Assembly: GCA_964614865.1 (NCBI GenBank)
Contig: CAZTNO010000002.1
Location: 1 to 41,225 of the forward strand
Source: an uncultured Clostridia bacterium
GTDB lineage: Bacteria; Acidobacteriota; Aminicenantia; UBA2199
Length of the DNA: 41,225 nucleotides
Direction: 5' to 3'
A program made the position numbers and the translations under genes. This document shows positions 1 through 41,225 of this stretch, one piece after another. Under the pieces are notes generated by a model that ran no database searches, was not told where the DNA came from, and saw nothing but the letters and a program-made list of their open reading frames with translations. Numbering within the stretch: position 1 is the first letter of the stretch; each line of letters begins with the position of its first letter.

Positions 1-1026
1 GTAGCCGTAGCCTCCGAAGATCTGCACCGCCTCGACGGTAACCCGCATGGCCACATCGGTGGCCATCACCTTGGCCATGGCCGACTCTTTGGAGGCCTTC
101 ATGCCGTGGTCGAGCATCCAGGCCGAACGGTAGACCATCAAGCGGGCGGCTTCGATTTCGGTGGCCATGTCGGCCAGCTTGAAACCGATCACCTGGTTGG
201 CCGAAATCGGTCGGCCGAACTGCACCCGGCCCTGGGCGTAGCGCAACGACTCTTCGTAGGCCGCCCTGGCCACGCCGACGCCACCGGCGCCCACCGCGGG
301 GCGGGCGAAGTCGAGGGTCTTCATGGCGATGATGAAGCCCATCCCCTCGCGGCGCAGGATGTTTTTTGCCGGTACCTTGACTTCGTCGAAGTAGAGCTCG
401 CAGGTGTTGGAGGCGCGATGGCCCATCTTGTTTTCGTGTTTGCCGATGGTGATTCCGGGCAAATCCATGGGGACGATGAAAGCCGACAGCCCCCGGGCAC
501 CCCGGCTGCGGTCGGTCATGGCGAAGACCACGCCGAGCTTGGAGACACCACCGTTGGTGATGAAGGTCTTGGAGCCGTTGATGACGTAGAAATCCCCTTC
601 ACGGCGAGCGGTGGTCTGGATGGCGGCGTTGTCGGAGCCCGCCTCTTTCTCGGTCAGGGCAAAGCAGGAGAAACTCATCTCGCTGGTCAGCGGCTGCAAA
701 AACTCTTTCTTCTGTTCCTCGGAGCCGAACAGCACGATCGGGGTGGTGGCCAGGGTGTTGGCCATCATCGAGGTGTACATGCCGGCGCAGCCCCAGGCCA
801 ACTCTTCGCAAACGACGGCGTTGGTCAGGGCGTCAAACCCGGCGCCACCGCAATTTTCGGGAATACCGGTGGTCAGCAGACCCATCTCGAAGGCTTTTTT
901 CATGATGTCGAAGGGAAACTCGTTCTTCTCGTCGACTTCGATCGCCTTGGGACGCATCTCTTTCTCGGCGAAACGGTGCGTCTCCTCCTTCAGGGCTTGT
1001 TGTTCTTCAGAAAGCAGAAAATCCAT
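1..1026 (-). CDS. acyl-CoA dehydrogenase (N-terminal 342 codons; 3-prime end lies beyond window start)
   Basis: Absent from the supplied ORF track because it runs off the window edge. My own reverse-complement translation from ATG 1026..1024 gives MDFLLSEEQQALKEETHRFAEKEMRPKAIEVDEKNEFPFD...FALTEKEAGSDNAAIQTTARREGDFYVINGSKTFITNGG... The LTExxAGSD and GxKxFITNG motifs are ACAD hallmarks. An AGGAGA SD lies just upstream. The listed plus-strand ORF 106..1065 is its antisense shadow. Confidence 0.85.
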   Translation of the reverse strand, partial: MDFLLSEEQQALKEETHRFAEKEMRPKAIEVDEKNEFPFDIMKKAFEMGLLTTGIPENCGGAGFDALTNAVVCEELAWGCAGMYTSMMANTLATTPIVLFGSEEQKKEFLQPLTSEMSFSCFALTEKEAGSDNAAIQTTARREGDFYVINGSKTFITNGGVSKLGVVFAMTDRSRGARGLSAFIVPMDLPGITIGKHENKMGHRASNTCELYFDEVKVPAKNILRREGMGFIIAMKTLDFARPAVGAGGVGVARAAYEESLRYAQGRVQFGRPISANQVIGFKLADMATEIEAARLMVYRSAWMLDHGMKASKESAMAKVMATDVAMRVTVEAVQIFGGYGY

Positions 1027-1054
1027 GGCTATTCTCCTATAGAAATGGCGGTCT

Positions 1055-3451
1055 TCAAACCTTGATGGTCTTGATTTCGTTGAGCACTTCGAGGGCGCTC
1101 TGGAAACGCTGTTCTCGCCGCTTCTCCATGCAGCGCTCGACGATCTGGCCCAGCTTGTCAGGGATATCGGCCCGCAGCGACTTGATCTCCGGGGGCTTTT
1201 CGAACAGGTGCTGATAGAAGACGTTCTCGCCTTTGAAAGGGACCCGTCCGGTGATCAGGTGGAACATGGTCGCCCCCGAAGAATAGACATCGGTCCGGTG
1301 ATCGACCGGGATCCCCTGGATCTGTTCGGGCGACATGTAGTAGGGGGTGCCGGTGATCACCCCCGACTCGCCCTTCTTCTGGTCGCCGAGGATCACCGCC
1401 AAGCCGAAGTCCATGATCTTGATCTCTTTGCCGCGGGTGATCATGATGTTGTGGGGCTTGATGTCGCGGTGGATGATCCCCTTGCGGTGGGAGTAATCGA
1501 GGGCCTTGAACAACTTGATGGCGATGAACAGCACCTGGGATGCCGAAAAGACGCTCTTGCGCCGGATCAAACTCATGAAATTCTCGCCCTCGACGAACTC
1601 CATGGAAATGAAGTAGTCGTCCCGGATCTGCCCCACGTCGTACACGGTGACGATGTTGGCGTGGGAGAGCGAGGCGGTGGAGCGAGCCTCGGAAAAGAAA
1701 CGCTCCAGGTTGCGCCGGTCGGTGACCAGGGTCTTGTTGAGGATCTTCAGGGCCACGATCCTCTTGAGCACGGTATCCTCGGCCTTGAAAACCACGCCCA
1801 TGCCACCTTCGCCGACCTTCTCGATGATCTTGTACCGTTCGCTGGAGTCCTCGTTGATCAGCTCCATCTCTTTGTACTTCTGGATCAGGACCTCGACGTC
1901 CTTGATCTTCTGGTGGATGTCCTTGTAGGAATAATCCTCGGTCAGGATCATCTGGTAGATCTCGAAGGCCCGTTTGAAACTGCCGGCGTTTTCGTAGGCC
2001 TGCCCCAGCACGTAGTACCAGTCGATGTTGTTCTTGTCGATCGGGCGGCTGCCCAGGAGTTTTTCGATCTTCTCGATGACCAGCTGGGGTTTGCGATTGG
2101 TCAGGAAGATGCTGGCCATATGGGTCACGGCGGTGGCGAAATCGGGGGATTCGGCGGGCACCTGCTGGAAATTGGCCAGGGCACGGCGATCGTCGTCGAC
2201 CTTGACGAAGGCCATGCCCGCCTTGAAGAAGTCGCCCGCCTTCTCGTAGAGTTCGCCGGCCTTGAGGAACTTCTGGTACTTGAAGGAGAGGTCGGCAGCC
2301 ATCCGCCACTCCCGGCCCATCTCGAACATCTTGGCCGCCTCTTCCTCGTTGCCGTCTTTGAGGAAGTTGTCGGCCGCGGCCAGGAAATTCTGGTTCATGA
2401 AGTAGCAGTGTCCCGCCTTGGCGTACTGCTTGTCCCATTCGAACAGCTCGGCAGCGCGGGTGTAATCCTCCCCTTTCAGAAACCAGTCGGCCGCCTCCAT
2501 GGTCGAGCCGCGGGCGAAAGCCTCTTCGCCGCGAAGCTGGCACGCGATTCTCACCTGGCCCAGTTTCTCGTAGATTTCGGCGGCCTTGAGCGGTTGTTGC
2601 GCCTTTTCGAAATCCTTGGCGGCAACGGTGTCGTTGCCCATTTGTTTGGCCACTTCGGCGGCCCGCTCATACTTGCCGTACTTGATCAGCAACTCGTAGG
2701 CCTTGGGCAGTTCGCCGAGCTGGGTGTAGAGCTCGACCGCCTTGAAGAGTTCCTGCTCCATCTGCTTGACCGAGTTGAAGCCGATCGAGGTGTCGGCGTT
2801 GGTGATGAACCACTTCTCGAAGTTCTGGGCCGCCTTGCGCAGGTTGCCCCCCTTCTCGTAGATGTAGGCCGCCTTGTTGTAGAAGCCCTTCTTCTCGTAG
2901 ATCTGGGCGGCCTTTTCGAACCGGCCGTAGTTGTAGTAGAGTTCGGCCGCCTCCTGGAAACGGTTGCCGTTCTCCATCACCTGGCCTGCCTGCTCGATGT
3001 TCTTGCGCTTGATGTAGAGCTTGACCAGATTGTCGACGTTGCCGCTCTTCTTGTAGACCTCGATGGCTTTGGCCTCGTTGTTGAGCTTTTCGTAGAGCTC
3101 GCCCATCAGGTCGAGTTCGTTGCCCTCCTCGTAGGCGGCCAGGGCCCTGCGGAACTCGCCGATCTCCTCGAAGATCCGGCCGGCTTTCAGGAACTGGTTC
3201 TGCTTCTGGGCCCGCTTGGCCTCACGGACCTGGAAGGTCTTCTTGAACAGCAGGGAAAAAAACGATTCGAAAAAAGAACGATCCTGAAAGCTGGCCACCC
3301 GGGTGGTCTTCAACACCTGGTAGACGATCTTGAGAACCAGGAGGACGATACCGACGAGGATCAGGAGCTTGACCCACGCGTTCTGGTTGATAAAATTCAG
3401 CACACCGCCCATGGATTGCGGAAGTATAACAAACCCGGGAAAGCGAGTCAA
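1055..3451 (-). CDS. membrane-anchored Hanks-type Ser/Thr protein kinase with N-terminal TM helix, long helical-repeat region and C-terminal kinase domain
   Basis: ORF track 798 aa. The C-terminal part has GEGGMGVVFKA...ALKIL (ATP-binding Lys), HRDIKPHN, DFGLA and GTPYYMSPEQ. The N-terminal part has the hydrophobic helix WVKLLILVGIVLLVLKIVY. The track start at 3451 is TTG; ATG at 3412 (MGGVLNF) is an alternative start. Confidence 0.85.
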   Translation of the reverse strand: MTRFPGFVILPQSMGGVLNFINQNAWVKLLILVGIVLLVLKIVYQVLKTTRVASFQDRSFFESFFSLLFKKTFQVREAKRAQKQNQFLKAGRIFEEIGEFRRALAAYEEGNELDLMGELYEKLNNEAKAIEVYKKSGNVDNLVKLYIKRKNIEQAGQVMENGNRFQEAAELYYNYGRFEKAAQIYEKKGFYNKAAYIYEKGGNLRKAAQNFEKWFITNADTSIGFNSVKQMEQELFKAVELYTQLGELPKAYELLIKYGKYERAAEVAKQMGNDTVAAKDFEKAQQPLKAAEIYEKLGQVRIACQLRGEEAFARGSTMEAADWFLKGEDYTRAAELFEWDKQYAKAGHCYFMNQNFLAAADNFLKDGNEEEAAKMFEMGREWRMAADLSFKYQKFLKAGELYEKAGDFFKAGMAFVKVDDDRRALANFQQVPAESPDFATAVTHMASIFLTNRKPQLVIEKIEKLLGSRPIDKNNIDWYYVLGQAYENAGSFKRAFEIYQMILTEDYSYKDIHQKIKDVEVLIQKYKEMELINEDSSERYKIIEKVGEGGMGVVFKAEDTVLKRIVALKILNKTLVTDRRNLERFFSEARSTASLSHANIVTVYDVGQIRDDYFISMEFVEGENFMSLIRRKSVFSASQVLFIAIKLFKALDYSHRKGIIHRDIKPHNIMITRGKEIKIMDFGLAVILGDQKKGESGVITGTPYYMSPEQIQGIPVDHRTDVYSSGATMFHLITGRVPFKGENVFYQHLFEKPPEIKSLRADIPDKLGQIVERCMEKRREQRFQSALEVLNEIKTIKV

Positions 3452-3496
3452 ACGACAGGGGGGGCCAGCGGAGGGAGGCCTCCGGGCAAGGCCGTT

Positions 3497-3525
3497 TTGA
3501 CAGATCGCCTGGCGACCGTTATAAT
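3497..3525 (+). promoter_or_regulatory. sigma70-type promoter, perfect consensus TTGACA-N17-TATAAT, upstream of the Clp-like ATPase
   Basis: ttgaca at 3497..3502, 17-nt spacer, tataat at 3520..3525, 24 nt before ATG 3549. Confidence 0.6.
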
Positions 3526-3548
3526 TGACTTTTGGGAGCGAGCAACGA

Positions 3549-6470
<2,922 letters not shown>

Positions 6471-6575
6471 ACCGAAACCAGGAATGCTCCGTGCGGAAAA
6501 ACGAACCGTGTCGAAACGACCAACCCTTGAGTGAGCGCATTGTTCGCCCCCTCGCCCGATGATGAAGGAGCTACC

Positions 6576-6929
6576 ATGAACAAAACGTTGTTGATTCTGA
6601 ACGACCCTCCCTACGGTAGCGAACGTAGCTATAACGGACTACGCCTGGCAGGAGCGCTGGTCAAACGCGAGGGCGAGCAGGTCCGGGTTTTCCTGATGGG
6701 CGATGGTTCCAGCTGCGCCAAACGGGGGCAACAGACTCCCAACGGCTACTACAACATCGAACGGATGTTGGTTGGCATCGTCAACAGGGGAGGAGAGGTG
6801 GGGGTATGCGGTTCCTGCCTGGAATCCAGGGGAATCGGCGACGAGGAACTCGTCGAAGGGTGCGCCCGGTCCACCCTGGAGCAACTCACCGACTGGACTC
6901 TCTGGGGAGATCGCGTCCTCGTCTTTTGA
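6576..6929 (+). CDS. DsrE/DsrF (YchN)-like sulfur-relay family protein
   Basis: MNKTLLILNDPPYGSERSYNGLRLAGAL...VRVFLMGDGSSCAKRGQ...CGSCLESRG resembles DsrE-family small proteins. A GAAGGAG SD precedes ATG 6576. Confidence 0.6.
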   Translation: MNKTLLILNDPPYGSERSYNGLRLAGALVKREGEQVRVFLMGDGSSCAKRGQQTPNGYYNIERMLVGIVNRGGEVGVCGSCLESRGIGDEELVEGCARSTLEQLTDWTLWGDRVLVF

Positions 6930-6959
6930 GCCGGATTCCGGGTCGATTTTCGCCCGTTT

Positions 6960-7457
6960 CTACAGCCGGGCGAGCACCTTTTTCATCAACTGGACCGCGA
7001 TGGCCCGTCCGGCATCCTCGGTGCTCCCGGGCACCATCATGGTGATCAACAGGTAGCTGCCCGCCTTGAACGAGTTGAGCTGAATCATGCCGTAGCCCGG
7101 GTTGAGAAAAAAGGATTGGTCACCGAGCCCGGGAACCACGGTCACCTTGGCCTTGCGTTTCTGGAAGGCGGCCAGGATGCGGTCGGGGGTCTCGCCCGCC
7201 CCCAGCGGCTTGACCAGCAGGCTGAAGGTGCCGTAGGGGGGGATGCGGTAGTCGCACGAAGACCCGGCCGCGGCATTGACCACGCCGTTGGGCTTGCCCG
7301 CCTCGACCGGCTTGCCGATCGCCTCCTGGATCTCGGCCTGGGTCAGCAAGGAGCAGGGCGCCTTGCCGGCGGAGTACACAAGCCCCCCCGCCACCAGCAA
7401 AACGAGGGCGACGGGGACGAGCACCTTGGCTCCGATCGAAGCAACGAAACGGGACAT
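6960..7457 (-). CDS. exported hypothetical protein (signal peptide)
   Basis: MSRFVASIGAKVLVPVALVLLVAGGLVYSAG looks like a signal peptide. A GGAGGTG SD precedes ATG 7457. I recognise no family. Confidence 0.5.
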   Translation of the reverse strand: MSRFVASIGAKVLVPVALVLLVAGGLVYSAGKAPCSLLTQAEIQEAIGKPVEAGKPNGVVNAAAGSSCDYRIPPYGTFSLLVKPLGAGETPDRILAAFQKRKAKVTVVPGLGDQSFFLNPGYGMIQLNSFKAGSYLLITMMVPGSTEDAGRAIAVQLMKKVLARL

Positions 7458-7505
7458 GGCCACCTCCGGGGGTCGGACCCCTAAAAGGGACCCGAAGCAA
7501 CCCGC

Positions 7506-7535
7506 ATCATACCGGAAATCGCTTGCCATTGCCAA
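7506..7535 (-). promoter_or_regulatory. possible promoter TTGGCA-N18-TATGAT for the exported-protein gene
   Basis: On the minus strand, ttggca (7535..7530) and tatgat (7511..7506), about 50 nt upstream of ATG 7457. Confidence 0.3.
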
Positions 7536-7636
7536 GCACCCTCCGCGAGCCGATCCTCCTCCAGGTCATCCATCTGCTACTTTTCCCTTTTCCCTTGCGG
7601 GTGAGGACGATGCCGAACAGGATCAGGGATTCAGCT

Positions 7637-8995
7637 TCACGGCGAAGCAGGTGCGACCTCCTGTTCCGCCCCCACCCATAAACTTTCGGTCAGCAAGAAC
7701 TTCCAGGCAGGAACCAGGCGGATCGTCCCTCTCACTCCAGTCAACTCGCGCTCTTCCCGGCGGGTGACGATAGTCGCATTGTCCACCCCGGTCTCGGCCA
7801 TGGCATCCCACAGGACGCTCGTTTCCCGCTTTTCGGTATCTCCGTTGGCCAAGGACTCACACACTTGGATGAGGCGAGGTTTTCCGGCTCGGTCGGGAAC
7901 GACCAGATCCACCTCCCCTCCGTTGCGAGTCCGGTAGTAGAAAAGGGACGGTTGGTGGCGCCGCAGGGCCGTGAATACCAGATTCTCCAGCAGGTGCCCC
8001 GTATTCGCCTGGATTCCAGACGAGACCGAGGTGACCAAAGCATGGTCGATGGCGTAGATCTTCTTGGGATTGACCTGACGCCGAGCCAGCGAGGTGTCGA
8101 ACAGGGGGACCGTGAAAAGGAAATAGGCATCCTCCAGCCACTGGAGGTATTCCGCCACCGTACTCTTGGGCACCTTGTGGCCCAACGCTTTGAGGTAGCC
8201 AGAAAGGCTGTTGATCGAGTAGAGTGAGGCGACGTTGTCCACGAGCCGTCGGGCCAGGTCTACCAACGCCTTGGGATGGGCGATGTCGTGACGCTCGATC
8301 AGGTCCCGGAACAATACGGCATGAAAGTACTCCTGATGGACGCGAACGCGAGTTTGCCGCTCGAGTCCCAACACCTCCGGGAACCCGCCACCCTGCCAAA
8401 ATCCCGCGAATTCCTTCTCCACCATGAGTCGCTTTCGGGTGGAGAGGGGCTGCGTGCGATCAACCCCTCTCGCATCGAGGTACTCCGCAAACGAGAAGGG
8501 GAAGAGTTCCCAGGAGAGCGCGCGACCGCGCATCTGGGTGGCGACTTCACGCGACAAGAGTTGGGCAGACGATCCCGTCAGCACGACCTGACATTTTTCG
8601 GTGCGCATCAATCGGTCGATGAAGGGTTCCCAATGTGGCATCGACTGGATCTCATCGAAAAAGCAGTACACCGTCTCGGTGTTTTTCTTTTCCGGAAAAA
8701 GCGAGAAGTACGCATCCACCACCGAGGACAATCCCGCCGTCTGCAAGGGCGCGAGGCGGTCGTCAAAGAAATTCACATAGAGGAGGTTGTTTCTGGAAAC
8801 CCCGGAGGCGAGCAACTTCTCCATCATCTGGAACAGACAAGTGGATTTCCCGCAGCGACGAACCCCGATCAGGACGGTCGCTTTTCCGGGAACGCTGTCG
8901 ATGGCCAGATGACGTGGGACCCCTGAAAATGGCTGACTCTCGTGGAAATCGAGGATCAGTGAGCGGATGATTTCGCGCATCGCACCCCCCTGCAT
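7637..8995 (-). CDS. AAA-type ATPase of the DUF4143 (COG1373-like) family
   Basis: P-loop GVRRCGKST lies near the N-terminus. The overall layout matches the AAA_14 + DUF4143 ATPases as I recall them. ATG 8980 (MREIIRS) is an alternative start. Confidence 0.65.
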   Translation of the reverse strand: MQGGAMREIIRSLILDFHESQPFSGVPRHLAIDSVPGKATVLIGVRRCGKSTCLFQMMEKLLASGVSRNNLLYVNFFDDRLAPLQTAGLSSVVDAYFSLFPEKKNTETVYCFFDEIQSMPHWEPFIDRLMRTEKCQVVLTGSSAQLLSREVATQMRGRALSWELFPFSFAEYLDARGVDRTQPLSTRKRLMVEKEFAGFWQGGGFPEVLGLERQTRVRVHQEYFHAVLFRDLIERHDIAHPKALVDLARRLVDNVASLYSINSLSGYLKALGHKVPKSTVAEYLQWLEDAYFLFTVPLFDTSLARRQVNPKKIYAIDHALVTSVSSGIQANTGHLLENLVFTALRRHQPSLFYYRTRNGGEVDLVVPDRAGKPRLIQVCESLANGDTEKRETSVLWDAMAETGVDNATIVTRREERELTGVRGTIRLVPAWKFLLTESLWVGAEQEVAPASP

Positions 8996-9006
8996 GATCC
9001 AAATCT

Positions 9007-9054
9007 GGTAAAAAATATTACCACTTTTCCCTTAAAGTGGCAATATTTTTTACC
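9007..9054. repeat. AT-rich palindrome: 21-nt arms (1 mismatch) around a 6-nt centre
   Basis: ggtaaaaaatattaccacttt (9007..9027) pairs with aaagtggcaatattttttacc (9034..9054). It lies between the EamA stop and the DUF4143-ATPase start. Confidence 0.9.
9015..9043 (-). promoter_or_regulatory. promoter TTGCCA-N17-TAATAT embedded in the palindrome, reading into the DUF4143 ATPase gene
   Basis: On the minus strand, ttgcca (9043..9038) and taatat (9020..9015). Each hexamer sits in one palindrome arm. Confidence 0.45.
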
Positions 9055-9074
9055 GGTTTCTTCGAGGTGGCCCC

Positions 9075-9971
9075 TCAGCCGGCCCGATGGCCCTTGCGGG
9101 TGAGGACGATGCCCAGCAGGATGATGGCCGCGCCGCCGAGCAGCGAGAGGGTGAGGGCCTCGCCCAGCACCAGGTGGGCGAACAGCAGGCCGATCACCGG
9201 CTGCAAGTTGGAGTAGACCGCGGTCTGGCTGTTGCCCACGCGCCGCACCGAATCGAACCACAGGATCAAGGTCAACGACAGGGCCAGGATGCCCGAGTAG
9301 GCCAGCAGCGCCCAGGTGCCGAGGCTCACCGCCGAAAAATCGACCCGGGTCAGGCTGGGCAGCCCCAGGGGGAGAAACAGCAGGGAGCCGATGCTCATGG
9401 TGAAGGTGGTGAACTTCAGCGGCGAGTAGACCTTGAGCAGCGGGCGCGCCGACACCGAGTAGTGGGCCCACATCAACACGGCTGCGAGTACGGTCAGGTC
9501 GCCCTTCCAGGTGGCCCCCGACAGGGAAAAACCTCCCTGCCTGCCGGCAATCACCAGGTAGAGCCCCAGAAAGGCCAGGCAGATGCCCAACCAGCCTGTC
9601 CAGACGATCCGCTCCTGCTTGAAAAACGAGCTGAGCAGCGAGATCAGCACCGGCGCGGTACCGAACAGGATGGCGGTGTTGGTGGCGGTGGTGCCGGCGA
9701 TGCCCGAGATGAACAGGTACTGGTAGACGGTGTAGCCCGAAAACGACAGCAGCAGGATGCGGGGCCAGTGACAGCGCTCGATCCGCCAGCCCCCCCCCGA
9801 GAACCAGAACCAGCCCAGCAGCACCACCGAGGCCAGGGGCAAGCGGAGGGTGTTGTAGGGCAGGGGGGCGAGTTCACGCAGGGCGAGCTTGACCAGGGTC
9901 AAATTCACCCCCCAGATCGTCACCACCAGGAGCATTTGGCCGCTGTTGCGGATGTTTTGGGAAATCTTCAT
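9075..9971 (-). CDS. EamA/DMT-superfamily transporter
   Basis: About 10 hydrophobic segments in two halves, which is the EamA-like pattern. Start set at ATG 9971 (MKISQNI) because the longer ORF would overlap the grpE promoter region. Confidence 0.7.
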   Translation of the reverse strand: MKISQNIRNSGQMLLVVTIWGVNLTLVKLALRELAPLPYNTLRLPLASVVLLGWFWFSGGGWRIERCHWPRILLLSFSGYTVYQYLFISGIAGTTATNTAILFGTAPVLISLLSSFFKQERIVWTGWLGICLAFLGLYLVIAGRQGGFSLSGATWKGDLTVLAAVLMWAHYSVSARPLLKVYSPLKFTTFTMSIGSLLFLPLGLPSLTRVDFSAVSLGTWALLAYSGILALSLTLILWFDSVRRVGNSQTAVYSNLQPVIGLLFAHLVLGEALTLSLLGGAAIILLGIVLTRKGHRAG

Positions 9972-10047
9972 CGGCAGGGGTGATACGGAACCGGGGGGAA
10001 ATGAGTTCCGCACTCTCCAGGCCAAGCCCGCGCCGGGCCGCGTCAGA

Positions 10048-10076
10048 TTGACATTTCCGGGGGGGTGCGGTAAAAT
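10048..10076 (+). promoter_or_regulatory. promoter TTGACA-N17-TAAAAT upstream of grpE-dnaK-dnaJ
   Basis: ttgaca at 10048..10053, taaaat at 10071..10076, about 60 nt before ATG 10139. Confidence 0.5.
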
Positions 10077-10138
10077 TTTCACCCTGCCAAACAGAAATTA
10101 GACGGCCCTTTCGCGGCCGCCAGGTGGAGGTATGCACC

Positions 10139-10744
10139 ATGGGATCAGGCGACAACGGGCCGGATATCGGGTACGTTCCCGACGATCCGGACGACGAGGT
10201 TCAAGAGCCCCGCAAGGCCTCCCCCCCCCCGACCGAGCCCCCCGAGCCTCCGGGTGGCACCCCTTCCACCGCCGGCCTGGTGGCCGAGCGGGACGAGTAC
10301 AAAGACAAGTACCTGCGCACCTTGGCCGAGATGGACAACTTCCGCAAGCGCATGAAAAAAGAGAAGGACGACTACCAGAAGTACGTCTTTGCCGACTTCC
10401 TGCTCGAACTGCTGCCCATCCTCGACAACCTGGAGCGTGCGCTGAAGAGCAGTGGCGCCGGGGAGACCCGGGGCCTGGCCGACGGCGTGGACATCATCCG
10501 CCGGCAATTCACCGACCATCTCAAGAAGTACCGGGTGGTGGAGATCGAAGCCCTCGGCAAAGAGTTCGACCCCACATTCCATCAGGCCCTGGCCCGCGAG
10601 GAATCCGGCGAAGTCGAGGTGCCCACCGTGTCCGAGGTCTACCAGAAGGGATACCTGTACCACGACCGCCTGTTGCGCCCCGCCCTGACCAAGGTCATCG
10701 TCCCCGCCGAGCGCGACACCGTGGTCGAGCGGGACGACGAATAA
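10139..10744 (+). CDS. grpE: nucleotide exchange factor GrpE
   Basis: KDKYLRTLAEMDNFRKRMKKEKDD...FDPTFHQAL...GYLYHDRLLRPALTKV is the typical GrpE core. A GGAGG SD lies 8 nt before ATG 10139. The N-terminal extension is Pro-rich. Confidence 0.9.
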   Translation: MGSGDNGPDIGYVPDDPDDEVQEPRKASPPPTEPPEPPGGTPSTAGLVAERDEYKDKYLRTLAEMDNFRKRMKKEKDDYQKYVFADFLLELLPILDNLERALKSSGAGETRGLADGVDIIRRQFTDHLKKYRVVEIEALGKEFDPTFHQALAREESGEVEVPTVSEVYQKGYLYHDRLLRPALTKVIVPAERDTVVERDDE

Positions 10745-10745
10745 C

Positions 10746-12560
10746 ATGGGCAAGACCATCGGCATCGACCTGGGCACCACCAACTCCTGCGTCTCGGTGA
10801 TGGAGGGCAAGGAGGCGGTGATCATCCCCAACCCCGAGGGAGCCCGGGTGATCCCCACCATGGTGGCGGTGGGCCGCGATGGCAAACGGATTTACGGAAA
10901 CGTGGCCAAGCGCCAGTTGGCCGGCGGCGGCGTCACCCCCATTTGGGGAATCAAGCGCTTGATCGGCCGCAAATTCGAGTCCGACGAGGTGCGCGAGATC
11001 CACAAGCGGACCAGCTTCTCGATCGTTGCCGCCGACAACGGCGACGTCAAGGTGCAACTGGGCGAACGCTTCCACTCGCCCGAGGAAATCTCGGGCATGT
11101 TCCTCACCTATCTCAAGTCGATTGCCGAAACCTATCTGGGCGAGCCGGTCAGCGAGGCGGTCATCACCGTGCCCGCCTTTTTCAACGACGCCCAGCGTCA
11201 GGCCACCAAGGTTGCCGGCGAAATCGCCGGGCTCAGCGTGGCGCGCATCGTCAACGAGCCCACCGCCGCCCTGCTGGCCTACGGTGAAAAGATCACCCGC
11301 GGCGGCATCTACGCCGTCTACGACCTGGGCGGAGGGACCTTCGACATCTCGATCGTCGAGGTGCGCGACGACGTGTACAAGGTGGTCTCGTCGCTCGGCG
11401 ACACCTTCCTCGGCGGCAGCGACTTCGACGCCCGCATCTGCGACTGGATCCTTGCCGAAACCCAGCGCGAAACCGGGGTCGACCTGAGCGAAAACCGCGA
11501 GATCGTGCAGCGCATGATGCAGGTGGCCGAAAAGGCCAAAATCGAGCTCTCCTTCAACCAGGAGACGCTGGTGGCCATCCCCTACCTGCACCACTTCGCC
11601 GATGGCACCAACTACCATTTTCAGCGCAAATTCACCCGCGCCCAACTCGAGGCCGCTTGCGGCGACCTGGTCGGACGCACCATCACCCTGATCGGCCAGG
11701 CTTTGGAAGACATCGGGGTCGCCCCGGGAGACGTGGAGCGGGTGGTGCTCGTCGGGGGCCAGAGCCGCATGCCCATGGTTGGCGAGCGGCTGGCCGTTTT
11801 CTTCGGCAGACCCCCCGCCATCGACATCAACCCCGAAGAGGTGGTGGCCCAGGGGGCGGCCATCCAGTCCGAGATCCTCCGCGGCCGGGTACGCGACCTG
11901 CTGCTGCTCGACGTCACCCCCCTCTCGATCGGCGTCGAGACCAAAGGCGACGTCTTCACCCGCATCATCGAGCGCAACGCCACCATCCCCATCAAGAAAT
12001 CGATGGTCTTCACCACCATCGCCGACAACCAGACCACGGTGAAAATCCACGTCCTGCAGGGCGAGCGCGAAATCGCTTCGGCCAACAAGTCGCTGGGCTT
12101 CTTCGACCTGGTCGGGGTCCCCCTGGCTCCCCGCGGCATCCCCCAGATCGAGGTGAGTTTCGAGATCGACGCCAACGGCATCGCCGTCGTTTCGGCGGTC
12201 GACAAGCAGACCGGTCTCTCCCAGAGCATGCGCATCCAGCCCTCCAGCGGCCTCTCCCCCCAGGAGATCGAACGCATCCTGCACGAATCGGAACACTTCG
12301 AGGAAGAGGACCGCAAGAAGGTCCGCATCAACCAGCTCCGGCTGCTGCTGCGCGAGGAGTGCAACTCGGTCCAGTCGTGCTACAACCGCTACGTCGAGAA
12401 ACTCTCCGAAGCCGAACGCGAGGATTCCGATGCCTTGCTCGCCCGGGCCGAACGCACCCTGCTCGAGGGCGATGTCCCCCTGCTGGAAACGGTGCTGGTC
12501 AAGGTGCAGAACCTGCGTGGCCGGATCAACCAGATCCTGCTGGCCGAGTTCGCCAAGTAA
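10746..12560 (+). CDS. dnaK: Hsp70-family chaperone DnaK (short, divergent, 604 aa)
   Basis: GIDLGTTNSCVSV, VITVPAFFNDAQRQATK, NEPTAALLAYG, DLGGGTFDISIV, LVGGQSRMP, LLLDVTPLSIGVET. It sits between grpE and dnaJ. Confidence 0.9.
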   Translation: MGKTIGIDLGTTNSCVSVMEGKEAVIIPNPEGARVIPTMVAVGRDGKRIYGNVAKRQLAGGGVTPIWGIKRLIGRKFESDEVREIHKRTSFSIVAADNGDVKVQLGERFHSPEEISGMFLTYLKSIAETYLGEPVSEAVITVPAFFNDAQRQATKVAGEIAGLSVARIVNEPTAALLAYGEKITRGGIYAVYDLGGGTFDISIVEVRDDVYKVVSSLGDTFLGGSDFDARICDWILAETQRETGVDLSENREIVQRMMQVAEKAKIELSFNQETLVAIPYLHHFADGTNYHFQRKFTRAQLEAACGDLVGRTITLIGQALEDIGVAPGDVERVVLVGGQSRMPMVGERLAVFFGRPPAIDINPEEVVAQGAAIQSEILRGRVRDLLLLDVTPLSIGVETKGDVFTRIIERNATIPIKKSMVFTTIADNQTTVKIHVLQGEREIASANKSLGFFDLVGVPLAPRGIPQIEVSFEIDANGIAVVSAVDKQTGLSQSMRIQPSSGLSPQEIERILHESEHFEEEDRKKVRINQLRLLLREECNSVQSCYNRYVEKLSEAEREDSDALLARAERTLLEGDVPLLETVLVKVQNLRGRINQILLAEFAK

Positions 12561-12566
12561 CCCGCC

Positions 12567-13679
12567 ATGAAGAAACGAGATTACTACGAAATACTGGGCG
12601 TCGGCAAAGACGCCGGCGCCGACGAAATCAAGAAGGCTTACCGGCAGCTGGCTTTGCAGTACCACCCCGACCACAACCAGGGCGACGACCAGAGCGAGGA
12701 GAAGTTCAAGGAAGCCTCGGAGGCCTACTCGGTGCTGGGCAACCCCGACAAACGCAAGATCTACGACCAGTACGGCCACGAGGGGCTGCGCGGCAACGGC
12801 GGCGGCCCCGGCGACTTCGGCTTCTCCGACTCCATTTTCGCCGATTTCGGCGACATCCTGGGCGACCTGTTCGGTTTCGGCAGCTTCTTCTCCGGCTCCC
12901 GAGGCGGCCGCGCGCAGCGCAAAGGGCGGGACATGGGGATCGAGATCTCGCTGACCATCGAGGAAGCCTACCGCGGGGTCAGCCGGGAAGTGGCGGTGGA
13001 ACGCGAAAAGGGTTGTGCCGATTGTTCCGGCTCGGGCTCCGAAGCCGGTCATGCGCCCGAAACCTGCCGGGCCTGCGGCGGTGCCGGCCAGGTCCGCCGA
13101 TCCCAGGGTTTTTTCTCGATCGCCACCCCTTGCAGCCGGTGCGGCGGATCGGGCCAGACCATCACCCACCCTTGCAAGAAGTGCCGAGGGTCGGGGCGCA
13201 TCGTCGAAGAAAAGAAACTCTCGGTCACCTTCCCCCCCGGAATCGACAGCGGCAACCGGATGCGGGTGGTCGGCGAAGGGGAGGACGGCCACCAGGGAGG
13301 GCGCCCCGGCGACCTCTACCTGATGGTGCGGGTCGAGGACGACGGAAAGCACCAGCGACAGGGCAACGACCTGCTGCTGACCGTCCCCGTTTCCTTCGCC
13401 CAGGCAGCCCTGGGTGACGAAATCCCCCTCGTCACCTTCGCCGATGCCGAGCAGGTGAAGATCCCCGCCGGCACCCAGAGTGGTCAGATCATCCGCCTCA
13501 AGGGAAAGGGGTTCCGCGAGGTCAACCGCTCGGGACGGGGTGACCTGCTGATCATCGCCCAGGTACGCACCCCGACCAAACTCACCTCCCGCGAGGAGGC
13601 CCTGTTGCGGGAGTTGCGCGACCTCGAGAAGGGACGCGATGCGGCCCCGGGCGAACGCAAGAAGAGGCTGTTCCACTGA
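12567..13679 (+). CDS. dnaJ: co-chaperone DnaJ
   Basis: J domain DYYEILGV...YHPDHN, a Gly/Phe-rich linker, and four CxxCxGxG zinc-finger motifs ([32 protein letters not shown]). Confidence 0.95.
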
Positions 13680-14380
13680 TGCACCTGCGTCGGTTTTTCG
13701 TTCCGGGCCCAATCGAAGCGACCCCCCGGCCTATCGAGGGCGGCGAGTTTCACCACCTCAAGACAGTGCTACGCGCCCGCCTTGGCGAGGAGATCGAGCT
13801 GGTCGACGGCCAGGGGCGGCTGGGTACCGGCCGGATCCTGCGCATGGAGAGCCGGCGCGCCCTGGTCGGGATCGAGCGGGTCGAAACGGTTCCTCCGCCT
13901 CCCCCGGGGGTGGTGGTCGCCTGCCCGCCCCTGAAACACCACGCCATGAACTGGATGGTGGAAAAACTCTGCGAACTGGGGGTCGACGAGATCCGCCCCA
14001 CCCGCTTCGAGCGGACCGATGGCACCACCGCCCTCGATGCCGGAGAGCGCTGGCAAGGGCTCGCCCAACAGGCCCTGAAGGTGAACCGGCGGCTGTGGCA
14101 GACCCGGATTGCCCCGCTGTCCCCGCTGGATGACGTGCTGACGGCAGCGCCGGCGTTTGCCGCCCGCATCGCCGGCGACCTGGCGGGCGCTCCATGGCCG
14201 CAACACCCCCTGCCCCGCCCCACCCTGCTGCTGATCGGCCCGCCGGGAGATTTCACCGCCGGGGAGTGGCAGCGCATCGCCGCCGCCGGTTTTTCCCGCC
14301 ACCACATCGGCACCTGCCTGCTCAAAAGCGAAACCGCGGCCATCGCCGCCGCCGCCCTGCTGGTCTCATGCTCGAACTGA
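13679..14380 (+). CDS. rsmE: 16S rRNA (uracil1498-N3)-methyltransferase RsmE
   Basis: MHLRRFFV...HHLKTVLRARLGEEIELVDGQG...LLIGPPGDFT...LLKSETAAI matches the RsmE pattern. Its start shares the A of the dnaJ TGA (TGATG). Confidence 0.8.
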   Translation: MHLRRFFVPGPIEATPRPIEGGEFHHLKTVLRARLGEEIELVDGQGRLGTGRILRMESRRALVGIERVETVPPPPPGVVVACPPLKHHAMNWMVEKLCELGVDEIRPTRFERTDGTTALDAGERWQGLAQQALKVNRRLWQTRIAPLSPLDDVLTAAPAFAARIAGDLAGAPWPQHPLPRPTLLLIGPPGDFTAGEWQRIAAAGFSRHHIGTCLLKSETAAIAAAALLVSCSN

Positions 14381-15321
14381 ACGGCCTGCTCGGCAAGTAC
14401 CAGATCGAGAAAAAGCTGGGCTCCGGAGGCTTCGGTACCGTCTACCTGGCCGAAGACACCATGCTCCGGGTGAAGCGGGCCCTCAAGATCCCCCACCGCA
14501 ACGCTGCCCAGCTCGAGAAGATGACCGAAGAGGGGCGCGTGCAGACCCGCCTGCTCGATCATCCCAACATCGTCAAGCTGCTGACCCTCGAGTCCATCGA
14601 CGGCATCTTCGTGATGGTCATGGAGTACATCGAGGGCACCGATCTGGAAAAGATGATCGACGAGCAGGAGACTCTCGACATCTCGGCCGCCCTGCACTAC
14701 CTGCGCCAGATCCTGTCGGCGCTCGAATTCGCCCATAATCACCGCATCCTGCACCGCGACATCCGCCCGTCCAACATCCTGATCACCAAGGCGGGCAACC
14801 AGGTGAAGATCACCGACTTCGGCACCTCCACCCTGCTCGATGACGCCAAGCCGTTCGCCACCACCCGCATCGGCTCCCCCCCCTACATGGCCCCGGAACA
14901 GTTCGAGGGCAAGGCGGTCTTCGCCTCTGACCTCTACTCGGCGGGCTGCCTGTTCTACGAGATGGTCACCGGTTTCCCGCCCATCGTGCTGGCCAACCCG
15001 ATGGAGATCTACAACCGCGCCAGGGCCGGCGATTTCCCCTCGCTGGAGAGCAAAAACCACCGAATTTCTTCGGAATTGAACCGGGTGATCATGAAGGCGC
15101 TGGCCCCCGCCGCCCGCGACCGCTATCCGACCGCCGGCGAATTTCTGGCCGAGTTGGACCGCCAGGAAAACAGGAGCGCCGACATCCACCAGGTGATGGA
15201 GGACATCCACCACCGCATCCAGGTCCGCGAAACCCGGATCGACCACGTGTGCTGGAACTGCCGCAAATCGTTCCCCGCCAGCGGGAGGAACCGCTGCCCG
15301 TACTGCGGGGAAGAGCGATGA
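14368..15321 (+). CDS. small cytoplasmic Ser/Thr protein kinase with C-terminal zinc-ribbon (CxxC...CxxC)
   Basis: GSGGFGTVYLAED, ALKI, HRDIRPSNILI, DFGTS, GSPPYMAPEQ. The C-terminus reads CWNCRKSFPASGRNRCPYCG. Start set at ATG 14368, overlapping the rsmE end by 13 nt. The Arg/Pro-rich extension from 14194 is judged an artefact. Confidence 0.85.
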   Translation: MLELNGLLGKYQIEKKLGSGGFGTVYLAEDTMLRVKRALKIPHRNAAQLEKMTEEGRVQTRLLDHPNIVKLLTLESIDGIFVMVMEYIEGTDLEKMIDEQETLDISAALHYLRQILSALEFAHNHRILHRDIRPSNILITKAGNQVKITDFGTSTLLDDAKPFATTRIGSPPYMAPEQFEGKAVFASDLYSAGCLFYEMVTGFPPIVLANPMEIYNRARAGDFPSLESKNHRISSELNRVIMKALAPAARDRYPTAGEFLAELDRQENRSADIHQVMEDIHHRIQVRETRIDHVCWNCRKSFPASGRNRCPYCGEER

Positions 15322-15341
15322 TTGTCCCAAAAGGAGCCCGG

Positions 15342-15626
15342 ATGGACTATCTGACCAAGATCGAAGGGCGCCAGGTCGCCCACATCGTCCTGTTTGCCCT
15401 GAGCACTTGCGTCTGGTGCCGCCGCACCCGACAGCTGCTCGACAGCCTGGGGTTGGCGTACGCGTACACCCATGTCGATCAGCTGGTCGGCGAATCGGCG
15501 CGCAGGGCCGAAGAGGATCTGGCTCGCTGGAACCCGATGGGATCCTTTCCCACCCTGGTGATCGACGACCGCACCGTGATCACCGGATTTGCCGAAAAAA
15601 AAATCCGCGAGGCCCTCGGTGTCTGA
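15342..15626 (+). CDS. glutaredoxin/thioredoxin-fold protein (CVWC active site)
   Basis: HIVLFALSTCVWCRRTRQLLDSLGLAY...FPTLVIDDRTVITGF is a glutaredoxin-like fold. An AAGGAG SD lies 6 nt before ATG 15342. An alternative ATG at 15318 overlaps the kinase stop (ATGA). Confidence 0.75.
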   Translation: MDYLTKIEGRQVAHIVLFALSTCVWCRRTRQLLDSLGLAYAYTHVDQLVGESARRAEEDLARWNPMGSFPTLVIDDRTVITGFAEKKIREALGV

Positions 15627-16134
15627 GCCCCTCCCCCCGATCAGCGACGAGCAGGTTGCCCGCCTGGCCGACCGGCTGGAGCGCGAGGCCGAGGCCGGAG
15701 GCTACCACCTCAACCCCGACCGGCAGTTCACCCTGGAGCTGGTCGCCGGTTTGCTGGAAAACGAGCGCCGCTACGGCTACCCTTCCTGCCCCTGCCGCCT
15801 GGCCGAGGGGAACCAACCGGCCGACCTCGACATCGTCTGCCCTTGCGACTACCGCGATGCCGACCTGACCGAACACGACGCGTGCTACTGCGCCCTCTAC
15901 GTCGCCGGCAAGATCGCCCGCGGAGAGGAGCCCGCAGCACCGATCCCCGAACGACGTCCCCCCAAAAACCTGCGCGCCCTACCGGCGCCGGCTGCGGGCG
16001 TTCCGCTGCGGGCCCCGCTGCCGCTCCCCGTCTGGCACTGTAGGGTGTGCGGCTACCTGTGCGCCCGCGAGAGCCCCCCCGAGACTTGCCCGATCTGCAA
16101 AGCGAAGAAAGACCGATTCCAACGATTCTGGTGA
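15619..16134 (+). CDS. ferredoxin:thioredoxin-reductase catalytic-subunit-like domain fused to a C-terminal rubredoxin-like domain
   Basis: YHLNPD...YPSCPCRLA...DIVCPCDYRD...DACYCALYV is the FTR catalytic Cys pattern (CPC...CPC...CxC). The C-terminal WHCRVCGY...CPICKAKKDRF is a rubredoxin-type Cys4 motif. Start uncertain: GTG 15619 has a GAGG SD 6 nt upstream; the frame is also open from TTG 15589. Confidence 0.8.
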   Translation: MSEPLPPISDEQVARLADRLEREAEAGGYHLNPDRQFTLELVAGLLENERRYGYPSCPCRLAEGNQPADLDIVCPCDYRDADLTEHDACYCALYVAGKIARGEEPAAPIPERRPPKNLRALPAPAAGVPLRAPLPLPVWHCRVCGYLCARESPPETCPICKAKKDRFQRFW

Positions 16135-16144
16135 GGAGAAACTC

Positions 16145-17410
16145 ATGGACCGAGAAGACCTGTTCCGCAAACTGCAGCAACCCGGAGAGCAAAAGATGGT
16201 GCTGGTCGTGCTCGACGGCCTCGGTGGCCTCCCGCTGAAAGGCCGGACCGAGCTCGAGACGGCCGAAACGCCGAACCTCGACCTGCTCGCCGCCGAGAGC
16301 GAGTTGGGGTTGACCCATCCGATCGGCGTGGGCATCACCCCGGGATCGGGTCCCGCCCACCTTTCTCTGTTCGGCTACGACCCCCTGAAGTACGAGATCG
16401 GCCGCGGCATCCTCGAAGCCCTCGGATCGGGGGTCGAGGTGACCGCCCGCGACGTGGCGGTGCGCGGCAACTTCGCCACCCAGCAGGACGGGATCATCAC
16501 CGACCGCAGAGCCGGCCGCCTGCCCACCGACGCCAACCGCGAGGTGGTCGCCTTCCTGAGCGAGCGGATCCGCCAGATCGAGGACGTGGAAATCTCGCTG
16601 ACCTCGGGCGAGGAACACCGCTTCGTCCTCCGGCTCCGCGGCGACGGCCTCGACGATGCCCTGACCGACGCCGACCCCGAGGCTGCCGGGCTACCGATCC
16701 GCCACACCACAGCCAAGCGGCCGCAGGCCGAAAAAACGGCCCGCATCGTCAACCGTTTTCTCGACGACATGACCGCGGCGCTGGTCGGGCGGATGCCGGC
16801 CAACACCTGCCTGCTACGCGGGTTTTCCAAGTACCCGGCGATCCCCTCGATGAACGACCTGTTCGCCCTCCGCACCGCCGCCATCGCCGTCTACCCGATG
16901 TACCGGGGGCTCGCCCAACTCGTGGGTATGGAAATACTGCCCACCGGCCGGACCCTCGAAGACCAGTTCCGCACCCTCAAGGAGAACTTCGACCGCTTCG
17001 ACTTCTTCTTCGTCCACGTCAAGAAAACCGATTCGTATGGCGAGGACGGCAACTTCGACGCCAAGGTGCACGTGATCGAGGAATTCGACCACTGGCTACC
17101 CGCGTTGCTGGAGTTGCGCCCCGACGTGCTGGCGATCACCGGCGACCACTCCACTCCGGCGGTGATGAAATCCCACTCCTGGCACCCCAATCCCTTCCTG
17201 ATCAAAGCCGCCCACCAGCGGTTTGCCCCCCCCCCGCCGACGGGGCCGGATGAGCGGGAGGGCAAGGAAAGTTGCTGTGCCGCCTCCTTCCGCCGCCCCT
17301 CGTTCGGCGAAGGGACCTGCGCCGCCGGCGTCCTGGGGCGCTTCGCCTCGATGGACATCCTGCCGTTGATGATGGCCAACGCCGGGAGATTCAAGAAGTA
17401 TGGCGCCTGA
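16145..17410 (+). CDS. apgM: cofactor-independent phosphoglycerate mutase, archaeal-type (ApgM family)
   Basis: KMVLVVLDGLGGLP...ETAETPNLDLLA...ITGDHSTPAVMKSHSWHPNPF...GRFASMDILPLMMANAGRFKKYGA is the ApgM-like pattern. A GAGGAG SD lies upstream. Confidence 0.75.
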   Translation: MDREDLFRKLQQPGEQKMVLVVLDGLGGLPLKGRTELETAETPNLDLLAAESELGLTHPIGVGITPGSGPAHLSLFGYDPLKYEIGRGILEALGSGVEVTARDVAVRGNFATQQDGIITDRRAGRLPTDANREVVAFLSERIRQIEDVEISLTSGEEHRFVLRLRGDGLDDALTDADPEAAGLPIRHTTAKRPQAEKTARIVNRFLDDMTAALVGRMPANTCLLRGFSKYPAIPSMNDLFALRTAAIAVYPMYRGLAQLVGMEILPTGRTLEDQFRTLKENFDRFDFFFVHVKKTDSYGEDGNFDAKVHVIEEFDHWLPALLELRPDVLAITGDHSTPAVMKSHSWHPNPFLIKAAHQRFAPPPPTGPDEREGKESCCAASFRRPSFGEGTCAAGVLGRFASMDILPLMMANAGRFKKYGA

Positions 17411-18032
17411 TCCGGTCCGTCACGAAGTGCTGGCGGTCGGTGCGCTCCAGACCAACTGCTACCTGGTCTGGGGAGAGGGACGCAGCGATTGCCTGGTGAT
17501 CGATCCCGGCGCCGAGGGAGAGCGGATCGTCACCCGCCTGCGCGGGCTGGGCCTCACCCCCGCGGCCATCGTGCTGACCCACGGACACTGGGACCATTCG
17601 GGCGGGGAGTTGCCCCTGCGGAAGGCGTTTTCCGTTCCCCTCTACCTGCACCCGGCCGACCAGCCGGTCCTGTCCTCGGCAATCAATCGCAGCATGGCGG
17701 GCGATTTTGGCGTGGAGCCCCCCACCACCACCGATCACCCCCTGACCGACGAAAAAGAAACAACGCTGGCCGGTTTGGTTGTCGAGGTGCTGGCCACCCC
17801 CGGCCACACCCCGGGCTCGGTGGCCCTGCGGATCGGCGACCGGTTGTACTCGGGAGACACCCTGTTCGCCGGTTCGGTCGGGCGAACCGACCTGCCCGGA
17901 GGCGACTTTCGCCGCTTGCAGGACTCGCTGGCACGACTGTGCCTCCTCCCCCCCACGACCCGGGTCTTCCCCGGCCACGGAGAGTCGACCACCCTGGCGG
18001 TCGAGATCGCCACCAACCCCTACCTGCCATGA
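17400..18032 (+). CDS. MBL-fold metallo-hydrolase (glyoxalase II-like)
   Basis: VLTHGHWDHSGG (HxHxDH), TPGHTPGS, GDTLFAGSVGRTDLPGG, PGHG. It overlaps the apgM end by 11 nt. Confidence 0.85.
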   Translation: MAPDPVRHEVLAVGALQTNCYLVWGEGRSDCLVIDPGAEGERIVTRLRGLGLTPAAIVLTHGHWDHSGGELPLRKAFSVPLYLHPADQPVLSSAINRSMAGDFGVEPPTTTDHPLTDEKETTLAGLVVEVLATPGHTPGSVALRIGDRLYSGDTLFAGSVGRTDLPGGDFRRLQDSLARLCLLPPTTRVFPGHGESTTLAVEIATNPYLP

Positions 18033-18943
18033 GCGGGGACGCCCAGGACCCCTGGCCAGGACGCTTTCTGGCCCACCTGGAGATCGAACGCGGACTGGCC
18101 AAAAACACCCTGCTCTCGTACCGGCGCGAGTTGGAGAAGTACGCCCTCTTCCTGCGCGAGCGAGGCCTGGACGCCCAAGCCGCCGAGAGCCCGCTGATCC
18201 TGGAGTTTCTGGCCCGCCAAAGCCAGGGAGGGCTGTCCTCTGCCTCGCAGGCGCACCTGCTGTCGGTGCTCCGTTCGTTTTACCGTTTTCTCACCCGCGA
18301 GGAGGTCCTCGCCTCTTCGCCGATGACCGGCATCGACTTCCCCAAGAAATGGCAGCGCCTCCCCCACTACCTCAACGAGGAAGAGGTCGACGCCCTGCTG
18401 GCCGCCCCGAACGCTACCGACCCCGCGGGGCTGCGGGACCGCGCCCTGCTGGAACTGTTGTACAGCACGGGCATGCGCATCTCGGAAATCGCCGACCTGA
18501 CGCTGGACCGCCTCTACCTCAGCGAGCGGTTCGTGCGGGTGTTTGGCAAGGGGAGCAAGGAGCGCATCGTGCCCTTCGGCGAACGGGCGGCCACCTCCCT
18601 CTCCGATTACCTGGAGCGGGGGCGGATCGCCCTGCTGGACAAGCGGCACAGCGAAGCCGTGTTCGTCTCCCGCCGCGGCGGGCCGTTCACCCGCCAGGGG
18701 CTGTGGAAGATCATCACCGCCTTCGGCCGGCAGGTGGGCGTGGGCGACCGCCTGACCCCCCACGTGCTGCGCCACTCGTTCGCCACCCACCTGCTCGAAC
18801 GGGGGGCCGACCTGCGCTCGATCCAGCTGATGCTGGGTCATGCCAGCATCACCACCACCGAAATCTACACCCACCTGGCCCGCGACCAGATCCGCTCGGT
18901 TTACGACCAGGCCCACCCCCGTAGCCGCAAGGGGAGCAAGTAG
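18029..18943 (+). CDS. xerD: tyrosine site-specific recombinase XerD (XerC/XerD family)
   Basis: FLAHLEIERGLAKNTLLSYRREL, LYSTGMRISE, VFGKGSKERIVP, HVLRHSFATHLLERGADLRSIQLMLGHASITTTEIYTH. The ATG overlaps the MBL stop (ATGA). Confidence 0.85.
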   Translation: MSGDAQDPWPGRFLAHLEIERGLAKNTLLSYRRELEKYALFLRERGLDAQAAESPLILEFLARQSQGGLSSASQAHLLSVLRSFYRFLTREEVLASSPMTGIDFPKKWQRLPHYLNEEEVDALLAAPNATDPAGLRDRALLELLYSTGMRISEIADLTLDRLYLSERFVRVFGKGSKERIVPFGERAATSLSDYLERGRIALLDKRHSEAVFVSRRGGPFTRQGLWKIITAFGRQVGVGDRLTPHVLRHSFATHLLERGADLRSIQLMLGHASITTTEIYTHLARDQIRSVYDQAHPRSRKGSK

Positions 18944-19022
18944 GCTCATGCGGATGATTTCAAACGTTTTTTTGCCCGGGGCGGCTCCCCCCCATTGTAT
19001 TCCGCTGTCCGCTTTTGTTACA

Positions 19023-20051
19023 ATGGGGACAATCATGGAGCGGTCCAACGTATTCAAACACCACCTCAAGGTGGAGATTCGCCATTTGATTCCGCGTTCT
19101 TCGGTGGCCTTCAACATCTTCATGGAGAAAAACGGCAAGCTCCTCCTCTACAAACCAGGCGGAGAAACCATTTCCGAGGAACACATCGATCGCATGCTGG
19201 CCATGGGGTCGGAGTACCTGTTCATCGAGGAAGAAGAACGGCGCGAGGTTTTGGAGTACTACGAGGCCAACATCGACCACATGCTGCAATCGGACCACAT
19301 CCCGCCGGCGCAGAAGAGCCGGATCCTCCATTCGGTGACCGAGAGCATCGTCGAGAAGAGTTTTCAGAAACCCGAAAATCCAGTCAACTACTCCCGGTGG
19401 GAGAAATCGGTCCGCGACAGCTTCGCGTTCATCCTCGACAACCAGGACGTGTTCGAGTCGATGATCACCATCGCCGAAAAAGACGCCTACACCTACACCC
19501 ACTCGGTGAACGTCAGCCTCCTGCTGATGGGGTTTGCCATCGATTCGGGGGTGCAGGAAAGCCAGCTTGTCCACGACATCGGGCTGGGAGGCTTGCTTCA
19601 CGATCTGGGCAAGGCCGAAGTCCCCGACCTGATCCTGAAAAAGCCCGGGGCGCTGTCGATGAACGAGTGGCTGGTGATGCAAAAACACCCCGAGATCGGC
19701 GTCCGCCTCTCCCAGTTTCACCCCCAGATTTCCGAGCAGACCCGCCTGATCATCGCCCAGCATCACGAATCGGTGCACGGCACCGGCTATCCCAAGAAGT
19801 TGACCGGAGATCGCATCGACTACTGGGGCCGGGTGTGCAAGATCGTCGACGCCTACGACGCCCTCACCTCCAACCGCCCCTACAGCTTTGCCGTGACCCC
19901 GGTCGAGGCTCTGAAAAAGATGATCGCCGCCGATTCGTTCGACAAACGCCTGCTCAAGCACTTCATCCATTTCCTCAACCTGGAGCGGATGAATTCGCTA
20001 CGCGACCGTTTCCTGCTGCTCTCTTCCAATCCGGCGGCCTCGGGCAGCTAG
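19023..20051 (+). CDS. HD-GYP domain c-di-GMP phosphodiesterase-type protein
   Basis: HSVNVS...HDLGK...QKHPEIG...HHESVHGTGYPKKL...YDALTSNRPY is the HD-GYP pattern. Start ambiguous among ATG 18948, 18954, 19023 and 19035. Confidence 0.8.
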   Translation: MGTIMERSNVFKHHLKVEIRHLIPRSSVAFNIFMEKNGKLLLYKPGGETISEEHIDRMLAMGSEYLFIEEEERREVLEYYEANIDHMLQSDHIPPAQKSRILHSVTESIVEKSFQKPENPVNYSRWEKSVRDSFAFILDNQDVFESMITIAEKDAYTYTHSVNVSLLLMGFAIDSGVQESQLVHDIGLGGLLHDLGKAEVPDLILKKPGALSMNEWLVMQKHPEIGVRLSQFHPQISEQTRLIIAQHHESVHGTGYPKKLTGDRIDYWGRVCKIVDAYDALTSNRPYSFAVTPVEALKKMIAADSFDKRLLKHFIHFLNLERMNSLRDRFLLLSSNPAASGS

Positions 20052-20383
20052 CGGGCCGAACGCAAGCGGGTGCCGTACTCCACCGACAGGCGGATTTCCG
20101 AGGCGTGGAATTCGCGGGGGAAATAGGCGCCCGACACCCGGCTGTGATTGAGCGAGGCCCCTTCCAGCTGGGCCGCCGAAAGATCCACCCCGCGCAGGTC
20201 GGCCAGTTTCAAATAGGAATTCCTCAGGTCGGCGGTGCGCAGGTTGGCTTTGCTGAGGTCGAGGTTGCTCAGGTCGCACCCGGCCAGGTCGACCGATTGG
20301 TTCATCAAGGCCACCTCGGCATTGAATTTTTCGATCTCCCCGTCCCGCAGGTAGCCGTGAAAAGCGTTTTTGCGGATTTCCAT
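20048..20383 (-). CDS. pentapeptide-repeat protein
   Basis: VDLAGCDLSNLDLSKANLRTADLRNSYLKLADLRGVDLSAAQLEGASLNHSRV shows A(D/N)LxX periodicity. A GGAGGGG SD lies upstream. Confidence 0.8.
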   Translation of the reverse strand: MEIRKNAFHGYLRDGEIEKFNAEVALMNQSVDLAGCDLSNLDLSKANLRTADLRNSYLKLADLRGVDLSAAQLEGASLNHSRVSGAYFPREFHASEIRLSVEYGTRLRSAR

Positions 20384-20400
20384 TTCGCCCCTCCGCGGCG

Positions 20401-20429
20401 ATTATGGCGGCATGGCGGCGAAATGTCAA
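20401..20429 (-). promoter_or_regulatory. promoter TTGACA-N17-CATAAT for the pentapeptide-repeat gene
   Basis: On the minus strand, ttgaca (20429..20424) and cataat (20406..20401), 17 nt before ATG 20383. Confidence 0.5.
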
Positions 20430-20499
20430 TTCCACCCCCGCAAACCATGCCTTTACTCGGCAATAGACCTGATCTGAGGAGCCAAGGAGAGAAATGAAC

Positions 20500-21120
20500 T
20501 CAGTTTTCTTGCCGACGCAGCGGTTGGCGGATAACGGTTTTCCAATGGGCAGGATTGGCTTTGCGGATGTCGGAGAGATATATTTCGTGGTGTTTCCCCG
20601 ACAGCTTGCCGCCCAGAGAGGCGATGAAGGCATGCACCCTGGCGATGGTCGGCCCTTCCGCGGAGAAAGGGCCCACGTGAAGGATCTGGGCGCTTTCCCC
20701 CTCGGCAAATTTCTCGAAGCGCAACAGGGTGAGCGCGGGCAGCCCCTTCTTGTTTCCGACTTCAGCGATGGTGTCGCGCACCTGCGCCGCCGAAACAAAC
20801 TCGGGCTGCATGATCATCATCGTCCACTTCCAATCGGACTTGTCACCATCGGTAAAGGCCGCCATGTCATCGGCCCACCACAGCCCTTCCAGCGGCAAGA
20901 CACCGTAGTCGATGGCCAGGGCCTTCTTCACCTTGAACTTGATTGCGTAGGAAACGGAGAATAGCGCCTCAACAGCCTCCTGGTAGGCTTTCGCAGTGTT
21001 GGGATCGCCCCGGCCGTCGACCATCAAAAAGTTCATGGCCGGTACCTCGACCAGCGAGGCTTCCCTGGCCTTCGGCAGGTAAAGGTGCCCGAGAACCTTT
21101 TTGAAATCGATCTTTTTCAT
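20500..21120 (-). CDS. GyrI-like small-molecule-binding domain protein
   Basis: MKKIDFKKVLGHLYLPKAREASLVEVPAMNFLMVDGRGDPNTAKAYQEAVEALF...ILHVGPF resembles GyrI-like proteins. A GGGAGA SD lies upstream. Only the last 206 codons of the 519-aa track ORF look real. Confidence 0.65.
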   Translation of the reverse strand: MKKIDFKKVLGHLYLPKAREASLVEVPAMNFLMVDGRGDPNTAKAYQEAVEALFSVSYAIKFKVKKALAIDYGVLPLEGLWWADDMAAFTDGDKSDWKWTMMIMQPEFVSAAQVRDTIAEVGNKKGLPALTLLRFEKFAEGESAQILHVGPFSAEGPTIARVHAFIASLGGKLSGKHHEIYLSDIRKANPAHWKTVIRQPLRRQEN

Positions 21121-21191
21121 GGCTATCTCCCTGTGGGCTAATGAATCCATCCGCTGGCCACGGCGCCCAGGCTGGCAGAGCCCACGATGAT

Positions 21192-22130
21192 TCAGAGCAG
21201 GAGGCCATGAAAAAAGGGGCGAAACCCCACTTTTCTCAAAGCCTCTTGGCTGAGGCCCAAGCCAAGCAGGAAGAGGGTGAGAACCAGGCAACGCTTCGCC
21301 ATTGCCGTAACCAGCCCGCCTGCCGGCCGGAGCACCGGAAAGTAGGTCACGAGGGCCGCTGCCAACAAAAAACCCAGGATAAACCAGGGGCGCTTGGCCT
21401 TGGGCTGGCTGGTTTCCTGCCCCTTCCGCCTGGCAACCCAATAGCCGAGCACCAGCGTAACGGGCACGATCCATAAGGCCCTGGCAAGTTTGGTGGTCGT
21501 GGCCACCAGGAGGGCCTCTGCCCCGTAGGCCGAGGATGCTCCCACCACACTGGAGGTGTCGTGGATGGCCAGGGCGGCCCAGAGACCAAAAGGGCGTTGG
21601 CCCAAGTGGAGGGCTTGGCCCACCAGGGGGAAAATGATCAGGGCCGCCGCATTGAGCAGGAATACCGTGGCCAGAGCCAGGCTTGTGTCTTCCTCGTCTG
21701 CTCGCAGGACGGCGGCGGTGGCGGCGATGGCACTTCCTCCGCAAATGGCCGTCCCCACGCTCACCAGGAGGGCGGTGGACTTTCGCACCTTGAGCCAATT
21801 CCCCAGGGCGTTTCCCATAAGCAGCGTCAGGAGGATTCCCGCCATGGTCAGCCCGAGGCCCTGAAGACCCACCCGGGCCACCACCCCGAGGTTCATGGCG
21901 GCACCCAGCCCCATCACCGACCAGGCGAGCAGTTTGGAGGTCCAGGCCCGGGTCTGCGGGAGGTGGGGATTGCCCAGGCTCAAGGCGACCACGACGCCCA
22001 AAACAAGGGCGGCCCAGGGGGGAACTGCTCGCCAGCGGGGGAGCTCCGGAAAAAGGCAAAGCACGCCCAGGATCGCGATGACCAGGGTAGAAACCAGCTT
22101 TCGGTCAAAACCAAAAAGCTTTCTAGACAT
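21192..22130 (-). CDS. YeiH/UPF0324-family membrane transporter (putative sulfate-exporter family)
   Basis: Polytopic membrane protein. ...GAAMNLGVVARVG...GTAICGGSAIAA... is typical of the YeiH family as I recall it. Start at ATG 22130 overlaps the GGDEF gene stop by 8 nt. Confidence 0.6.
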   Translation of the reverse strand: MSRKLFGFDRKLVSTLVIAILGVLCLFPELPRWRAVPPWAALVLGVVVALSLGNPHLPQTRAWTSKLLAWSVMGLGAAMNLGVVARVGLQGLGLTMAGILLTLLMGNALGNWLKVRKSTALLVSVGTAICGGSAIAATAAVLRADEEDTSLALATVFLLNAAALIIFPLVGQALHLGQRPFGLWAALAIHDTSSVVGASSAYGAEALLVATTTKLARALWIVPVTLVLGYWVARRKGQETSQPKAKRPWFILGFLLAAALVTYFPVLRPAGGLVTAMAKRCLVLTLFLLGLGLSQEALRKVGFRPFFHGLLL

Positions 22131-23772
22131 GGGGCGACGGGGATCCCGCAACTTCTGGAAACCCGGAAGGGGGGGGAAGGGTCACGGTCTGGTTGCGGCC
22201 CTGGGCTTTGGCCTGGTAGAGAGCGGTATCGGCCTGGCGCAGCAGGTCGGCGGGCGATCGCTCCGGGTCCACCGGGGAGGCGGAGGTCGCCACCCCCAGG
22301 CTCAGGGTGACCCAAGGGGAGACGGGGGAATCCTGGTGGGGGATCTCGAGCCCCCCGACGGCCTGGCGGATCTTTTCGGCGACGTGGTGGGCCCCCTCGC
22401 TGTCGGTGGCGGGCAGCATCACCACGAACTCCTCCCCGCCGTATCGCGCGGCGAAATCGGACGGCCGGGCCAGCACCTTGCGAATGGTCCGGGCCACCTT
22501 GTGCAGGCAGTGGTCGCCCTGGGGGTGGCCCCAGCGGTCGTTGTAGCGTTTGAAGTGATCGATATCGATCATGACCAGCGACAGGGGGAGACGGTTGCGC
22601 TTGGCCCGCTTCCACTCGACCTCCAGGTGCTGGTCGAACGAACGCCGGTTGGCGATCCCGGTCAATCCGTCGGTGGTAACCAGCCGGCCGAGCTTTTCAT
22701 TGGCCTTGCGCAGCATCTCCTCGGTACGGACGAGTTTCTGGAAACGGCGGGCGTTTTCGATGGGCAGGTCGCAGATGTCTTTGATGGCCAGGGCCAGGTT
22801 CAGGTAGGCATCGAAGTACTCGGGGAAGGCGATCTCCTCGACAGCGACCAACCCCTTGGTCTCCCCCTGGCGAATGCTCTGTACCAGGAACCCCCGGTGA
22901 TCACCGACCGGGCCCTGATCGGTTTTGGCCCGGACCATTCGCTCCCGGACCCGCTCGAGCTCGCCGCCATCCGCAACCGGAGGACGGGCCCACAACCGGT
23001 CGGGCTTGCCGTCCAGATAGTTCAGGTAGTAGACCCGCTGCGGTGCAAAGAGCATGAGGTAGGTGTCGAGCATGGCCTCGATCGCCTCTTCCTCATCCAC
23101 ACTATGGGCCAGGCTGGATAATAGATCGAGGGCCATGGCATTGGTGGCCGACTGGTGCTGCAACACCTGCCGCTCGGCGGCAAACCCCCGCTCCCGGTTC
23201 TGCAATCGCCAGGAGAGCACTGCCCGGGCCAGCAGCAACCGCATTTCGGCCAGCCCGGTGTACACGGTCCGGGCGGGGCGACCGACGTGGCGGGCGAACG
23301 AGCGCAGATTCTTGCCGCTGGCAGGGTCGATGCCGGTGTCGAGCAACACGATCCGGGCGACGGTCTCCTGGAACATCTGCCGGATCGCGTCGGCGTGATC
23401 CCCCATGAGGGCGAGCCGGCCCTGCCAGGACGCAAGCCAGCCGGGGGTGGTCAGGTAGGCTCTTTCCTCCAGCAAGCGGTCGAGCAATGCCGGGTCAGCG
23501 ATCGGTAAAAAACACGGCTCCACCTTGTGGATATGGAACCGCCCGGGCTCCTGGACCAGGTCTTGCAGGCAACAACCGCCGTAGACCTCGACCCGCTCGA
23601 CCTCGCCCAGGCCAGCCACGACTTCGGCGAGTTCATTTCCGGTCAAGGGCGGCCGGCCGCAACGGGCAGGAAAGGTGGCGACGGTGGCCTCGTCCAGCTT
23701 TTCCTCGGCGAGCGCTTTGCGGGCTTCGCACCCCAGGTGCTCGCAGAAGACGAAAACGATGCTAGCGGTCAA
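22123..23772 (-). CDS. DUF1638-like N-terminal domain + central sensory region + GGDEF diguanylate cyclase
   Basis: C-terminus: GLTGIANRRSF...IDIDHFKRYNDRWGHPQGD...RPSDFAARYGGEEFVVML, with GGEEF active site and RxxD I-site. N-terminus: IVFVFCEHLGCEARKAL...VYGGCCLQD...YLTTPGWLASW...IVLLDTG resembles DUF1638. Start uncertain: TTG 23772 chosen; the ORF is open to 23949. Confidence 0.75.
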   Translation of the reverse strand: MTASIVFVFCEHLGCEARKALAEEKLDEATVATFPARCGRPPLTGNELAEVVAGLGEVERVEVYGGCCLQDLVQEPGRFHIHKVEPCFLPIADPALLDRLLEERAYLTTPGWLASWQGRLALMGDHADAIRQMFQETVARIVLLDTGIDPASGKNLRSFARHVGRPARTVYTGLAEMRLLLARAVLSWRLQNRERGFAAERQVLQHQSATNAMALDLLSSLAHSVDEEEAIEAMLDTYLMLFAPQRVYYLNYLDGKPDRLWARPPVADGGELERVRERMVRAKTDQGPVGDHRGFLVQSIRQGETKGLVAVEEIAFPEYFDAYLNLALAIKDICDLPIENARRFQKLVRTEEMLRKANEKLGRLVTTDGLTGIANRRSFDQHLEVEWKRAKRNRLPLSLVMIDIDHFKRYNDRWGHPQGDHCLHKVARTIRKVLARPSDFAARYGGEEFVVMLPATDSEGAHHVAEKIRQAVGGLEIPHQDSPVSPWVTLSLGVATSASPVDPERSPADLLRQADTALYQAKAQGRNQTVTLPPPSGFPEVAGSPSPHV

Positions 23773-24823
23773 GGGGAACCGTTTTCGAGAGCGGGTAGGC
23801 TCCCCAGCGGCGAGCCCCCTCGGCAATGGCGAGCAGGGTCTCTTCGGGCACCTGCCAGGGGATCTCGCCATGATTGTCGGAGAGGATGAAGCCCCCGCCC
23901 GGCCCCCCCTTGGCGATGGCCTGACGCACCTGGCATTCGGTTTCGGCAAGGCTCCAATGCCTCATCTCGATGCCATTGAGGTTGCCGAGGACGGTGATTT
24001 TCCCGGCGCAGGCGGCCTTGACCTCGGCCAGATCCTCCAGGCAACTCGTACCGACCACCGCCACACCGGTGGCCGCGATGTCGGTCAGGGTGGGCAGGAC
24101 CCGCCCCGAGGCCAGGTGGGCGGCGGTGGCGCCCTTGATCCGGGCGATGGTACGCTTGGCGGCGAGAAATCCGGTGCGCAGGTAGAGATCGCGGGGGACG
24201 ATCGAGGAAGAGGAGACGGGATCGAAGTAACAGATCGCCGTGGCTCCGGCCTCGAGCTGGGCATTGGCAAAGGCCACGCAAAATTCCTCGTTGAGACGCA
24301 GCAGTTTTTCGGCCAGGGCGGGGCGTTCCAGCAAAAGGTCGAGGTAGGGGGCAAAGCCCATTTGCATGACCGGCACCGAGAACGGCGACATGACCACCCC
24401 GATGATCGGGCATTCGTCGCCGACCCGGGCCTTCAAAGCCGAGGTCGCCCGCAGGACCTTGGTCAGGCAGGGGGTGTCCTGCACCCGGGGCACCTTCAGG
24501 GTGGGGATTATATCGGCATTGGCGATAAACGGGGCCCCCGAATTGGGCGGGCCGTCGGGAGCGTAGATCACCTCCCCCCCCCAGGCTTCGACCTCGAGCG
24601 GGGCGTAAAAGAAGCTGTACAGGCAGTCGTGGCCGAACTTTGCCCGCAACCGGAGTTGCCCTTCGACCACGTGGTCGGCTTTTGCAAAGTACTCTTCGAT
24701 GGAGAGGCCCAGCTCGCGGGCGCCGTGCGTGGTGGCCAGCAGAAACAGGGGGACGCGGTCGGGCTCCCGGTGGCCCAGGGTGGTGAGTACACGCTGCATG
24801 GAGGTCATCTGGGTACTGCTCAT
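23762..24823 (-). CDS. uroporphyrinogen-decarboxylase (URO-D) family protein, MtaA/CmuA-like corrinoid methyltransferase homolog
   Basis: MQRVLTTLGHREPDRVPLF...FGHDCLYSFFYAPLEVEAWGGEVIY...GFILSDNHGEIPWQVPEETLLA is the URO-D/MtaA-like pattern. A GGGAGGA SD lies upstream. The ATG overlaps the upstream stop (ATGA). Confidence 0.75.
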   Translation of the reverse strand: MSSTQMTSMQRVLTTLGHREPDRVPLFLLATTHGARELGLSIEEYFAKADHVVEGQLRLRAKFGHDCLYSFFYAPLEVEAWGGEVIYAPDGPPNSGAPFIANADIIPTLKVPRVQDTPCLTKVLRATSALKARVGDECPIIGVVMSPFSVPVMQMGFAPYLDLLLERPALAEKLLRLNEEFCVAFANAQLEAGATAICYFDPVSSSSIVPRDLYLRTGFLAAKRTIARIKGATAAHLASGRVLPTLTDIAATGVAVVGTSCLEDLAEVKAACAGKITVLGNLNGIEMRHWSLAETECQVRQAIAKGGPGGGFILSDNHGEIPWQVPEETLLAIAEGARRWGAYPLSKTVPLDR

Positions 24824-25452
24824 GATCGTCCTCCCAAGACACCCTGGACCAGTTCCACCGCATCGGCCGCCGAACGGCCCATGGCATCGGCGCCGACCTC
24901 GCGGCTCAGTGCGCTGTCGTAGAGGAAAGGGGCGCCGCCGACAATCACCTTGACCCCGGCCTTTGCCGTGCGCAACTGGTCGACCACTTCGCGGACCCGC
25001 AGCGCCGAATTCAGCATCAAGGTGGAGAGGAGGAGAACCCGCAACCGGTCGGCCTGGGCCCGACGCACCACGTCGGAAACCGATATCTGGCCGTAGTCCC
25101 GCAAGTCGTATCCGGCCGCCCGCAGGGTGGTGCAGACGATCCGCTTGCCGAGCAGATGGTAGTCGTTCAGGGCAGCAATGGCCATGGGAGGCTGTTTTTT
25201 GCGCTGCGGGTCGCCGGGAGGTAGCAGGGTGTCGACGATCTCCTCGCAGATGCGTCCACTCATGTAGACCTGGGCCAGCGAGGTTTCTCCCCGTTCCCAC
25301 TCCTCGCCGATGCGGGTCAACGCCGGGACGATCCATTGGTCGACCAACTCCATGGGGGAGAGGTGACGGCCGGCATTGGTCACGAGTCTCCTCGCCTCCA
25401 GCCGGTCGAAGGCCTGCAGGGCCCGCTCGAAATCGCTCGATGCTCTTTCCAT
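24820..25452 (-). CDS. cobalamin (B12)-binding corrinoid protein (MtaC/MtbC-like: helical cap + Rossmann B12 domain)
   Basis: ALNDYHLLG is the DxHxxG motif. LLLSTLM is SxL. IVGGAPF is the GG motif. The N-terminal cap helix reads LVDQWIVPALTRIGEEWERGE. An AGGAG SD lies upstream. Confidence 0.85.
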   Translation of the reverse strand: MERASSDFERALQAFDRLEARRLVTNAGRHLSPMELVDQWIVPALTRIGEEWERGETSLAQVYMSGRICEEIVDTLLPPGDPQRKKQPPMAIAALNDYHLLGKRIVCTTLRAAGYDLRDYGQISVSDVVRRAQADRLRVLLLSTLMLNSALRVREVVDQLRTAKAGVKVIVGGAPFLYDSALSREVGADAMGRSAADAVELVQGVLGGRS

Positions 25453-25497
25453 TTTGGAGCTCCTGAGTGGGGGCCCACAAGCAAGGCCCCCGCATAG

Positions 25498-25526
25498 ACT
25501 CTATCCGACCGTCCACACAAAATCAA
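25498..25526 (-). promoter_or_regulatory. possible promoter TTGATT-N17-TAGAGT for the corrinoid operon
   Basis: On the minus strand, ttgatt (25526..25521) and tagagt (25503..25498), about 45 nt upstream of ATG 25452. Confidence 0.25.
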
Positions 25527-25535
25527 GCAAAACCT

Positions 25536-25682
25536 GGGGACGGTTCTTTGAAGTATTGAAGTGTCCCAAAAGTCTCTTTGCCAAGGGCTCTTCAAGTCAA
25601 AGAAAGAAACCCCACCTCGCAGTTGGAAACTACCATCTGACAGCACTCTCGCAACACTTCAATACTTCAAAGAACCGTCCCC
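25536..25682. repeat. 147-bp AT-richer element bounded by perfect 29-bp inverted repeats
   Basis: ggggacggttctttgaagtattgaagtgt (25536..25564) is the exact reverse complement of 25654..25682, with an 89-nt spacer. Both flanking track ORFs translate the same GRFFEVLKC peptide because of it. Confidence 0.9.
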
Positions 25683-25699
25683 CAAGCCCAAACCGAAAG

Positions 25700-26677
25700 C
25701 TAGAGGTAGCCTTTGTCGCGCATCCAGTCGTCGTTGAAGATGGTGCTGAGGTAGCGCGAGGCGCCATCGGGGAAGATGGTGACGATGCGCGCCGGTCGAT
25801 CCAGCGAGCGGGCCACGGACAGCGTGCCGAAAAGCGCGGCGCCGCTCGAGCCACCGGCCAGGATCCCCTCCACCCGGGCCAGGTGGCGGGCGGTCTGGAA
25901 GGAATCCCGGTCGGCGACCTGGATCATCTCGTCGATATGGGAAAAATCGGCGCAGCCGATCAGAAACTCGTCGCCCAGCCCTTCCACCTGGTAGGGTGCG
26001 GAAGCCACCTTCTGGCCGGTGCGGAAAAAAGGGGTGAACACCGAGCCGATCGGATCGACCGCCACCACGCGGATTCGCGGGTCTTTTTCTTTGAGGAACT
26101 CGGCCACCCCGCCGATGGTCCCCCCGGTGCCCATGCCGGCCACCACCACGTCGATGCGGCCCTCCATCTGCTCCCAGATCTCGGGGCCGGTGCACAGGTA
26201 GTGGGCGCGGTTGTTCTCGCGGTTGTTGTGCTGGTCGGGGAAATAGCAGTTCGGCGTCTCACGGGCCAGCCGCGGGGTGATGTTGTTGTAGCTGTCGGGC
26301 GACTCGGGGGGAAGGTCGGCATCGACCTTGAGCACCTCGACGCCGAGGGCCAGCAACTGGTCCAGCTTCTCCTTGCTGATGCGGTCGCGCACCACCACCT
26401 TGAGCCGGTATCCGCGCTGGATGGCCATCAGCGCCAAGCCCATGGCGGTGTTGCCCGAAGAGTTCTCGATGATCAGATCGCCCGGATGGAGACGCCCCTC
26501 CCGCTCTGCTTGCTGGATCATGTGGCGGGCGATACGGTCCTTGCAGCTCCCCATCGGGTTGAGGAACTCGAGCTTGGCGTAGATCTCCACCGGCAGGCCC
26601 GCGCCGACCCGGTTCAGGCGCACCATCGGAGTGTCGCCGATGGCATCGATGATGTTGTCCACAATGGGGCGCGTCAT
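25700..26677 (-). CDS. PLP-dependent cysteine synthase / cystathionine-beta-synthase family enzyme
   Basis: IGDTPMVRLNR...KLEFLNPMGSCKDRIA (PLP Lys)...SSGNTAMGLA...GMGTGGTIGG is the CysK/CysM-type pattern. Confidence 0.8.
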   Translation of the reverse strand: MTRPIVDNIIDAIGDTPMVRLNRVGAGLPVEIYAKLEFLNPMGSCKDRIARHMIQQAEREGRLHPGDLIIENSSGNTAMGLALMAIQRGYRLKVVVRDRISKEKLDQLLALGVEVLKVDADLPPESPDSYNNITPRLARETPNCYFPDQHNNRENNRAHYLCTGPEIWEQMEGRIDVVVAGMGTGGTIGGVAEFLKEKDPRIRVVAVDPIGSVFTPFFRTGQKVASAPYQVEGLGDEFLIGCADFSHIDEMIQVADRDSFQTARHLARVEGILAGGSSGAALFGTLSVARSLDRPARIVTIFPDGASRYLSTIFNDDWMRDKGYL

Positions 26678-26784
26678 GCTCGTTTCCTGCCTTGCCCGCC
26701 GGCCCTTTTTTTCAGGGCACGGGAATAACCGCCTCCCGTCTGCCCCCGCAGCAAAGGTCCGGAAAAGGTCTTCCCGTCAGGCGG

Positions 26785-27699
26785 TCACTTCTTTCCGGTA
26801 TAGACCTTGTAGGCTTCGGCCACCGTTTTGTTGTACACCGTGATGGCGGTGATGGCGTTGGTCAGGCGAATGGCCTCGGCCAGCGGACGCTGATGGATGT
26901 TCCTTCCGGTGGCGTTGCCCATGGCGCCGGAGATGTGGATCTGGTCGTGCAGCTGCTGCAAAAACGCCTTGGGTTCCATGCTGGTGCCCCCGGCGCAGAC
27001 GACCTTGGTCCGCCCGGCGGCGAGGATGGCCTGTTTGAACACCTCGACCGAGGGCTGCCCCTCGCGCTTGGGATAGTTCACCTTGACGAAGTCCGAGCCC
27101 AGGGTGGCGGCAACGCCGGTAGCTCCCGCGATCAGGTCGGGATCCTTCTCGTCTTTGACCGCGCTGCCCCGGGGATAGATCCACAGCACCGACACCAGAC
27201 CGTGCTGGTGGGCCTGATGGACCGCCTGGAAGGCCTCCCGCAGCATCTCGTTTTCGAACTCGCTGCCCAGGTAGATGGTGTAACCGATGCCCAGGATGTT
27301 CAGACCGGAGCTCTTCTTGAACTCGAACACCTGCTCCACGTCGACCATCTGCAGAGAGATGGGGTCCTGCTGGGCCGTCTTCACCAGATCGGTCTTGGAG
27401 TTGAGCTTGACCAGATAGGGGATCTCGGGGTAATCGCTGCCGTAGAGAGAGATCAACCCAAGCTGGGCGGCGAACACGCCGATCTCGGCCCCTTCGGCGA
27501 TCTTGAACAGATGCTCGGGGTCGGCATCGTCGGCCGCCACCCCGGGACCGTAGAAATCCTTGTTCAGGTGCTCGATTTTCTGGTCCCCTGCGAACAGCAT
27601 CAGCCGGCCCGAGCCCAGGGTGATCTCGTCGAGATTGCTCAGGTACTCGCTGACCCGGTCGGCGGGTACGTCGGCGGGAATGTGGGTGTGCTCATCCAT
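26785..27699 (-). CDS. class I fructose-bisphosphate aldolase family protein (DhnA/FbaB type)
   Basis: PYLVKLNSKTDL, GYTIYLGSEFE, VLWIYPRGSAVK, SDFVKVNYP and ATGRNIHQ resemble E. coli FbaB-type aldolases. A GGAGG SD precedes ATG 27699. Confidence 0.7.
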   Translation of the reverse strand: MDEHTHIPADVPADRVSEYLSNLDEITLGSGRLMLFAGDQKIEHLNKDFYGPGVAADDADPEHLFKIAEGAEIGVFAAQLGLISLYGSDYPEIPYLVKLNSKTDLVKTAQQDPISLQMVDVEQVFEFKKSSGLNILGIGYTIYLGSEFENEMLREAFQAVHQAHQHGLVSVLWIYPRGSAVKDEKDPDLIAGATGVAATLGSDFVKVNYPKREGQPSVEVFKQAILAAGRTKVVCAGGTSMEPKAFLQQLHDQIHISGAMGNATGRNIHQRPLAEAIRLTNAITAITVYNKTVAEAYKVYTGKK

Positions 27700-27788
27700 G
27701 GAAACCTCCTCGGTGTTGAACTTCAGGGTAGTGTAGTCCATCCCACGAGAAAATGCAATCTCCGCTCGCCACACCAACGCAGGGCGCC

Positions 27789-27817
27789 TTGCCGCTTCGG
27801 GGCGAATCCGCTATAAT
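27789..27817 (+). promoter_or_regulatory. promoter TTGCCG-N17-TATAAT upstream of pyrR-pyrB-pyrC
   Basis: ttgccg at 27789..27794, tataat at 27812..27817, about 70 nt before ATG 27890. Confidence 0.5.
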
Positions 27818-27860
27818 GACGGCGGAAACGCGGGCTTTTTGCCTGTCGGGACCGTTCGCC

Positions 27861-27883
27861 ACACCCGGAAAGCGAGGAGGTGT
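27861..27883 (+). promoter_or_regulatory. possible leader hairpin overlapping the pyrR Shine-Dalgarno (candidate PyrR autoregulatory site)
   Basis: acacc (27861..27865) pairs with ggtgt (27879..27883). The purine-rich 13-nt loop cggaaagcgagga contains most of the SD gaggagg (27874..27880). Confidence 0.25.
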
Positions 27884-27889
27884 CCACCA

Positions 27890-28447
27890 ATGGACGAAAA
27901 AGACAAGATCAAGGCCAAGATCATGGACGACAAGAAGATGAAGCGCACCTTCCAGCGCATGGCCATGGAGATCCTCGAACGCAACCGCGATGAAAACAAG
28001 CTGGCCCTGATCGGCATCCAGACCCGGGGCGTGGTCATCGCGGAGCGGATCCAGGCCATGATCCAGGAGTTGGAGGGAATCAAGCTCCCCCTCGGCGTCC
28101 TCGACATCTCCTTCTTCCGCGACGACCTGGACCGCCACGACGGCCAGCCGGTGGTCAAGAAAACCGACATCCCCTTCTCGGTCAAGGACCGCGACATCAT
28201 CCTGATCGACGACGTCCTGTTCACCGGCCGGACCATCCGCGCCGCCATGGATTCTATCTTCGAGTTGGGTCGCCCGGCCAGCATCCAGCTCGCCGTGTTC
28301 ATCGACCGCGGCCATCGCGAACTGCCGATTTGCCCCGACTTTCGCGGTAAATCGCTACCCACCTCGCACCGCGAACGGGTGCGGGTGATGGTCAAAGAGT
28401 GCGACGGCAAAGACCAGGTGCAGATCCTGGAACCGGCGGGGTTCTGA
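27890..28447 (+). CDS. pyrR: bifunctional pyrimidine regulatory protein / uracil phosphoribosyltransferase PyrR
   Basis: LALIGIQTRGVVIAERI...LDISFFRDD...IILIDDVLFTGRTIRAAMD...AVFIDRGHRELPI is canonical PyrR. A GAGGAGG SD lies upstream. Confidence 0.9.
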   Translation: MDEKDKIKAKIMDDKKMKRTFQRMAMEILERNRDENKLALIGIQTRGVVIAERIQAMIQELEGIKLPLGVLDISFFRDDLDRHDGQPVVKKTDIPFSVKDRDIILIDDVLFTGRTIRAAMDSIFELGRPASIQLAVFIDRGHRELPICPDFRGKSLPTSHRERVRVMVKECDGKDQVQILEPAGF

Positions 28448-28448
28448 G

Positions 28449-29393
28449 ATGGGCGGCAAAACCTTCCGGCAAAACCACCTGCTGGGCATCGAACACCTGA
28501 GCGTGGAGGACATCGAGACCATCCTCGACACCGCCGAGGCCTTCATCGAGGTCTCCACCCGCGATGTCAAGAAGGTGCCGGCGCTCAAGGGCAAAACGGT
28601 GGTCAACCTCTTCTTCGAGAATTCCACCCGCACCCGCAGTTCGTTCGAGATCGCCGCCAAACGCCTCAGCGCCGACCTGATCAACTTCTCCACGTCGGTC
28701 TCCAGCACCAAGAAAGGCGAATCGCTGAAAGACACCGTGCTCACCCTGGAGGCGATGAACCCCCACGTAATCGTGATCCGCCACTCCGCCTCGGGGGCGC
28801 CCCGCTACCTGACCACCTTCGCCCGCTCGGCCATCGTCAACGCCGGCGACGGGTTTCACGCCCACCCCACCCAGGCCTTGCTCGACGCCTTGACCATCCG
28901 CCAGCGCTTCGGCACCCTGCGGGGCCTGAAAGTGGCCATCGTCGGCGACATCCTGCACTCGCGGGTGGCGCGTTCCAACCTGGCCCTGCACAGCAAATTG
29001 GGCAACGAGGTGACGCTGATCGGCCCCCCCTCGCTGGTGCCCCAGGAATTCGAGCGCATGGGCGGCAAGGTGACCTGGGATTTGCGCCGCGGCGTCGCCG
29101 GCGCCGACGTGGTGATGATGTTGCGGGTCCAGGAAGAGCGCGGGGCGCGCAACTACTTCCCCTCGACCCGGGAGTACCGCAACCGCTTCGCCATCTCCCC
29201 GGAGACCTTCGCCCTGGCCAAGCCGAGTGCCATCCTGATGCACCCCGGTCCGATCAACCGCGACGTGGAGATCGACACCTTCCTGGCCGATTCCGAGCAG
29301 TCGGTGATCCTGCAGCAGGTGACCAACGGCATCGCCGTGCGCATGGCGGTGCTGTACCTTCTCAAAGGAGAGAAGAATGAAGCTCTTGATTAA
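28449..29393 (+). CDS. pyrB: aspartate carbamoyltransferase catalytic subunit
   Basis: FFENSTRTRSSFEIAAKRLSAD, VIRHS, HPTQALLD, HPGPINRDVEI. Confidence 0.95.
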   Translation: MGGKTFRQNHLLGIEHLSVEDIETILDTAEAFIEVSTRDVKKVPALKGKTVVNLFFENSTRTRSSFEIAAKRLSADLINFSTSVSSTKKGESLKDTVLTLEAMNPHVIVIRHSASGAPRYLTTFARSAIVNAGDGFHAHPTQALLDALTIRQRFGTLRGLKVAIVGDILHSRVARSNLALHSKLGNEVTLIGPPSLVPQEFERMGGKVTWDLRRGVAGADVVMMLRVQEERGARNYFPSTREYRNRFAISPETFALAKPSAILMHPGPINRDVEIDTFLADSEQSVILQQVTNGIAVRMAVLYLLKGEKNEALD

Positions 29394-30663
29394 GAACGGC
29401 CGGCTGGTCGATCCCGCCGGACACCTCGACGCCACCCGCGACATCCTGGTGGAAGACGGCCGGGTGAAGAAGATCGACGTCTCCATCAAGGCCCCCGCCG
29501 GGAGTGAGACCATCGATGCCGGCGGATGGGTGGTCGCTCCGGGCTTCATCGACCTGCACTGCCACCTGCGCGAGCCGGGAGGCGAGCACAAGGAAACGAT
29601 CGAATCGGGATGCCGGGCTGCCGCCGCCGGCGGGTACACCACCATCGCCTGCATGCCCAACACTGACCCGGTCAACGACAACCGTTCGGTCACCGAGTTC
29701 ATCCTGTCCCGGGCCCGCCAGGCCGGATTGATCCGCGTCCTGCCCATCGCTGCCATTTCACGGGGTCTGCACGGCGACAACCTTACCGAAATGGCCGACC
29801 TGGTCGCCGGCGGCGCGGTCGCCTTCTCTGACGACGGCCAGTGCGTGATGAAGGCCGACCTGATCCGCAAGGCGCTCGAATACTCCCGCATGCTCGATGT
29901 GCCGATCATCGAACACCCCGAGGATCACTCGATCTCGGCCGATGGCCAGGTCAACGAGGGATTCGTCTCCTACAAGTACGGACTGCGCGGTATCCTCAAC
30001 GCCGCCGAGGAAGTGATCGTCTCCCGCGACCTGATCCTGCAGAAAAGGATCGGCTCCCGCCTCCACCTCACCCACCTCTCCACCGCCGGCTCCATCGAAC
30101 TGGTCCGCAACGCCAAGCAGGCCGGGGTGAAGGTCACCGTTGACGTCACCCCCCACCACCTGCTGCTCAACGAGGAACAGGTCTCCAGGTACGAAACCGT
30201 CTACAAGGTCAAGCCCCCCCTGCGCACCGAAGCCGACCGCCAGACGTTGATCGACGCCCTCCTCGATGGCACGGTCGACTGTATCGCCACCGACCACGCC
30301 CCCCATACCCGCGACGAGAAAGACCGGGAATTCGAATACGCCCCTTTTGGCATGATCGGTCTGGAGACGGCCTTTTCGGTGCTCTACGACCGGCTGGTCG
30401 CCGAGCGCCGCCTGTCGCTGGGACGGCTGATCGAGCTGCTCTCCACCGCCCCGGCGCGCATTCTGGGCCTGGACGATCTGGGCCGGGTGGCGGAGGGTCT
30501 GCCCGCCGACTTGACCCTGCTCGACCTCGACCAACGCTTCCGCATCGACGCCAAAGAGTTCCATTCCAAGGCCAACAACTCCCCCTTCATCGGATGGGAG
30601 GGCAAAGGGGCGGTGGCCATGACCATCGCCGCCGGCAAGATCGTCTACCGCCGTCCGTCCTGA
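29377..30663 (+). CDS. pyrC: dihydroorotase
   Basis: GFIDLHCHLREPG, MPNTDP, HLTHLST, ATDHAPH. It overlaps the pyrB end by 17 nt. Confidence 0.9.
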   Translation: MKLLIKNGRLVDPAGHLDATRDILVEDGRVKKIDVSIKAPAGSETIDAGGWVVAPGFIDLHCHLREPGGEHKETIESGCRAAAAGGYTTIACMPNTDPVNDNRSVTEFILSRARQAGLIRVLPIAAISRGLHGDNLTEMADLVAGGAVAFSDDGQCVMKADLIRKALEYSRMLDVPIIEHPEDHSISADGQVNEGFVSYKYGLRGILNAAEEVIVSRDLILQKRIGSRLHLTHLSTAGSIELVRNAKQAGVKVTVDVTPHHLLLNEEQVSRYETVYKVKPPLRTEADRQTLIDALLDGTVDCIATDHAPHTRDEKDREFEYAPFGMIGLETAFSVLYDRLVAERRLSLGRLIELLSTAPARILGLDDLGRVAEGLPADLTLLDLDQRFRIDAKEFHSKANNSPFIGWEGKGAVAMTIAAGKIVYRRPS

Positions 30664-30690
30664 ACTTCCGCCGCCCGGCTTCGTCTCGCC

Positions 30691-31701
30691 CTAGGCGAAC
30701 TGGGGGTGGCGACTGGCGGCCAGCCGCACCAGACGGCTGCCTAGTTCGCCGTAGGAGAGGCCGATCTGCTCTGCCGCACAAGCGGTGCTGGCGTCGGAGC
30801 TGATATCGGGGTTGGGGTTGATGTCCAGGATGTAGAACACCCCATCGCGCAAGCGGATGTCCAGCCGGGCATAATCGCGGCAACCGAACAGGCGGTAGCA
30901 CCGGAGGCAGCACCGTTTCAGCTCCCGCCGCTGGGCGGGGGTCAAGACGGCAGGGATGATCGTCGAAATGATCTCGTACTGCTTGGACCCGGGGCAAAAC
31001 TTGGCCTCGTAGGTGCAGAGGCGGTCATGGATGTCCACACAGCGCGAAAAGTCCATCTCGGCCGGAGGCAACATCCACGGCGAACGGTTGCCGATCAGTG
31101 AGACGTGGAATTCCCGGCCGTCGATGAAGTCCTCCACGATAACCGGCTCGTTGAAGCAACGCAGGACGTGCTCGATCTGCCGTTCCAGTTCGTGGCGGTT
31201 GAGGACGATCGACTCGGAAGTGATCCCCAGGCTGCAGTGCTCGAAGGCGGGCTTCACGATCGCCGGAAAACGATGCCAATCCCCGGCCCAGGGCCGCTCA
31301 TAGATCGCCCAGGCGGGGGTGGGCAAGCCGTGGGCATCGAGGGTCTCTTTCACCAGGCGCTTGTTTTCGCAACTGCTGAGGGTGTCGGGGTGGGCGCCGG
31401 TGTAGGTCATGTTGCGCTTCTCGAGCACCATGGCCGCCTCGGCTTCACTGTGGGGGAAACCGGGGATCTCCTCGCACAGGTTCATGACAATCCAGTTCTC
31501 GGCGGGAAAATCTGCGAGACGCTCGAGCAGAGTGCTCCCGGCAATCTCCAGCAGGGTGACCGGATGGCCCAGTTGCTCCAGCGAAGAGCGCAGCAACTCG
31601 ATTTCCCTGGCCTGGACCGCTCGCTCCTCGACCGCCCAGGAATGGTCGAGGTTGTACAGCAGGAGGACAGGCAACTCGGCCGCGCTGCGCCACGAAACCA
31701 T
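30691..31701 (-). CDS. ATP-grasp enzyme of the D-Ala-D-Ala-ligase-like family
   Basis: VLLLYNL...GHPVTLL...NLCEE...MTYTGAH...ENKRLVKETLDAHGLPTPAW...PAIVKPAFEHCSLGI...FIDGREFHVSLIG...RLDIRLRDGVFYILDINPNP. Start at ATG 31701. Confidence 0.7.
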   Translation of the reverse strand: MVSWRSAAELPVLLLYNLDHSWAVEERAVQAREIELLRSSLEQLGHPVTLLEIAGSTLLERLADFPAENWIVMNLCEEIPGFPHSEAEAAMVLEKRNMTYTGAHPDTLSSCENKRLVKETLDAHGLPTPAWAIYERPWAGDWHRFPAIVKPAFEHCSLGITSESIVLNRHELERQIEHVLRCFNEPVIVEDFIDGREFHVSLIGNRSPWMLPPAEMDFSRCVDIHDRLCTYEAKFCPGSKQYEIISTIIPAVLTPAQRRELKRCCLRCYRLFGCRDYARLDIRLRDGVFYILDINPNPDISSDASTACAAEQIGLSYGELGSRLVRLAASRHPQFA

Positions 31702-31780
31702 GTTCAGCTCCGCAAAGCGCAACCCCACCAAGGAGCTGGAAAAAAAACCGAGTCCACAGTTGGTTGGATCATATTGGCCT

Positions 31781-31809
31781 GTTTTAAGGTCTATTGGCCG
31801 AAATGTCAA
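31781..31809 (-). promoter_or_regulatory. promoter TTGACA-N17-TAAAAC for the ATP-grasp gene
   Basis: On the minus strand, ttgaca (31809..31804) and taaaac (31786..31781). It is flanked by a TATTGGCC direct repeat at 31772..31779 and 31792..31799. Confidence 0.4.
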
Positions 31810-31908
31810 CCCTGCCCGCACTCTGTTATGCGGCCAGCGGCAGTTTCCGGTCGCCAGGGGGTCGCTTCGACTCTTCCGCCAGGGGAAAGGGGCCCGCGGG
31901 CGGACGAA

Positions 31909-32847
31909 TCAAATCAGCCCTTTGTCTTCGAGTTGGGCGATTTCCGTTTTCAGGTCCACCCCCAACTTTTCCAGGGCAGCAGGCGAAACCCCCAGAGCAC
32001 TCAGCCCATCCAGCAACGAATGATTGCTGGCGCCGCGGAGGGCTCCGTGCTCGAATCCGTTTTCGCGGCAGTAGTCGTTGGCGACAAACAGGACCAGCGC
32101 CGAGCGAACGTTTGGCCCGGTGCCGGCGAAGGGATCCCGCATGTAGCGGAGGCAGTCGACCACCTCGCGGGGCAACCCCCATCGCCGAATGATTTCCAGA
32201 AGCACCTCGCCGTGGTCGAAACCGAGCATTTCCCGCTCCACCTCGATCAACGGGCAATTCTCGGCAAACGAGGTCCGCAGGGCCCGCAGGAACGGGTCAT
32301 GGCGGAATTGATCGACGATCACCAGCCCCAGGTCGTGCAGCAGCCCGCAGGCATAGGCGGTCTCGCCGGAAAGGGCGAACTCGCGCCGGTGGACGAAGCG
32401 GGCCAGCACCGCGGTGGCCACACTGTGCCTCCACAACCGGGCCCGCGCGTAGGTCTCGACGGTGTCCCCGTGGGCGAACAGGTCGCACACTTTCTGGCTC
32501 AACACCAGGCGCAAGGCCGCCTCGAAGCCGATCAGGATGATGGCATCCTCGATGGTGCTGTAGGAACGGCCGCGGGAGTAGAATGCCGAGTTGGCCAAAT
32601 GAAGAATGCGGGCCGCCAGCGGGGGGTCGATCTCGATGATCTGTTTCAGCTCCCGCACCGACGCCCCGGGGCCGGTCAGCACCCCGATCACCTCGGACAC
32701 CACCCGGCCGATCGAAGAGAGTTGGCCGCCTTCGAGCTCGGTCAGCAACCCCGCCAGGCCGTCCCCTTGCGATTGCTTTTCCGTTTTTCCCCCCCGGTTT
32801 CGTCGCACGCCCCGCAATGGTGTACCAAAACCGGAAAAATAAATCAA
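31909..32847 (-). CDS. HDOD-domain signalling protein
   Basis: ELKQIIEIDPPLAARILHLANSAFY...IEDAIILIGF...HSVATAVLARF...ACGLLHDLG is the HDOD pattern. The TTG start at 32847 is uncertain. Confidence 0.7.
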   Translation of the reverse strand: MIYFSGFGTPLRGVRRNRGGKTEKQSQGDGLAGLLTELEGGQLSSIGRVVSEVIGVLTGPGASVRELKQIIEIDPPLAARILHLANSAFYSRGRSYSTIEDAIILIGFEAALRLVLSQKVCDLFAHGDTVETYARARLWRHSVATAVLARFVHRREFALSGETAYACGLLHDLGLVIVDQFRHDPFLRALRTSFAENCPLIEVEREMLGFDHGEVLLEIIRRWGLPREVVDCLRYMRDPFAGTGPNVRSALVLFVANDYCRENGFEHGALRGASNHSLLDGLSALGVSPAALEKLGVDLKTEIAQLEDKGLI

Positions 32848-32889
32848 CCAAGGCCCGGCCGCCTCCAGTTTTTCGGGAGGGTCCGGGGG

Positions 32890-33174
32890 TCAGCTCGCCG
32901 TGACCCGGATCAGGCCGTCTTCAGAAAGGCGACCGAGAAAGGCGAGCACATCGACGTCGATCTGATCCCGCCCTCCGGCATACTCGGTCTCCAGCTGGGC
33001 GCAGAGATCGGCCACCGGCAAAGGGGTTGCCAGCAGCTCCCAGATGCGCCGGCCGATGTCGTCCAGGGTGAGGTAGTTGTTGCCCGCCATGTTGAGGATC
33101 ACCAGCTCGTCGTCCACCGGCGTCGTCGCCGCCTCGCCGTTTCGCACCACGATCGCCGTCATGTCCAGGGCCAT
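32890..33174 (-). CDS. PqqD-family protein (RiPP recognition element; lasso B1-like)
   Basis: 94 aa: ...VDDELVILNMAGNNYLTLDDIGRRIWELLATPLPVADLCAQLETEY...DVLAFLGRLSEDGLI is the typical PqqD/RRE pattern. An AAGGAG SD precedes ATG 33174. Confidence 0.8.
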   Translation of the reverse strand: MALDMTAIVVRNGEAATTPVDDELVILNMAGNNYLTLDDIGRRIWELLATPLPVADLCAQLETEYAGGRDQIDVDVLAFLGRLSEDGLIRVTAS

Positions 33175-33202
33175 GGGCACTCCTTGCTTGGAATGGGGTA
33201 GT

Positions 33203-34063
33203 TTACACGGGCTCGCCCTGTTCGTCCAGATACCCGAAGCGGCGCATCGTCTCCCCGTGGGCGGCAATCAGCCGCTTCGACAAAACGGGGCTCAACTCTT
33301 GCCGCCACCCCCCGGCAACGCCGCGGCGAAAGAACGCGGTCGACTTGCCGGGTTTCTCGGGAAATCCCACCTCGGACTCCTGGCGTCGCAGTTCAGCGAA
33401 ACTAGAAAACGTTACCGCTTTCTCCAGGTTGGTTTTGTTCCAGGGCAGACCGAGAAAACGGACCACCTCGCCGAACACCTTCGGCGTATCACCGAGAAGA
33501 TCCTCGTAGCGCACCGTCAGGCAGGGCAAGCCGGAACGGTCCAGCCAGGAGCGAACATGCCCGCTCCAGTCCCCGGTGAATTGCCGCAACTGGTCGGCCA
33601 ATTCACCCACCGAGCGACCCAGGGCGAACCGGGCATCGCAGAGTTGGGCTACTGCCCGCTCGAGGTCGATGGCGTAGTGGTTTGCCAGCGAAGCGGCCAG
33701 GTCGAGCGGGTTGCGCACGATGTAAACCACCCCGCGGGTGACATCGCCCGGAAAGAGGGGATCGCCCGCCGGGGTTTGTTTCCAGGCATCGTGGGTCTTC
33801 ATGTAGATCGGTTGGGGCTCCTCTGCCGCCATCCGGCGATACACCTCGGGCCGCAAGCACTCGATGGTCTCGTCGTCCAACGTGGAGGCCTCGACTCCCA
33901 CCCATTCGTCGAACCAGATGCGGGCACTGGCCACCGGACCGCCTTCCAGCCGCCGGTCGATGGCCGCAGGAGCGTCTTGATCGCGCAGGTAATTGGTCAA
34001 CAGGATGCGTACCCAGGTGTTGCCCGACTTCGGGTAAGAGGCGAGCCAGTGAATCTTACCCAT
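33203..34063 (-). CDS. PAPS-dependent sulfotransferase-family protein
   Basis: WLASYPKSGNTWVRILL is the 5-prime-PSB motif (PKSGxTW). VVYIVRNPLDLAASL is the 3-prime-PB motif (RNPxD). The ATG overlaps the upstream stop region by 8 nt. Confidence 0.8.
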   Translation of the reverse strand: MGKIHWLASYPKSGNTWVRILLTNYLRDQDAPAAIDRRLEGGPVASARIWFDEWVGVEASTLDDETIECLRPEVYRRMAAEEPQPIYMKTHDAWKQTPAGDPLFPGDVTRGVVYIVRNPLDLAASLANHYAIDLERAVAQLCDARFALGRSVGELADQLRQFTGDWSGHVRSWLDRSGLPCLTVRYEDLLGDTPKVFGEVVRFLGLPWNKTNLEKAVTFSSFAELRRQESEVGFPEKPGKSTAFFRRGVAGGWRQELSPVLSKRLIAAHGETMRRFGYLDEQGEPV

Positions 34064-34949
34064 GGAGGATGCGCCCGGCGACCTCGTCGAGGCTCCAGGA
34101 CGACCGCGGGCGCTGCAGCCGGAACACCTGGAGTTGCTGGCTGAGGGCGGCAAACAGCAAAAACCGTTCCGGGTGTTCGCCGGGGTGCATGGGGCCGTAG
34201 ACACAGGATTGCAGGGCGGCGAATTTCTCGCCGCCGGTGAGGGGGATCAAGACCACCTGGTCGGTGGGTGCTGGTTCCAACAGAAAGAGGCGATGGAGGG
34301 GGACCGGTTTTTCGGCCATCGCCCCGCGATGGGGGGCCACAACCTTGATTTTGCGGAGCGGGTTGCGGGGCAAGGAGTTTACGTCCTGCCCCAGGGCCGT
34401 GGCTGCGTCTTGGCACAGGTTCAACTTGGCCATGCCAGGCAAGGCCTCGACCCGCTCATCGGCTCCCCGCTGGACGACGGTGACGTCATCGCTCACCATC
34501 GTCCCGCCGCGAGAAAGCAAAACCCCCTGGGTGGTACTCTTGCCCGCCCCGGAGGCTCCGGCCAGAACCACCCCCCGATCCGCCACCGCCACCGTGGAAG
34601 CGTGCAGCACCACCTGTCCCAACGAACGCATCAGGGCCGCGAGGACATGGGAGAGAAAGTGCGCCGCCAGCAGGTCATCCTCTCCGTCGGGGTTCCGCTC
34701 CAGGATCACCCGCCCCCCCGATTCCACCAGGAAACGCCCTGCCCGTCGCCCCCCCTTCAACAGGTAGCTGCCGGGAGCAGCCTGCCAGTTTTCGCCTTGA
34801 CTGGTCGGATTTGCCAGCGATCGGGGTACCGCCCCCTCGGCGACCATGAGATCGGGGGTTCCCGTCCAAGAGAGCTCGGCCAATTGGCCGCAACGGAACG
34901 GGAGCGACACCTTGTGACCGTACAGGGAATAGAGATGACGCTCGCTCAT
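34056..34949 (-). CDS. HPr-kinase/phosphorylase C-terminal-domain-like kinase, copy 2
   Basis: VLHASTVAVADRGVVLAGASGAGKSTT...GGTMVSDDVTVV shows a P-loop plus xxDD as in the HprK catalytic domain. The ATG at 34949 overlaps the upstream TGA (ATGA). Confidence 0.75.
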   Translation of the reverse strand: MSERHLYSLYGHKVSLPFRCGQLAELSWTGTPDLMVAEGAVPRSLANPTSQGENWQAAPGSYLLKGGRRAGRFLVESGGRVILERNPDGEDDLLAAHFLSHVLAALMRSLGQVVLHASTVAVADRGVVLAGASGAGKSTTQGVLLSRGGTMVSDDVTVVQRGADERVEALPGMAKLNLCQDAATALGQDVNSLPRNPLRKIKVVAPHRGAMAEKPVPLHRLFLLEPAPTDQVVLIPLTGGEKFAALQSCVYGPMHPGEHPERFLLFAALSQQLQVFRLQRPRSSWSLDEVAGRILHG

Positions 34950-35782
34950 CGCACCCCCGCCGCCACCATGTCTGCCAACTCGCCGGCCCGCCACACCCCG
35001 CGCGGCCTTTTCAACTGGAAAAAGCGCGCACTGCCGGCCAGGGCGGATAATCCCCCCAGGCAGGCCCCCCGGTCGAGCAGCACGTCGGCGATATGGCTGT
35101 TGAAGAGAAGCCTCCCGAGGCCGCGAAAGCGCGCCGCGCCCCGGGGTTCGTGGCATACGATCGGGTCGGAACTGTACACCGAGAGGGCGAAGACCGCCCG
35201 CACCGGGATCGGCTCGGGGTTGGCCACCTCGGTAAAAACCACGTGGTGCCGGTGGTCGAAAAAGGGGGGGGGCGGTTGACTGGATAGACCCAGATTTTCC
35301 AGAGAGCCCGTCCACAACACCGCCTCGGGAACCCCGGGAGCCACCCGAGCCCTTCCCCGGGTGTCGCGGGTCACCAGAGCCAAATCGTCCCCCAGCAACG
35401 TTGCCCCGCGCCGGGTCAGCTCCACCGCCAGCGACGACTTGCCACACCCCGAATCTCCGGCCAGCAGCACCGCATCGCCGTCGATCTTCACCGTTGCCGC
35501 ATGCAGCGCCAGCCAACCGCGCTGGCAAGCCAGCGCCGCCAGTGGTGCCAAACCCAGAAAGTAGCCGATGCGCTCGTCAGTGGCTCCTGGCGAGGGATCG
35601 ATCGTCACGAGTTCCCCCCCCTCGACCAGAAAGCGGGCAACGCCCGGCACCTGGAGCAGGAAGCTGCGATGCGATGCCTGCCAGAGGACGCCGCCAGCCT
35701 CGGCAGCCTCGAGCACCCTGGGCACCGCGGCCTGGCGGACCGGGATATCGCCAAAAGGGGGGGGGAGGGCAAGAGGGTTCAT
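34946..35782 (-). CDS. HPr-kinase/phosphorylase C-terminal-domain-like kinase, copy 1
   Basis: LHAATVKIDGDAVLLAGDSGCGKSSLAVEL...GATLLGDDLALV. The ATG at 35782 overlaps the stop of the Asn-synthetase homolog (ATGA). Confidence 0.75.
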   Translation of the reverse strand: MNPLALPPPFGDIPVRQAAVPRVLEAAEAGGVLWQASHRSFLLQVPGVARFLVEGGELVTIDPSPGATDERIGYFLGLAPLAALACQRGWLALHAATVKIDGDAVLLAGDSGCGKSSLAVELTRRGATLLGDDLALVTRDTRGRARVAPGVPEAVLWTGSLENLGLSSQPPPPFFDHRHHVVFTEVANPEPIPVRAVFALSVYSSDPIVCHEPRGAARFRGLGRLLFNSHIADVLLDRGACLGGLSALAGSARFFQLKRPRGVWRAGELADMVAAGVR

Positions 35783-37647
35783 GGCGGGGCCAGACGATGA
35801 TCCTCGGGCCAGCGGGCAAAGAACTGGTTGACGAACAGCCCGGCCATGATGCCCCGGGTCAGCACGCAGATCGCATCGTGAAACACCCCTGGAGAATCGC
35901 CGGCCCGCATCGCCGCCCAAACCTTCCCCAGCTGGGCGGCATCGACGTACTCTGAGGCCGGGCCGCGGGCAATCTCGGCGAGAGCCTCCTCCACCTCGGC
36001 GGCGCATGCCCGCAGCCGGGGAACCAGGTCGCCCGCCTGTCGCCCGCGCCGCAGGTTCAAACGAACCTCGTCGGGGAGCCGCCCCTTCATCGCGGCGCGG
36101 ATCAGCCAGCGGTCGAGACCGGTCTGCGGGTCGAGAAACACCCAGTCGGGGACCGACAGGCAGAACTGGAGGACCCGGGGATCGCCGGTCGGGTCGCGGT
36201 ACTCGAGGCCCCCGGCATGCTGCTTGGCGGCGTACAGGGCCCCGATCATGGAACGCCCCGGCTTGAGGATGCGCAGACGGGTTTGCCCCGGCACGGCGGA
36301 AAAGACCTCATCCGGATCCTCCATGCGTCGTTGTGCCAGCCGCAACCTGCGGGCGAAGTCGGGGTGGATGGCACTGCCCCGCAAGCCGTCCCGGGAACTC
36401 CGGCGCAGCCGGTGCCAGCGCGACAGCAAACCGACGGGCACCGCCCGTTTCACCCGTTCCCGGGCCCACTTCCGCCAACCGAGGCCCTGGATCTGGGCAA
36501 ACCACGAATGACTGAAGGGATCGCCGGTCCACGAGATGCCGGCATTGCCGAGCTGTCCGGTCAAGAGAACACCCGCCCCGGCCGCCCGGGCGCTCTCGTC
36601 CAAGGCCAGAATCCAGTACAAATTCCCCGCCGCGTGCCCCGGCTCGCCGGTGATGGCGAGCATGCGGCGGATGGCGGCGATGGGGGTGATCTGAGTTGCC
36701 GCCACCGGGAAATGGTCGATGTTGCCGGCCAGGCGGGCGGTTGCCGCGGCCAGGGGGTATTCGTCGCCAAAACGGCGGCCCACGTATCCCCGGGTTTCGT
36801 ACTGGGGCACCGAGGTGAAGGCGGGCAGGCGCCGCCCCTCCTCCCGCAACCACAGGGCCGCAGTCGCGGCCACCGATCCCGAATCGAGGCCACCGGAGAG
36901 CATGGCCGCCACCCCGCTTCCCCCTGCCCCGCGAGGCGGACGCAACCGGGCCCGCACCGCCTCGTCGAACACCGCCAAAAAAGGCTCGACGTAGTCTTCC
37001 CGGCGGGGTAGCCGCAACAGCGGGGTCTCTTCCAGCCGCCAGTAGCATCGCGGTTCGAGTCGATCCGCGGTCACCCGTAGGCAGTGGGCCGGGGGGAGAC
37101 GACAAAGCGGCGAGGTGATGGTCCGCTCGCCATGGTAATTGGGCCAGGAGGTCAGCACTTGGGCCAGGTAGAGCTCGTCAAGCTTCAGCGGGGAGAGGTT
37201 CAGGGTCAGCAGGGATTTGGCCGAACTGGCAAAAGCGAACCCCCGTTCGCAGGCCAGATAGTGGATAGCGGTATTGCCGAAGTGGTCGCGGGCCAGGAAC
37301 AGTTGCCGCTCCCGGGGATGCCAGGCGGCAAAAGCCCAGTCGCCGTAAACGCGCCCCGGGCACTCTTCGCCCCAGCGAAGGTACGCCATGCGGAGCAAGG
37401 CGCCGTCGGTCAGCGAGAGGCATTCGCCAGCGGAAAGGCCCAGGGCGTGGGCCAGTTCCTCGCGGTTGTCGACCCGGCCCTCGGCCAGAAACACGAAACC
37501 GTCGCCAGCCAGCCCTGCCACCCGGGGCGACCCGGCAAAACAACCCTTGGCCCACAGGGCGCTCCCGTCCGCGCACAAACCCGCCAGCGCGGCCAAGATC
37601 TCTGTGCTTACGGGTGTTCCGTCACGCTGGAAAAAACCGAACAACAA
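35779..37647 (-). CDS. asparagine-synthetase-homologous lasso-peptide cyclase-like protein
   Basis: MLSGGLDSGSVAA is the PP-loop. The Asn-synthase-like N-domain (LFLARDHFGNTAIHY) lacks an N-terminal Cys nucleophile. About 620 aa, directly downstream of a 49-codon ORF. Start uncertain: TTG 37647 or 37644 behind a GGAAAGGAGA SD; the track start is TTG 37671. Confidence 0.8.
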   Translation of the reverse strand: MLFGFFQRDGTPVSTEILAALAGLCADGSALWAKGCFAGSPRVAGLAGDGFVFLAEGRVDNREELAHALGLSAGECLSLTDGALLRMAYLRWGEECPGRVYGDWAFAAWHPRERQLFLARDHFGNTAIHYLACERGFAFASSAKSLLTLNLSPLKLDELYLAQVLTSWPNYHGERTITSPLCRLPPAHCLRVTADRLEPRCYWRLEETPLLRLPRREDYVEPFLAVFDEAVRARLRPPRGAGGSGVAAMLSGGLDSGSVAATAALWLREEGRRLPAFTSVPQYETRGYVGRRFGDEYPLAAATARLAGNIDHFPVAATQITPIAAIRRMLAITGEPGHAAGNLYWILALDESARAAGAGVLLTGQLGNAGISWTGDPFSHSWFAQIQGLGWRKWARERVKRAVPVGLLSRWHRLRRSSRDGLRGSAIHPDFARRLRLAQRRMEDPDEVFSAVPGQTRLRILKPGRSMIGALYAAKQHAGGLEYRDPTGDPRVLQFCLSVPDWVFLDPQTGLDRWLIRAAMKGRLPDEVRLNLRRGRQAGDLVPRLRACAAEVEEALAEIARGPASEYVDAAQLGKVWAAMRAGDSPGVFHDAICVLTRGIMAGLFVNQFFARWPEDHRLAPP

Positions 37648-37732
37648 GGATCTCCTTTCCTGCCCCGGCAAAAAGAACTATTCAGAGACCGACGGGGGCA
37701 CCCGCCCGAAGATCCCCGGTCATCTGAAAGCA

Positions 37733-37790
37733 TTTCGCGCGCGAAAACCCGCTTCGCGAATCAGAAAGCGAAACACGCGGCCCTGGCCGC
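37733..37790 (-). terminator. candidate partial terminator / attenuator hairpins between the precursor gene and the cyclase gene
   Basis: Minus-strand RNA has GCGGC-CAGG-GCCGC (37790..37777) followed by GUGUUUCGCUUUCUGAUU. A second imperfect hairpin spans 37749..37780. A 14-nt palindrome tttcgcgcgcgaaa lies at 37733..37746. Confidence 0.3.
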
Positions 37791-37806
37791 TTGGAGAGGG
37801 TTGGCC

Positions 37807-37956
37807 TCAGGTGGGGGAATGGAAACTGCCGGATGACCCGTCTGTGACAGATCCACCCATAAACAGCGTCCGCTTCAATTCGACGGTGCCGATCTCGGGA
37901 GCGTGCCAGGCGGGGCGGAGATCGGTTTCAAAAAGTGGGGTCGTTTGCGGTTCCAT
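37807..37956 (-). CDS. candidate lasso-type RiPP precursor peptide (49 aa)
   Basis: My own translation: MEPQTTPLFETDLRPAWHAPEIGTVELKRTLFMGGSVTDGSSGSFHSPT. An AGGAGGA SD lies 4 nt before the ATG, with a TTGACT-17-TATATT promoter upstream. The leader-like WxxPxI...Tx motif is followed by a core with Asp at position 8 and a Ser/Thr-rich tail. Confidence 0.65.
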   Translation of the reverse strand: MEPQTTPLFETDLRPAWHAPEIGTVELKRTLFMGGSVTDGSSGSFHSPT

Positions 37957-37987
37957 ACGTCCTCCTGAGGTCAAGGGGCTTTTGCCC

Positions 37988-38016
37988 AATATAGCAAAAC
38001 CTCCCGGGAAAGTCAA
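37988..38016 (-). promoter_or_regulatory. promoter TTGACT-N17-TATATT immediately upstream of the precursor-peptide ORF
   Basis: On the minus strand, ttgact (38016..38011) and tatatt (37993..37988), about 30 nt before ATG 37956, in an AT-rich 225-nt gap. Confidence 0.55.
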
Positions 38017-38181
38017 AAAAAGTGCGATGCACATTGGCATTGGATCGAGGCTTCAGGTTCGGAACTGCACCAAGGGCGATCGAGGTGTCCCTTATTATAT
38101 TTGCCCTGGCCCTCTCGCCAGAGGGGGCATGTCAGCCGGCAATCGGGGCAAACGATTCGCCGATGTCGCCGCAATCCATGA

Positions 38182-39405
38182 TCACTTCAGCATCCAGTCC
38201 ATCAGGGCCGCGGCCTGGCCTGGCCTGGAAGTGCGGCGGGCCTTACCCGCCAGCATCGACTTCAACCCGGCGACGTTGCGAGCGAGGATTCGCCAGCCAT
38301 ACTGCGGATAATACCACCAGATTCGCAGGGAATCTGCCGCCACCGGAAAGAGTGCCGCGACCATTTGCCGCGAGGGAAAAAAGCGGCTCCGGAGCAGGGC
38401 GAATCGATCACGCCACCCCTTCCGGCCGAAGAAGAGGACCAGGTTGGGGTTGGGCCCCCCGTTTCGCTGGCCTCGCCAGTTCAGCAGCACGGTTTCTCGG
38501 GCTTCCTGGGCCAGCGCTTCGGGCATCCCCCGGGGGAGCAATCCGGCGATGGCGGCATCGGGCACCGCAGCCTGGAGCAGATCCCGAGCCAGCAAAAGGG
38601 GGACCCCGACCGAACGCGCCACCCCCATTTTCTCTGCCCGCTCGACCAGACGCGCCCAGTCCGGAGAAACCCGGGCGATGAATGTGGCAATGTCGCAGAG
38701 CGGCCGCAGCCCGAACTCGAAGCGGTGGATGGTGGCGTGGGCTCCGAGATGGATCAACTGGTCTTCGGGGGCGAACACCCTCACCTCGGTGCCGGCAATC
38801 GTGGCGGGCACGGCGTCTGCCATCATCCCCCGGCGGTCGAGCTGGAAAGGATAGTCGGGGGGGAGCAACTCCCAGTGGACTTCCAGCAGGGTGTGGCTGG
38901 AAGGTTCCAGATAATGGAACTCGTTCAACTCGGCGGGGGGGGTGCTCCCGAACTCCCGGCGCTGGAAACCTTTCTCTGTAAGGATCGCGTCGGCTTGTTC
39001 CAGGTGCTCGCGGGCGACCAGGATGTCGATGTCGCCCATCACCCGCAGGGCGATGCTCGAATAGACCGCGGTGGCCAGATAGGCCCCCTTGAGCACGATC
39101 ACCGGCACGCCGGCCCGGGAGAGGCCCTCCAGCACCGGAGCCAGGGCATAAAAACGCCGCAGGTTGATGGCGGCATTGCGCCGGTGCTCCTGTCGCAATC
39201 GCGCGCCAAGCCCGGCCGGGATCCCGGACGGGGCGGGACCGAGGCCGATCCGGTGGTGAAGGAGGGGGATCACCCGGTGTTTGCTCGCCTCGGCAGCGAC
39301 CGCCGCCCACTCTTCCGCAGTCCAGGCGGGGGACGATCCACTTTCGATCTCGCTACGGGCGGAAAAACCAAGCAAGCCAAGCAAGCGTTCCTGAGCGACA
39401 GTCAT
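38182..39405 (-). CDS. uncharacterised nucleotidyltransferase-family protein (NTP_transf_5-like)
   Basis: About 407 aa. ...VIVLKGAYLATAVYSSIALRVMGDIDILV...LEVHWEL... looks like a nucleotidyltransferase-fold G-x-x-D-x-D motif as in the family often found beside lasso/PqqD genes (from memory). The ATG overlaps the ABC stop (ATGA). Confidence 0.6.
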   Translation of the reverse strand: MTVAQERLLGLLGFSARSEIESGSSPAWTAEEWAAVAAEASKHRVIPLLHHRIGLGPAPSGIPAGLGARLRQEHRRNAAINLRRFYALAPVLEGLSRAGVPVIVLKGAYLATAVYSSIALRVMGDIDILVAREHLEQADAILTEKGFQRREFGSTPPAELNEFHYLEPSSHTLLEVHWELLPPDYPFQLDRRGMMADAVPATIAGTEVRVFAPEDQLIHLGAHATIHRFEFGLRPLCDIATFIARVSPDWARLVERAEKMGVARSVGVPLLLARDLLQAAVPDAAIAGLLPRGMPEALAQEARETVLLNWRGQRNGGPNPNLVLFFGRKGWRDRFALLRSRFFPSRQMVAALFPVAADSLRIWWYYPQYGWRILARNVAGLKSMLAGKARRTSRPGQAAALMDWMLK

Positions 39406-41225
39406 TGCGCTTTTCCTGGCAACGTCACCTCCTCCGCCAAACCCTCCCGGTGTTGCGTCCGGATCAACCGGCTGTAGGGGCCATTGTTGCCGAGCAATTG
39501 GTCATGGGTCCCGACTTCCGCCACCCGACCTGCTTCCAGCACCACGATCTGATCGGCGTCCCGGATCACCGACAACCGGTGGGCGATGATCAGGCGGGTT
39601 TTTGGTTTTCCGCATTCCGCCAGCACCTGGTGAACCGCCTGCTCGGTGGGTCCATCCAGTTCGCTGGTGGCCTCGTCGAGGATCAGCAACTCTGCCCGCT
39701 CGATCAGCAGGGCCCGAGCCAAGGCGACCCTTTGCCGCTGCCCCCCCGAAAGGCGCATTCCCCGTTCCTCGAGCACGGTATCGTAGCCCAGGGGCAGGGA
39801 GTGGATGAAGTCGTGGATCTGGGCTTTCCGGCAGGCCGTTTCGATTTCCCGATCGGTCGCTTCGGGGCGGGCGAAGCGCAAGTTTTCCCGGACGCTGGCG
39901 TGAAACAGGAACACGTCCTGGCTGACCACGGCCACTTTTCGACGCCAGGTGCCGATGTCCAGCCGGCGCAGGTCGACCCCGTCGACCACCACCTCCCCCT
40001 CGGTCGGTTCGTACAGCCGGGTCAGCAGGTTGACCAGACTCGACTTGCCGGCGCCCGAAGCACCGACGACGGCCGTGGTTTTCCCGACGGGGATGGTCAG
40101 GTTAATTCCCCGCAGCGCCGGGGGATCGTTTGCCGTATAGCGGAAGGAAACATTGCGCCACTCGATCGCCTGGCAAAGGTGCCCGAAGGGGATTTCCCCC
40201 TCCGGGTGGCCCCGGGCTGCGCCCATGGCGATGAACGCCTCGATCTCTTCGAGCAGGGGGCCGACCTGCAGCAATTGGGCGTGAAGGGTGGCCAGGCCAT
40301 TCACCGGGGCCACCATGCGGAAAGCGATCACCAGGAACAGCACGAGCGAAGAGACGGTCGCCCGTGAATTTCCGAACAGGAGGAAAGACCCCGCCACCAT
40401 CAGGAAGGCCAGCGAAGCCGTGATCAACAGGGTGAAAGCCGGACGGGAGCGGCTGGCCATCCGGTCGGAGCGAAAGCCGGCTTCGTGCATCGACTTCAGG
40501 GCGTCGCGGGTTCTGGCCAGACTCCACTCGCTCTGGTCGAAGAGGTGGATGAGCTTCATGGCCGCCATGTCTTCCTGAAGCATGGACAGGAAAGCCTTGG
40601 ACAAATCGACGGTGCGCCGCCCCGCCGCCCGCAACCGGGCTCCCAAAAGGGGGCGAAGAACAAGGGCGATCGGTGCCAGCACCAGCACGGAGACGAGGGT
40701 GAGCGGCCACGAAAGCCACACCGCCAGCGACAGGCAAGCGGCGAGGATCACCAGGTGGGCGATGCCCTGGCTGGCCGTAAGCACCAGCCGCCCCACCTGA
40801 AAACTGTGGGCCCCGACCACCATCAACATTCCTCCCGCCCGCTCCTGCTGCAACACCTGGATGGGCAGCCGATGCAACGCCGCCAGCAGGCGCAGCTGCA
40901 CCTCTTGCTCGACCGTCCGGCGTAGCATCAGGCTCTGGATGCTTTGCAGGTACTGCAACGAACTGCTGGCCAGGGTGACCAGCAGCAGTGCCAGCGCCGC
41001 CCAGCGGATGCGCGCCGGCAAGGCCAGAGCTCCGATCTCCCGGGCCCATCCCCCCACCCAGGGGATATTGTGACCCAGCTCGCCTTTCCCCCCCCCTTCC
41101 AGAAAGAGCAGGATCCCGCCGGACCGGAACAGTCCCAGCACCTGGGAGGAATCCCGCACCACGAAGACCAGCGGCAGGAGCAGCAGGCAGGCCCACAGAA
41201 CGGGCTTCAGGTCCTTGAAAGCGCC
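39402..41225 (-). CDS. ABC exporter, fused permease + ATPase (McjD-like position); 5-prime end beyond window
   Basis: GASGAGKSS (Walker A), LSGGQRQRVALARAL (signature), LLILDEATSELD (Walker B), preceded by about 6 TM helices. The reading frame stays open to the window end (...GAFKDLKPVLWACLLLLPLVFV...), so the GTG at 41162 is probably internal. Confidence 0.85.
   Translation of the reverse strand, partial: GAFKDLKPVLWACLLLLPLVFVVRDSSQVLGLFRSGGILLFLEGGGKGELGHNIPWVGGWAREIGALALPARIRWAALALLLVTLASSSLQYLQSIQSLMLRRTVEQEVQLRLLAALHRLPIQVLQQERAGGMLMVVGAHSFQVGRLVLTASQGIAHLVILAACLSLAVWLSWPLTLVSVLVLAPIALVLRPLLGARLRAAGRRTVDLSKAFLSMLQEDMAAMKLIHLFDQSEWSLARTRDALKSMHEAGFRSDRMASRSRPAFTLLITASLAFLMVAGSFLLFGNSRATVSSLVLFLVIAFRMVAPVNGLATLHAQLLQVGPLLEEIEAFIAMGAARGHPEGEIPFGHLCQAIEWRNVSFRYTANDPPALRGINLTIPVGKTTAVVGASGAGKSSLVNLLTRLYEPTEGEVVVDGVDLRRLDIGTWRRKVAVVSQDVFLFHASVRENLRFARPEATDREIETACRKAQIHDFIHSLPLGYDTVLEERGMRLSGGQRQRVALARALLIERAELLILDEATSELDGPTEQAVHQVLAECGKPKTRLIIAHRLSVIRDADQIVVLEAGRVAEVGTHDQLLGNNGPYSRLIRTQHREGLAEEVTLPGKAQ

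Follow-up and report, generated by a model that had tools for sequence, protein, structure and literature searches.

Three overlapping genes in the window (the whole 41,225-nucleotide stretch of DNA analysed here) encode a corrinoid protein, a URO-D/MtaA-like protein and a sensor protein that ends in a GGDEF diguanylate cyclase domain. We favour, with a probability of roughly 0.55, the reading that this cassette is a self-contained three-component corrinoid-based sensor. The cassette is uncharacterised so far, yet it is spread over many bacterial phyla, and comparison of its loci supports the view that it behaves like a sensory input, with constant corrinoid and URO-D genes and a C-terminal output that swaps.

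Layout of the locus and its proteins

All features described in an earlier note on this DNA were present at the same positions on the minus strand of the window. The cassette and its neighbours are laid out as follows:

19038-20051, plus strand: HD-GYP gene (PF13487, E 2e-22), 2.07 kb from the cassette
21192..22130, minus strand: YeiH-family (Cons_hypoth698) membrane protein (PF03601, E 1e-56; TIGR00698)
22123..23772, minus strand: sensor protein gene, third of the cassette, 549 aa; stop codon 22123-22125
22180..22737, minus strand: coiled-coil linker and GGDEF diguanylate cyclase domain, sensor aa 346-531 (PF00990, TIGR00254, Foldseek)
22738..23109, minus strand: middle alpha/beta domain of ~120 aa, sensor aa 222-345 (about 205-345; AlphaFold2 model)
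23110..23250, minus strand: long connecting helix, sensor aa 175-221 (AlphaFold2 model)
23257..23772, minus strand: DUF1638-type alpha/beta domain, sensor aa 1-172 (PF07796 via relatives; AlphaFold2)
23762..24823, minus strand: URO-D/MtaA-like protein gene, 353 aa
24820..25452, minus strand: corrinoid protein gene, 210 aa
25453..25699, minus strand: intergenic leader and presumed promoter region, 5' of the corrinoid gene (sequence reading)

The chaining of the three genes by overlaps at 24820..24823 and 23762..23772 was reproduced. The URO-D ATG (24823-24821) overlaps the corrinoid-gene TGA (24822-24820) as ATGA, and the sensor gene starts at a TTG (23772-23770) inside the URO-D gene, whose TAG occupies 23764-23762. 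This TTG start fits the N-termini of homologues (M-x-x-K-I-x-F-x-x-C), and the 11-nt overlap is the commonest arrangement among relatives. The corrinoid gene carries AGGAG 7 nt ahead of its ATG; a consensus scan of its strand gave no convincing sigma-70 site, no Rfam family, hence no cobalamin riboswitch, was detected across the whole window, and the window holds no RamA-like gene. At the other end, the YeiH gene overlaps the 3' end of the cyclase gene (ATGTCTAG, with ATG at 22130, or with a TTG start at 22151). This overlap and the ~2 kb distance to the HD-GYP gene had been reported correctly, but neither gene is a conserved partner: other loci have no YeiH gene following the cassette, HD-GYP was not found as a conserved cassette neighbour elsewhere, and both are local neighbours outside the conserved system.

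The corrinoid protein matches Pfam B12-binding_2 (PF02607, E 1e-13) and B12-binding (PF02310, E 6e-17) and is built of a four-helix cap followed by a Rossmann B12-binding domain. The DxHxxG, SxL and GG motifs attributed to it earlier are all in place, as DYHLLG (aa 97-102; D97-x-H99-x-x-G102), S-T-L (143-145; S143-x-L145) and VGGAP (171-175; G172-G173), and these His-on motifs are invariant in the corrinoid proteins of 70/70 relatives. Its best PDB sequence matches were MttC (7xcn), MtmC (3ezx) and a D. hafniense corrinoid protein (4jgi). The best NCBIfam model, TIGR02370 for methyltransferase-cognate corrinoid proteins, gave 79.9 bits, under its 215-bit cut-off, and the predicted placement is a distinct clade, not a named substrate-specific corrinoid protein. 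W52 of the cap lies at what we take to be the position of the CarH tryptophan, in a CarH cap motif that presumably reads W-x9-E-H; positions +10/+11 are V/I and Y. The protein does not fit the CarH/AerR photoreceptor type, since V/I-Y replaces E-H and similarity to CarH (~25 bits) is far below that to MttC (64 bits).

The second protein covers the full URO-D profile (PF01208, E 3e-48). It scored 103 bits against TIGR01463 mtaA_cmuA (cut-off 235) and 39 bits against hemE TIGR01464 (cut-off 303), the latter far too low for a uroporphyrinogen decarboxylase HemE identity, which was discarded. These scores place it on the MtaA/CmuA methyltransferase branch of the URO-D superfamily, in a putative unnamed clade. 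An N-terminal E-P-D-R-V-P motif and, near the C-terminus, D316-N-H-G-E-I-P322 are conserved. The zinc site of MtaA/MtbA, which we take to be H-x-C...C, presumably activates a thiol acceptor. H236-x-A238-S239-G stands at the H-x-C place, and in the alignment to MtaA (4ay7), which spans URO-D residues 118-270 and ends ahead of MtaA's second zinc Cys, Ala pairs with the MtaA Cys. Across the family the His is kept in 70/73 sequences and the Cys position reads Ala-Ser in 72/72. An MtaA/MtbA-type zinc site was likewise rejected: the first Cys of H-x-C is missing, and the MtaA/MtbA methylcobamide:CoM methyltransferase equivalog models gave 61-69 bits against cut-offs of 400-600. The URO-D/MtaA-family assignment made earlier is therefore right as to superfamily and branch but falls below the family cut-off, and because the first H-x-C Cys is absent, the label 'MtaA-like' tells little of the chemistry.

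On its own sequence, the sensor N-terminus scored 18.2 bits against PF07796 (DUF1638; E 0.0024, profile positions 42-157 of 161), under the Pfam cut-off of 27 bits. Of 80 clear homologues, 29-49% identical to the window sensor over aa 1-350, 78 matched PF07796 at E <= 0.001 (best L008, 4.9e-15, 45.7 bits), so the DUF1638 assignment in the earlier note stands despite the sub-threshold score, with family membership coming through the relatives. Precomputed Pfam labels of database matches agree, and by transitive homology the predicted domain holds as a member of a divergent DUF1638 subfamily. In the AlphaFold2 model (pLDDT 92.6 for this domain, with no PDB fold match at E < 1e-3), C10, C38, C68 and C87 directly follow the consecutive, parallel strands β1-β4. 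These cysteines are conserved in 74/74, 76/79, 78/79 and 79/79 sequences, three of the four are retained in distant DUF1638 proteins, and together they probably form a metal site. AYLTTPGWLxxW and LLDTG are also conserved. In Phaeobacter, where a B12-dependent methionine synthase is split, a DUF1638 gene neighbours the gene for its B12-binding part and is needed for function, and DUF1638 proteins co-distribute with RamA-like proteins (Price et al. 2018, PMC5764234).

A direct DUF1638-GGDEF fusion is not borne out by the AlphaFold2 model, in which the long helix and a further middle sensory domain intervene. The middle domain has the order helix-strand-strand-helix-strand-strand-helix, a GAF-like predicted topology, and carries the motifs LFAP (241-244), G294-F295, Y323-L-N-L-A, C334 and IENAR (338-342); its alignment with relatives has invariant columns. 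Pfam, GAF included, gave no match to it even at E 10, a family sequence profile found no PDB match, and its likeness to GAF consists of the predicted helix/strand order and the IENAR end only. The GGDEF domain (aa 366-528) covers PF00990 positions 2-161 of 161 (E 3e-53), with DIDHF at 403-407, GGEEF at 445-449 and an RPSD I-site (RxxD; family consensus RPGD) at 436-439, exactly five residues before GGEEF. Complete and with intact motifs, as described earlier, it is predicted to be a catalytically competent cyclase. Foldseek with the sensor model matched WspR, PleD and the bacteriophytochrome cyclase IsPadC (E down to 2e-21), and the layout of sensor, coiled coil and GGDEF resembles that of IsPadC. 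The third protein, given earlier as 550 aa, has the DUF1638 N-terminus and GGEEF C-terminus ascribed to it but is 549 aa long and includes the extra middle domain.

Conservation of the cassette

The corrinoid/URO-D/sensor trio occurs in the same order, between unrelated flanks, in ~72 of 80 species genomes; with corrinoid and URO-D genes directly upstream in these, DUF1638 does accompany corrinoid methyltransferase-type genes, as had been claimed. Carriers belong to Desulfobacterota, Nitrospirota, Chloroflexota, Beta/Gammaproteobacteria, Actinomycetota and others. The same three-gene order was found on Smithellaceae, Nitrospirota and other contigs and on plasmid pAZKH of Azoarcus sp. KH32C. 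Digesters, groundwater and sediments are the source of many carriers, and many are anaerobic or inhabit redox gradients. The corrinoid and URO-D genes share the 4-bp ATGA overlap in 54 loci, and the URO-D/sensor junction is in most loci a 4-11 bp overlap or a short gap. A few relatives, L026 and L062 among them, have no corrinoid or URO-D gene within 6 kb. The URO-D protein is the most conserved member (55-74% identity among relatives across phyla). This cross-phylum conservation of gene order excludes chance association and supports the earlier proposal that the three genes act as a putative functional unit.

A reciprocal search anchored on URO-D placed a corrinoid gene directly upstream in 69/69 evaluable loci and DUF1638 and/or the middle domain downstream in 67/70. 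DUF1638 followed URO-D in 51/70 metagenome loci; in 16/70, a middle domain without DUF1638 directly followed the corrinoid/URO-D pair. The middle domain is linked to this pair at least as tightly as DUF1638, and because of these 16 loci DUF1638 may not be the signal-reading domain.

Outputs vary widely: the C-termini of the 80 relatives include HATPase_c (histidine kinase) in 44, HisKA in 37 and GGDEF in 24, with PAS, REC and an unmodelled Cys-rich tail as further domains, making GGDEF a minority output and histidine kinases commoner. A signalling part is present in nearly all cassette loci; one triad carries a bare 188-aa DUF1638 with no signalling domain. Among the loci compared, the only genes that recur beside the cassette encode further signalling proteins; none of the recurring genes is for a second methyltransferase, a RamA-like activase, a transporter or another metabolic function.

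Proposed function and competing explanations

As a corrinoid-based sensor, the cassette could work as follows. The 210-aa protein would bind a cobamide base-off/His-on, as methyltransferase corrinoid proteins do, and the URO-D/MtaA-like protein would dock on it and alter the state of the cobalt centre, most likely by methylating or demethylating it, with a small molecule as methyl donor or acceptor. Methyl transfer is assumed, because the URO-D protein has H-x-A-S instead of H-x-C and a sub-cut-off MtaA/CmuA score. The sensor protein would read the state of the corrinoid protein through DUF1638 and/or the GAF-like middle domain and pass the signal along the long helix and coiled coil to a dimeric GGEEF domain, raising or lowering c-di-GMP synthesis; the RxxD I-site would add product inhibition. 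Elsewhere, this input would act on a histidine kinase or a different output instead. Contact between the three proteins, the methyl-transfer chemistry, the identity of the signal and which N-terminal domain reads it are what we infer here. Given the middle-domain-only variants and the genetic record of DUF1638 as a corrinoid-enzyme accessory, we lean towards the middle domain as the probable obligatory transducer, and towards DUF1638 as an accessory, in most cases fused to it, for corrinoid servicing or docking. The earlier suggestion that corrinoid state is read out as c-di-GMP gains from the conserved unit, the DUF1638 assignment and the intact cyclase motifs, but DUF1638 may not be the reader and GGDEF is a minority output.

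More tentatively, and with some doubt, the cassette may represent a new class of signal input, in which a corrinoid protein and a methyltransferase-family enzyme front one- or two-component signalling. The stimulus might then, on the same tentative footing, be methyl transfer or a Co(I)/Co(II)/methyl-Co(III) cycle, relayed to c-di-GMP or kinase activity via DUF1638 and/or the GAF-like domain. An extreme variant would be corrinoid-dependent methylation of a sensor cysteine, at the DUF1638 four-Cys site or middle-domain C334, in an Ada-like manner. Either version, if true, would give DUF1638 its first biochemical role. The searchable literature yielded no description of corrinoid/URO-D/sensor wiring to c-di-GMP, in agreement with the earlier note, which knew of none.

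Against the sensor reading, the cassette has one methyltransferase-type protein only, whereas turnover systems usually need two half-reactions; the bare-DUF1638 triad means that the trio may live as an enzyme on its own; and no solved structure is related to the DUF1638 fold, and the GAF likeness of the middle domain is one of predicted topology only. An unlikely competitor is a small metabolic corrinoid methyltransferase made of the corrinoid protein, URO-D and DUF1638. Its single URO-D-type enzyme would carry out both half-reactions, like MtsA together with MtsB in Methanosarcina. DUF1638 would be its usual accessory, and the middle domain and GGDEF would answer a separate ligand, their fusion serving only co-localisation or co-regulation. 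The stand-alone triad fits such an enzyme, as do the very strong conservation of URO-D and the genetic tie of DUF1638 to enzyme function rather than signalling (PMC5764234). However, the loci show no recurring substrate-specific partner, transporter or gene of a downstream pathway, nearly all loci keep a signalling part whose output type swaps freely, and middle-domain proteins follow URO-D even without DUF1638; nothing would keep an independent ligand sensor beside these genes across phyla. Somewhat less probable still is a redox or O2 sensor, in which the DUF1638 cysteines would hold an Fe-S cluster or redox metal and report, with Co(I)/Co(II) corrinoid, redox state or O2. The four near-invariant cysteines after consecutive parallel strands, three of them kept in distant DUF1638 proteins, the co-occurrence of DUF1638 with RamA-like reductive activators (PMC5764234) and the anaerobic or redox-gradient origin of many carriers are consistent with it, but Pfam recognises no Fe-S motif, DUF1638-free variants still keep the corrinoid/URO-D pair and the middle domain, and the most conserved part, a methyltransferase-family protein, is left unexplained.

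The conserved URO-D partner is hard to accommodate if the module reports the holo/apo state of the corrinoid protein, so that biofilm formation or motility would follow the supply of B12. We regard this as improbable: the B12-binding motifs are invariant and protein-level sensing is conceivable for an operon without a cobalamin riboswitch, but the obligatory URO-D protein has no place in it, and B12 sensing as known works through riboswitches or through single regulators that bind B12. Very improbable is light sensing in the manner of CarH, AerR or the photocobilins, with upper-ligand photolysis of bound cobalamin controlling the cyclase. W52 does sit at the presumed CarH tryptophan position, but the E-H of that motif is replaced, and the protein is nearest to methyltransferase partners. 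Light control of a GGDEF cyclase through B12-binding domains does occur in photocobilins (PDB 8J2Y; PMC10979010); here, however, a globin or bilin domain is absent, URO-D has no role in known photoreceptors, and many carriers come from the digesters, groundwater and sediments named above.

Relation to known systems

MtaABC, MtsAB, MttBC/MtbA and bacterial O-demethylases share with the cassette a small cap-plus-Rossmann corrinoid protein with His-on motifs and an adjacently encoded URO-D/MtaA-branch partner; systems with RamA-type activases and a DUF1638 accessory also share DUF1638 in the same operon. Unlike them, the cassette lacks a second methyltransferase, an MtaB/MttB-type MT1 and a linked RamA-like gene, its URO-D protein lacks the Cys that MtaA has at the H-x-C zinc-motif position, its DUF1638 is fused to signalling domains, and its flanking genes are unrelated, in contrast to catabolic clusters. 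In Methanosarcina acetivorans, the haem-GAF sensor kinases MsmS and RdmS are encoded beside corrinoid methyltransferase genes, whose expression they are thought to regulate. They resemble the cassette in the genetic linkage of such genes to a signalling protein whose GAF-type domain carries a Cys, but have no DUF1638, and the linked methyltransferases are catabolic.

In the photocobilin-diguanylate cyclase AbDPcob (PDB 8J2Y), CarH and AerR, a B12 cap-plus-Rossmann module controls a GGDEF cyclase or regulator, and the photocobilin-cyclase is the only experimentally shown B12-to-c-di-GMP link we found (PMC10979010). Those systems combine a B12 domain fused to the output, AdoCbl photolysis and a bilin-binding globin domain, whereas the cassette's corrinoid protein is separate, methyltransferase-partner-like and paired with URO-D and a DUF1638/middle-domain receiver. 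The best structural match to the full-length sensor model is IsPadC (PDB 5LLW, 6ET7; E 2e-21, 404 columns), whose chromophore-binding PAS-GAF-PHY input is unrelated in sequence and which has no partner proteins. Both, in the model, set a sensory alpha/beta domain ahead of a long coiled-coil linker and a GGDEF dimer.

H-NOX proteins are stand-alone cofactor-binding sensors, encoded in operons with a GGDEF-type enzyme or a histidine kinase that they control by protein-protein contact, and their output varies between species. They differ from the cassette in using haem and a diatomic gas signal, in having no enzyme partner and in a receiver surface other than DUF1638 or the middle domain; in both, a separate cofactor-binding sensor is encoded with a partner whose type swaps between GGDEF-type enzyme and kinase.

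Three coupled genes and their products

According to gene reading and Pfam annotation, the minus strand of 22123-25452 holds three genes:

24820-25452, minus strand: corrinoid protein gene (210 aa; Pfam B12-binding_2 and B12-binding)
23762-24823, minus strand: URO-D gene (353 aa; end-to-end URO-D match, E 3e-48)
23772 (TTG start) to 22123, minus strand: sensor gene (549 aa; complete C-terminal GGDEF domain, E 3e-53)

The corrinoid TGA and the URO-D ATG overlap as ATGA (24820-24823), and the TTG start of the sensor lies eleven bases inside the 3' end of the URO-D gene, so that the overlaps and domains of this coupled trio read as the earlier note had claimed. The complete GGEEF cyclase with an RxxD I-site proposed there is likewise present, with GGEEF at residues 445-449 and RPSD exactly five residues upstream, the arrangement of an I-site. 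The B12-binding protein carries, beside its two Pfam domains, the DxHxxG, SxL and GG motifs expected of it: D97-x-H99-x-x-G102, S143-x-L145 and G172-G173 are kept in 70/70 relatives, as are the cap residues W52 and Y63. The second protein, earlier described as URO-D/MtaA-family, scored 103 bits against TIGR01463 and 39 bits against hemE, both below the models' own cut-offs, and by sequence is placed on the MtaA/CmuA branch. Aligned with MtaA (4ay7), it retains the His of the H-x-C zinc motif but has Ala in place of the Cys, which argues that it is not a zinc-thiolate CoM-type methyltransferase. Among relatives, H236 occurs in 70/73 and A238-S239 in 72/72, and D316-N-H-G-E-I-P322 is invariant.

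At default settings, Pfam did not report DUF1638 (PF07796) in the window sensor; scanned alone, the N-terminus gave a sub-threshold match (18.2 bits, E 0.0024; cut-off 27). DUF1638 was matched at E ≤ 0.001 in 78 of the 80 species-genome relatives (best 4.9e-15), and a search with sensor residues 1-350 returned 72 relatives, nearly all with a precomputed PF07796 label. The proposed N-terminal DUF1638 thus holds by way of the relatives, although the window sequence itself stays below the cut-off, and the profile matches place it in a divergent subfamily. An AlphaFold2 model (pLDDT 89.4 for the whole sensor, 92.6 for residues 1-185) comprises the following parts:

Sensor residues 1-171: seven-stranded alpha/beta domain
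Sensor residues 175-221: long helix
Sensor residues 227-314: second small alpha/beta domain (helix, two strands, helix, two strands)
Sensor residues 317-369: helix running on as a coiled coil
Sensor residues 375-531: GGDEF

DUF1638 is therefore not joined to GGDEF without another domain, as had been supposed; a middle domain had been missed. This domain has no Pfam model, and its family profile gave nothing meaningful against PDB sequences. In the model it looks GAF-like, judging from its topology and its ...IENAR... ending, and its C334 is Cys in 68/80 relatives. Foldseek comparison of the isolated DUF1638 model with the PDB gave generic Rossmann-like folds (best E 2e-3, TM 0.2-0.3), matches too weak and general to provide a functional lead. 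A fold search with the full sensor model returned GGDEF proteins only, the best being the bacteriophytochrome-activated cyclase IsPadC.

Conservation of the cassette and exchange of its outputs

In individual relatives that we looked up, the trio recurs with its gene order and overlaps unchanged, among unrelated flanking genes. Specifically, a Smithellaceae chromosome and a Nitrospirota contig carry the trio with the GGDEF form; two metagenome contigs encode a third protein with a C-terminal HisKA-HATPase_c and, next after it, a REC-PAS-GGDEF-EAL protein; and in one 4.3-Mb genome the third protein has a short Cys-rich tail at its end. Using a narrow alignment as query and one genome per species, we found sensor relatives in 174 species genomes across many phyla, of which 80 were kept. 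Carriers include Desulfobacterota (Smithella, Syntrophales, Desulfobulbia, Geobacter, Geomonas and Geomesophilobacter), Nitrospirota, Acidobacteriota, Chloroflexota, Actinomycetota, Cloacimonadota, Riflebacteria and Verrucomicrobia, together with a Clostridia MAG, Magnetococcales, Beggiatoa relatives, methanotrophs (Methylobacter, Methylomonas) and many Rhodocyclaceae and Burkholderiales. Among cultured bacteria, the cassette is carried by Azoarcus sp. KH32C, in the kinase form, by Geomonas sp. Red32, and by Geomesophilobacter sediminis Red875 (NZ_JAEMHM010000004.1, about 79.1-82.3 kb), whose sensor shares the GGDEF architecture of the window protein. By tblastn, about 72 of the 80 genomes have the corrinoid and URO-D genes immediately 5' of the sensor gene, 3 of the 80 loci having too little upstream sequence to judge; one or both are absent in four loci (L023, L026, L062 and L063). 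The corrinoid/URO-D junction is a 4-bp overlap in 54 loci. In addition, a profile of the DUF1638 part matched 1407 clusters at E ≤ 0.001 among 1.84 billion cluster representatives; at least 689 clusters at 50% identity (E ≤ 1e-30) are of the sensor type, and in nearly all of the top 150, DUF1638 forms the very start of a protein far longer than the domain. In one Syntrophales MAG (L027, CAXXWJ010000002.1, 6001-7592), the sensor reading frame ends after 299 aa, and coding sequence for a GGDEF domain with 60% identity to that of the window follows in another frame (7074-7592), either a frameshifted or split gene copy or an assembly error.

Among the 80 sensors, Pfam identified HATPase_c in 44, HisKA in 37, GGDEF in 24, PAS in about 15 and REC in 9, and several others end in a short coiled coil or in a tail without a model (ICxxCKKIRDDxGxW...H..C..C). 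Such a fixed N-terminal portion joined to exchangeable outputs is what marks a sensory input module. The tail, roughly 50 aa long and without a Pfam model, reads (L/I)PICxxCKKIR(D/N)DxGxWxxxExYxxxHSxxxF(S/T)HGxCPxC, with four Cys and two His, and looks like a small putative metal-binding output domain. It closes many sensors of the family, in L006 (8001-9293), L113 (5238-5957), L118 (1826-2545), L135 (2244-2993), L154 (5093-5839) and L170 (3416-4168), and also in L048, L059, L064, L066, L071, L072, L083 and L086.

Searching metagenome contigs from the URO-D gene gave 398 relatives, of which 80 (61-73% identity) were kept. The corrinoid gene lies directly upstream in 69/69 evaluable loci. The downstream gene encodes DUF1638 and the middle domain in 45 of 70 evaluable loci, the middle domain only, followed by the Cys-rich tail, PAS-GGDEF or a kinase, in 16, DUF1638 only in 6 (5 of them on contigs too short for more) and neither domain in 3. 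In the middle-domain-only loci (e.g., L113, L118, L135, L154 and L170), the gap after the URO-D gene is too short for a hidden DUF1638. A Verrucomicrobia contig carries the corrinoid protein and URO-D genes with a bare 188-aa DUF1638 and no signalling part. Together, the middle-only loci and this bare triad tie each domain independently to the corrinoid/URO-D pair.

Genomic neighbourhood

An Rfam scan of the whole window matched zero families, and a cobalamin riboswitch upstream of the operon was therefore rejected; a promoter and terminator scan of the locus was uninformative. Outside the cassette, Pfam identified no RamA-like or other corrinoid gene in the window; the genes there are of ordinary chromosomal kinds (grpE-dnaK-dnaJ, pyrR-pyrB-pyrC, cysK, two Ser/Thr kinases and the like). 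We clustered the ORFs that flank the cassette in all 80 genome loci to see whether a transporter, a second methyltransferase or an activase resembling RamA recurs. None did; the only recurrent flanks are signalling proteins that group loosely and are encoded mostly downstream, in the orientation of the cassette. The neighbours to which the earlier note drew attention are real, a YeiH-family gene overlapping the cyclase stop codon (ATGTCTAG) and an HD-GYP gene 2.07 kb off on the opposite strand, but neither lies beside the cassette in other loci, and we rejected them as system components and regard them as local to this genome.

Several further features of the window were observed:

1055-3451, minus strand: eukaryotic-type Ser/Thr kinase with N-terminal TPR region
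6960-7535: 191-aa ORF without a Pfam match, adjoining the next gene
7637-8995, minus strand: AAA_14 + DUF4143 ATPase
14194-15321, plus strand: second eukaryotic-type Ser/Thr kinase
15589-16134, plus strand: 181-aa protein with FeThRed_B (ferredoxin-thioredoxin reductase catalytic subunit) and a C-terminal rubredoxin-like domain
17489-18943, plus strand: XerC/XerD-type tyrosine recombinase (Phage_int_SAM_1 + Phage_integrase), immediately upstream of HD-GYP; its true start is probably internal
20048-20383, minus strand: 111-aa pentapeptide-repeat gene, its stop overlapping the HD-GYP stop
about 20500-21150, minus strand: gene for a GyrI-like small-molecule-binding protein
31909-32847, minus strand: HDOD protein

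The pentapeptide-repeat and GyrI-like genes are the two small genes (20048-21150, minus strand) between YeiH and the convergent HD-GYP; GC content is about 58% over 19-21 kb and 62-67% on both sides. With the HDOD protein and the two kinases, the window is rich in signalling genes.

On plasmid pAZKH of Azoarcus sp. KH32C (L088, NC_020548.1, 266983-279561), RefSeq names the trio 'cobalamin-dependent protein', 'uroporphyrinogen decarboxylase family protein' and 'ATP-binding protein'. This kinase form stands amid C1 and alcohol-oxidation genes, with formylmethanofuran dehydrogenase subunit B, a quinoprotein dehydrogenase-associated SoxYZ-like carrier and a quinoprotein relay metallohydrolase as neighbours and an HD-domain phosphohydrolase just upstream. 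The cassette also occurs in several methanotroph MAGs, and the plasmid setting and these carriers give a weak hint of C1 compounds. In the Nitrospirota contig L002 (3855-6187), a B12-binding radical SAM protein and a class I SAM methyltransferase are encoded directly upstream of the cassette and on its strand, a pair seen in none of the other loci examined.

A proposed corrinoid-based sensor and its alternatives

The window feature is real and belongs to a large, widespread, uncharacterised cassette, which is best read as a corrinoid-based sensor of three components. The conserved gene order, the coupling of the genes, the domains they encode, the integrity of the motifs and the exchange of outputs were established directly; physical contact among the three products, the transfer of a methyl group, the nature of the signal and the identity of the reader domain are what we infer for such a sensor. 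The earlier proposal that corrinoid status is read out as c-di-GMP appears right in substance, but it gave DUF1638 too strong a role and counted in two local neighbours. DUF1638 is a candidate reader tied to the corrinoid/URO-D pair, yet with 16/70 loci carrying the middle domain only, the role is not assigned to it alone.

Foremost among the rivals is a small enzyme complex with an attached regulator. Identity to the window protein is 55-74% for the URO-D protein, 45-64% for the corrinoid protein and 29-49% for the sensor, which makes the methyltransferase-family protein the most constrained part; the exchange of outputs, as noted, is the mark of an input module. Next comes a sensor of redox state that would use the Cys4 site of DUF1638. 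The four cysteines are kept in 74/74, 76/79, 78/79 and 79/79 aligned relatives, and in the AlphaFold2 model each directly follows one of the first four strands. Provided that the strands are parallel, as in Rossmann-like folds, the cysteines would share one sheet edge, suggesting a metal or Fe-S site. A profile search of a word-indexed protein database with the DUF1638 domain gave only 12 short proteins, among them two distant DUF1638 sequences of the canonical type; these two keep three of the four Cys and add a CxxC. A sensor of B12 supply ranks third, and a light sensor fourth and last. The nearest solved relatives of the corrinoid protein are of the methyltransferase type (MttC, 64 bits; MtmC, 60; the D. 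hafniense O-demethylase protein, 57), and CarH scores about 25 bits.

With at least 689 clusters and 174 species genomes for the DUF1638 sensor type alone, the cassette is not peculiar to one genome. Many carriers are syntrophs, methanotrophs, sulfur oxidisers or denitrifiers, and a coupling of corrinoid or C1 chemistry to a biofilm or motility decision would bear on their ecology. DUF1638 has posed a problem ever since its requirement for a split B12-dependent methionine synthase was shown, and its fusion to an easily assayed output offers a direct handle on what it binds or senses. In Phaeobacter inhibens, a DUF1638 gene lies beside the gene for the B12-binding part of that enzyme and is required for methionine synthesis; the domain co-distributes with a RamA-like protein, and the authors offered no function (Price et al, 2018; PMC5764234). 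A 2025 paper repeats the idea that DUF1638 aids the reductive recharging of cobalamin (PMC12478193).

The cassette is of a kind already known, in which a cyclase or kinase is under the control of a partner protein that holds a cofactor. Cyclic di-GMP cyclases and histidine kinases have many input domains; to our knowledge, none has a corrinoid protein with a methyltransferase-type front end. The literature searched yielded no description of a corrinoid/URO-D cassette with a cyclase or kinase, nor of a corrinoid protein and methyltransferase-family enzyme as input, in line with the earlier note's statement that it knew of no account of this wiring. The known B12-to-c-di-GMP link is of another sort: photocobilins work by light and unite a GGDEF domain with a B12 domain and a globin domain that binds bilin (PMC10979010), as had been predicted earlier (PMC8717448).

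Follow-up and report, generated by a model that had tools for sequence, protein, structure and literature searches.

A candidate paeninodin-like lasso-peptide cluster with two HprK-like kinases and a sulfotransferase in an uncultured Clostridia bacterium

Eight genes on the minus strand of a 41,225-base contig from an uncultured Clostridia bacterium had been read, in an initial annotation, as a kinase- and sulfotransferase-tailored lasso RiPP cluster, which raises the question of which of these genes serve one pathway and what that pathway would make. The window analyzed here is the entire contig; it ends inside the ABC gene and only one flank of the cluster is visible. The host was read in this analysis as an Aminicenantes-like, not a proteobacterial, organism. 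The evidence described below points to a lasso-peptide biosynthetic cluster of paeninodin-like type (class II, split-B) with no B2 gene on the contig, a likely reading whose mechanism is modelled on characterised relatives; the product would probably be decorated with phosphate, sulfate and sugar. The core of the initial annotation was therefore retained, while four of its claims were not: that the set of lasso genes was full, that the ABC and nucleotidyltransferase genes were dedicated to the pathway, that the product was nucleotidylated, and that the gene combination was novel.

Organization of the locus

Profile HMM searches with Pfam and NCBIfam models, proposed together with the initial annotation, placed the eight-gene block at approximately the coordinates first given and assigned the genes to the families described, but Transglut_core3 was absent.

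The AT-rich gap noted upstream of the precursor ORF is exactly 225 nt long and has a GC content of 55%, against 66% in the operon. The near-consensus promoter attributed to it is a sigma-70-like motif match, TTGACT-17-TATATT (37988..38016, minus strand), with 10/12 consensus matches and a TG extension. It is the sole promoter-like site in 31500-41225 (9.7 kb), although 0.9 such sites are expected by chance over that region.

This single predicted promoter precedes a six-gene operon in the order A (precursor), C (cyclase), K1 and K2 (kinases), ST (sulfotransferase) and B1 (RRE protein), the first four enzyme genes overlapping end to start: the cyclase stop and the K1 start share an ATGA, as do the K1 stop and the K2 start, and the sulfotransferase start lies 8 nt inside the end of K2. 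The B1 gene, preceded by an AAGGAG ribosome-binding site, starts 26 nt past the sulfotransferase stop. For both kinases, the sulfotransferase and the PqqD protein, the ORFs as first listed were too long, extending past the real starts; the corrected products are 278, 297, 286 and 94 aa long. A terminator-like hairpin with a T-run (32836..32865, minus strand) directly after B1 would end the operon at the spot where relatives carry B2; terminator-like sites were not enriched (12 found against 8.8 expected in shuffled sequence), the evidence for this one being its position.

The ABC exporter and NTP_transf_5 genes

Immediately upstream of the operon lie two translationally coupled genes, for an ABC exporter and a PsmN-type NTP_transf_5 protein (NTP5). 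The exporter gene (39402 to beyond 41225, minus strand) codes for an MsbA/HepA-like protein with ABC_membrane (4.8e-16) and ABC_tran (1.4e-33) domains, a lasso 'D'-type candidate; among NCBIfam models it matched HepA and MsbA best, with no match reaching its cutoff. Its reading frame stays open through the final base, 41225, and includes the hydrophobic stretch LWACLLLLPLVFV, which would fit a first transmembrane helix. Because the window is the whole contig, the gene is 5'-truncated at the contig end.

The ATGA overlap first described between the ABC stop and the nucleotidyltransferase start is real, and the protein encoded downstream (38182-39405, minus strand; PF14907, E 2.4e-56) has the expected 407 aa. 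It is a nucleotidyltransferase-fold protein of PsmN/LppN type, in which K106, G107, D125 and D127 are invariant across 36 homologs. Its AlphaFold model (pLDDT 88.7) weakly resembles ANT(2'')-Ia, LnuA, MenT and FKRP in fold, and the same ANT(2'')-Ia entries, 5cfs and 4xje, have been reported as fold neighbours of PsmN (PMC6993621). PsmN is an NTP transferase from a family described as uncharacterised nucleotidyltransferases, and in vivo the phosphoserine of pseudomycoidin receives hexose only when PsmN is present (PMC6993621). With this member of the family as a guide, nucleotidylation of the product, as originally predicted, is not the best guess.

The initial annotation had counted both genes as cluster members. 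Their families and position agree with this, an NTP_transf_5 protein and an MsbA/HepA-like ABC protein being accessories of the paeninodin-like type, but their dedication to the lasso pathway is uncertain. The two genes may serve another pathway, since a close relative (L018/L021) has the string HDOD-NTP5-NTP5-ABC with no lasso operon.

A real if unlikely possibility is thus that both genes belong to a neighbouring locus for glycan or sulfoglycan export that extends beyond the contig end, tailoring being performed by K1, K2 and ST only. In the relative, NTP5 (56% identical) and ABC (58% identical) follow genes for Sulfotransfer_2, the glycosyltransferase Glyco_tran_WbsX and an unknown protein, and the window NTP5 is 50% identical to a lasso-adjacent homolog (L015). 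In the window the pair is transcribed separately, ahead of the promoter of the precursor gene, and the corresponding cassettes of Geotalea, L003 and L014 have no adjacent NTP5. On the other hand, NTP5 homologs lie after B1 or B2, or before A, in eight related loci, adjoining the cassette in L001, L002, L004, L007, L015, L101 and L102; one homolog (P0291) is fused to a B2 domain, and ABC-NTP5-B2 forms a unit in a different lasso-like cluster (L104).

The precursor peptide

In the paeninodin-like reading, the pathway would start from the 49-codon ORF (37807-37956, minus strand), whose ATG is preceded at 5 nt by AGGAGG. It encodes a 31-aa leader (MEPQ...KRTL) and an 18-aa core, FMGGSVTDGSSGSFHSPT. 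Twenty homologous precursors were found upstream of orthologous cyclases, and the only residues invariant among them are W17, P20, T30 and D39, that is W(-15), P(-12), T(-2) and D8; G4 of the core is kept in 90% or more. The ribosome-binding site and the conservation beside orthologous clusters, which had been singled out as a check on the small ORF, support its initial designation as the precursor, and by its residue pattern it appears to be a genuine lasso precursor.

The invariant positions correspond to a predicted RRE-binding motif, leader-cleavage determinant and ring-closing residue. The leader reads W17-H-A-P20-E-I, a WxxP motif as described for paeninodin-like clusters, in which the Trp is nearly invariant; PbaA binds its own RRE via W-15 (PMC13381572). 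Thr occupies position -2 and Asp, the ring-closing residue, core position 8. Counting against a lasso peptide is the core N-terminus, which is Phe and not Gly, Ala, Ser or Cys; position 1 is variable across the family.

The core ends in HSPT, with Thr and not the Ser needed by characterised lasso kinases, which counts against a paeninodin-like product. A C-terminal Ser is not a general feature of the family either, C-termini among its members including T, S, I, L, A, F, K, G, H, V and P. Ser or Thr is common at core position 13, and Tyr is absent from every core.

An unmodified lasso would have a predicted monoisotopic mass of 1738.726 Da. That the product is instead a branched-cyclic, unthreaded peptide, or is threaded only while bearing tail modifications, appears doubtful. 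The tails of the family are 6-8 residues of Gly, Ser and Thr with no bulky plug, and in its unmodified form pseudomycoidin lacks the threaded lasso topology, phospho-hexose having been proposed by its authors as the lock (PMC6993621). The window core has a longer tail, however, with Phe14 and His15 as possible plugs, and topology is not readable from sequence.

The RRE protein and the B2 peptidase

The gene for the PqqD/RRE protein of the initial annotation (B1; 32890-33174, minus strand; 94 aa) was confirmed by Pfam PqqD (2e-16, 60.5 bits against a cutoff of 23.4 bits). Its best NCBIfam model is lasso_PqqD_Bac (3.7e-14, 52.6 bits), below the 80-bit cutoff; the protein is full length relative to its orthologs and 57% identical to the B1 of L015. 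By these matches B1 is assigned as a PqqD-like RRE of leader-binding type.

Neither four B2 sequences used as tblastn queries (best E 0.22) nor a 13-sequence profile HMM run with its filters disabled (best E 0.25) detected a B2 (Transglut_core3) in the 41,225-base contig. In related loci, B2 lies within 10 kb in 14 of 19 and directly after B1 in 12 of 19. With B2 missing and the exporter gene cut, the 'full set' originally claimed was not borne out. Either B2 acts in trans, a host protease takes its place, or the pathway is incomplete here.

It is improbable that this copy of the cluster is incomplete or in decay, A-C-K1-K2-ST-B1 having been transferred without B2 or B2 having been lost; such a copy would yield no mature lasso, and its furthest product would be a linear precursor bearing phosphate or sulfate. 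This reading would account for the absence of B2 from all 41 kb and for a terminator-like site exactly where relatives have B2. In the relative with HDOD-NTP5-NTP5-ABC, HDOD lies directly beside NTP5, and because only about 200 nt separate them, the 5.3-kb cassette looks like a unit of insertion or deletion; the 3.5 kb upstream of that relative's ABC gene also lack B2. Against decay, all six operon genes are intact with products of ortholog length, the four enzyme genes keep their overlaps, and the promoter and ribosome-binding sites are good. L102 has no B2 within 9 kb on either side and yet keeps four precursor genes, B2 of L101 sits 8 kb away, and one A-C pair of Geotalea shares distant B1/B2. 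In addition, neither E. coli nor B. subtilis needed B1/B2 to produce pseudomycoidin (PMC6993621), and the one visible flank is all that could be searched here.

The cyclase and the kinases

The reading as a lasso cluster is also favoured by the putative cyclase (Asn_synthase/GATase_7; 35779-37644, minus strand). The start giving 621 aa is that on record as P0001, and the protein is 55% identical to the Geotalea paralog P0005. As described initially, it carries the PP-loop SGGLDSG and begins with LFGFF, without Cys. Its best NCBIfam model is the lasso cyclase NF033535 (1.2e-74, 252 bits), the curated cutoff of 525 bits not being reached. The exopolysaccharide-associated amidotransferases had been named as the family to be distinguished; TIGR03108 (XrtA/PEP-CTERM amidotransferase) matched residues 62-272 only (7.6e-23), far below its cutoff, and this assignment was rejected. 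From the model scores, the Asn-synthetase homolog is classed as lasso-cyclase type, without the N-terminal glutaminase Cys.

Both proteins annotated as HPr-kinase-like P-loop proteins were confirmed by Hpr_kinase_C: K1 (34946-35782, minus strand; 278 aa; 3e-09), which aligns to the HprK P-loop region of PDB entry 1jb1, and K2 (34056-34949, minus strand; 297 aa; 2.9e-08). They are 30% identical to each other and represent separate paralogs of separate orthologous lineages. K1 orthologs of 7 loci share the motif H...GDSGCGKS...GDD, and K2 orthologs share H...GASGAGKS...SDD. K1 and K2, like the orthologs from the 7 loci, thus keep the residues described as essential in lasso kinases, His, the Walker-A Lys and Asp-Asp/Glu (PMC9266682), the Asp-Glu form occurring in some of the K1 group. 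HprK-related kinase A/B models (TIGR04352/TIGR04355) gave 31-40 bits and the SynChlorMet ScmC model (TIGR04249) 22-35 bits, both over the P-loop region only.

A non-lasso pathway, with an exopolysaccharide- or exosortase-associated amidotransferase and kinases from Haft's HPr-rel-A or SynChlorMet systems, would rest on the weak matches to TIGR03108 (81 bits), TIGR04352, TIGR04355 and TIGR04249, and is effectively refuted by their distance from the cutoffs (816.9, 200, 200 and 125 bits), the threefold higher score of the lasso-cyclase model, the lasso-diagnostic invariants of the precursor and the B2 peptidases that come with orthologous cassettes.

The sulfotransferase

The PAPS-type O-sulfotransferase gene (33203-34063, minus strand; 286 aa) matched Sulfotransfer_1 (1.1e-23, 84.4 bits against a cutoff of 22 bits), and the PKSGNTW and RNPLD motifs first noted are present. 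Its nearest solved structures are Teg12 (1e-18), Teg14 and StaL (E 1e-18 to 6e-10), and YPKSGNTW, KTH and VRNPLD align with Teg12. The motif set predicted for PAPS dependence (5'-phosphosulfate loop, 3'-phosphate motif and catalytic His) can thus be recognized. The cluster of Sporomusa silvacetica also holds CysD-like and CysN/APS-kinase genes for PAPS supply, which counts for sulfation.

Distribution of the cassette

The A-C-K1-K2-ST-B1 cassette recurs in eleven related loci (L001-L004, L007, L014-L017, L101 and L102), carried by Chloroflexota, Acidobacteriota, Desulfuromonadaceae, Geotalea, Armatimonadota and Sporomusa. Overall, the combination of cyclase, two kinases, sulfotransferase and RRE occurs in at least seven phyla, and its carriers include the cultured Geotalea uraniireducens Rf4 and Sporomusa silvacetica. 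A predicted lasso cluster of Geobacter uraniireducens with HPr kinase and sulfotransferase had been noted in genome mining by 2014 (PMC4289311), and the novelty first claimed for the combination was overstated. The gene set is of a kind already recognised in published genome surveys, its product being uncharacterised: no characterised product of this cassette was found in the literature.

Proposed pathway

In the proposed pathway, B1 would bind the W(-15)xxP(-12)xI motif in the 31-residue leader, and the two HprK-like kinases would phosphorylate Ser/Thr hydroxyls on the still-linear precursor, most likely at the conserved Ser of core position 13 and possibly at Ser5. The Teg12/StaL-like sulfotransferase would use PAPS to place sulfate on a peptide hydroxyl, or on an appended sugar or phosphate, and NTP_transf_5 may put hexose-type groups on phosphate, as suggested by the requirement for PsmN in pseudomycoidin. 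A B2 cysteine protease would then cleave after Leu(-1), guided by Thr(-2). The cyclase would adenylate Asp8 and join it to the amine of Phe1, giving an 8-residue ring threaded by a 10-residue tail, and the ABC pump would export the finished product.

Comparison with known systems

Among solved structures the sulfotransferase is closest to Teg12, Teg14 and StaL, glycopeptide sulfotransferases that act on peptide natural products, and its PAPS-binding loops and KTH motif align with theirs. These enzymes sulfate phenolic hydroxyls, whereas the acceptor here would be Ser/Thr, a sugar or phosphate, because the family cores have no Tyr.

The window shares with the paeninodin cluster (padeCAKB1B2D, Paenibacillus dendritiformis) and the systems of the lasso kinases ThcoK and SyanK a split B1, an Asn-synthetase-like cyclase, a [W/Y]xxP leader motif with Thr(-2) and an MsbA-like exporter. 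It differs from them in its pair of conserved kinase paralogs, where those systems have one kinase, and in its additional sulfotransferase, a predicted ring of 8 residues starting at Phe, a contig without B2 and, with an Aminicenantes-like host, another phylum; in addition, a C-terminal Ser acceptor is impossible here (Thr in the window; I, L, A, F, K and G among the C-termini of the family).

The pseudomycoidin cluster (psmCAKB1B2ND, Bacillus pseudomycoides) likewise has a kinase and an 'uncharacterised nucleotidyltransferase' beside an ABC pump, and its peptide has a short tail without obvious plug. The window NTP5 may be likened to PsmN by their shared ANT(2'')-Ia fold neighbours and by a comparably placed catalytic DxD (D125/D127 in the window, D134/D136 in PsmN), the chemistry of PsmN being known from in vivo work only. 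Unlike the window, the pseudomycoidin cluster carries a single kinase and lacks a sulfotransferase.

The linear polyphosphorylated peptides (LPP; Popov et al. 2026) have in common with the window an RRE, an HprK-like kinase, NTP_transf_5 and an MsbA-like pump; their kinase targets an internal Ser, and their clusters are embedded in glycan loci. LPP clusters, unlike the window, have no cyclase, and they carry a SipW-like peptidase; their leaders have YxxP where that of the window has WxxP, and the window core has the ring residue D8.

The closest counterpart in gene order is the predicted cluster of Geobacter (Geotalea) uraniireducens Rf4 (Gura_1351 region; Letzel et al. 2014), which has the order A-C-K1-K2-ST-B1, orthologs 41-55% identical to those of the window, a precursor of the same family and a likewise uncharacterised product. 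It differs in that B2 follows right after B1, no NTP5 is adjacent, and a second A-C pair is present together with GNAT and tail-collar genes.

Organization of the gene cluster

Searches with Pfam and NCBIfam profiles bore out the initial annotation of eight genes on the minus strand at 32,890-41,225, each in the family first assigned to it. In the direction of transcription, the ABC exporter gene (39402-41225, running off the contig end) is followed by the gene for a 407-aa NTP_transf_5 protein (NTP5; PF14907, E 2.4e-56), the stop codon of the former and the start codon of the latter sharing an ATGA overlap. Further downstream lie a precursor ORF of 49 codons, its start preceded by AGGAGG, and the gene for a 621-aa Asn-synthetase homolog, the predicted lasso cyclase (start as on protein record P0001). 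Two Hpr_kinase_C proteins are encoded next (K1, 278 aa; K2, 297 aa), the ATG of each overlapping the preceding stop codon as ATGA; then come a 286-aa Sulfotransfer_1 protein (ST), whose start shares 8 nt with the K2 end, and a 94-aa PqqD-family RRE protein (B1) with an AAGGAG site ahead of its start. The lengths of K1, K2 and ST are identical to those in the closest relative of the cluster (locus L015). A terminator-like hairpin with a T-run is found 3' of B1.

The coupling of ABC to NTP5, the intergenic gap and the near-consensus promoter that had been described were all seen in the sequence. The gap after NTP5 is exactly 225 nt long, with 55% GC against 66% in the operon, and holds TTGACT-17-TATATT with a TG extension. 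This is the sole promoter-like site across 9.7 kb; chance alone would give about one over that length, and therefore it is the position of the promoter that counts. A 77-codon reading of the small ORF was rejected, because it would include the -10 element and because the ribosome-binding site is placed ahead of the internal ATG. The 173-nt spacer between precursor and cyclase, folded as RNA in search of an attenuator, did not score above shuffled sequence (z = 0.45). Scanned along its full length, the window gave neither an Rfam nor a tRNA hit, and a PADLOC scan of the five enzymes gave no defence-system match.

The set had been taken as complete, and this could not be upheld: the gene for the leader peptidase (B2, Transglut_core3) is absent from the contig, and the ABC gene lacks its 5' part, since its frame stays open through the final base of a window that spans the full contig. 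The extra N-terminal residues of this frame, LWACLLLLPLVFV, are hydrophobic, like a first transmembrane helix. Despite the open frame, the ORF list gives ABC as a complete 586-aa ORF with a GTG start at 41162.

Identification of the cyclase and of the precursor family

Two computational tests set beforehand favour the lasso reading at the level of sequence comparison. In the first, which set the cyclase against exopolysaccharide amidotransferases, the NCBIfam lasso-cyclase model scored higher (252 bits) than the XrtA/PEP-CTERM amidotransferase model (81 bits), with generic asparagine synthase at 111 bits; all these scores are under the curated cutoffs and therefore give a ranking, not a formal assignment. 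The cyclase N-terminus, LFGFF, is without the glutaminase cysteine, and the SGGLDSG PP-loop is kept.

The second test concerned the conservation of the small ORF near orthologous clusters. A cyclase-based scan with one genome per species gave 14 loci, to which further loci were added by exact-protein look-ups. Upstream of related cyclases, one family of small ORFs had more than 25 members, with as many as five in a locus: in an alignment of 20 precursors, only W17, P20, T30 and D39 (window numbering) are invariant, and G35 is 90% conserved. With Thr30 taken as -2, the invariant residues become W(-15), P(-12), T(-2) and Asp8 of the core. Thr(-2) and Asp/Glu at core positions 8-9 are textbook lasso determinants (PMC4289311). 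Lasso RREs bind a [W/Y]xxPx[L/V/I] motif, the Trp at that leader position is reported to be almost unchanging across paeninodin-like precursors, and the PbaA-RRE contact is made via W-15 (PMC13381572).

The predicted core, FMGGSVTDGSSGSFHSPT, would form a Phe1-Asp8 ring of 8 residues with a 10-residue tail, and its cyclised form has a calculated monoisotopic mass of 1738.726 Da. The consensus core of the family, xxxGSxxDGxxGSx(x), is short, rich in Gly, Ser and Thr, and without Tyr.

Distribution of the cassette

The order precursor-cyclase-K1-K2-ST-B1 recurs across at least seven phyla. It was found in Chloroflexota (L001), Acidobacteriota (L002, L004 and L007), Desulfuromonadaceae (L003), Fimbriimonadaceae (L014), Geotalea uraniireducens Rf4 (L016/L017), Sporomusa silvacetica (L101), Anaerolineales (L102) and the closest relative, L015, whose cyclase is 61% identical to that of the window. 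At 50% identity or more, the cyclase is represented by at least 120 database clusters.

In Sporomusa silvacetica (CP155573.1, L101 932-8592), B2 is accompanied by genes for a CysD-like PAPS_reduct protein and a CysN/APS-kinase fusion; after these come ABC, GNAT, DUF6916 and three PF07484 phage tail-collar genes, and the Geotalea uraniireducens cluster (L016 12211-14652) also contains GNAT, DUF6916 and three Collar genes. Just upstream of the cassette in L015 (1-6093) lies a second lasso-like cluster with a cyclase, PqqD, a 43-aa ORF, three Sulfotransfer_1-type genes and no kinase call. A different lasso-like cluster (L104 816-11706) comprises a cyclase, Cupin_2, PqqD, a 48-aa precursor with a Ser end, two unknowns, a radical SAM gene and ABC-NTP5-B2; its ABC and NTP5 genes share a 4-nt overlap, and its NTP5 is 51% identical to that of the window. 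Two Solirubrobacterales loci, L006 and L012 (about 9500-11900), carry a cyclase and precursors of the window's family on long contigs, and B1, B2, kinase and sulfotransferase genes were not found within 10 kb on either side; the L012 cyclase match is limited to residues 10-409.

The kinases and the sulfotransferase

K1 and K2 share 30% identity and form two separate orthologous lineages, each having its own counterpart as best match in every related locus. Both lineages keep, in eight clusters, a His, the Walker-A motif GxxGxGK[ST] and a pair of acidic residues (Asp-Asp or Asp-Glu), which match the His-Lys-Asp-Asp residues that lasso kinases reportedly require (PMC9266682). K1 aligns with the P-loop region of HprK in the PDB.

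ST is nearest (E 1e-18 to 6e-10) to Teg12, Teg14 and StaL, which sulfate glycopeptide antibiotics, and its motifs YPKSGNTW, KTH and VRNPLD align to Teg12. The cluster of Sporomusa silvacetica DSM 10669 has CysD-like and CysN/APS-kinase genes beside B2 and the ABC pump; these in-cluster genes for PAPS supply are independent support for real sulfation in this family.

We propose, with low confidence, that the conserved K1-K2-ST triad places sulfate on the short Gly/Ser-rich tail, either at a Ser/Thr hydroxyl or at a phosphate or sugar that such a hydroxyl carries, and that charged groups, not bulky side chains, lock the thread in the ring. If so, O-sulfation would be new to lasso peptides, and the product would also be, to our knowledge, the first bacterial RiPP sulfated on anything besides tyrosine. 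Sulfation is a concrete and testable prediction because the cassette is fixed across phyla, the cores are without Tyr and genes for PAPS supply occur in the Sporomusa silvacetica cluster. A full-text literature search, with most subscription journals outside its coverage, returned no characterised sulfated lasso peptide.

The NTP_transf_5 protein

In NTP5, residues K106, G107, D125 and D127 are invariant among 36 homologs. A sequence search against the PDB gave no match. The AlphaFold model is confident (pLDDT 88.7), and a fold search with it gave nothing beyond weak matches to nucleotidyltransferase folds (E 1.7e-3 at best): ANT(2'')-Ia, LnuA, MenT toxins and FKRP. Such matches fit nucleotidyl transfer (ANT type) and phospho-alcohol transfer (FKRP type) alike.

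The ANT(2'')-Ia entries 5cfs and 4xje, which match the NTP5 model, are also among the fold neighbours of PsmN, the NTP transferase of the pseudomycoidin cluster, and the addition of one or two hexoses to phosphoserine in pseudomycoidin requires PsmN in vivo (PMC6993621). The NTP transferases of related clusters for linear polyphosphorylated peptides likewise have NTP_transf_5 as their recorded domain. Because of this likeness, hexose addition to phosphate is a better-founded prediction for NTP5 than nucleotidylation, and the nucleotidylated product first envisaged gives way to it.

Affiliation of the ABC-NTP5 pair

The dihydroorotase encoded near the cluster is 90% identical to that of a Candidatus Aminicenantes genome, and pyrB-pyrC is common to the window and to the contig of this relative, with 88% nucleotide identity. 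The relative keeps the order HDOD (69% at the amino acid level), NTP5 (56%) and ABC (58%), with an HDOD-NTP5 spacer of about 200 nt and no lasso genes there. Because of this arrangement, the 5.3-kb promoter-to-terminator cassette seems to behave as an insertion/deletion unit beside a pre-existing ABC-NTP5 pair. A search for insertion scars, comparing the intergenic DNA flanking the cassette with the HDOD-NTP5 spacer of the relative, gave only short matches at chance level.

In the relative (L018 8468-13018 / L021 1-7450), a second, shorter NTP_transf_5 gene lies between NTP5 and ABC, and upstream of ABC are Sulfotransfer_2, a Glyco_tran_WbsX glycosyltransferase and one further gene without annotation, about 400-530 aa long. 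The occurrence of the pair in these surroundings, away from lasso genes, suggests that it can belong to a sulfo/glycan locus. ABC and NTP5 of the window could then be part of a glycan-type locus and not dedicated to the lasso pathway, which we consider possible but rather doubtful: seven other loci have an NTP5 homolog next to the cassette, one protein joins such a homolog to a B2 domain, and the different lasso-like cluster L104 closes with ABC-NTP5-B2, its ABC and NTP5 again coupled by ATGA. Paeninodin-like clusters lie within polysaccharide loci (PMC13381572), which fits a dedicated and a non-dedicated pair alike. The fused protein, P0291 (Ardenticatenaceae, 575 aa), combines NTP_transf_5 and Transglut_core3 and is 30% identical to the window NTP5.

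Directly 3' of the operon and on the same strand are an HDOD/HD gene (31909-32847), syntenic in the relative, and a gene for an ATP-grasp protein (30691-31821), not syntenic there, with a D-Ala-D-Ala-ligase C-terminal domain and about 130 extra N-terminal residues. At a distance of 14-25 kb from the cluster are an XerC/D-type tyrosine recombinase (17489-18943, plus strand; Phage_integrase and SAM-like domains) and an AAA_14/DUF4143 ATPase (7637-8995, minus strand). A candidate 1005-aa ORF (10695-13712, minus strand) matches PF10712 (NAD-specific glutamate dehydrogenase, 5e-112), and long ORFs occur on the opposite strand too.

Absence of the leader peptidase gene

Four B2 orthologs and a 13-sequence profile were used to search all six frames of the window; no B2 was found, the best profile E value being 0.25 with all filters off. 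The same profile was positive in 14 of 19 cyclase-bearing loci, where B2 usually overlaps the B1 end. We read its absence as a function provided in trans or substituted, rather than as proof of a dead cluster, because of four cases: in L102, four precursors and a complete cassette precede NTP5, with no B2 within 9 kb; in L101 B2 lies 8 kb upstream; in Geotalea an extra precursor-cyclase pair is served by distant B1/B2; and E. coli and B. subtilis made pseudomycoidin in the absence of B1/B2 (PMC6993621). An incomplete copy of the cluster, which the lack of B2 on the 41,225-nt contig would fit, is unlikely.

Comparison with known systems

Lasso peptides are prized scaffolds because of their great stability, and every further tailoring reaction broadens the range of possible products. 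The main question raised by this cluster is the effect of a conserved unit of two kinases and a sulfotransferase on a Tyr-free, Ser-rich lasso tail. The comparative facts direct experiments to cultured carriers, which are better suited to them than a metagenomic contig. The cluster lies at about 1.594-1.599 Mb in Geotalea uraniireducens Rf4 (CP000698.1) and at about 2.640-2.656 Mb in Sporomusa silvacetica DSM 10669 (CP155573.1).

The initial annotation identified the cluster type correctly but erred in taking the set as complete and overstated how novel it is. HPr kinase and sulfotransferase genes were noted in some of the lasso clusters surveyed by Letzel et al. in 2014, a survey that included Gura_1351 of Geobacter uraniireducens Rf4 (PMC4289311), and the same cassette is now seen in several phyla. 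A 2021 review relays the presence of sulfotransferase and nucleotidyltransferase genes beside some lasso clusters, the nucleotidyltransferase being sometimes fused to B2 (PMC8498205). The window cluster is of a kind recognised by bioinformatics but chemically uncharacterised; the architecture itself is not new.

Of the characterised systems, paeninodin and pseudomycoidin come nearest. Paeninodin is tailored by one kinase, giving a C-terminal phosphoserine, and pseudomycoidin by a kinase and PsmN, whereas the window encodes two kinase paralogs and a sulfotransferase. It differs from both also in that its precursor has no C-terminal Ser acceptor, the ring begins at Phe and the contig carries no B2.

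Follow-up and report, generated by a model that had tools for sequence, protein, structure and literature searches.

The window, by which we mean the whole 41,225-nt stretch of DNA analysed here, carries a group of eight neighbouring genes that all lie on the minus strand and follow one another, in the direction of transcription, in the order D-N-A-C-K1-K2-ST-B1.

39402..41162 as listed, minus strand: ABC exporter (D; PF00005, PF00664), its frame open to the contig end at 41225
38182..39405, minus strand: NTP_transf_5 nucleotidyltransferase (N; PF14907, E = 2.4e-56; GDIDILV motif)
37807..37956, minus strand: precursor gene (A), 49 codons and a stop, identified by translation, leave-one-out profile and coding-frame substitution test
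35779..37671, minus strand: asparagine-synthase-like lasso cyclase (C; PF00733, PF13537, PF13522)
34946..35776, minus strand: HPr-kinase-like kinase 1 (K1; PF07475, HprK_rel_A/B, ScmC and HPr kinase structures; P-loop GDSGCGKS)
34056..34931, minus strand: HPr-kinase-like kinase 2 (K2; PF07475, about 30% identical to K1; P-loop GASGAGKS)
33203..34063, minus strand: PAPS-type sulfotransferase (ST; PF00685, Sulfotransfer_1)
32890..33174, minus strand: PqqD-type RRE (B1; PF05402, E = 9e-17)

The gene adjacent to the small precursor is an asparagine-synthase-like cyclase (PF00733) that scores 252 bits against NCBIfam model NF033535, under its 525-bit cut-off; cyclase relatives are 50-61% identical, and the closest in a collection of 5.8 billion proteins (61%) belongs to the locus that we call L095. 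It is followed by two paralogous kinases with PF07475 and HprK_rel_A/B matches, the kinase type of paeninodin-like clusters, and by a sulfotransferase whose closest solved relatives are the glycopeptide sulfotransferases Teg12, Teg14 and StaL and whose start is likely M48 of a long ORF, with an 8-nt overlap with K2 as in L095. The catalytic motifs are intact throughout: SGGLDS in the cyclase, PKSGNTW and RNPLD in the sulfotransferase, DID in the nucleotidyltransferase and the P-loops of both kinases. B1 is a PqqD-type RRE protein for which NF033536 (lasso_PqqD_Bac) is the best NCBIfam model (53.8 bits, under the cut-off), and its best PDB matches are 9x90_B, a lasso PqqD chaperone, and TbiB1.

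Past B1 lie a terminator-like hairpin (32861..32845, minus strand), an HDOD gene (31909..32847, minus strand) and an ATP-grasp gene. HDOD/HD homologues, about 27% identical, also stand just upstream of the precursor genes in two acidobacterial-type loci (L019, 1186..1755; L089, 546..1037), and the HDOD gene may either be a regulatory gene that recurs beside such clusters or lie there by chance.

Within the precursor locus the following features were delineated.

37988..38016, minus strand: sigma-70-like promoter (-35 TTGACT, 17-nt spacer, TG-extended -10 TATATT; 10/12 matches)
37961..37966, minus strand: Shine-Dalgarno sequence AGGAGG, read from the sequence, with a 4-nt spacer to the ATG at 37956
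37864..37956, minus strand: leader peptide, residues 1-31, with W17(-15), P20(-12), I22(-10), T30(-2) and L31(-1), from alignment, family statistics and the literature register
37810..37863, minus strand: core peptide FMGGSVTDGSSGSFHSPT, with a predicted F1-D8 isopeptide ring and the family-conserved G4, S5, D8, G9, G12 and S13
37774..37793, minus strand: short GC-rich hairpin, an inverted repeat directly past the precursor stop, then a U-rich stretch

Read on the minus strand, 37956..37807 encodes the leader and core MEPQTTPLFETDLRPAWHAPEIGTVELKRTL/FMGGSVTDGSSGSFHSPT, that is, the full 49-codon product MEPQTTPLFETDLRPAWHAPEIGTVELKRTLFMGGSVTDGSSGSFHSPT followed by a stop. This agrees exactly with the translation given in the initial annotation, whose residue numbering (W17, P20, I22, T30, L31, F32, D39) was also correct, and which had rightly observed that the ORF is hidden inside a longer call: the 49 codons form the C-terminal part of a 77-aa ATG ORF at 37807..38040 (minus strand). 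The strong expression context claimed for the ORF was likewise borne out, as it is preceded both by AGGAGG and by the cluster's only strong sigma-70-like promoter on that strand, with no second site of such strength on the minus strand within 30500..41225 (the 10.7-kb cluster). The hairpin past the stop may be a weak attenuator, although this assignment is putative, and the RNA between precursor and cyclase folds no better than its shuffles (z = -0.03). Large plus-strand ORFs overlap the precursor locus without support of their own and probably reflect the high G+C content (63%).

A single match to the pattern [WY]xxPx[ILVM]-x7-T-x8-[DE] was obtained when all six frames of the window were translated, as compared with a mean of 0.04 matches in 100 base shuffles. 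No NCBIfam or Pfam model matches the precursor, and a search of the 49-aa peptide against the 5.8-billion-protein collection returned the window's own entry as the sole match, which is uninformative on novelty since short ORFs are rarely called.

Relatives of the precursor were collected through the cyclase. A cyclase scan of species-representative genomes gave 14 loci, 80 further loci came from metagenomes scanned with an alignment of cyclases, and look-ups of two cyclase homologues added L095, L096 (the genome of Geotalea uraniireducens Rf4) and L097 (a separate assembly with the same cluster), for a total of 97 loci fetched. Small ORFs homologous to the window peptide adjoin the cyclase in about 60 of the 97 and yield 61 distinct cores; they lie nearly always on the cyclase's strand, usually upstream of it, and many loci have more than one copy, with a maximum of five in L004; the cyclases beside them are 43-61% identical to that of the window. 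The loci are assigned to Acidobacteriota, Desulfuromonadaceae, Geotalea, Chloroflexota, Solirubrobacterales, Armatimonadota and others, and their operons typically run A(n)-C-K-K-ST-B1-B2, N and D being close by.

Across the family the leader ends in W(-15)-[HR]-x-P(-12)-x-[IVL](-10)-[TS]-x-[I]-[DE]-[IL]-[KR]-[RQ]-T(-2)-[ML](-1) and the core reads x-x-x-G4-[S/A]5-x-x-D8-G9-x-x-G12-[S/T]13, followed by a variable remainder. The comparison proposed in the initial annotation thus had a positive outcome: the small ORFs beside orthologous cyclases keep the WxxPx[IVL] motif, Thr(-2), Met/Leu(-1) and the Asp at core position 8. An acidic residue (D/E) occupies core position 8 in 55 of the 61 cores and position 9 in three; G4 is found in 50/61, S/T5 in 35/61 and S/T13 in 38/58, while the residue at -1 is M or L in 56/61. 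The invariance of W, P and T was partly imposed by the profile and pattern with which the sequences were collected, whereas the counts for D8, G4, S5 and S13 are free of such selection; as the relatives are phylogenetically related, all these counts represent non-independent events.

When 782 six-frame segments were searched with a profile of 64 relatives from which the window sequence had been left out, the window ORF ranked first at E = 2e-12 and the runner-up had E = 0.21. Further, 62% of the single-base codon differences among the relatives are synonymous in the precursor frame vs. 25% and 14% in the two shifted frames. Together with the conservation of the family, the leave-one-out score and the excess of synonymous changes in frame indicate, at the level of sequence comparison, that the 49 codons constitute a genuine gene, which is subject to purifying selection and belongs to a large family.

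The leader contains W17-H-A-P20-E-I22, which conforms to the RRE-binding motif [Y/W]xxPx[L/V/I/F/A] as defined in PMC13381572, and W17 provides the aromatic residue, mostly Trp, found at -15 in paeninodin-like leaders; the Trp that opens the motif hardly ever varies among paeninodin-like precursors (PMC13381572). In the crystal complex of the PbaA leader with PbaB1, hydrophobic pockets accommodate W-15, P-12 and L-10, and the beta sheet is lengthened by residues -9 to -7 (PMC13381572). PbaB1 Gly42 is reported to help Bacillota paeninodin RREs reject Tyr-type leaders. The window B1, in contrast, carries Asp at this discriminating position, as does TbiB1, so that the window RRE would pair with a Trp-type leader without the Bacillota-specific feature.

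The paeninodin precursor PadeA is MKKQYSKPSLEVLDVHQTM/AGPGTSTPDAFQPDPDEDVHYDS (PMC11594732), which bears out the version given in the initial annotation (MKKQYSKPSLEVLDVHQTM/AGPG...). In a MAFFT alignment the window leader matches PadeA without gaps from the aromatic residue through T-M, and P20 and T30 are invariant in all ten aligned sequences, PadeA included; the paeninodin-like spacing proposed for this leader therefore holds residue for residue. T30 is the penultimate Thr(-2), an established recognition element for leader removal, and PadeB1 together with PadeB2 cuts PadeA to release a core predicted to begin right after T-M (PMC5067487). By homology to PadeA the cut would fall after Leu31, making Phe32 residue 1 and Asp39 residue 8 of the core, which places the predicted acceptor within the 7-9 residues described for lasso peptide rings. 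The family alignment and the PadeA register thus support the earlier assignment of Thr to -2 and of the cleavage to Leu31, and the acidic residue at position 8 in most cores supports the 18-aa core with an F1-D8 macrolactam. A ring formed from the conserved Gly4 was also considered and rejected, as Gly4-Asp8 would comprise five residues, below the 7-9 of lasso peptides.

Phe1 had been described as atypical, and this stands with respect to characterised lasso peptides, among which we found none with Phe1 in the literature searched, but not within the family. Position 1 is the least constrained ring position of the 61 cores (F 11, A 10, N 8, L 7, S 6, I 4, G 4 and H 3, with M, K, V, Y, T and W rarer), and since Phe is the most frequent first residue, Phe1 is normal here; among the cores from two-kinase plus sulfotransferase clusters, Leu and Phe are the most frequent first residues (8/41 each). 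Bulky first residues are known from fusilassin and cellulassin (Trp1) and halolassin (Tyr1) (bioRxiv 10.1101/2020.11.25.399105), and Asn1 of metanodin was reported as a first in 2025 (PMC12670498). These peptides, with Trp1-Glu9 rings in fusilassin and cellulassin and a Tyr1-Glu8 ring in halolassin, resemble the window core in their large or non-canonical first ring residue; they differ in that they stem from unrelated cyclase lineages, lack kinase/sulfotransferase tailoring and in no case have Phe1. The broad tolerance at core position 1 would be useful for engineering.

Based on these findings we consider it very probable that the ORF encodes the precursor of a class II lasso peptide of the kinase-tailored, paeninodin-like branch, within a sub-family whose clusters are organised as A(n)-C-K-K-ST-B1-B2(-N/-D).

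The one component of such clusters that is missing here is B2, the transglutaminase-like leader peptidase (Transglut_core3), which was detected in the 41-kb window neither by tblastn with several B2 proteins nor with a 10-sequence B2 profile (best E = 0.19); the initial annotation does not mention this absence, which has no bearing on the identity of the precursor ORF. B2 lies directly beside the PqqD gene in about 45 related loci, and also in the closest relative, L095 (N-A-C-K-K-ST-B1-B2, with B2 at 14751..15209), while its expected site in the window, 32848..32889, is taken by the terminator-like hairpin and the HDOD gene. Maturation would therefore need a protease encoded elsewhere, or else the cluster is crippled. 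The latter possibility, a decaying remnant in which the precursor is intact and the leader peptidase has been lost, so that no lasso peptide is made, draws on precisely this gap and on the unrelated gene that fills it; we regard it as unlikely. The remaining genes are of full length and have kept their catalytic motifs, the precursor retains every conserved position together with strong expression signals, L027 likewise has no B2 next to PqqD, and pseudomycoidin is made without B1/B2 in two hosts (PMC6993621). Moreover, the ABC exporter frame meets no stop before the contig end, which lies 63 nt beyond the listed start of that gene (41163..41225), so the assembly may have truncated the exporter at its N-terminus and lost any gene that precedes it, and B2 could sit just outside the contig or elsewhere in the genome. 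An exact-sequence look-up of the nucleotidyltransferase found no other contig.

A genuine precursor might also be cut one residue later, after Phe32, to give an M2-D8 ring of seven residues or, more generally, a ring beginning at family position 2. This position is most often Gly (20/61), G, S or A together account for 34/61 cores there vs. 20/61 at position 1, and seven-residue lasso rings do exist (xanthomonins). The outlier L049, with Asp at core position 10, would then form an ordinary 9-residue ring, although its sequence fits an insertion as well as a later cut. Yet such a cut would leave Thr at -3, against its established recognition at -2, and would break with the PadeA register, in which the alignment is gapless through T-M and the core is predicted to follow directly; the window core, moreover, has Met at position 2, which is no more usual a first residue than Phe. 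We find this reading decidedly improbable.

Even less probable, to the point of being very hard to sustain, is a linear phosphorylated or sulfated product like those of the LPP family, with no lasso at all. LPP clusters share the RRE, the HprK-like kinase, the NTP transferase, the transporter and a Y/WxxP leader (PMC13381572), and the absence of B2 would be compatible with the use of another protease. They are, however, without a cyclase and with a SipW-like peptidase (PMC13381572), whereas in the window, as in nearly all relatives, the gene immediately after the precursor encodes a full-length lasso cyclase, and no scanned cluster gene matched a signal peptidase family. Further, the acceptor Asp kept at position 8 in 55/61 cores would have no rationale in a linear peptide.

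The idea that the 77-aa ORF (37807..38040) is the real gene and the 49-aa start arbitrary is scarcely tenable and was rejected on the positions of the expression signals and on its unconserved extension: it is the longest ATG ORF in frame, but the only promoter-like site (37988..38016) sits inside it, downstream of its ATG, so that a transcript from this promoter would exclude the long call and favour the 49-codon gene, the Shine-Dalgarno sequence precedes the internal ATG, the leader of the closest relative has 32 residues vs. 31 in the window, and the extra 28 residues (MPMCIALFLTFPGGFAILGKSPLTSGGR) have no counterpart in relatives.

With the ORF taken as a lasso precursor cut after Leu31, the cluster can be compared with known systems, of which paeninodin from Paenibacillus dendritiformis (PadeA) and PbaA/PbaB1 share its register: an aromatic residue at -15, Pro at -12, an aliphatic residue at -10, Thr at -2 and Met/Leu at -1. 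Further features common to paeninodin and the window cluster are the split B1 RRE, tailoring by an HPr-kinase-like enzyme and an ABC exporter. Paeninodin differs, however, in its A1-D9 ring and its long acidic tail ending in the phospho-acceptor Ser, as opposed to the predicted F1-D8 ring and short Gly/Ser-rich tail of the window peptide, and in its gene order, C-A-K-B1-B2-D vs. D-N-A-C-K-K-ST-B1, the window having two kinases and a sulfotransferase.

The psm cluster of Bacillus pseudomycoides, which makes pseudomycoidin, combines a kinase with an uncharacterised NTP transferase, as does the window. That transferase, PsmN, is needed for the addition of hexose to the phosphate, and bulky groups have been proposed as a lock for a tail without good plugs (PMC6993621). 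Pseudomycoidin differs in having its C-terminal Ser modified, an A1-D9 ring, a single kinase and no sulfotransferase. In BsfA/BsfK of Bradymonas sediminis, where an N gene is also present, the HprK-like kinase BsfK phosphorylates ring Ser3 of the linear precursor with stimulation by B1, a precedent for phosphorylation away from the C-terminus; BsfA, on the other hand, has Ile at -2 and YxxPxL at -17/-14/-12, and its cluster has one kinase and no sulfotransferase.

A predicted counterpart is the Gura_1351 region of Geotalea (Geobacter) uraniireducens Rf4, which belongs to the same sub-family, with cyclases 55% and 51% identical to that of the window, an operon C-K-K-ST-B1-B2 and the precursors ...KKTM/LSTGSVNDGDGSTNEG and ...KRTM/AGASVALDSSLFTTH. 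Unlike the window it has B2, and its first core residues are Leu and Ala vs. Phe; it is known from prediction, with no product reported. In this genome (L096, CP000698.1 1578840..1600759) each of two cyclases has a family precursor, and K-K-ST-B1-B2 follows the second only; after the first come genes for an acetyltransferase and for three proteins with a phage-tail-collar domain. Clusters with HPr kinase and sulfotransferase in G. uraniireducens, Pelobacter and Desulfobacca were noted by genome mining in 2012-2014, when in most cases their precursors could not be conclusively annotated (PMC4289311). The window precursor thus belongs to a cluster type that earlier genome mining had flagged and for which we found no characterised product in the literature searched.

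The kinase of the paeninodin, ThcoK/SyanK and pseudomycoidin systems acts on the C-terminal Ser of the linear precursor. The initial annotation had considered the hydroxyl-rich tail of the window core to fit the kinases, and the five Ser/Thr that it counted are indeed present (S41, S42, S44, S47, T49); the C-terminal hydroxyl, however, is not conserved. The window core ends in Thr instead of the Ser acceptor, and the 41 cores from loci with two kinases and a sulfotransferase end in G (6), S (6), T (6), L (5), I (4) and others, so that phosphorylation of a C-terminal Ser in the paeninodin mode is probably inapplicable to this family. What is conserved in the same 41 cores is Ser5 (25/41) and Gly12-Ser/Thr13 (18/41), and from this, together with the unconserved C-terminus, we infer internal hydroxyls as targets, which in the window peptide would be Ser36 (core position 5) and Ser44 (core position 13), possibly with Ser41 and Ser42.

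In the confirmed single-kinase relatives without a sulfotransferase, L032, L036 and L041, the cores all end in Ser (3/3; e.g. KGPNANTDGDGSPAS). This small sample suggests that the extra kinase and the sulfotransferase go with a shifted modification site. Four similar cores outside this confirmed set, from L038, L056, L062 and L088, also end in Ser.

By analogy with these families, we would expect a pathway in which the leader docks on the PqqD protein B1 and the two HPr-kinase-like enzymes phosphorylate core hydroxyls of the linear peptide, likely Ser5 and Ser13 rather than the C-terminus. The sulfotransferase would add sulfate, and the PsmN-like nucleotidyltransferase might place a hexose on the phosphate. 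A B2 cysteine protease would then cut after Leu31, upon which the cyclase would adenylate the side chain of Asp39 and join it to the amine of Phe32, closing an F1-D8 ring of eight residues through which the tail would pass; Phe14/His15, the bulky modifications or both could serve as plugs, and the ABC transporter would export the product.

More tentatively, and with more doubt than belief, we propose that the sub-family makes the first sulfated, doubly tailored lasso peptides. These would have cores of 14-18 residues, a nearly free first residue (often Phe or Leu) and plug-poor, Gly/Ser-rich tails, the thread being held by phosphate, sulfate or phospho-hexose groups installed at Ser5 and Gly12-Ser13 before cyclisation, possibly with a non-B2 protease in this organism. 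Sulfation, if true, would be a modification unreported for lasso peptides, as we found neither a sulfated lasso peptide nor a product of the two-kinase plus sulfotransferase cluster type in the literature searched.

For this widespread type of lasso cluster, with two kinases, a sulfotransferase and a nucleotidyltransferase, the analysis assigns a precursor, a predicted cleavage site and a predicted ring acceptor, and the family alignment predicts that any residue may stand at position 1, that Asp8 is the acceptor and that Ser5 and Ser13 are candidate modification sites. The interest therefore lies less in Phe1 than in the family picture of a free first residue, short Gly/Ser-rich cores, internal Ser and the tailoring set.

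Two further observations concern individual relatives. In L095, positions 1..6093 hold a second cyclase, Sulfotransfer_1 genes (two upstream and a weaker match downstream), a PqqD gene and a divergent small ORF, MENKIETTEKKEWQAPLLTVIDIESETNGAPLGTASADGLGYS, which has a WxxP leader with other spacing to the Thr. In L001, the precursor at 9475..9615 ends early (…KQTF/SGSGCRY) in comparison with the otherwise identical precursor at 3735..3929 of L025 (…KQTF/SGSGAAIDGSSGSLFV), which looks like a frameshift or an assembly error.
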